This document shows, in pieces, positions 1-34,192 of a DNA stretch of 34,192 nt (position 1 is its first letter; each line of letters begins with the position of its first letter). The notes under the pieces were generated by a model. It was not told where the DNA came from. It saw only the letters and a program-made list of their open reading frames with translations, and did no database searches. The stretch lies in the NCBI GenBank assembly GCA_045111695.1, contig JBGUGW010000092.1, positions 1 through 34,192 on the forward strand, in the 5' to 3' direction. Source of the stretch: Candidatus Cryptobacteroides sp. GTDB taxonomy: Bacteria; Bacteroidota; Bacteroidia; Bacteroidales; UBA932. The translations under genes were made by a program, and so were the position numbers.

Positions 1-422
1 CTGTCCGAAGTGGAATGGAACAGATGTCCGAGCGTTTCAAGTCTGGCCTTTATGCCGCCTGCATTGACTATGTTGCCGTTGTGGGCGAGGGCGAAAGTCC
101 CGGCCTTGCAGCTCATCCTGAAAGGCTGGATGTTCTCGATTCCGCCGACTTCGGTGGTGGGGTAGCGTACGTGGCCTATGCAGGTGTCGCCGGAAAGCCC
201 GGCAAGGGCGCTCTCCGGGAAAACGTCCTTGACCAGCCCCGCGCCCTTGTGGATGAGCAGGCCTCCGTCAGGGCCTGCGACGGCCATGCCGCAGGCCTGC
301 TGGCCCCGGTGCTGCAGTGCCTGCAGCCCCAGGAAAGCATGCCGCGGGGCCTTCTCCACTCCGTAGATGCCCAATACGCCGCACTCCTCGTGCAACTCCT
401 CGAAACAGTGACTAAAGTCCAT
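1..422 (-). CDS. purF: Amidophosphoribosyltransferase, N-terminal part (runs off the window edge; absent from the ORF track)
   Basis: Manual translation from ATG at 422: MDFSHCFEELHEECGVLGIYG...LQALQHRGQQACG...IGHVRYPTT...ENIQPF...ALAHNGNIVNA...FHSTSD. These are PurF Ntn-glutaminase motifs with a short propeptide before the catalytic Cys. The start overlaps the dapL stop. Confidence 0.92.
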   Translation of the reverse strand, partial: MDFSHCFEELHEECGVLGIYGVEKAPRHAFLGLQALQHRGQQACGMAVAGPDGGLLIHKGAGLVKDVFPESALAGLSGDTCIGHVRYPTTEVGGIENIQPFRMSCKAGTFALAHNGNIVNAGGIKARLETLGHLFHSTSD

Positions 423-1617
423 TTATGCAGTGTTCCATCCTGTCCATGGCTTCAATCGTCCTTGCCCTGTCGGCGAATGACGTGAGCCTGAAGTATCCCT
501 TGCCGGCCTGGCCGAAGCCTGATCCGGGAGTGACGACGATGCCCGCCTTCTTCAGCAGGGCGTCGAAGAACTCCCAGTCATCCATGCCGTCCGGTGTCTG
601 TGCCCATACGTACGGGGCGTTCTCTCCGCCGGAAGCGCGTAGCCCCGCCCGTTGCAATCCCTCGCGGATGATAGCGGCGTTGCCGAGGTAGTAGCGGATG
701 CTCTCGCGGGTCTGCTCCCGCCCTTCGGGCGTATACACCGCGTATGCGCCGCGCTGCGACACGTACGAGGCCCCGTTGAACTTGCAGCCCTGCCGGCGCT
801 CCCACAGCGCGTTGAAGGACTTCTCCGTGCCGTCCGCGCTGCGGCCACGGAGTCCCTTCGGGACGACGGTGTACCCGCAGCGTATGCCGGTGAAACCGGC
901 CGTCTTGGAGAAGCTCCTGAACTCGATCGCGCATTCCCGCGCGCCTCCGATCTCGTAGATGGAGTGCGGGATGTCCGGGTCCTGGATGAAGGCCTCGTAG
1001 GCCGAATCGTACAGGATCAGGGTACCGTTCCTGAGAGCGTAATCCACCCATCCTTTCAGCTTGTCGCGGCTTATCACCGCACCCGTAGGATTGTTGGGAT
1101 AGCAAAGATATACAATATCCAGCTTTTCATCAGGGATTTGTCCGGTAAATCCGTCTTCTTCGGAGCAGGGGATGAACCGTATCTTCCTTCCGTCGATGAC
1201 GTTGGTGTCTACATAGACGGGATAGACGGGGTCGATGATGCCTACTGTGTTCTCATGGGAGAACAGGTCCAGGATGTTTCCCAGGTCGCTTTTGGCACCG
1301 TCGCTGATGAAGACCTCTTCCGGATCGACGTTGACGCCCCGGGAGGCGTAGTCCCCCCGGACGACGGCCTCCCGGAGCCAGCCGTAGCCGTGCTCCGGCC
1401 CGTAGCCGTGGAACCTCTCCTGAACGGAGAGGTCGTCCACGGCCTCGTGCATGGCACGTATGATGGCCGGGGCGATGGGGAGCGTCACGTCCCCGATGCC
1501 CATCCTGATGATGTCGGTTTCAGGAGAGGCCTCGTGGAAATCGGCCACCCTGCGCGCCACCTCCTGGAACAGATAGCGGTGTTCCAGTTTGCAGAATCCT
1601 TCTTTGATCCGTATCAT
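412..1617 (-). CDS. dapL: LL-diaminopimelate aminotransferase
   Basis: Motifs YLFQEV, MGIGDVT, GYGPEHGY, SDGAKSD, CYPNNPTG, YDSAY and PLP-lysine motif SFSKTAGFTGIRCG; adjacent to dapF. Confidence 0.95.
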   Translation of the reverse strand: MIRIKEGFCKLEHRYLFQEVARRVADFHEASPETDIIRMGIGDVTLPIAPAIIRAMHEAVDDLSVQERFHGYGPEHGYGWLREAVVRGDYASRGVNVDPEEVFISDGAKSDLGNILDLFSHENTVGIIDPVYPVYVDTNVIDGRKIRFIPCSEEDGFTGQIPDEKLDIVYLCYPNNPTGAVISRDKLKGWVDYALRNGTLILYDSAYEAFIQDPDIPHSIYEIGGARECAIEFRSFSKTAGFTGIRCGYTVVPKGLRGRSADGTEKSFNALWERRQGCKFNGASYVSQRGAYAVYTPEGREQTRESIRYYLGNAAIIREGLQRAGLRASGGENAPYVWAQTPDGMDDWEFFDALLKKAGIVVTPGSGFGQAGKGYFRLTSFADRARTIEAMDRMEHCINGL

Positions 1618-1619
1618 GG

Positions 1620-2474
1620 CTAGTCCTCCGGAAGTTCAATGGTACCTTCGAAAACGGTCGTGGCGGTGCCTGTCATGCGGATTTCCTTGGTGGCGGGGTC
1701 CCACGACACGTCCAGCGCACCGCCATCCATGATGACGGTGCATTTGTCAGGCCGCGTATAGCCGGCCATGGCCGCGGCTACGGCCGTGGCGCACGCGCCC
1801 GTGCCGCAGGCCTGCGTGATGCCGCTGCCGCGCTCCCATACGCGCATGCGGATGTGCCTCTCGTCGAGCACTTGCGCGAATTCGATGTTAGCCCGGTTGG
1901 GGAACATCAAGTCCTTCTCGAACAGCGGTCCGGCTTCCGCCACCGGCGCGGCCTCGGCATCCGGTACGAACAGTACCAGATGCGGATTGCCGACGTCCAC
2001 GGCGGTCCCGCGGAAACGCCTTCCGCAGGCGAAGAGGTCGTCCAGTATCCACTGTCCCTTGCTCCCGTCGGGGAGGTTGACCTCGAGGGGGACTCCCTTA
2101 CCCATGTCCACGCTGACGTCGCGTACCTGCCCCTCGTCATCGAGGTGCAGGTCCAGGACCTTGATGCCCGAGAGAGTATCCAGCTTGATGACGGTCTTGT
2201 CAGACAGGCCCTTGTCATGGATGTAGCGGCCCACGCAGCGCGAGCCGTTGCCGCACATTAGGGCTTCGGAGCCGTCGGCATTGAATATCCTCATGCTGAA
2301 GTCGGCCTTGTCCGAGCTTCCGATGAGGATGATGCCGTCGGATCCTATCCCCTTGTGCCTGTCGCTCCAAAGGACCGACAGCCGGGCCGGGTCGTCGATG
2401 GGATGCTCCATCGTGTTGATGTAGATGTAGTCGTTGCCGAGACCGTGCATCTTGGTGAATGGTATCCGTTTCAT
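1620..2474 (-). CDS. dapF: Diaminopimelate epimerase
   Basis: [29 protein letters not shown] and [17 protein letters not shown], with both catalytic Cys present. Confidence 0.97.
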
Positions 2475-3820
2475 ACGCGTCCTTTCAGATAATCGTCAAC
2501 TTCCTGCGCGACCGCCCTTCCTCCGGCCAGGGCCCTCACTACCAGGCTGGTGCCGGTCTTGGCGTCGCCTGCAAGGAAGACGTTCGGTCCGAATTCCGGG
2601 TGCTGGGGCTTCAGGAAACCCATGGCCAGCAGCACCATGTCGCACTCGATAATGCTCTTGTTGCCCGTGGGCTTCATCTGCGGACGGCCTCCGTCCGGAG
2701 CCGGCAGCCACTCTACCTCTTCGACTTCCACGCCGGCCACGCGGCCCTTGCCGTCGTCGAGGAAACGGCAGGAGGACAGGCTCCAGCGCCTGATGCAGCC
2801 TTCCTCATGGCTTGTGGAGGTCCTCAGGATCATGGGCCATGCGGGCCAAGGCGTCGCAGGGTTGTACCCCTCCGGCGGTTTGGGCATGATCTCGATCTGG
2901 GTGACGTTCTTGCAGCCCTGGCGGTGGCATGTGCCGATGCAGTCGCTGCCGGTATCGCCTCCGCCAATCACAAGGACGGTCCTTCCCTTGGCAGAGACGG
3001 TCTCTTCCTTGCTGAACTGCTCTCCCGCGAGCCTGCGGTTCTGCTGGGTCAGCAGGTCAAGCGCGAAATAAATGCCCTTGAGTTCCCTTCCGGGAATGGG
3101 CAGGTCGCGTGCGGTAGGCGTGCCGGTGGATATGACATAGGCGTCATAGCCTTCCGGCAGGTGTTCCGTATCCACGGTCACGCCGTAGCGGAAGGTGATG
3201 CCTTCTTGCTCCAGCACGGCTATGCGCCTGTCAATGATATACTTGTCCAGCTTGAAGTTGGGTATGCCATAGCGGACGAGGCCTCCTGCGGACGGCATCT
3301 TCTCCAGTACGGTGACGTCATATCCGCGCTTGTTGAGCTGTACGGCCGCGGAGAGCCCGGCAGGGCCGCCTCCAACCACGGCCACCTTCTTCCCGTTGCG
3401 GGGATAGGAGTGCGGATGGACATATCCTTCGCGGAACGCGCGCTCGATGATCGAGCATTCGTTCTCGCGGACGGTGACGGGTGCGTCCATGGCGTGGTTG
3501 AGCACGCAGCTCTTCTCGCACAATGCGGGACAGATGCGTCCGGTGAATTCCGGAAAGTCATTGGTCTGCGACAGGAGCTTGTATGCAAGCTCCCACTTGC
3601 CTTTGCAGGCGGCGTCCTGCCATTCGGGCTGGCGGTTGCCCAAAGGGCAGGCCCAATGGCAGAACGGTATGCCGCAGTCCATGCACCGGGAAGCCTGGAG
3701 CATGCGGTCGCCCTCGTTGAGGGTCTGCTCCACTTCTCCGAAATTGGAGACTCTTTCAAATACCGGCCTGTGGCCGGCTTCCTGACGGGGAATGGTCAGG
3801 AATGCATTCGGGTTTCCCAT
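2471..3820 (-). CDS. gltD: Glutamate synthase small (beta) subunit
   Basis: [10 protein letters not shown] and GRICPALCE Fe-S motifs, GGGPAGL FAD site, [13 protein letters not shown](P)H site; follows gltB. Confidence 0.96.
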
Positions 3821-3832
3821 ATTCCGTATCCG

Positions 3833-6800
3833 TTAATATTCCATTTGTACATTGTCGATCTTCTCGTTGAGCTTGCGCAGCTGCTCCTCGTGGAGTACGC
3901 GCTTGTACTCGATAGGCGTGACCTGGATGAAGTCCTCGGCATACTCGGACCAGTGCTCCAGCATCCTGGCGGCAAGGGCCGAGCCCGTCAGCCTGCGGTG
4001 TTCCGCGATAAGGCTCTTGAGTTCTTCCATCCTGGCCTTCTCCTCGATCAGGCCAAGCTCGATCATCTCCATGTTGCAGTAGTAGTCGAAGTTGTGGTCG
4101 GGGTCCCAGACATAGGCGAGGCCGCCGGACATACCGGCTGCGAAGTTGCGTCCGGTGGGTCCGAGGACCACGATACGTCCGCCCGTCATGTATTCGCAGC
4201 AGTGGTCTCCCACTCCTTCCACAACGGCGATGGCGCCGGAGTTGCGGACGGCGAAGCGTTCGCCGGCGCGGCCGGCCATGAACAGCGAGCCGGACGTCGC
4301 GCCGTAGAGCAGCGTATTTCCGGCGATAGTGTTCTCGGAAGCGTCGAAATGGGCGTCCGGGTTGGGCCGGACTATGATGCGGCCTCCGGAAAGGCCCTTG
4401 CCCAGGTAGTCGTTAGCTTCACCTTCAAGCCTGAAATTGACTCCCTTCATCAGGAAGGCACCGAAACTCTGTCCGGCCGATCCGTGGAAGGTGACGTTCA
4501 CGGTCCCGTCGGGCAGGCCTTCCTCGCCATAGCGTTCCGCTATGCGGCCGGACAGCAGGGCGCCGACGGTACGGTCGGTGTTCGCTATGCCGTAGTGCAG
4601 CGACACGCTGCGGCCACTCTCAATAGCGGGCTTTGCTGCCGCCAGGATATGCCTGTCGAGGACATCCCCGAGGACATTCCTGTATCCGGAATCGGCGTGG
4701 AGGTGACCTTCACCGTTCTGGAAGAGAAGACGGCCGAAGTCCAGCGAAGCCGCCTTCGTGCCCGTCTTTGCCTTGTCCACGGTGATGAGGTCCGTGCGTC
4801 CGACGATGTCCTCGAACTTGCGGAATCCCATGTCTGCGAGGTACTCGCGCACCTCCTGGGCCAGGAAACGGTAGTAGTTGACGAGGGCGTCGCTGCATCC
4901 GCGGTAAAGCTTGAGCAGCTGGGGATTGCGGGTTGCGATGCCCATAGGGCAGGAGTTGGCGTGGCACTTGCGCATGAGCACGCAGCCGAGCACGATGAGC
5001 TGGGCCGTGCCGAAACCGAATTCGTCCGCACCCAGGAGGGCCATGGCGACGACGTCGCGGCCGGTCTTGAGCTGGCCGTCGGTCTGGAGGGTGACCTTGT
5101 CACGGAGCCCGTTCTGGATAAGCGTCTGCCTGGTCTCGGAAAGGCCTATTTCGGGCGGGAGACCCGCATAGCGTATCGAGGACATAGGGGATGCTCCCGT
5201 ACCGCCCTCGGCTCCGGATATGACGATTAGGTCGGCCTTGGCTTTGGCTACGCCTGCGGCCACGGTGCCGACACCGCTCTCCGCGACTAGTTTCACGCTG
5301 ATGCGTGCATCGGGATTGACGTTGCGGAGGTCGAAGATCAGCTGTGCAAGGTCCTCGATGGAATAGATGTCGTGGTGGGGCGGGGGAGAGATCAGCGAGA
5401 TGCCCGGAATGGAGTGGCGCGTACGCGCGATGATGCCGTCGACCTTGTAGCCGGGCAGCTGGCCTCCTTCGCCGGGCTTTGCGCCCTGGGCTATCTTGAT
5501 CTGGATCTCCCTTGCGTTGACAAGGTACTCGGTGGTGACTCCGAAGCGACCGGAAGCGACCTGCTTGATGCCGCTGTTCTTTTCCGTGTGGAAACGTTCG
5601 CGGTCCTCTCCGCCTTCACCTGTGTTGCTGCGCGAGCCGAGGCGGTTTAAGGCTTCAGCAATGGCCTCATGGGCGCCCTGGCTGATGGCGCCGAAGGACA
5701 TTGCGGCTCCCACGAAGCGCTTTACGATCTCCTCCACGGGCTCGACTTCGTCGATCGGGATGGGATTGTGCTTGAAACTGAAGAAATCCCTGAGGAACAG
5801 GGGCTCCTTGTGGCCGTCCACGATGGAGGTGAACTCCTTGAACTTCTTGTAGTCGCCAGCACGGGTAGCCAGTTGCAGCGCAGCGATGGCTTCGGGTGTC
5901 CACGAGTGGGGAATGCCATCCTTCCTGAAGGAATATTGGCCGATATGTGGAAGGATGTCGGACACTTCGCAGTCAAATCCCTGCGCATGCATGCTGGCAG
6001 CGTCCTGTGCGATCCTGGACAGGGATATGCCGCCGACCGTAGAGGACGGCGTGCCGAAATACTCCCTGAGGAGGTCGGCTCCGAGTCCGATGCTTTCGAA
6101 TATCTTGGCTCCGCGGTAGGAACGAATCGTGGAGATACCCATCTTGCTGAGGATCTTCTTGAGTCCCTTGTCCACGGCCTTGATGTAGTTGTCACGGGCA
6201 GTCTCGAAATCGAGCTGCAGGTCTCCCTTCTTCACCAGGTCGTCGATGACGGCGAATGCCATGTAAGGGTTGACGGCGCTGGCGCCGTAGCCGAGCAGCA
6301 GGGCGGAGTGCATGGTCTCGCGTATCTCTCCGCTCTCGACGATGAGGGCGGTCTGGACACGCTTCTGCACTTTGACCAGGTAATGGTGTATCGCGCTGAC
6401 TGCCAGCAGCGAAGGGATGGCGGCGTGGGTCTCGTCCAGACCCCTGTCGCTGAGGATGATGTAGTTGATGCCGCGGTCGACGGAAGCTTCAGCCTCGCGG
6501 CACAGGCCGTCGAGGGCTTCCTTCATTCCGACTTCGCCCTTGGATTTCTCGAAAAGGATGGGCAGGACCTCGGTGTTGAAGCCCTTATAACGGATGTGGC
6601 AGAGGATGTCGAGCTCGTCGTTGGTCAGGACCGGCTGGGGGAGACGGACCATCTTGCAGTGGCTCTCGTCCGGGGTGAGGATGTTCATGCCAACGGCTCC
6701 GATATACTCCGTCAGGGACATGACGAGGTCCTCGCGGATAGGGTCGATAGGCGGGTTGGTCACCTGGGCGAACTGCTGGCGGAAATAGTTGAACAGCAGC

Positions 6801-8281
6801 TGGGGGCGCTCGGATACGGCCGCCAGCTGGGTATCGTTACCCATCGAGGAGACGGGTTCGGATGCCGTGCTGCACATGGGGACTATGATGCGCTCGATGT
6901 CCTCGCGGGTGTAGTCGAATGCCCTGAGCCTCCTTTCGAAGTCAGGGACGGAGTTCTGGGCTTTGCGGCCGCTGCGGAGTTTTGCAAGCTCGATGCGGCC
7001 GTTCGACAGCCAGCCCCTGTAGTCCTGACCGTCGGCCAGGCCTTGCTTGATCTCGTCGTTGCGGAAGATACGGCCGGTCTGGGTGTCGACCATGAGGATC
7101 TTGCCCGGCTGGAGCGAACCTTTCTCGATGACGGATCCGGCGTTGACGGGGAGGCATCCGGCCTCGGAGGCGATGGCGATCAGGCCCTTGTCGGTGATGA
7201 GGTAGCGCGAAGGACGCAGGCCGTTGCGGTCCAGCATGCCCCCGGCGTAACGGCCGTCGGAGAAGATGATGGCCGCGGGGCCGTCCCACGGCTCCATGAG
7301 GATGGAGTGATACTCGTAGAACGCCTTCAGGTCGTTGCCAATGGGGTTCTTTTCGTTGAAGGACTCAGGTATCATCATCGACATGACGTGGGGCAGGGAC
7401 ATGCCCGAATGGATGAAGAACTCCATCGCGTTGTCGAAGGATGCGCTGTCGCTCATGCCGGGCTGGATGATGGGATGGATGTCCCGGACATCCCCGAGCG
7501 CCTTGGAGGAGAGCACGCTCTCGCGCGCCTCCATCCATCCGCGGTTGCCGCGGATGGTGTTGATCTCGCCGTTGTGCGCCATCATCCTGAACGGCTGGGC
7601 CAGGGACCAGGCCGGGAAGGTGTTGGTGCTGAAGCGCGAATGGATCAGTGCCAGACCGGAAGTGAAGAACGGGCTGGACAGGTCCGGATAGTATTCCTTC
7701 AGCTGGGTGGAGGTCAGCATGCCTTTGTAGATGAGCACTTTGCTGGACAGGGATACGACATAGAAGTCCTTGTCGGACACCTTCTGCTCCACATGCTTGC
7801 GGATGCGGTAGAGCCTGGTCTCAAGCCCTTCCGGGTTGGCGTCGCTGCCGGTGATGAACACCTGTACGACATGCGGTTCGCATGCGCGGGCCGTCTCTCC
7901 GAGGATTTCGCTGTTCACGGGGACTTCGCGGACATTGGAAAGGACAAGTCCTTCCCTCTGTGTCTCCGCCTTGAGTACAGCCATGCATTCTTCTCCGGCC
8001 TTCTCATCCTTGGGAAGGAAAATGAGGCCGGTCCCGTACCTGGACCTTTCAGGTACGGGAATGCCCTGGAGGAGGATGAATTCGTGGGGTATCTGCACCA
8101 TGATGCCGGCGCCGTCGCCAGTCCTGGCGTCGGCGCCTTCGGCTCCACGGTGCTTCAGGTTCTCCAGCACTGTCAGTGCATCGCACACCAGCTGGTGGGT
8201 CTTGTTGCCGTTCAGGTCGGCGATCATACCCACTCCGCAGGCGTCGTGCTCGTATGCCGGATCGTATAAGGTTCTTTCCAT
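3833..8281 (-). CDS. gltB: Glutamate synthase large (alpha) subunit
   Basis: Start moved to ATG 8281 (MERTLYDPAYEHDACG) to avoid overlapping glnA. Contains HSRFSTNTFP, EPWDGPA, IKQVASGRFGV, QGAKPGEGGQLPG and the 3Fe-4S Cys motif GCVLMRKCHANSCPMG. Confidence 0.97.
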   Translation of the reverse strand: MERTLYDPAYEHDACGVGMIADLNGNKTHQLVCDALTVLENLKHRGAEGADARTGDGAGIMVQIPHEFILLQGIPVPERSRYGTGLIFLPKDEKAGEECMAVLKAETQREGLVLSNVREVPVNSEILGETARACEPHVVQVFITGSDANPEGLETRLYRIRKHVEQKVSDKDFYVVSLSSKVLIYKGMLTSTQLKEYYPDLSSPFFTSGLALIHSRFSTNTFPAWSLAQPFRMMAHNGEINTIRGNRGWMEARESVLSSKALGDVRDIHPIIQPGMSDSASFDNAMEFFIHSGMSLPHVMSMMIPESFNEKNPIGNDLKAFYEYHSILMEPWDGPAAIIFSDGRYAGGMLDRNGLRPSRYLITDKGLIAIASEAGCLPVNAGSVIEKGSLQPGKILMVDTQTGRIFRNDEIKQGLADGQDYRGWLSNGRIELAKLRSGRKAQNSVPDFERRLRAFDYTREDIERIIVPMCSTASEPVSSMGNDTQLAAVSERPQLLFNYFRQQFAQVTNPPIDPIREDLVMSLTEYIGAVGMNILTPDESHCKMVRLPQPVLTNDELDILCHIRYKGFNTEVLPILFEKSKGEVGMKEALDGLCREAEASVDRGINYIILSDRGLDETHAAIPSLLAVSAIHHYLVKVQKRVQTALIVESGEIRETMHSALLLGYGASAVNPYMAFAVIDDLVKKGDLQLDFETARDNYIKAVDKGLKKILSKMGISTIRSYRGAKIFESIGLGADLLREYFGTPSSTVGGISLSRIAQDAASMHAQGFDCEVSDILPHIGQYSFRKDGIPHSWTPEAIAALQLATRAGDYKKFKEFTSIVDGHKEPLFLRDFFSFKHNPIPIDEVEPVEEIVKRFVGAAMSFGAISQGAHEAIAEALNRLGSRSNTGEGGEDRERFHTEKNSGIKQVASGRFGVTTEYLVNAREIQIKIAQGAKPGEGGQLPGYKVDGIIARTRHSIPGISLISPPPHHDIYSIEDLAQLIFDLRNVNPDARISVKLVAESGVGTVAAGVAKAKADLIVISGAEGGTGASPMSSIRYAGLPPEIGLSETRQTLIQNGLRDKVTLQTDGQLKTGRDVVAMALLGADEFGFGTAQLIVLGCVLMRKCHANSCPMGIATRNPQLLKLYRGCSDALVNYYRFLAQEVREYLADMGFRKFEDIVGRTDLITVDKAKTGTKAASLDFGRLLFQNGEGHLHADSGYRNVLGDVLDRHILAAAKPAIESGRSVSLHYGIANTDRTVGALLSGRIAERYGEEGLPDGTVNVTFHGSAGQSFGAFLMKGVNFRLEGEANDYLGKGLSGGRIIVRPNPDAHFDASENTIAGNTLLYGATSGSLFMAGRAGERFAVRNSGAIAVVEGVGDHCCEYMTGGRIVVLGPTGRNFAAGMSGGLAYVWDPDHNFDYYCNMEMIELGLIEEKARMEELKSLIAEHRRLTGSALAARMLEHWSEYAEDFIQVTPIEYKRVLHEEQLRKLNEKIDNVQMEY

Positions 8282-8288
8282 AACGGGT

Positions 8289-10475
8289 TTAGTTGATGAA
8301 CAGGAGTTCACGGTACTTAGGCAGCGGCCACATGTCGTTGTCGACGATTTCTTCAAGCTTGTCGATAGGCCTGCGGATGGCGAACAGGCTCTCGGCGATC
8401 TCGTGATAGGCCTTCGCCTTCTCGTATTCGTTCTCGATGGTGTTCGCGCTCTTCCTGGCTTCGATCATCTGCGCGACGCCCTTCTGGAGCTGTTCTATCC
8501 TGTGGGAGATCTTCTCGATGAGGGCGATGGTCACTGCCGCCTTCTCCTTGTAGGAATCGGGGAAGTTCTCCTTCATCATGGTCAGGTTCTTGAGCAGGGT
8601 GTTCTGGTACGCAAGAGCGGCGGGGATGACGTGGTTGATGGCCATCCTGCCCATCACGCGGGACTCGATCTGCACTTTCTTGGTGTACATCTCCCACTTG
8701 ACCTCGTTGCGGGCCTCAAGTTCCTTGAGGGAATAGATGCCCAGCGAGGTGAACATCTCGACGGAAGCGGGGGTCGTGAAGGACTTGATCATCTCCGGTA
8801 CGCTGGTCTCGGTGTCGAGTCCGCGGCGTGCGGCCTCCTCCTTCCACTCGTCGGAGTAGCCGTTGCCGTCGAAGCAGACGACGTCGATGATGGAGGCGAT
8901 GACGGGCTTCAGCGTGTCCATAACGGCGACCTCGAGGGATTTGCCTGCGGCAAGCTCCTTGTCGAGATCCTTCTTGAACATCAGCAGCTGCTCGGCTACT
9001 GCACCGCTGAGAGCGGTCATCGCGCCGGCGCAGTTGGCCGAGGATCCGACGGCGCGGAACTCGAAGCGGTTGCCGGTGAAGGCAAACGGCGAGGTGCGGT
9101 TGCGGTCAGTGTTGTCGACGAAGATCTCGGGGATCTCCACGATGCCCACGGAAGTCTCCTTCTTGCCGGCAATCTCGATCGGGGTGCCGGAAGGGAGTTC
9201 TAGCAGTTTGTGGAGCACATCGGTCATAGTGCGTCCGAGGAATGCGGAGACGATTGCCGGCGGGGCCTCGTTGGCGCCGAGGCGATGGGCGTTGGTCGCG
9301 CTGGCGATGCTGGCCTTGAGCAGGGAGTTGTGTCTCTGCACGGCGGCCAGGATGTTCACGAAGAAGGTGACGAACTGGAGATTGCCCATCGCATCCTTGC
9401 CGGGAGCGAGGAGCAGGGTGCCGGTGTCGGTGCCGAGGGACCAGTTGTTGTGCTTGCCGGATCCGTTGATGCCGTCGAAGGGCTTCTCGTGCAGGAGCAC
9501 CACGAAGCCGTGCTTGCGGGCCACCTTGTTCATGATGTTCATTATCAACTGGTTCTGGTCGTTGGAGAGGTTGCACTCACCAAAGATCGGAGCGAGCTCG
9601 AACTGGTTCGGAGCCACTTCGTTGTGACGTGTCTTGAGCGGAATGCCGAGCTTGTAGCCTTCGTACTCGAGGTCCTTCATGAACGCAGCGACGCGGGAAG
9701 GGATGGCCGCGAAGTAGTGGTCTTCAAGCTGCTGGTTCTTGGAGGAGGCGTGGCCCATCAGGGTGCGTCCTGTGAGGATGAGGTCCGGCCTGGCGGCATA
9801 GAGGTCCTCGTCCACGAGGAAATATTCCTGCTCCCAGCCGAGATAGGAATGCACCTTGGAAACGGCGGGGTCGAAGAGTTTGCAGATGGGAACCGCCGCA
9901 TCGGAAACGGCCTTGAGCGCCTTCTTGAGCGGAGTCTTGTAGTCCAGGGCCTCTCCGGTGTAGGAGATGAACACCGTCGGGATACAGAGGGTGTCATCCT
10001 GGATGAAGACCGGGGAGGTCGGGTCCCAGGCGGTGTAGCCGCGCGCCTCGAAGGTGGCGCGGATGCCGCCGCTAGGGAAGGACGACGCGTCAGGTTCCTG
10101 CTGGATGAGGGACTTGCCGTTGAAGGATTCGATCATGCCTCCCTTGCGGTCGTATTCCATCAGGGAGTCGTGCTTCTCTGCGGTCACTTCAGTAAGCGGC
10201 TGGAACCAGTGCGTGATGTGGGTGACACCGTGCTCGAGCGCCCATTCCTTCATTCCTTCCGCGACTTTATCAGCGGTGGATAGGTCGAGTGGACGTCCAT
10301 TGTCGATACAGTCGATAAGCGCCTCGTAGGCCTTGATGTCAAGATACTTGCGCATCTTCTCGCGGTTGAACACCAGCTCTCCGAAATAGGCGGAAGGCCT
10401 CTCTGCGGGGGCGGTCACGTCCAAAGCCCTCTTCTTGAAGGCGTCCTGGACCACATCGAATCTAAGTTTGCTCAT
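8289..10475 (-). CDS. glnA: Glutamine synthetase type III (GSIII, GlnN family)
   Basis: 728 aa with HWFQPLT, AEKHDS, EPDASSFPSGG, HNEVAPNQFE, HEKPFDGINGSGKHNNWS and DRNRTSPFAFTGNRFEFR. Confidence 0.96.
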   Translation of the reverse strand: MSKLRFDVVQDAFKKRALDVTAPAERPSAYFGELVFNREKMRKYLDIKAYEALIDCIDNGRPLDLSTADKVAEGMKEWALEHGVTHITHWFQPLTEVTAEKHDSLMEYDRKGGMIESFNGKSLIQQEPDASSFPSGGIRATFEARGYTAWDPTSPVFIQDDTLCIPTVFISYTGEALDYKTPLKKALKAVSDAAVPICKLFDPAVSKVHSYLGWEQEYFLVDEDLYAARPDLILTGRTLMGHASSKNQQLEDHYFAAIPSRVAAFMKDLEYEGYKLGIPLKTRHNEVAPNQFELAPIFGECNLSNDQNQLIMNIMNKVARKHGFVVLLHEKPFDGINGSGKHNNWSLGTDTGTLLLAPGKDAMGNLQFVTFFVNILAAVQRHNSLLKASIASATNAHRLGANEAPPAIVSAFLGRTMTDVLHKLLELPSGTPIEIAGKKETSVGIVEIPEIFVDNTDRNRTSPFAFTGNRFEFRAVGSSANCAGAMTALSGAVAEQLLMFKKDLDKELAAGKSLEVAVMDTLKPVIASIIDVVCFDGNGYSDEWKEEAARRGLDTETSVPEMIKSFTTPASVEMFTSLGIYSLKELEARNEVKWEMYTKKVQIESRVMGRMAINHVIPAALAYQNTLLKNLTMMKENFPDSYKEKAAVTIALIEKISHRIEQLQKGVAQMIEARKSANTIENEYEKAKAYHEIAESLFAIRRPIDKLEEIVDNDMWPLPKYRELLFIN

Positions 10476-10493
10476 AATATGGGAGATTTAAGG

Positions 10494-12161
10494 TTAATAT
10501 GCTTGTACATGGACTCCGGCGACGGCGCGGCCGCTGGGGTCATTGAGGTTCTTGAAAGCCGCATCCCACTCGAGTGCGATGGCGGTGGAGCAGGCCACGC
10601 TGGCCTCGCTGGGCACCGAAAGGGCGGCAGAATCGCTCGGGAACAGCTCGGAGAAGATGCTGCGGTAGTAGTACTCCTCCTTGTTCTGGGGCGTATGGAT
10701 GGGGAAGCGGTTCGCGGCATGCGCCATCTGCTCGTCGGTGACGGCCTCGGCCGCGATGCGCTTGAGGGTGTCGATCCAGGAGTAGCCGACGCCGTCGGAG
10801 AACTGCTCCTTCTGCCTCCAGGCGATCTCGTCCGGGATAAGGTCGGCGCACGCCTCGCGCACTATCTTCTTCTCTATGATCTGGCCGGGGCACATCTTCG
10901 CGGCCGGGTTCAGGCGCATGGCCACGTCCAGGAATTCCTTGTCCAGGAACGGGACGCGTCCCTCGACGCCCCAGGCCGCGAGGCTCTTGTTTGCTCTCAG
11001 GCAGTCGTAGAGATGGAGCTTGGATAGCTTGCGGACCGTCTCCTCGTGGAATGCGCGTGCATCCGGAGCCTTGTGGAAATACAGGTAGCCGCCGAATATC
11101 TCGTCGGCACCCTCGCCGGACAGCACCATCTTGATGCCCATCGATTTGATGACGCGTGCCAGCAGATACATCGGCGTCGAGGCGCGTATGGTCGTGACAT
11201 CGTAAGTTTCTGTATAATATATGACATCACGGATGGCATCCAGGCCTTCCTGGATGGTATAGTTGATCTCGTGGTGGACGGTGCCGATGTGTTCGGCGAC
11301 CATGCGCGCCTTGTCGAGGTCGGGCGCACCCTTGAGGCCGACGGCGAAAGAATGAAGCCGCGGCCACCAGGCGCGCGTCCTGGAGTCGTCCTCGATACGC
11401 ATCGCGCTGAACTTCTCGGCTATCGCCGAAATGACGGAGGAGTCGAGTCCGCCGGAGAGCAGCACGCCGTAAGGGACGTCGGACATCAGCTGGCGCTTTA
11501 CCGCAGACTCCAGCGCAGCACGGAGCTGCGCCGGGTCGGCGGGATTGTCCTTGACATTTTCATATTCGGTCCAGTCGCGCCGGTACCAGCGCTTCATGCC
11601 GGGCTCGCGGCTCCAGTAGCAGTGGCCGGGCAGGAAGGGCTCGTAGCGTTCGCACTGGCCTTCCAGGGCCTTCAGCTCGCTGGCGACATAGACCTTGCCG
11701 TCCGCGTCATCGAAGCCGATGTACAGGGGAATGACTCCAATGGGGTCGCGGGCGATCAGGAATGCGTCCTTCTCCTCGTCATACAGTGCGAAGGCGAAGA
11801 TGCCGTTGAGATCCTCCAGGAAGTCCGGGCCCTTGTCGCGGTACAGCGCGAGGATGACCTCGCAGTCGCTGCCCGTACGGAAATCGTATTTTCCTGCGTA
11901 GCGGCGGCGGATCTCCTGATGGTTGTAGATCTCGCCGTTCACTGCCAGCACCTGCTTCCCGTCAGGGGAGAGGAGCGGCTGTCCGCCGGACTCCGGGTCC
12001 ACGATGCTCAGGCGCTCGTGGGCCATTACGGCGCTCCCGCCGCACCAGATACCGCTCCAGTCCGGCCCCCTGTGCCGAAGTTTGCGGCTCATCTCAAGAG
12101 CCTTCCGGCGCATGGCGTCGGACTGTTCGCGAATGTTGAAAATGCAAGCTATTCCACACAT
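10494..12161 (-). CDS. asnB: Asparagine synthetase B (glutamine-hydrolysing)
   Basis: N-terminal MCGI, HRGPDWSG, NGEIYNH, LSGGLDSS, SGEGADE and RQKEQFSDGVG. Confidence 0.97.
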   Translation of the reverse strand: MCGIACIFNIREQSDAMRRKALEMSRKLRHRGPDWSGIWCGGSAVMAHERLSIVDPESGGQPLLSPDGKQVLAVNGEIYNHQEIRRRYAGKYDFRTGSDCEVILALYRDKGPDFLEDLNGIFAFALYDEEKDAFLIARDPIGVIPLYIGFDDADGKVYVASELKALEGQCERYEPFLPGHCYWSREPGMKRWYRRDWTEYENVKDNPADPAQLRAALESAVKRQLMSDVPYGVLLSGGLDSSVISAIAEKFSAMRIEDDSRTRAWWPRLHSFAVGLKGAPDLDKARMVAEHIGTVHHEINYTIQEGLDAIRDVIYYTETYDVTTIRASTPMYLLARVIKSMGIKMVLSGEGADEIFGGYLYFHKAPDARAFHEETVRKLSKLHLYDCLRANKSLAAWGVEGRVPFLDKEFLDVAMRLNPAAKMCPGQIIEKKIVREACADLIPDEIAWRQKEQFSDGVGYSWIDTLKRIAAEAVTDEQMAHAANRFPIHTPQNKEEYYYRSIFSELFPSDSAALSVPSEASVACSTAIALEWDAAFKNLNDPSGRAVAGVHVQAY

Positions 12162-12186
12162 GATCCTGCTGTTTTATCTAATCTTT

Positions 12187-12894
12187 TTAAGGCTGCAATG
12201 TGATGCCTACTACCAGGTAAGCGGCGTTGATGCAAGGGTTGAAAACCACCTGCGTGAACAGGGGAATGGAGAAGGTGTCAGTCACCTGGATATCCTTCGC
12301 AGCTGTCAGCGCCAGGTTGACGAGGCTGAAACCGTCCGTGCCGTAGAAGTCCGTCGCGAAGGGGACGATGCCCGCGGTGGCGGTCCAGTCGACGTCTCCG
12401 ATGGAGAACGGGACGCTGGCTTCGAGGTAGCTACTGTAAGCAAGCTTTCCGGACTCGCCCAGGCTGTCGTTGCCGGCGAAATTGGTGTACCACTGCAGGG
12501 AGGCGAAGCCGAAGTCATAGCCGGCATTAGCCTCGAACACATGGTTGGTGCAGCCGGAGCCGTAGGCGAAATATCGGTTGTCCGGGTCGAGGCCGGAGTC
12601 GAACCAATAGTCGGTCACCCCGATGTTGAAACCTCCGGCAGAATAGGCGAGCGTCAGGTCGAACTCCCTCGTGTCGAGGGGATTGCTCAGGCCGACGGAC
12701 CCCCAGGCCGACAGGCTGAGGCCCTTGAAGCCTATGCCGAGCGTCGGCTGTACCGACACGCCGCCGAGATCCTGGCCGCGCCACACATAGTGGCTGACGA
12801 TGTCCGTACCGAGCGTTGTTTCGACCGCGTCTTGTGCCCCTGCGGTCACTGCTCCAGAGAGCAGCATGATAATGGGGATGAATATCTTTTTCAT
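12187..12894 (-). CDS. Exported, probable outer-membrane beta-barrel protein (TorF-like putative porin)
   Basis: Signal peptide (MKKIFIPIIMLLSGAVTAGAQ), SHYVWRG..G..VQP N-terminal motif, EFDLTLAY, and alternating aromatic/polar strands; lies between amtB and asnB. Family assignment is by recognition only. Confidence 0.65.
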   Translation of the reverse strand: MKKIFIPIIMLLSGAVTAGAQDAVETTLGTDIVSHYVWRGQDLGGVSVQPTLGIGFKGLSLSAWGSVGLSNPLDTREFDLTLAYSAGGFNIGVTDYWFDSGLDPDNRYFAYGSGCTNHVFEANAGYDFGFASLQWYTNFAGNDSLGESGKLAYSSYLEASVPFSIGDVDWTATAGIVPFATDFYGTDGFSLVNLALTAAKDIQVTDTFSIPLFTQVVFNPCINAAYLVVGITLQP

Positions 12895-12906
12895 AGTCGT
12901 TCAGTT

Positions 12907-14124
12907 TTAGTTGTAGCAACTCTCGCCGTGTTCGTAGATGTCGAGGCCTTCGTCTTCGACCCTTGCCTCGACGCGCAGGCCGTGGGCCTTCTTGATGCCG
13001 AAGAACAGCAGGAATCCGCAGACTGTGGCCCAGATGTCGATGACCAGGATACCAAGGCACTGTACTCCGAAGAAATGCCATCCGCCGCCGTAGAAGAGAC
13101 CTCCGTCAGTGGCGAGAAGGCCGGTAAGGATGGTGCCCAGGATGCCGCATACTCCGTGGACGGACGATGCGCCTACAGGGTCGTCGATGTGCAGCTTATG
13201 GTCAATGAACTCGATTGCGAATACCAGCACGATGCCGCAGAGCAGGCCGATGACGACGGCTCCCCATGGCGACACGAGGTCGCATCCGGCCGTGATGCCG
13301 ACCAGACCTGCCAGGACGCCGTTGAGCGTCAACGACAGCGAGGGCTTGCCGTACTTGAGCCAGGTAAGGAACATGGTCGCGGTACCGCCTGCTGCAGCTG
13401 CAAGGTTGGTGGTCAGGAAGACGTGCGAGATGGCGGTGCGGTTTACTTCACCGCTGGCGGCCAGCTGGCTGCCGGGATTGAATCCGAACCATCCGAGCCA
13501 GAGGATGAATACGCCCAGGGCAGCGATGGCGAGGTTGTGTCCGGGGATGGCCCGGCTCTTACCGTCCTTGCCGTATTTGCCACGGCGCGGTCCGAGTGCG
13601 ATTGCTCCGATCAGGGCAAGCACGCCGCCTACGCTGTGCACGATGGCGCTGCCGGCGAAATCATGGAAGCCGAGTTCGGAGAGCCAGCCTCCTCCCCATG
13701 TCCAGTGTCCCTCGACGGGATAGACTATCAAGGAGATGAATGCACTGTAAACAAGGTACATCGAGAATTTTGTGCGCTCTGCCATGGCGCCGCTGACGAT
13801 GGTCGCGGATGTTGCGCAGAAGACGGTCTCGAAGATCAGGAAACCTTCGACGGGCAGGTCGCCCTTGTAGAAGGAGAGGTCGCCCCAGTTGGGAGCGCCG
13901 ATGAATCCGGCTCCGTCGCTTCCGAACATGAAGCCGAAACCTACGAAGAAGAACAGCAGGGAGCCGAGCATGAAATCGACGAAGTTCTTCATCAGTATGT
14001 TGACGGTGTTCTTGCTGCGTGTGAATCCCGCCTCGCAGAGGGCGAATCCGGGTTGCATCCAGAAGACGAGCATAGCCGCAAGCAACATCCATACAGTATC
14101 CAGAGATATAGCTAATTCGTTCAT
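12907..14124 (-). CDS. amtB: Ammonium transporter
   Basis: Multi-TM protein with MQPGFA..EAG, TIVSGAMAER, HDFAGS.IVH, GWFGFN, IDDPVGASSVHG (twin His) and a C-terminal EGLD..EHG motif. Confidence 0.97.
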   Translation of the reverse strand: MNELAISLDTVWMLLAAMLVFWMQPGFALCEAGFTRSKNTVNILMKNFVDFMLGSLLFFFVGFGFMFGSDGAGFIGAPNWGDLSFYKGDLPVEGFLIFETVFCATSATIVSGAMAERTKFSMYLVYSAFISLIVYPVEGHWTWGGGWLSELGFHDFAGSAIVHSVGGVLALIGAIALGPRRGKYGKDGKSRAIPGHNLAIAALGVFILWLGWFGFNPGSQLAASGEVNRTAISHVFLTTNLAAAAGGTATMFLTWLKYGKPSLSLTLNGVLAGLVGITAGCDLVSPWGAVVIGLLCGIVLVFAIEFIDHKLHIDDPVGASSVHGVCGILGTILTGLLATDGGLFYGGGWHFFGVQCLGILVIDIWATVCGFLLFFGIKKAHGLRVEARVEDEGLDIYEHGESCYN

Positions 14125-14145
14125 AATCCGTTCAATTTAAGGTTT

Positions 14146-14493
14146 TTACTTCTTGTCCCTGAGCACTGTGTCGCCGTGCTCGCCCGTACGTATCGACCAG
14201 GTGTCGATCACGTCGCTGACGAATATGCGTCCGTCCCCAACCTCTCCGGTATGGGCCTCGCGCAGGATGACCTCGACGGCCGGCTCGACGAACATGTCGC
14301 GGCAGATGATGGTCAGGGCGATGCGCTCGATGACGTCCGTGGAGTACTGGACTCCTCTGTAGATCCTCTCCTGGCGGCTCTGGCCGATACCGTGAACGTC
14401 ATGGTACTCGAACCAGTTGATGTCCGACTGCAACAGTGCTTCCTTCACATCCTCAAACCTTGTTTTCCGGATGATAGCTTCAATCCTTTTCAT
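14146..14493 (-). CDS. glnB: P-II family nitrogen regulatory protein (GlnB/GlnK)
   Basis: MKRIEAIIR, T-loop IYRGVQY, B-loop TGEVGDGRIFV and C-terminal IRTGEHG; upstream of amtB. Confidence 0.93.
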   Translation of the reverse strand: MKRIEAIIRKTRFEDVKEALLQSDINWFEYHDVHGIGQSRQERIYRGVQYSTDVIERIALTIICRDMFVEPAVEVILREAHTGEVGDGRIFVSDVIDTWSIRTGEHGDTVLRDKK

Positions 14494-14540
14494 AATTTCG
14501 TGTCTGTTTTGTTAAGTTGTCGTTAAATCCCCGGGGAAGG

Positions 14541-14575
14541 AAAAACAAAAAAGACCGGCTCTTTCGAACCGGTCT
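14541..14575 (-). terminator. Intrinsic terminator (attenuator) in the 5' leader of the nitrogen operon
   Basis: Minus strand reads AGACCGGTTC-GAAA-GAGCCGGTCT followed by TTTTTGTTTTT: a 10-bp stem (one G-U), GNRA loop and U tract, about 47 nt before the glnB ATG. Confidence 0.9.
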
Positions 14576-14597
14576 CCTATTATGCATACCACAAAAA

Positions 14598-14714
14598 TCA
14601 CCTTATCCGACCGGCAAGACAAGATACAGCATTATTATTCTGGGAATTCTGTGAATTCTCAGAACCAAGCTGCTGCTGCTTGAAATTGGCCGTAATGGTG
14701 AAGATGTTGATCAT
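14598..14714 (-). CDS. Putative Gln/Asn-rich attenuator leader peptide (38 aa)
   Basis: ATG(14714)...TGA(14598) encodes MINIFTITANFKQQQLGSENSQNSQNNNAVSCLAGRIR with 5 Gln and 7 Asn. It lies between a consensus promoter and the terminator. Confidence 0.8.
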   Translation of the reverse strand: MINIFTITANFKQQQLGSENSQNSQNNNAVSCLAGRIR

Positions 14715-14733
14715 TTCGTTCGTTCTTCTGTTA

Positions 14734-14764
14734 CAAATTTAGCTAACGGAAAAATAAAATGCAA
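14734..14764 (-). promoter_or_regulatory. Bacteroidetes housekeeping-sigma promoter of the leader/nitrogen operon
   Basis: Minus strand TTG(14764-14762), 20-nt spacer, then TAAATTTG(14741-14734), matching the -33/-7 (TAnnTTTG) consensus. Confidence 0.75.
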
Positions 14765-14794
14765 GATATTTTTTAAAAATTTTTATAAACCGTT

Positions 14795-16411
14795 TTAACT
14801 ATTTTCCTGCCTGTAACGGAGCGCGGCGGCGACCAGACCTTTAAATAAAGGATGGGGGTTTTCGGGCGTGCTCTTGTACTCCGGATGGAATTGCGATCCG
14901 ATGAAGAAAGGATGCGAGGGGAGCTCCACGATCTCCACCAGGCCGGTCTCTGGATTGCGTCCCGTAGCCATCATGCCGTTCTTTTCGAACTCCTCAAGAT
15001 ACTCGGAGTTGAACTCGTAACGGTGGCGGTGACGCTCGCGTATGGACAGGCTGCCATAGAGCGACGCCGCCAGCGAGCCTTCCTTCAAGGCACACGCATA
15101 GGCGCCCAGTCGCATGGTGCCTCCCTTTATCGTGGTCTTCTTCTGTTCTTCCATCATGCAGATGACAGGATGCGTGGTCTCCGGGTCCTTCTCCGTCGAG
15201 GCGGCGTCGGAGTAGCCGAGGACGTTCCTCGCGAATTCCACGACGCACATCTGCATTCCGAGGCAGATGCCGAGGAAGGGGATGCCGTTCTCGCGGGCGT
15301 ACTTGATGGCGTGGACCTTTCCTTCGAGGCCCCTCTCGCCGAATCCGGGCGCGACGAGGATACCGTCAGCCCCCTTGAGCATCTCAGCGACGTTCTCCTG
15401 GGTTACGTTCTCGCTCTGTACAGTGCGCACCCTCACCCTGCAGTCGTTAGCGGCTCCGGCATGGACGAAGGCCTCCTGGATGGACTTATAGGCGTCCTGG
15501 AGCTCCACGTATTTGCCGACCAGGACTATGTCGACCTCATGCTTGGGGTTCTTGATCCTGTCGAGGAAAGTCTTCCACCTGCCCAACTCCGGAGTGGCGA
15601 AATTGTCGATCTGGAGCTTGCGGACGGCGAGCTCGTCGAGATGCTCCTCGTGCATGTTGAGGGGGACCTGGTAGATGCTCCACGCGTCGATGCTCTGGAT
15701 AACGTGGCCGGGACGGACGTTGCAGAACAGGGCAATCTTGCGCCTGAGCTCCGCCGACAGGGGATGCTCGGTGCGGCAGACGATGACGTCCGGCTTGACT
15801 CCTCCCTGCTGCAATGCCTGGACCGAGTGCTGCGTAGGCTTGGTCTTGAGTTCCTTCGCTGCGCTCAGGTAGGGGATGAGGGTGAGGTGGATGGACATGC
15901 AGTCCTCTTCCGGAAGCTCCCACTGGAGCTGGCGGACCGCCTCCACGAAGGGCTGCGACTCCATGTCGCCTATGGTACCTCCTATCTCGGTGAGGATGAT
16001 GTCATAGTTCCCGGTCTGGCCGAGCAGGAGCATCCTGCGCTTGATCTCGTCCGTGATGTGCGGAACGATCTGGACCGTCTTGCCGAGATAGGCACCCTCC
16101 CGCTCCTTCGTTATGTCCGTAGTGTATATCCTGCCGGTCGTGACGTTGTTGGCCTGGGAGGTGTAGACGCCCAGGAAACGCTCGTAATGACCGAGGTCGA
16201 GATCGGTCTCGGCGCCGTCTTCCGTGACATAGCATTCACCGTGCTCGTAAGGGTTGAGCGTGCCCGGATCGATGTTGATGTAGGGATCGAATTTCTGGAT
16301 GGTCACGCGCAGGCCCCTTGCCTGGAGGAGCTTGGCCAGCGAGGACGCGATGATCCCTTTTCCGAGCGAGGAGGCTACGCCTCCGGTGATGAAGATGTAC
16401 TTGGTATTCAT
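14795..16411 (-). CDS. pyrG: CTP synthase
   Basis: TKYIFITGGVASSLGKG, KFDPYINIDPGT, KTKPTQHSV, GICLGMQ, ERHRHRYE and QFHPE. An alternative ATG at 16432 overlaps the carB stop. Confidence 0.97.
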   Translation of the reverse strand: MNTKYIFITGGVASSLGKGIIASSLAKLLQARGLRVTIQKFDPYINIDPGTLNPYEHGECYVTEDGAETDLDLGHYERFLGVYTSQANNVTTGRIYTTDITKEREGAYLGKTVQIVPHITDEIKRRMLLLGQTGNYDIILTEIGGTIGDMESQPFVEAVRQLQWELPEEDCMSIHLTLIPYLSAAKELKTKPTQHSVQALQQGGVKPDVIVCRTEHPLSAELRRKIALFCNVRPGHVIQSIDAWSIYQVPLNMHEEHLDELAVRKLQIDNFATPELGRWKTFLDRIKNPKHEVDIVLVGKYVELQDAYKSIQEAFVHAGAANDCRVRVRTVQSENVTQENVAEMLKGADGILVAPGFGERGLEGKVHAIKYARENGIPFLGICLGMQMCVVEFARNVLGYSDAASTEKDPETTHPVICMMEEQKKTTIKGGTMRLGAYACALKEGSLAASLYGSLSIRERHRHRYEFNSEYLEEFEKNGMMATGRNPETGLVEIVELPSHPFFIGSQFHPEYKSTPENPHPLFKGLVAAALRYRQENS

Positions 16412-16424
16412 GGCGATGGAAGGT

Positions 16425-19400
16425 TTATGCATATTCGTCCCAGCTCTTGATCGGCAGGTCGTCGACTTTCACCGTGCAGAAAGCGTTGATGAAGGCGATG
16501 GCGAGCCTTGCATTGGTTATGAGGGGGATGTTGAGGTCGATGGCCGCCCTGCGGATCTTGTATCCGTTGGAAAGTTCGCGGGGAGTCAGGTCCTTGGGGA
16601 TGTTGACGACCATGTCGATGGTGCGGTCATGCATCAGCTCTATTGCCTGGGGATGCTTGCCCTCGTCACTGGGCCAGTACACGGCAGTGTTCGGGATGCC
16701 GTTTTCCGAAAGGTAGCGGGACGTGCCGCCGGTTGCATACAGCTTGTATCCGTGCTCCGCCAGCATGCGGGCGGAGTCGAGCATCTCAGCCTTCTGCATC
16801 GGGGTTCCCGTGGAGAGGAGGATGCCCTTGGAGGGGATGCGGTACCCTACGGAAAGCATGGACTCGAGCATCGCGCCGGTGACGTCGTCGCCTATGCAGC
16901 CGACTTCGCCGGTAGACGCCATGTCCACTCCCAGTACGGGGTCGGCCTTCTGGAGCCTGTTGAATGAGAACTGCGAGGCCTTGATGCCGACGCAGTCAAG
17001 GTCGAAGAGATCCTTGGACGGGGGCTCGGGAGATTCGCCGAGCATGACCCTCGTGGCAAGCTCCACGAGATTGATTTTCAGCACCTTGCTGACGAAGGGG
17101 AAGCTGCGGCTCGCACGGAGGTTGCACTCTATGACCTTGACGTCGTTGTTCTTGGCGAGGTACTGGATGTTGAAAGGTCCCGAAATGTGGAGCTCTTGCG
17201 CGATCTTGCGGCTGATGCGCTTGATGCGTCGTACCGTCTCGACGTAGAGTTTCTGTGGCGGGAACTGGATGGTGGCGTCGCCGGAATGCACGCCGGCGAA
17301 CTCCACATGTTCGCCGATGGCGTAAGCGATGATGCGGCCGTGGTCCGCCACGGCATCGAACTCGATCTCCTTGGCATGTTCGATGAAGCGGCTGACCACG
17401 ACGGGGTGCTCCTGCGAGACCTCGGCGGCCAGCTGCAGGAAGCGCTCCAGCTCCTCTTCGTTGGAACAGACATTCATGGCCGCGCCGGAGAGCACATATG
17501 AAGGCCGGACAAGGACGGGGAAGCCCACCCTTCCGATAAAGGCGGCGATATCCTCACGAGAAGTGAGTTCGCCCCATTCTGGCTGGTCCACACCTATGCG
17601 GTCCAGCATGGCGGAGAATTTCTTGCGGTCTTCGGCATGGTCGATGTCCTCGGCTGAAGTGCCCAGGAGCGGGATGCCGCGTGCCGCCAACTTGACGGCG
17701 AGGTTGTTGGGGATCTGGCCTCCGGTCGAGACGACCACGCCTTTCGGCCGTTCGAAGTCAGCGATGTCGAGCACCCGCTCGAAAGACAACTCGTCGAAAT
17801 ACAGGCGGTCGCAGATGTCGTAGTCGGTCGAGACCGTCTCGGGATTGTAGTTGATCATCACGCTCCTGTATCCGCGGCTGCGGACGGTGTTGAGCGCCTG
17901 GACGCAGCACCAGTCGAACTCGACGGAGGAGCCTATCCTGTAGGCTCCGGAGCCGAGTACGATGACGCCGTCCCGGCCGTCGTCGAACGAGATGTCGTTC
18001 TCGGTGCCCTGGTAGGTCAGGTAGAGGTAGTTGGTCTTGGCGGGGAACTCGCCGGCCATCGTGTCGATCTGTTTGACGACGGGGGTGATGCCATAATTCC
18101 CGCGCAGTGCGCGGATGTCAAGGGACTCGAATGTGTGTCCCGGGCGTGACATCGCACGCGATATTTGGAAGTCTGAGAATCCGTAGACTTTCGCCTTGCG
18201 GAGCAGTTCGGGGCTGATCTCAGGTCCCGATGCGCCGATCTCGTCCGCGATGTCGACGATATTGCGGAGCTTGCGGAGGAACCAGCGGTCGATGCTGGTC
18301 AGCTCATGTATCCTGTCCACGCTGTAACCGACCTGCATGGCTTCGCTGATGGCGAAGATGCGCATGTCGGTCGGCTCCTTGAGAGCACGGTCCATGCCGT
18401 CCATGCGTATGTGCCTGTTCTCCACGAAGCCGTGCATTCCCTGGCCTATCATCCTGAGGCCTTTCTGGATGGCTTCCTCGAAGGTGCGGCCGATGGCCAT
18501 GACTTCTCCCACCGACTTCATGCTCGAACCGATCTCGCGGTCCACACCGTGGAACTTGCCCAGATCCCATCTGGGGATCTTGCAGACGACGTAGTCCAGC
18601 GCCGGCTCGAAGAATGCTGAAGTCGTCAGGGTGACGCTGTTCCTGAGCTCGAAGAGGCCCTTGCCGAGTCCCAGCTTGGCTGCGACGAAGGCAAGGGGAT
18701 AGCCCGTAGCCTTGGAGGCGAGGGCGGAAGAACGGCTGAGGCGGGCGTTGACCTCGATGACGCGGTACTCCTCGGAATCGGGGTCGAATGCGTACTGGAC
18801 GTTGCATTCACCGATGATGCCCAGATGCCTTACTATGCGGATGGAGAGTTCGCGGAGGAAATGGTATTCGGCGTTGGTCAGTGTCTGCGAAGGGGCGATG
18901 ACAATGCTCTCGCCGGTATGGATGCCGAGCGGGTCGAAATTCTCCATGTTACAGACCGTGATGCAGTTGTCGTACGCGTCGCGGACGACCTCGTATTCGA
19001 TCTCTTTCCAGCCCTTGAGGCTCTTCTCTACGAGGACCTGGGGTGAGAACGAGAATGACTTCTCGGCGAGGCGGACGAGCTCGTCCTCGTTGTCGCAGAA
19101 GCCCGAGCCGAGTCCGCCGAGGGCGAAGGCCGAGCGGAGGATGACGGGGTAGCCGAGCTCTTTGGCGGCTTTCCTGGCCGCATCGATGCTCTCGCAGGCT
19201 TCGCTCTTGATGGTCTTGACGTCGATCTCGTCAAGCCTTTTCACGAAGAGTTCGCGGTCTTCTGTGTCTATGATGGTCTGGACGGGCGTGCCCAGCACGC
19301 GGACGCCGTATTTCTCAAGTATTCCTCCTTTGTAAAGCTCGATGCCGCAGTTCAGTGCGGTCTGGCCGCCGAATGAGAGGAGAATGCCGTCCGGGCGCTC

Positions 19401-20807
19401 CTTTTCTATGACTTTCTCGATGAACGAAGGGGTGACGGGAAGGAAGTATATCTTGTCAGCGATGCCCTCGCTGGTCTGGACGGTGGCGATGTTGGGATTG
19501 ATGAGGATGGTGGAAATACCTTCCTCGCGCAGGGCCTTGAGGGCCTGGGAACCGGAGTAGTCGAATTCGCCGGCTTCGCCTATCTTGAGCGCTCCCGAGC
19601 CGAGGACGAGGACCTTTGATATCTTTCCGGGGAGGTCGGGCGGCGTGACATGACGCTTCAGATGCCCGCTGATGGGGGCCTTGCCGCAGTTGCGGTCCTC
19701 TTCCATCAGGTCGGTGAAGCGGTCGAAGAGCGACTCCGTGTCGAGCGGACCGCCGCTGGCCTCGGGATGGAACTGGACGGAGAACCAGGGCATAGTCATG
19801 TGCTCAAGGCCTTCGTTGGAGCCATCGTTCATGTTGACCAGCAGGGCTTTCCATCCTTCCGGCAGGGAGTCGTTGTCAATGGCGTATCCGTGGTTCTGGC
19901 TGGTGATAAAGCACTTGTCAGTGCCGGCGAGGCGGGCTGGCTGGTTGTGGCCGCGGTGGCCGTATTTCAGTTTGAAGACCTTTGCCCCCGCGGCGATGCC
20001 CAGCAGCTGGTTGCCGAGGCAGATACCCATAACGGGCCTGGCGTGGCCGGTCTTCCGGGCTTCTTCCTCTCCTTGTGCGAGGGCGCGCCTGAGTATCTCG
20101 ATGGTCTTCCTGCATTCCTCGGGATTGCCGGGGCCGTTGCTGAGGAAGATTCCGTCATAGTCCATGCCGGTATAGTCGTAATCCCAGGGGACGCGGATGA
20201 CTTCGATACCGCGTGAGAGAAGGCAGCGTATGATGTTGTATTTGCAGCCGCAGTCCACAAGGACGACGGTCTTTTTCGCCGGGCCGTCCGGCTTGTAGCG
20301 CATGACTTCCTTGCAGGATACTTCAGCGACGAAGTTGTGCTTGCCGTATTCCGGCCATTCCTTGTCGGAGACATCAATCCCCTCGGGGACGATGCGCCCG
20401 TGCATGACTCCGCGCTCGCGGAGGATCTTGGTGAGTGCCCGGGTGTCGATGCCGGTGATGGCGGGGACACCCTCGCGCTTCAGCCACTCGTCGAGGCTTT
20501 CCTCGGCGTCCCAGTGGCTGTACTCCTTGCTGTAGTCAGCCACCACGAGGCCGCTGGCGTAAATGCGGTTGCCCTCGAAATGCTCTTCCAGCCCGTTCTC
20601 CACGCGTCCGTGGGCGGGTACTCCGTAATTGCCGATGAGGGGGAAAGTGGAGACAAGGATCTGTCCGGCGTAAGAAGGGTCGGTGAGACTCTCAGGGTAG
20701 CCGGTCATGGCGGTGTTGAACACGATTTCACCGGCTGCCTCACTCAAGCTTCCAAAGGCGTTTCCCTCGAACCGGGAACCGTCTTCCAGGATTAAGTTCG
20801 CTTTCAT
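16425..20807 (-). CDS. carAB: Carbamoyl-phosphate synthase, fused small (CarA) and large (CarB) subunits
   Basis: One frame from ATG 20807. CarA part: [28 protein letters not shown], QFHPE. After a short linker, CarB part: [45 protein letters not shown], second repeat [17 protein letters not shown] and a C-terminal MGS-like domain. Confidence 0.95.
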   Translation of the reverse strand: [1460 protein letters not shown]

Positions 20808-20811
20808 ACAC

Positions 20812-20842
20812 AAAAAACCGATTCCGTCCTTGGAGGGAATCG
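20812..20842 (-). terminator. Terminator-like hairpin in the carAB-pyrG 5' UTR (candidate attenuator)
   Basis: Minus strand CGATTCC-CTCCAAGGAC-GGAATCG then GTTTTTTG; the U tract ends 4 nt before the carAB ATG. Confidence 0.6.
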
Positions 20843-20870
20843 CGAAAGGGGATTTCTACTAACCGGGAAA

Positions 20871-20902
20871 CAAAATTAGCAAAAAGAAATTCCGTATGCA
20901 AA
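20871..20902 (-). promoter_or_regulatory. Promoter of carAB-pyrG
   Basis: Minus strand TTTG(20902-20899), 20-nt spacer, TAATTTTG(20878-20871). Confidence 0.7.
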
Positions 20903-20909
20903 CATTTTT

Positions 20910-20917
20910 TAACTTTG
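20910..20917 (+). promoter_or_regulatory. -7 element of the divergent DUF2130 promoter
   Basis: TAACTTTG 33 nt before ATG 20951, back-to-back with the carAB promoter. Confidence 0.5.
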
Positions 20918-20950
20918 TAAGGATTGCCGTTTTGGCCGGTATATAGGAGT

Positions 20951-22117
20951 ATGAGAGAATTGAAATGTCCCAAGTGCGGAAGTGTTTTTTCCGTGGACGA
21001 GGCTGATTACGCCTCGATTTTGAGTCAGGTGAAGGGCGCCGAATTCGACGCCGAAGTGGCGCGTCGCGTCGAGGAACTTAACCGCCAGCATAAGGATGCG
21101 ATGCGGATCGCTTTGCTGCAGGAGCAGCAGAGGGCGGGGGAGACCCTCCGCGCCCGGGAGGCCGAAATCACGAAGTTGAAGGCTGATGCCCAGCTGGCAA
21201 AATCGGCGGCTGAGCTTCGCGAACGCGGGCTCAAGACCGAGTTCGCGGCGCAGATGCAGGTCGCGAAGTCCGAGGCCGCCGTGCGCGAGAACAGCATCAA
21301 GGAGTCGTTTGAGGGCAAGCTGAAGGCGGCCGAGGAGCAGGTGGCCTATTATAAGGACCTCAAGACGCGCCTCTCCACCAAGATGGTGGGCGAGACGCTA
21401 GAGGTGCATTGCAGCACCATCTTCAACGGCGAGATGCGCCCGATGTTCCCGAACGCCTATTTCGAGAAGGACAATGACGCTTCCGGAGGTTCCAAGGGCG
21501 ATTTCATTTTCCGGGATTTCGTGGACGGATTCGAATATATCTCCATCATGTTCGAGATGAAGAACGAGATGGACGAGACCGCGACCAAGCACAAGAACGA
21601 GGATTTCTTCAAGAAACTGGACGCTGACCGCAACGCCAAGGGCTGCGAGTACGCAGTGCTGGTGTCGCTGCTGGAACCTGACAGCGAGCTGTACAACGGC
21701 GGCATCGTGGACGTGTCGTACCGCTATCCAAAGATGTACGTGATCCGGCCGCAGTTCTTCAAGTCGATGATCACCCTGCTGGTGGGTGCTGCGCGCAAGA
21801 CCGTGGACTACCAGCGGCAGCTGGCCGAGGCGCGCAGCCAGTCGATAGACGTGACCAATTTCGAGGACAAGCTGATGGCGTTCAAGGATTCGTTCGGACG
21901 TAACTATCGCCTGGCCAGCGAGAAGTTCCGTACTGCCATCGAGGAGATCGACAAATCCATAGCCCACCTGCAGAAAATCAAGGATGCGCTCATCGGGTCC
22001 GAGAACAATCTTCGGATTGCCAACGACAAGGCCGATGCGCTGACTATCAAGAAATTGACCAAGGACAATCCCACGATGAGGGCAAAACTGGAAGAACTGT
22101 CCTCAAGGCCTGACTGA
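20951..22117 (+). CDS. DUF2130-like protein (CxxC, coiled coil, PD-(D/E)xK-like domain)
   Basis: [10 protein letters not shown] start, long coiled coil, [30 protein letters not shown] and YAVLVSLLE; family recognised from memory. Confidence 0.8.
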
Positions 22118-22941
22118 TGAAAGGGGTGCTGAGGTATACGCTGATGGTTGCGGCGGCTGCGGCGCTGCCGGCCTTGGCCGGCTGCCGCGGCGGCTCCGGC
22201 GGAGCCGGGCAGGCCAGCACACGGCAGGCTGCGGCGGAAGCCGCGGCGCCTGCCGCCTCTGCCACCTCTGTCGCCCCCGCGTCTCCCGTGTTCTTAGCGC
22301 ACACCTCCTTAGCACCCACCTCATTCGCGCCCGGGGACATCGTCCCCTCCGTCGCCGACACCGCCGCTTTCTTCTCCGCCGCCCCCATTGACAGCGCGGT
22401 CTTCGCCCGGATGTCCGGCCGGTCCTACAAGGACGGCTGCCCCGTCGCGGTGGAGGACCTCCGGTACCTCCGCGTCCTGCACAAGGACCTCTCCGGCCGG
22501 ACGCTGGTCGGCGAAATGGTCGCCAACCGCTCCATCGCTGACGACCTTTTGGAGATATTCCGCGTCTTGTATGACACCGGATATCCCATCGAGCGGATGC
22601 GACTGATCGACGACTACGACGGCGATGACGAGGCGTCCATGCTGGCCAACAACAGCTCATGTTTCAACTACCGGCGCAAGGCCCACATGAGCTCCGACTC
22701 CAAGCACGCTTACGGCGAGGCAGTCGACATCAATCCGCTCTACAATCCCTATTACCGTGTCACGCCCGCGGGCGCGCGCATCGTCGAGCCCGCCTCCGCC
22801 GCGCCCTATGTCGACCGCGCCGCGGACTTCCCCTACAAGATCGAGCGCGGCGACCTCTGCCACCGCCTATTCCTCGAGCACGGCTTCCACTGGGGCGGCT
22901 CCTGGACCCGCTCCAAGGACTACCAGCACTTCGAGCGCTAG
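22117..22941 (+). CDS. Lipoprotein, M15-family zinc peptidase (peptidoglycan carboxy-/endopeptidase)
   Basis: Lipobox LAGC, Ala-rich linker, NNSSCFNYR, SKHAYGEAVDINP (SxHxxGxAxD) and WGGSW...DYQHFE; TGATG overlap with the upstream gene. Confidence 0.85.
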   Translation: MKGVLRYTLMVAAAAALPALAGCRGGSGGAGQASTRQAAAEAAAPAASATSVAPASPVFLAHTSLAPTSFAPGDIVPSVADTAAFFSAAPIDSAVFARMSGRSYKDGCPVAVEDLRYLRVLHKDLSGRTLVGEMVANRSIADDLLEIFRVLYDTGYPIERMRLIDDYDGDDEASMLANNSSCFNYRRKAHMSSDSKHAYGEAVDINPLYNPYYRVTPAGARIVEPASAAPYVDRAADFPYKIERGDLCHRLFLEHGFHWGGSWTRSKDYQHFER

Positions 22942-23023
22942 GGGCTTGCGTATGTTCTTGACCACTTGCTTTCATCATTGGCTGCCAATATCGAGCAAGC
23001 GCAAAAGTGGCATTTTACGCAAG

Positions 23024-23083
23024 TAAATGCGGCAGAGGGTACATTGTAATCCCGCCTCTGCCGCGTTTTTGCCTCTGGAAGGC
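23024..23083. repeat. REP-like palindromic element, copy 1
   Basis: 14-bp stem AAATGCGGCAGAGG(23025-23038)/CCTCTGCCGCGTTT(23055-23068); 54/60 nt identical in direct orientation to 24244-24303. Confidence 0.85.
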
Positions 23084-23135
23084 AGAAAGTGCTCTTGCGC
23101 TTTATTGCGAAAGCCAATATTCCCTTTCTTCGGAA

Positions 23136-23984
23136 CTATGTCAGCAACTTCAAGTCCTCCGGTTTGAGGAGCAGGGCTTTGGCTAGGCTGGCCGAGCGGC
23201 TGGAGATACCTTCCCGGATCATCTTCGCCGCAATGGCCAGGCGTATACGGATATCGACCTTTACGAGGGTTTTGCCGCAGGCGCTGACGCAGTACTCATT
23301 GCCAATACGGCGTAGGTCCTGGATGCTTCGGGACTCCAGATAGATGCGATGAATCTCCTGCTTCATGGCCGCCTCATCCTCCCTCCTGACATAGAGGAAA
23401 GCGATGAATGTCCTGACAGACTTGAACAGCTGCTCGACAAATACATAATCGATAAAACTCTCCGGCAGGATCCGGCCTTCAGTATCTATCATCCAGTCTT
23501 CGGGAAGCTTCATCCTTGTCTCGAACATGCGGTACTGCTCCCTCAGCGACAGGTCTCCCAGACGGCTTGATGCCGGTCGGCTCACTAACTCGGAGAAGTA
23601 GATGTTGCCCGAGCCCCAGCGGTATTCTCCCGGCATTTTCCGGTAGAAATCCAGGCAGTTCCTATATACATACATGAACTTGGACAAGGCTTCCTTCGCC
23701 GTCCCGACTTTGGTGAGCGCAAGATGCACCCTGGCGAAATACTTCGCAAGACGCATCTGAAGCGATGCCTTGAACCGCCTGGCCCTGCTCTCTTCGCCGC
23801 GGACCATAGTATGCAGGTGAGTGTCATTGACTGTGGAGACCAGTACCTTCACACCGACAATCTCAGCGCAGACGGCCACGCTGTTCCATGCGCAGGTCTT
23901 GTCCTCGTCCGTGTCGAACGGGATGTCCGCCCGCGTCCCGTCGGAGAATACATGCCAGATGTCCCGGATTTCTTCGTCCTTCAT
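23136..23984 (-). mobile_element. HUH/Y1 tyrosine transposase-like protein (REP-associated, RAYT-like), 282 aa
   Basis: Motif order WHVFSDG, F.TDED, VNDTHLH (HUH), MYVYRN (candidate catalytic Tyr), EYRWGS and a C-terminal helical/HTH-like tail; flanked by two REP-like palindromes. Confidence 0.72.
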
Positions 23985-24243
23985 TTTTTTCGTGCAATGT
24001 ACGCGACCTTATCCATTTACGCAAAATGGAAATGGATAAAGGGAAAAAACGGCCTCGGAGTCATCTGCAATGCCTATAATCTGATATCTTTCCTATTAGT
24101 AATCATAGGCCTCCCTCTTCTCAGAAAGGAATGTCTGCCCTGGTTGTCCGCTCAGCCTCAGCCGGTTGCGCGATGCGTTTCGACTATCGAACTCTCTTTG
24201 GACGCCAAGTGTCCGCGAGAGCACTTTCGGCGTTTCGCGGCGA

Positions 24244-24303
24244 TAAATGCGGCAGGGGGCACATTGTGATGCCGCCTCTGCCGCGTTTTTGCCTCTGTGA
24301 GGC
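24244..24303. repeat. REP-like palindromic element, copy 2
   Basis: Stem AAATGCGGCAGGGG/CCTCTGCCGCGTTT (24245-24288) followed by a small GCCTC-TGT-GAGGC hairpin; near-identical to 23024-23083. Confidence 0.85.
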
Positions 24304-24410
24304 CGGTTTTGCGCTCGGTCGGAATCGGGGGAAGAGCAAGATCGAGGAAGGTGTATCCGAAAAAAGTTAATATTTCTACTAAAAAAATTAGGAGATATGA
24401 AAATTATGCC

Positions 24411-24418
24411 TATATTTG
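24411..24418 (+). promoter_or_regulatory. -7 promoter element upstream of the blaI-like gene
   Basis: TATATTTG followed by CA in AT-rich context, about 95 nt before ATG 24512. Confidence 0.55.
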
Positions 24419-24511
24419 CAGTAGGAGAGAGTGGGTGGAGCCGGAGAGCGCAAGTGGAGGACGGGGCTCAGGAGGCTCATGATGATAGGGAAAATCAATG
24501 AATACTGATAT

Positions 24512-24880
24512 ATGAAATCAAGACTGACAGCGAAAGAAGAGGACATCATGCAGATTGTCTGGGACAACGGTGACCTGTTCATCAGGGACATCGTTGCGAA
24601 GATGCCAGAGCCGAAGCCCAACTACAACACTGTGGCGACGCAGGTCAAGTTTCTGGAGGAGAAGGGATTCCTCGGGAGGAGGCCGATGGCTAACAGTTTC
24701 CAGTATACCGCTCTGATCTCCGAGAAGGAGTACCGCGGGTCTACTATCGGGGACGTCGTCGCCAAGTATTATGGCAATTCGTACCTGCAGCTGGTGTCGC
24801 AGTTCGTGGAGGATGACAAGATGGACCTGGACGAGCTCAAGGAACTGATCTCTCAGATTGAGATGAACAAGGGAAAGTAA
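24512..24880 (+). CDS. BlaI/MecI/CopY-family transcriptional repressor
   Basis: LTAKEEDIMQIVW, PNYNTVAT..KFLEEKGFL winged helix and YYGNSYLQLVSQFV dimerisation region; precedes an M56 gene. Confidence 0.92.
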   Translation: MKSRLTAKEEDIMQIVWDNGDLFIRDIVAKMPEPKPNYNTVATQVKFLEEKGFLGRRPMANSFQYTALISEKEYRGSTIGDVVAKYYGNSYLQLVSQFVEDDKMDLDELKELISQIEMNKGK

Positions 24881-24903
24881 TGGTGATTGACAGGGATTGA
24901 GCA

Positions 24904-26418
24904 ATGATAACCTTTCTACTATACATTCTCAGAAGCAGCCTGTACCTGGCTGTGTTCTACGCCTTCTTCCTGCTGGTGATGCGGAGGACGTCTCTGTTCC
25001 GCTTCAACCGCCTGATGCTTTTGGCGGGAAGTGTCGTCTGCTTCGTGCTGCCGCTGATGCGGCTGCGGGTGGCGGCGGCGACGGAGATGGCGGCGGAATC
25101 CGCCATCGTGGGGCCGCTGACGGCTGTCGGCGTTGCGGCGGAGCCGCTCGGCGCCGACGCCCCCGCCGGCACGGCGGCCTTCGTGCTCCTGCTCCTGTAC
25201 GTCGCAGGAGCCGCCGCCGTGCTCGCCTTTACGGCCGTTTCGGCCATGCGGCTCGCCCGCCTCATCCGCGCGGGCCGCACCACGCAGGAGGACGGCTACC
25301 GCCTGACCCTCCTGGACGGCGATGTCTCCTCCTTCAGCTGGGGCCGTCACGTCGTGATGAGCCGCAGGGACCTGGAGACCAGTCCCTCCATCCTGACCCA
25401 CGAGCGGATGCATGTCAGCAAGCTGCATTCCCTCGACATAGCCCTCTTTACGGCGATCGCGACCCTGCACTGGTTCAACCCGCTGGTCTGGATCACTTAC
25501 TCCGAACTCAAGCTCCTGCATGAGTACGAAGCCGACGAAGGCGTCATCAACAACGGCATCGATGCAACCCAATACCAACTCCTACTTGTGAAGAAAGCCG
25601 TCGGAGAGCACCGCTTCTCCCTGGCCAACGGCTTCCGTCACTCCAAACTTAAAAACAGAATCGCCATGATGATCAAACCCCACACTTCGGGATGGATGCG
25701 CCTGGCATACGGCGCCGTCCTCCCTATACTTGCAGTCCTAATGTTCGCCTGCAACCCAGCCCGCGAGCAGCAGGAACCGGAACCTGTGCCTGACTCTTTC
25801 CAGATTGCCACAGAAAATGGTGAAGGTTGGAGCAGGAGCTATACCGAGTCGCTTCGGGATGTGATAAACAAGCTCGAAAGTATAAACATCGACGAAAAAG
25901 AATTGAAAGTCCTCCGTGACCTGGCCGACCAATACGAAAAGGAAGCCAAGGGCAAGGCAGATGAAGAGACGCTCCGCAGCATCTCCAAGCAGTTCATGAG
26001 CAAGGTCAGCAGCATAACCGGCCCGCTCAGGGAGGACAGACCGGATGATGCCGGGAAGACCGTTACAGTGACAAAGGCAGATGTCTCCGATGGCGAGGCC
26101 GTTCCGTTCAGTGTCCTGGAAGTCAAGCCTACCTTCAACGGCGAGAGTGCCAATGCTTTCTCTGAATGGGTCAACTCCCATTTGAAGTATCCCGAAGAGG
26201 CCAAGGCGGCGGGCGAACAAGGCCGGGTAACCCTTCAGTTCACTATCGGAACTGACGGCGCCGTGAGTAACGTAAAGGTACTGCGCGGTGTAAGCGAGTC
26301 ACTCGATGCGGAGGCGCTCCGTGTCGTCAGTTCCTCACCGAACTGGGAGCCCGGGCAAGTCAACGGTAAGCCCGTGTCTGTCATCTTCACTTTCCCTGTC
26401 GTTTACAAACTGAAGTAG
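24904..26418 (+). CDS. BlaR1-like M56 metallopeptidase fused to a C-terminal TonB domain
   Basis: N-terminal TM helices, HERMH (HExxH), HWFNPLVW, HEYEADE and LKNRIAMM; C-terminal YPEEAK..GEQGRV...LDAEALRVV...WEPG TonB_C pattern. Confidence 0.9.
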   Translation: MITFLLYILRSSLYLAVFYAFFLLVMRRTSLFRFNRLMLLAGSVVCFVLPLMRLRVAAATEMAAESAIVGPLTAVGVAAEPLGADAPAGTAAFVLLLLYVAGAAAVLAFTAVSAMRLARLIRAGRTTQEDGYRLTLLDGDVSSFSWGRHVVMSRRDLETSPSILTHERMHVSKLHSLDIALFTAIATLHWFNPLVWITYSELKLLHEYEADEGVINNGIDATQYQLLLVKKAVGEHRFSLANGFRHSKLKNRIAMMIKPHTSGWMRLAYGAVLPILAVLMFACNPAREQQEPEPVPDSFQIATENGEGWSRSYTESLRDVINKLESINIDEKELKVLRDLADQYEKEAKGKADEETLRSISKQFMSKVSSITGPLREDRPDDAGKTVTVTKADVSDGEAVPFSVLEVKPTFNGESANAFSEWVNSHLKYPEEAKAAGEQGRVTLQFTIGTDGAVSNVKVLRGVSESLDAEALRVVSSSPNWEPGQVNGKPVSVIFTFPVVYKLK

Positions 26419-26447
26419 AAAAAGTTTTTAAAAATTCTGCAAAAGTC

Positions 26448-26478
26448 TTGCATATTAAGATTCCATTCCCTACCTTTG
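26448..26478 (+). promoter_or_regulatory. Promoter of the trp leader/trpB2
   Basis: TTG(26448-26450), 20-nt spacer, TACCTTTG(26471-26478). Confidence 0.75.
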
Positions 26479-26485
26479 GAACAGA

Positions 26486-26542
26486 ATGAGACTTGAAAGC
26501 AACATAGCCAACCTGTTTTTCTGGTGGCGTCTGGGCGAATAG
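26486..26542 (+). CDS. trpL: Tryptophan attenuator leader peptide (18 aa)
   Basis: ATG...TAG encodes MRLESNIANLFFWWRLGE with tandem TGG TGG, between a promoter and a terminator upstream of trpB2. Confidence 0.85.
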   Translation: MRLESNIANLFFWWRLGE

Positions 26543-26602
26543 ATCGGTCAGACTCTTAAGATGTTGCGCAATGCTCGCCGGAGATTTCCGGGCTGAAATA
26601 TC

Positions 26603-26635
26603 AAGGGCTGTCCGATTTGGGGACGGCCCTTTTTT
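26603..26635 (+). terminator. Attenuator terminator upstream of trpB2
   Basis: AAGGGCTGTCC-GATTTGG-GGACGGCCCTT followed by a T run. Confidence 0.88.
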
Positions 26636-26687
26636 GTGGATAATTATTAATTTGAAATAAATATTAACCTTAACAAACAGACGCATT

Positions 26688-28052
26688 ATGAAACAGAAAA
26701 AGTTCATGCTCCCGGAGTCCGAGATTCCGACCCATTACTTCAACATCCAGGCGATCATGCCGAACAAGCCCATGCCGTTCCTGCATCCCGCCACCAAGCA
26801 GCCGTTGAAGCCCGAGGACCTTTACCCCATCTTCTGCAAGGCCTGCGCCGATCAGGAGCTCAACCAGACGGACGAATGGATCCCGATCCCGGAAGCAGTG
26901 CGCGAGCAGTACGCAGCCTACCGTTGCACCCCGCTCGTGCGCGCCTATGAACTCGAGAAAGCCCTTGGCACTCCCGCTCACATCTATTTCAAGAATGAGA
27001 GCGTGTCTCCTGCAGGATCGCACAAGCTCAATTCCGCCATTGCCCAGGCCTATTACGCCAAGGAGCAGGGCATCACGAACCTCACCACCGAGACCGGAGC
27101 CGGCCAGTGGGGCGGTGCGCTCAGCTACGCCACCAAGAAGTTCGGCATCGACTGCGCTGTCTATATGGTCAAGGTGAGCTATGAGCAGAAACCTTACCGC
27201 CGCAGCATCATGCAGACCTTCGGTGCGGCCATCACTCCTTCCCCGTCCATGTCCACCCGTGCCGGTAAGGACATCCTCACTAGGAACCCTAACGACCGCG
27301 GATCCCTTGGCTGCGCCATCTCCGAGGCCATCGAGCTTGCGGTGACCACCCCTAACTGCAAGTATGCGCTGGGTTCCGTGCTGAACCACGTGTGTCTGCA
27401 TCAGACCGTCATCGGCCTCGAGGCCGAGAAGCAGATGGCCCTGACGGGCGAATATCCCGACATCGTCATCGCCTGCTTCGGAGGCGGCTCCAACTTCTGC
27501 GGTATCGCCCTCCCGTTCATGCGCCACAACATCCAGGAAGGCAGGAAGACCCGCTTCATCGCTGCAGAGCCTTATTCCTGCCCGAAGCTTACCCGCGGCA
27601 AGTTCGAGTATGACTTCGGCGACGAGGCCGGCATGACCCCGCTCCTTCCGATGTACACCCTCGGCCATACCTTCAAGCCTGCGTCCATCCATGCCGGAGG
27701 TCTTCGCTATCACGGAGCCGGCGTCATCCTCTCGCAGCTGATGAAGGACGGTTACATGGAGGCTGTCGATATCGAGCAGAAAGACTCCTTCGCCGCCGGC
27801 GTGCTCTTCGCACAGACCGAAGGCATCATCCCCGCTCCGGAGTCCTGCCACGCCATCGCCGCCACCATTACCGAGGCTCTCAAGTGCAAGGAGACCGGCG
27901 AGGCCAAGACCATCCTCTTCAACCTCTCTGGTCACGGATTCGTGGACATGGCTGCCTACGACAGCTATTTCTCAGGAGAAATGCAGAACTACCACGTCTC
28001 GGACGAGGAGCTCGCAGGGTTCATGAAGAGCGCCGACGCGCTGAACCAGTAG
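26688..28052 (+). CDS. trpB2: TrpB2 (stand-alone tryptophan synthase beta-like PLP enzyme)
   Basis: 454 aa with YFKNESVSPAGSHKLNSA (PLP Lys), TTETGAGQWG, GSLGCAISEA, GGGSNF, HAGGLRYHG, APESCHA and FNLSGHG; no trpA nearby. Confidence 0.92.
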   Translation: MKQKKFMLPESEIPTHYFNIQAIMPNKPMPFLHPATKQPLKPEDLYPIFCKACADQELNQTDEWIPIPEAVREQYAAYRCTPLVRAYELEKALGTPAHIYFKNESVSPAGSHKLNSAIAQAYYAKEQGITNLTTETGAGQWGGALSYATKKFGIDCAVYMVKVSYEQKPYRRSIMQTFGAAITPSPSMSTRAGKDILTRNPNDRGSLGCAISEAIELAVTTPNCKYALGSVLNHVCLHQTVIGLEAEKQMALTGEYPDIVIACFGGGSNFCGIALPFMRHNIQEGRKTRFIAAEPYSCPKLTRGKFEYDFGDEAGMTPLLPMYTLGHTFKPASIHAGGLRYHGAGVILSQLMKDGYMEAVDIEQKDSFAAGVLFAQTEGIIPAPESCHAIAATITEALKCKETGEAKTILFNLSGHGFVDMAAYDSYFSGEMQNYHVSDEELAGFMKSADALNQ

Positions 28053-29493
28053 GGGAGGTGATGAACAGCAGCAGCATGGTGATGGCGGCGTTGACCAGAA
28101 GGTTCTCGAAGCCCATCTGGTAGCCGCCGAACCAGCGCTCGCTGTTCATTGCAAGGACATAAGTCAGTAGCGGCGAAACGCCGCAAATGAAAGGAACGAT
28201 CGTGTCGCGGACATTTCTCCGCGACACGATTCCGTATATGAACAGGCCAAGAAGCGGCCCGTAGGTATATCCGGCTATGGTATATACGGCGTTGATGACG
28301 CTCTGGCTGCCTATCCAGCGGAATGCGCAGATGATCAGGCCCATGACCACTGCGTTGACGATGTGCGTGCGGAAGCGGACACTGTCCAGCTTCCGCCCCC
28401 CGTCGCGGCGGTCGGCCTTGAAGATGTCGAGCGTCATGGACGAAGTGAGGGCGGTAAGCGCCGAGCCGCTGCTGCTGAAGCCCGCCGCGACGAGTCCCAG
28501 GACGAACAGCACACCGACCACCGGGGGCATGTACTGCGTGGCGATGGTGGGGAAGAGATTGTCCGCCACGGGAATGTCGAGTTGCATCGAGGCCTTCATC
28601 ATGTAAAGGAGTACACCCAGGGCAAGGAAAAGCAGGTTCACGGGCAGGAACGCCACTCCATAGGAGAGGACGTTCTTGCGTGCTTCGCGCAGGTTTTTGC
28701 AGGACAGGTTCTTCTGCATCATGTCCTGGTCAAGGCCGGTCATCGCCACTGTGGTGAAGAGGCCCGCGAGGAACTGTTTCCAGAAGAAACGCTTGTCGTT
28801 GAGGTCGTCGAAGAACCAGGTGCGCGACATCGGGCTCTCCTTGATGGCAGCGCACATGCTCCCGAAATTGAATCCCATCTGTTTGGCTATCAGCCATATG
28901 CAAAGTATCACCGTGCCCACCATCGCGAGCGTCTGGAGCATGTCCGCCCAGACCAGCGTCTTCACGCCTCCGCGGAAAGTGTAACCCCAGACGATAAGCA
29001 TCGTCACGGCTACATTCGCCCAGAAGGGCACTCCCAGCGAGTCGAAGAGGATTAGCTGGAGGATGGAAGCGGTCAGGTACATCCTTACTCCGCAGCCGAG
29101 GTATTTCGACACGAGGAAAAGGGCCGATCCGGTCAGGCGGCTGCGCCCGCCGAAACGTTTTTCCAGGTAACCGTATATGCTGGTCATGTCCAGCCGGTAG
29201 TACAGCGGCAGCAGCACGTATGCTATGACGACATAGCCCGCGATGAAGCCCAGCACCATCTGGATGTACGAGAACAGCGAGGCTTCGACCATTCCCGGCA
29301 CCGACACGAATGTCACGCCGGAAATGGAGGTCCCGACCATCGAGATGGCGACTATCCACCAGGGCGACTTGCGGCCCCCGTCGAAAAAGTCTTTTCCTCG
29401 CGCCTGCTTCCTCCGGCCAGCTGTGACGGCGCTGACGAGGAAGAGCGCGAGGAAGTAACAGAGGATGACCGCCAGTACCGCCCCGGTTTTCAT
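28021..29493 (-). CDS. Sodium:solute symporter (SSS) family transporter
   Basis: ATG 29493; FFDGGRKSPWW...SMVGTSISGVTFVSVPG, SIYGYLEKRFG, GGVKTLVWAD and GLDQDMMQK; many TM helices. Confidence 0.92.
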   Translation of the reverse strand: MKTGAVLAVILCYFLALFLVSAVTAGRRKQARGKDFFDGGRKSPWWIVAISMVGTSISGVTFVSVPGMVEASLFSYIQMVLGFIAGYVVIAYVLLPLYYRLDMTSIYGYLEKRFGGRSRLTGSALFLVSKYLGCGVRMYLTASILQLILFDSLGVPFWANVAVTMLIVWGYTFRGGVKTLVWADMLQTLAMVGTVILCIWLIAKQMGFNFGSMCAAIKESPMSRTWFFDDLNDKRFFWKQFLAGLFTTVAMTGLDQDMMQKNLSCKNLREARKNVLSYGVAFLPVNLLFLALGVLLYMMKASMQLDIPVADNLFPTIATQYMPPVVGVLFVLGLVAAGFSSSGSALTALTSSMTLDIFKADRRDGGRKLDSVRFRTHIVNAVVMGLIICAFRWIGSQSVINAVYTIAGYTYGPLLGLFIYGIVSRRNVRDTIVPFICGVSPLLTYVLAMNSERWFGGYQMGFENLLVNAAITMLLLFITSPTGSARRRSS

Positions 29494-29497
29494 GGAC

Positions 29498-30289
29498 TTA
29501 TTCTTTGACCGGGAGTAGGGAGGAATACCCTCCGTCGTGGTAGAGGTTCTGCATCGTGACCTTGCGGGTAAGGTCGGAGAAAAGCGAGATGACATAGCCG
29601 GCGCAGTCTTCCGCCGTGGCGTTGCCGAGCGGGGAGATGCGGTCGGCGTATCCGACCATCTCGGTCATGCCGTCGATGCCCTGTCCGGCCGTAGTCATGG
29701 TCGGGGACTGGGAGACGGTGTTGATGCGGACATGCTTCTCACTGCCGTAGAGCAGGCCGAAATTGCGGGTGATGGACTGGAGCATCGCCTTTGCGTCGGC
29801 CATGTCGTTGTAACCGGGCATGGCGCGGTCGGCGGCGATGTAGCTCAGGGCCACCACGGAGCCCCATTCGTTCAGCGCGTCCTTCTTGTACAGCGTCTGG
29901 AGGAGCTTGTGGAATGACAGGGCGGAGATGTCCACGGTCTTCTGGAAGAAGTCATAGTTCACGTCCGTGTAAGGCCGGCCCTTGCGGATGTTGGGAGACA
30001 TGGCGACCGCGTGGAGGACGAAGTCGAACTTCCCTCCGAAATGCTCCATGGCTCCGTCCACCAGGGCTTCGAGGTCCGCCACGGAAGTGGCGTCCGCGGG
30101 AATCACGACGGTGCCGCACTGCTCCGCGAGACGGTTTATCTTGCCCAGGCGGATGGAAACGGGCGTGTTTGTCAGAACGATCTCCGCGCCTTCGGCGACG
30201 GTAAGTTCCGCCACCTTCCAGGCGATGGACTTGTCGTTCAATGCGCCGAATATCAGACCTTTGCGGCCTTTCAAAAGTTGGTATGCCAT
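29498..30289 (-). CDS. fabI: Enoyl-ACP reductase (NADH)
   Basis: GLIFGALNDKSIAW, catalytic Y-x6-K (YNDMADAK), RINTVSQSP and QNLYHDGG. Confidence 0.9.
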   Translation of the reverse strand: MAYQLLKGRKGLIFGALNDKSIAWKVAELTVAEGAEIVLTNTPVSIRLGKINRLAEQCGTVVIPADATSVADLEALVDGAMEHFGGKFDFVLHAVAMSPNIRKGRPYTDVNYDFFQKTVDISALSFHKLLQTLYKKDALNEWGSVVALSYIAADRAMPGYNDMADAKAMLQSITRNFGLLYGSEKHVRINTVSQSPTMTTAGQGIDGMTEMVGYADRISPLGNATAEDCAGYVISLFSDLTRKVTMQNLYHDGGYSSLLPVKE

Positions 30290-30292
30290 ATC

Positions 30293-30712
30293 TTATTCCT
30301 TATTTACAAGATAGAATGACAGGTCGCCCTTGCAGGCGAGCTGCCTCTCGACGGTGGCTACGGCCTCGACGACGATGACGGTGCTGCGCTTGACCTTGAG
30401 GCTTGCGTTCACCACTACGGTGTCGCCGGGCTTGACCACCCGCTTGAAGCGGATCTTGTCGAGCCCTGCGTACAGGGCGAGCTTGCCGTCGAGCTCGTCC
30501 TTCATCAGAAGGATGCTCGACTGGGCCATGATCTCGCAGAGGATCACTCCCGGGACAATGGGATTGCCCGGGAAGTGACCGTTTACGAATTCTTCCTTGC
30601 CCGTGACGGTGTATTCGGAGACCACATGGTTCTCCTCGACCAATTCGGACTTGTCCACCAGGAGCATAGGCTCGCGGTGGGGCATATATTGTTTAAGTTC
30701 TTCTCTTAACAT
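30293..30712 (-). CDS. fabZ: 3-hydroxyacyl-ACP dehydratase (stand-alone)
   Basis: PHREPMLLVD, GHFPGNPIVPGVILCEIMAQ (His/Glu dyad) and RFKRVVKPGD. Confidence 0.9.
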   Translation of the reverse strand: MLREELKQYMPHREPMLLVDKSELVEENHVVSEYTVTGKEEFVNGHFPGNPIVPGVILCEIMAQSSILLMKDELDGKLALYAGLDKIRFKRVVKPGDTVVVNASLKVKRSTVIVVEAVATVERQLACKGDLSFYLVNKE

Positions 30713-30732
30713 CCTTGAGACCGGTTGAGACG

Positions 30733-30740
30733 CAAAGATA
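30733..30740 (-). promoter_or_regulatory. -7 promoter element for fabZ-fabI-SSS
   Basis: Minus strand TATCTTTG(C), 20 nt before the fabZ ATG. Confidence 0.55.
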
Positions 30741-30754
30741 ATAAATAATTGAAA

Positions 30755-32407
30755 CTACCTGTACATGAACCTGCGGATGCTGCCCTTGGGAGTTTTGGCG
30801 AAAGGCTCGAAACGGAGCTCATAGTCGTTCACCGCGGAATAGGAGGGGAGCTTGCCGTTCAGGGCCACGATGTTCTGGCGCATGACAGCGTCGAGGCCGT
30901 CAGAGCCGAGACCGGCCTTGTCGAGGGCGTCCATGTTGGGTACGACAAGGGCTACGATGCGATGCTCGCGCTGCAGAACTATGGATTCTGCGACATAAGG
31001 GAGCTCGTTGAGCACCACCTCGACCTCCTCGGGATAGACATTCTGTCCGTTTTCGGTCAGGATCATGTTCTTGGACCTTCCGAGCAGGAAGACGTTGTTG
31101 TCCTTGTCCACCGTACCGATGTCTCCGGTATGGAACCAACCGTCTTTCAGCACTTCGGCCGTGGCTTCGGGATTCTTGTAGTAGCCTTTGAAGACTACGT
31201 CCCCCTTGACCAGGAGTTCTCCGGCGACATTCTCAGGGTCGGGAGAGTCGATACGGACTTCCATTACCTCGGGGATGTATTCTCCGCAGGATTTGGGTAT
31301 GTATTTGCCAAGCTTTCCGTAGGAAACGATGGGGGCAAGTTCAGTCAGGCCGTAGCCGGTGATGAACGGAACCTTGAGCTTGTATACGAACAGGGATTCC
31401 ACCTCGGAGGGGATGGCCGATCCGCCGGTGGCGAACACTTCGATATTGCCTCCCATCGAAGCCATGAGCTTGTCGCGGAGCATCTTGCAGAACTCCGGAT
31501 GATTTTTGTAATCCGCCAGTTTGGCCTTGCCTTCGGGTGTGTTGATATCGGCTCCGAGGACGTATTCGGAGAATTTGACGAAGATCAGGGGAACACCGTA
31601 GAAGATACGGGGCTTGACCTCCATGAGCGCGTCCTTGACGTTCATCGGGATGGGCGGAATACCCAGCACAGTGACGTGCATTCCCTGGGTAAGGGGGATG
31701 ACCACGTCGCACATCAGACCGAAGCTGTGGGCGTGCGGCAGCAGGCTTAGGTAGTTCTCTCCCTTGTGGAAGGGAAATCCCGGGGTGATGGCCTGGACGT
31801 TGGCGGTGTCGTTGCGGTAGGTCAGCATCACGCCCTTGGGGTTGCCGGTGGAACCGGAAGTATAGAGGATAGCGCAGACATCGTCGAGATCGACGTCGGC
31901 GACGCGGAAGTCGGACGGTTTCATCCCTTCGGGATAACGTTCCGCGAGGAGGTTTGCGCCTTCCCTGTATATCTCGCCCACGCCTTCGCGGCTGGCGAGG
32001 ATCTCGCCGGTGGCACAGTCGAGGACGCACAGGACCTGCGGCATCTGCTCGAAGTCCATGGCATCGAAGGTCCTTTTTTCGGTATAGAGGATCTTGCTGT
32101 CGGAATGGTTGACTAGCCTCTGCGTGTCCGCAGGAGTGAATGCGTTATAAAGTTCGACGGCTATATAGCCCTTGCAGACGGCTGCGTAATAGAGGGAGGC
32201 GCCCAGGGCGCAGGGGCGGGCGTTGATGGCGACCTTGTCGCCGCGCTTCAGCCCCGCCTTTTTCCAGACAAGGTCCAGGGTGTCGATGCGTTCTGCCAGT
32301 TCACGGTAGGTGATGGTGGATTTGCGGAAGTCGGACAATGCGGGATTATCCCAGTTGTCGCGGACCGCACCTTCGAAAATCTTGATGAAATTGTCAATTC
32401 TGATCAT
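30755..32407 (-). CDS. Long-chain fatty acyl-CoA synthetase (AMP-binding)
   Basis: YTSGSTGNPKG, GYGLTE, GWFHTGD, GRSKNMI and NVYPEEVE. Start placed at ATG 32407 because a TAACTTTG -7 element (minus strand, 32439-32432) lies inside the longer ORF extension. Confidence 0.9.
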   Translation of the reverse strand: MIRIDNFIKIFEGAVRDNWDNPALSDFRKSTITYRELAERIDTLDLVWKKAGLKRGDKVAINARPCALGASLYYAAVCKGYIAVELYNAFTPADTQRLVNHSDSKILYTEKRTFDAMDFEQMPQVLCVLDCATGEILASREGVGEIYREGANLLAERYPEGMKPSDFRVADVDLDDVCAILYTSGSTGNPKGVMLTYRNDTANVQAITPGFPFHKGENYLSLLPHAHSFGLMCDVVIPLTQGMHVTVLGIPPIPMNVKDALMEVKPRIFYGVPLIFVKFSEYVLGADINTPEGKAKLADYKNHPEFCKMLRDKLMASMGGNIEVFATGGSAIPSEVESLFVYKLKVPFITGYGLTELAPIVSYGKLGKYIPKSCGEYIPEVMEVRIDSPDPENVAGELLVKGDVVFKGYYKNPEATAEVLKDGWFHTGDIGTVDKDNNVFLLGRSKNMILTENGQNVYPEEVEVVLNELPYVAESIVLQREHRIVALVVPNMDALDKAGLGSDGLDAVMRQNIVALNGKLPSYSAVNDYELRFEPFAKTPKGSIRRFMYR

Positions 32408-32629
32408 TTCCGGTGGTTTTGGTTTCTCGGGCAAAGTTACTGAGTAAAACACCCCCGGAACATCCATATATTCAAGTTCGGGTGGAATCGCCGGATACTT
32501 GGTGAATCCTGCGGTTTTGTGGCTTTATTGCGTGTGGAGTGGCCACTTTTATGGGCTATAATTGAAAAATCGGAAAGATTTTGTAGTTTTGGAAACTTTT
32601 ATTGTATGAATCGGTGCGCTTATGCAGTG

Positions 32630-33097
32630 TCATTTTTGCTCCTTGCACCACCGGCGAGGCGATACGCCGGTCATTTCCGTGAATTTCTTGACGAGCTGGG
32701 TGTCGCTTACGAATCCCGTCCTGGCGGCTATGGAACCCAGCCGCTCTTCCGGGTGCAGCCTGATCTCCCTTTTGACGGCCTCAATCCTCAGCCCATTGAC
32801 ATAGCTCCTGAAGGTCGTTCCCTTGACATCCCTGATTACAGCCGACAGGTAAGTCCTGTTGGTATTGAGCGCTGATGCTGCGCTTTCAAGCGAAAGATGC
32901 GGGTCGAGGAACGCTTCCCCTTCCTCCATGTATGCCGTCAGGCGCCCTCCGAGTTCCTCCAAGGTGCTTTTGTCATCGTCTTCAGTATTGTTACCTATCG
33001 CGACTTGCTGCCGTCCGTATTTGGCCCCGAGTACCAGGGCGATACTGGCGAGAGTCGCGAGGACTATCCCAAGGAGCAGTATGAAGGCGTCGAACAT
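32630..33097 (-). CDS. Membrane-anchored AraC-type HTH protein
   Basis: One N-terminal hydrophobic helix, then FLDPHLSL...LNTNRTYLS...FRSYVNGLRIE...IAARTGFVS...FTEMTGVSP. Confidence 0.82.
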   Translation of the reverse strand: MFDAFILLLGIVLATLASIALVLGAKYGRQQVAIGNNTEDDDKSTLEELGGRLTAYMEEGEAFLDPHLSLESAASALNTNRTYLSAVIRDVKGTTFRSYVNGLRIEAVKREIRLHPEERLGSIAARTGFVSDTQLVKKFTEMTGVSPRRWCKEQK

Positions 33098-33175
33098 TGC
33101 AGGAGGCGTATTATTGCTGAAAAGTAGTCATTTTTTTTGGATTTAATTATATTTGTAATGAGTGATAGTCCGGAT

Positions 33176-34042
33176 ATGAAGAAATTTAGTTTTAAGAGAA
33201 TAGGCATCATCGCCCTGGCCGTCGTCATCTTCCTGCTCGCCCTCAGGTTCATTTTCTACCGTGAGACGCTCTGGATAGGACTTGCCCTGCTGCTCATAGG
33301 CCTTATAGGCTTTCTCGTATGGAAGGCGTTCGTCAAGAATGGCCGCGAGGACCTGCGCCGTTCGGAGCGCAAGGGGAAGGAACTTGAAGAGGAGGTTACA
33401 AACCTCCGGAAACAGATAGCGGGACTGTACAGGGAGCTCGAGGAAAAGGGCCGTTCGCCGCTCAATGTCGTCGAGCTGTCCCCCATATTACATCTGGCTG
33501 TGATGAACATCGACTCTTCCTTCGTCCGCACTTATATCCGTGAGGACGAGGATGCCGGCCTGACCTTCAACGGGGCTCTCAGGGCCGACATCTGCGCCGA
33601 GTACGGCATCAAGCTGGAGGAAGTGGGATTCCGTTACGATGCCGTGAACAATACGCTTTATCTTGCCGACTTCCGTCCCGGGTTGATTTCCTTCTCGAAG
33701 AAGCAGCTGAGCTGGGAGATCGCCAACAGTTTTGCATCCCGTTCCATACTGGGCAGGAATTTCGTCTCCGCGAGCAATCCTGCCGCCAAGGCTTATACCG
33801 CGAAGATGTGCAAGGAACTGCGGGACGATCTGGAGAAAGAGATTGACGACCGGAAGATTGCCGAGTTCGAATGGCTCTCGCCGATGATCTCGCAGCAGGT
33901 GACTGACATGCTGAAGATGCTTGTCGGCCGGCCCGGACTGAGCATCGTCACCATGGAGGGACGCCCGGAGGGTGACTATCTCTCCTTCCCCGAGTTCCGC
34001 AAGCAGATAGCTGCACAGGTCCCGCAACAGATTGAAAGCTAA
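33176..34042 (+). CDS. Hypothetical membrane protein (2 TM helices, coiled coil, soluble domain; weakly DUF4230-like)
   Basis: Long ORF with normal codon usage. A TATATTTG element at 33148-33155 favours ATG 33176 (MKKFSF). The family guess is weak. Confidence 0.7.
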   Translation: MKKFSFKRIGIIALAVVIFLLALRFIFYRETLWIGLALLLIGLIGFLVWKAFVKNGREDLRRSERKGKELEEEVTNLRKQIAGLYRELEEKGRSPLNVVELSPILHLAVMNIDSSFVRTYIREDEDAGLTFNGALRADICAEYGIKLEEVGFRYDAVNNTLYLADFRPGLISFSKKQLSWEIANSFASRSILGRNFVSASNPAAKAYTAKMCKELRDDLEKEIDDRKIAEFEWLSPMISQQVTDMLKMLVGRPGLSIVTMEGRPEGDYLSFPEFRKQIAAQVPQQIES

Positions 34043-34054
34043 CTCTTTTCAAAT

Positions 34055-34192
34055 ATGACTAAAACTATAGCCGCTATTGTCCTGACGGCCGTGCTGGCCG
34101 TCGTCCAGTTCCCTTCCGTGGCTCGTACCGTAAATTCCACGCGTGTGGACGACGGCGGAAGGGGGCCGTACAAGGCCGTCATCGTCGAAGAC
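34055..34192 (+). CDS. Exported protein, 5' part only (possibly a secreted alpha/beta hydrolase)
   Basis: Frame open to the window edge: MTKTIAAIVLTAVLAVVQFPSVARTVNSTRVDDGGRGPYKAVIVED, a signal peptide followed by a GGxGPYKA motif. Confidence 0.55.
   Translation, partial: MTKTIAAIVLTAVLAVVQFPSVARTVNSTRVDDGGRGPYKAVIVED

Follow-up and report, generated by a model that had tools for sequence, protein, structure and literature searches.

A predicted glutamine/asparagine-codon attenuator upstream of the nitrogen-assimilation operon of Candidatus Cryptobacteroides

Results

Gene organization of the glnB locus

The window, by which we mean the whole 34,192-nt stretch of Candidatus Cryptobacteroides sp. 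that was analysed (contig JBGUGW010000092.1), carries nitrogen-assimilation genes preceded by a leader region (Table 1). Nine genes lie downstream of the leader on one strand with intergenic gaps of approximately 25 nt or less. Seven terminator-like sites were found in this 14-kb gene stretch, compared with 11 expected from shuffled sequences; three of the seven are on the operon strand, and all three lie inside ORFs. The original prediction had placed the whole operon under the control of the leader. The gene arrangement agrees with this, and the operon itself is predicted from that arrangement rather than from transcripts. Among 12 RNA runs listed, none contained half of the sequence words; the four that were aligned all consisted of contigs of relatives and favour neither outcome. 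On the upstream side lies pyrG, which is encoded on the same strand; 30 nt separate its end from the promoter, and no further terminator was found in between. Elsewhere in the window, carA and carB form a single fused ORF of 1462 codons (16425-20813, minus strand). The 110-nt region upstream of it contains a hairpin with a U-tract, and no Gln/Asn ORF was flagged there; at the related locus L123, a weaker Gln/Asn leader lies ahead of carAB.

Table 1. Features of the leader and of the downstream genes in the window
Feature	Position	Strand	Basis
Bacteroidota-type promoter, predicted (-33 TTG, -7 TAnnTTTG)	14734..14764	-	sequence
Leader ORF, 38 codons, ATG start, TGA stop	14714-14598	-	sequence
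Control-codon stretch, codons 13-28, 10 of 16 Gln/Asn	14631..14678	-	sequence; distance to segment 2 kept in relatives
Hairpin S1, 5' strand, within last ORF codons	14617..14625	-	9 pairs with 14608-14600; covariation
Segment 2 (GCCGGTC), putative antiterminator strand, in S1 loop	14609..14615	-	7 pairs with 14574-14568; covariation
Hairpin S1, 3' strand, ends at stop codon	14600..14608	-	pairing with 14625-14617
Segment 3 (GACCGGT), terminator 5' arm	14574-14568	-	complementary to segment 2
Intrinsic terminator	14541..14578	-	terminator scan; covariation; 5' arm shared with antiterminator helix S2
glnB/glnK, PII protein, first regulated gene (predicted)	14146..14493	-	PF00543
amtB, ammonium transporter	12907..14124	-	TIGR00836 above cut-off
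Gcw_chp-family protein, probable outer-membrane porin	12187..12894	-	PF09694
asnB, asparagine synthase B	10494..12161	-	NF006949 above cut-off
Glutamine synthetase type III (GSIII)	8289..10475	-	PF12437, PF18318
gltB and gltD, glutamate synthase	2471..8356	-	NF008730, TIGR01317
dapF and dapL, last genes of probable operon	412..2474	-	TIGR00652, TIGR03542

The promoter consists of TTG at 14764 and TAAATTTG at 14741-14734 on the minus strand. The coordinates of the consensus promoter that had been proposed were reproduced; it fits the Bacteroidota-type consensus, and a sigma70 scan of the leader region did not call it. With a loose pattern, and without a control, a -7-like motif was found in 33 of 36 non-redundant leaders, at most 50 nt ahead of the start.

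Gln or Asn occupies 12 of the 38 codons of the leader ORF, including three consecutive CAG codons (14678-14670) and three consecutive AAT codons (14639-14631). All coordinates of the ORF that had been proposed, with the QQQ and NNN positions, held on re-reading of the sequence, and a recount of the Gln/Asn residues at positions 13-28 gave the same number. A search of the ORF against Pfam and NCBIfam returned no match. Among 602 ATG-started ORFs of 10-70 aa taken from 597 upstream regions of this genome, it ranked first in Gln/Asn density, with 7 of 12 codons against 5 for the runner-up, and was thus a genome-wide outlier. Three of these ORFs had at least 5 Gln/Asn in 12 codons, and the leader was the only one with a terminator behind it. 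The folding z-score of the leader RNA was -5.6.

The terminator is a 13-pair stem (14578-14549) with a 4-nt loop and a U-tract reaching to approximately 14541; its 10-pair core has an energy of -18.1 kcal/mol, and it lies 48 nt from glnB. The strong terminator predicted before glnB is therefore present, and no second terminator-like site was found between 14300 and 15100. Segment 2 had been proposed to pair with segment 3 in a structure mutually exclusive with the terminator. All seven pairs were confirmed, and the resulting helix, S2, covaries in relatives. The stacking energy of S2 in the window is -16.1 kcal/mol compared with -21.2 kcal/mol for the terminator, and hairpin S1 has nine pairs and an energy of -7.7 kcal/mol. 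Because the pairing of the window leader compared with shuffled sequences was not significant on its own (p = 0.10), the support for the antiterminator comes from relatives. In the unconstrained fold of the window leader, segment 2 pairs with the 5' part of the ORF, unlike in the relatives, where it lies in the S1 loop.

Conservation of the leader within the genus

A search of 301 genomes of the genus detected GlnB in 60, of which 55 were surveyed. A Gln/Asn-rich ORF followed by a terminator was present in 40 of the 55, so that the small ORF and terminator that the original prediction expected in relatives do occur there, with covariation (see below). In total, 47 leaders were obtained (35 with ATG and 12 with GTG as the start codon); five genomes carry two or three leaders each. 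Among the 15 genomes without such a leader, the operon start lies off the contig in seven, GlnB is divergent (50-59% identity) and other leaders or none occur in another seven, and one (L065) has an intact operon start and a different leader. When only genomes with a GlnB of at least 68% identity and the operon start on the contig were considered, the leader was found in 40 of 41. The different leader of L065 (8717-8890) is structured, with a hairpin and no clear U-tract, and precedes purF-pyrG-glnB-amtB. At two loci with a divergent GlnB and without a Gln/Asn leader (L073 and L075), another ORF of 26-27 codons with a terminator was located approximately 240 nt before glnB; the two ORFs have a Leu-Trp...Ala-Ser-Arg-Gln pattern in common and possibly encode an arrest peptide.

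The gene following the leader was glnB in 20 cases, glnN in 17, asnB in five, a porin-like gene in four and carAB in one. The leader tracks whichever nitrogen gene comes first through rearrangements. In the reading frame, 514 of the 1486 codons of the 47 leaders (34.6%) were Gln or Asn. The two other frames gave 2.0% and 6.5%, and the share in the genes of this genome is approximately 6.6%. The value of 34.6% arises partly by selection, since the leaders were chosen for Gln/Asn density and a terminator. The prevalence of 40 of 41 at intact operon starts is free of this effect. Both Asn codons were used (AAT 175, AAC 74). The encoded peptides are 21-44 aa long, the Gln:Asn ratio ranges from 10:1 to 1:10, and the order of residues is not fixed. 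The Asn share was 0.65 before asnB (n = 4) and 0.36 before glnN (n = 16), uncorrected for kinship, and this difference was absent in one of three same-genome contrasts.

Position of the control codons relative to segment 2

Geometry and covariation were analysed in 36 non-redundant leaders (<85% identical), the carAB leader being left out. A 6-nt segment 2 was located 39-60 nt before the 5' arm of the terminator. Gln and Asn accounted for 340 of the 503 codons (68%) ending 24-65 nt before segment 2, for 25 of 144 codons at 12-23 nt, for 12 of 282 (4%) at less than 12 nt or beyond, and for 20 of 180 codons further upstream than 65 nt. The position of the stop codon varied, between 14 nt ahead of segment 2 and 40 nt past it, and the distance of the Gln/Asn stretch was kept. 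A downstream ribosome footprint of 12 nt was adopted from the available part of a published account (PMC4833913). With this footprint, segment 2 remains accessible during a stall at 385 of the 397 Gln/Asn codons, and it is reached in all 36 leaders by a ribosome positioned at the stop codon. The geometry thus agrees with the earlier proposal that a ribosome at the stop codon would cover this segment and one stalled at QQQ or NNN would free it.

Covariation of helix S2 and hairpin S1

In a MAFFT alignment of the 36 leaders, S2 was 92% paired with 14 double changes, a level reached by none of 500 shuffles, and slid-register controls were at most 48% paired; the percentage for S2 is partly due to construction because segment 2 was located by complementarity. 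The terminator was 96.7% paired with 39 double changes. On a leader tree built without the S2 columns, the A-U/G-C swap in S2 required three to four changes, at least two of them forced by well-supported branches, and the U-A state required three changes, at least two of them likewise forced by strong branches. The mean energy of S2 was -12.5 kcal/mol, whereas 123 other terminators from the same genome, used as controls, averaged -8.0 kcal/mol; S2 reached -10 kcal/mol or better in 30 of 36 leaders compared with 20% of the control terminators. Taken one by one, only 9 of the 47 leaders had a best upstream duplex that surpassed shuffled sequences at p <= 0.05, and p-values overstate the significance because the leaders are related to each other.

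When segment 2 was held unpaired, at least six pairs of S1 enclosed it in 34 of the 36 leaders, and S1 was convincing in 33; a convincing S1 was absent in three porin-type leaders. Its mean energy was -10.0 kcal/mol compared with -6.8 kcal/mol for swapped flanks and -6.3 kcal/mol for shuffled sequences, and the gap between segment 2 and the 3' strand of S1 was 0-1 nt in 27 of 36 leaders. In a fixed register, S1 was 70.6% paired with 62 double changes, and its covariation was 0.53, compared with 0.27 when shuffled and at most 0.25 when slid. S1 is conserved in pairing rather than in sequence. RNAalifold applied to an alignment of the segment-2 region returned no consensus structure and no S1. 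All statistics of S1 and S2 were computed on the discovery set of 36 leaders. Because segment 2 sits in the loop of the conserved hairpin S1, the antiterminator is somewhat more probably an H-type pseudoknot than a plain 2:3 helix, and the geometry suggests that S1 and S2 could coexist.

Folding under ribosome constraints gave a mixed outcome for the proposed switch. Before completion of the terminator, the probability that segment 3 is sequestered was 0.81 with a stalled ribosome and 0.56 with a ribosome at the stop codon, a modest difference. In nested folding, which does not model pseudoknots, the terminator had a probability of approximately 1.0 at every ribosome position. Ribosome-masked folding with this model thus did not reproduce a switch at equilibrium; because the terminator wins at equilibrium for all ribosome positions, the switch would have to be kinetic. 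The trp antiterminator is likewise weaker than its terminator.

Occurrence beyond the genus and other codon versions

A covariance model was built from the 3' half of the leader alone, mostly without control codons, and it detected one true site in this genome. Within the same family, matches were obtained in 13 of 150 other genomes, comprising four Gln/Asn leaders in three genera, five leaders in which the same RNA scaffold carries Trp codons and is followed by trpB2, a single Tyr leader, and plain terminators. A probable second family gave 23 matches in 16 of 151 genomes. Twenty of these (in 13 of the 151 genomes) were Gln/Asn leaders before glnB, a porin-like gene, asnB or glmS, and the other three were one glnN leader without Gln/Asn codons, one Phe/Tyr leader and one plain terminator. 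Further locus searches yielded gltB leaders and two tandem pairs. Both pairs, consisting of complete Gln/Asn attenuators, occur in one genome (G707), before glnB and before gltB (L215, approximately 9560-9990; L229/L241). Because the search filters were strict, the leader counts outside the genus are lower bounds.

An order-wide search of 151 genomes gave 15 matches in 14 genomes of other families, none of which was a Gln/Asn leader. In 40 of 84 amtB-positive genomes of other Bacteroidales families that were examined, no Gln/Asn leader with a terminator was found before a nitrogen gene, some operon starts lying outside the stretch that was examined. Among 80 named GlnB loci, the leader was present in 10 and in none titled Prevotella sp.; these loci may overlap with the surveyed genomes and were not added to the counts. 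In most rumen Prevotella loci, the same genes are present without a leader of this kind. GlnB proteins from many Prevotella-titled records are 85-90% identical to the GlnB of the window, and many GlnB proteins of the same genus are 68-76% identical to it. These identities hint at a transfer of the cluster between families.

Several other leaders were noted, the genes behind them being named by eye where indicated. A leader with Phe/Tyr codons precedes a DAHP-synthase-like gene (L262, by eye), and a Tyr-rich leader precedes a catabolic gene resembling those for tyrosine phenol-lyase and tryptophanase (L280, by eye). In genome G728 (L260), the scaffold lies before glnN with an ORF almost devoid of Gln/Asn codons, and may be a decayed or re-tuned attenuator. 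The window itself contains a second leader-peptide attenuator on the plus strand (26487-26543), with 18 codons including Phe-Phe-Trp-Trp; a terminator (approximately 26604-26634) and a gene for a trpB2-like PLP enzyme (26688-28052) follow. On contig C115 of this genome, a hisG-like gene (1261-2113, minus strand; by eye) is preceded by a leader of 17 codons, five of them for His, and by a terminator. The Trp and His leaders suggest that this genome uses leader-peptide attenuation for other pathways as well.

tRNA charging and nitrogen regulators

Both GlnRS and AsnRS, whose presence the original prediction had made a point to check, were found above their cut-offs. The genome, which is 90% complete, also contains tRNA-Gln(CTG) and tRNA-Asn(GTT), and GatB was not found in it. 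Since both synthetases and both tRNAs are present and GatB was not detected, charging of tRNA-Gln and tRNA-Asn would depend on the free amino acids. Three long NtrC-like activators were also found, all scoring below the ntrC cut-off. The genome further encodes one AsnC/Lrp protein and a split asnA, and GlnD was not found. No ANTAR protein was matched in the genome, and the control genomes likewise gave none. The claim that nitrogen status is read through tRNA charging rather than through an NtrBC- or GlnR-type regulator is thus not established in its second half. Because NtrC-like and AsnC/Lrp proteins are encoded in a genome that is 90% complete, control at the promoter level may coexist with the leader.

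Discussion

On the sequence evidence, the element upstream of glnB is likely a ribosome-mediated transcription attenuator that senses Gln and Asn codons. The sequence features of classical attenuators were found together: clustered control codons, their match to the downstream pathway, a terminator, an exclusive antiterminator, a suitable ribosome geometry and direct charging of the tRNAs. The trp/his/thr-type logic originally proposed is supported by the in-frame Gln/Asn codons, the fixed spacing, the compensatory changes and the direct action of GlnRS and AsnRS. The attenuator would read charged tRNA-Gln and tRNA-Asn. Under Gln/Asn shortage, a stall of the ribosome would occur 24-65 nt ahead of segment 2, within the Gln/Asn stretch. 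S1 would then fold, and its loop would pair with the emerging 5' arm of the terminator, S1 and S2 making up an H-type pseudoknot with a first loop of 1-2 nt and 0-1 nt between the helices. S2 would block the terminator kinetically and allow RNA polymerase to proceed into glnB-amtB-porin-asnB-glnN-gltBD-dapF-dapL. When Gln and Asn are plentiful, the ribosome would run to the stop codon, melt S1 and reach segment 2, and the terminator would form. AsnB makes Asn from Gln, and both codon types would therefore report the supply of fixed nitrogen.

The in-frame Gln/Asn excess, the fixed spacing and the covariation of S1 and S2 are left unexplained if the terminator only dampens or ends pyrG transcription constitutively while a DNA-binding regulator at the promoter controls the nitrogen response and the ORF is without function or serves some other purpose. 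Such an arrangement would suit the close upstream position of pyrG and the NtrC-like and AsnC/Lrp proteins, and most rumen Prevotella loci do have the same genes without the leader. In the available text of a study of P. ruminicola 23 (PMC5552732), a species outside the genomes examined here, the homologous cluster was strongly induced and changed 38-69-fold with ammonium; the words attenuation, leader and NtrC are absent from that text. Leaders also occur, however, at loci that lack an upstream pyrG, behind divergent promoters and as tandem copies, and we regard this explanation as quite improbable, while promoter control could act in addition to attenuation.

The Gln/Asn residues might instead be part of an arrest motif with which the nascent peptide, as in TnaC, stalls the ribosome on a free metabolite. 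A similar hydrophobic Val/Ser/Cys tail does occur at the end of many leaders. The codons of this tail, however, make up the 5' strand of S1 and are found again in the Trp leaders; neither the residue order, the length nor the Gln:Asn ratio of the peptide is fixed, and the stop codon shifts from -14 to +40 nt around segment 2 at a constant distance of the Gln/Asn stretch. An arrest peptide is thus an unlikely basis for the control. Alternatively, a ligand or an antiterminator protein that binds RNA might switch the pseudoknot, with the ORF secondary. An antiterminator weaker than its terminator is what would be expected if a stabilizer were needed, and nitrogen genes under ANTAR antitermination are known elsewhere. 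Such a switch would not explain why the scaffold carries Trp, Phe/Tyr or Gln/Asn codons in agreement with the downstream pathway. Moreover, the pairing of S1 is conserved and its sequence is not, and the Rfam search gave no family that reached the gathering score or had a good E-value; we give a riboswitch- or ANTAR-like switch very little credence.

The predicted Gln/Asn attenuator can be compared with known systems. The E. coli trpL, hisL, pheL, leuL, thrL and ilv leaders (the available parts of PMC1262725 and PMC4833913) share with it a short ORF, control codons matching the pathway, a terminator and an overlapping antiterminator freed by the stall, and two amino acids are read together as in thrL. 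Unlike in these leaders, the control codons are Gln and Asn, segment 2 lies in a hairpin loop and not in a 1:2 stem, the element occurs in several copies per genome and in tandem pairs, and the targets are ammonium uptake, PII, GS-GOGAT and AsnB, so that the response would concern global nutrition and not one pathway. The LEU element of Actinobacteria, compared by its description in the available part of PMC1262725, also combines a run of control codons in a leader ORF with a predicted pseudoknot, but its Leu codons pair with leuA's Shine-Dalgarno box and not with a terminator.

Other regulators act on the same kinds of genes. The glutamine riboswitch of glnA, T-boxes and ANTAR antitermination likewise control nitrogen or amino-acid genes from the 5' leader, but bind glutamine, uncharged tRNA and protein, respectively, and have no translated Gln/Asn ORF. 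The NtrBC/GlnD and GlnR/TnrA regulons have the same targets (glnK-amtB, GS and GOGAT) and the same signal, glutamine, but depend on protein regulators of initiation. The best Rfam match of the window had an E-value of 0.71, and no leader family was found in 20 related loci. In keeping with the earlier statement that no described Gln/Asn leader-peptide attenuator was known, none was found in the available portions of the literature searched, including PMC5552732, PMC4833913, PMC5737381, PMC13613805, PMC1262725 and PMC12304020; an earlier prediction in an attenuator survey (PMID 20198868) is possible. The logic of leader-peptide attenuation is known, and the Gln/Asn codons, the nitrogen-assimilation targets and the probable pseudoknot antiterminator are likely to be new.

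For nitrogen sensing in Bacteroidales, the leader offers a concrete, mutable cis-element for lineages abundant in the rumen and gut. If the proposed mechanism is true, the reach of attenuation would widen from pathways of single amino acids to global nitrogen status, and the element would be an example of a pseudoknot antiterminator under the control of a ribosome. The 200-nt element could also serve as a compact reporter of glutamine status. As a tentative picture, with rather less than an even chance of being right as a whole, a regulon of Gln/Asn leader-peptide attenuators may have taken the place of protein nitrogen regulators in uncultured Bacteroidales of the rumen and gut; its antiterminator would be a ribosome-gated pseudoknot, the scaffold would be a reusable Bacteroidales module with Trp, Phe/Tyr and Gln/Asn versions, the Gln:Asn ratio would tune it, and tandem doubling would tighten the control.
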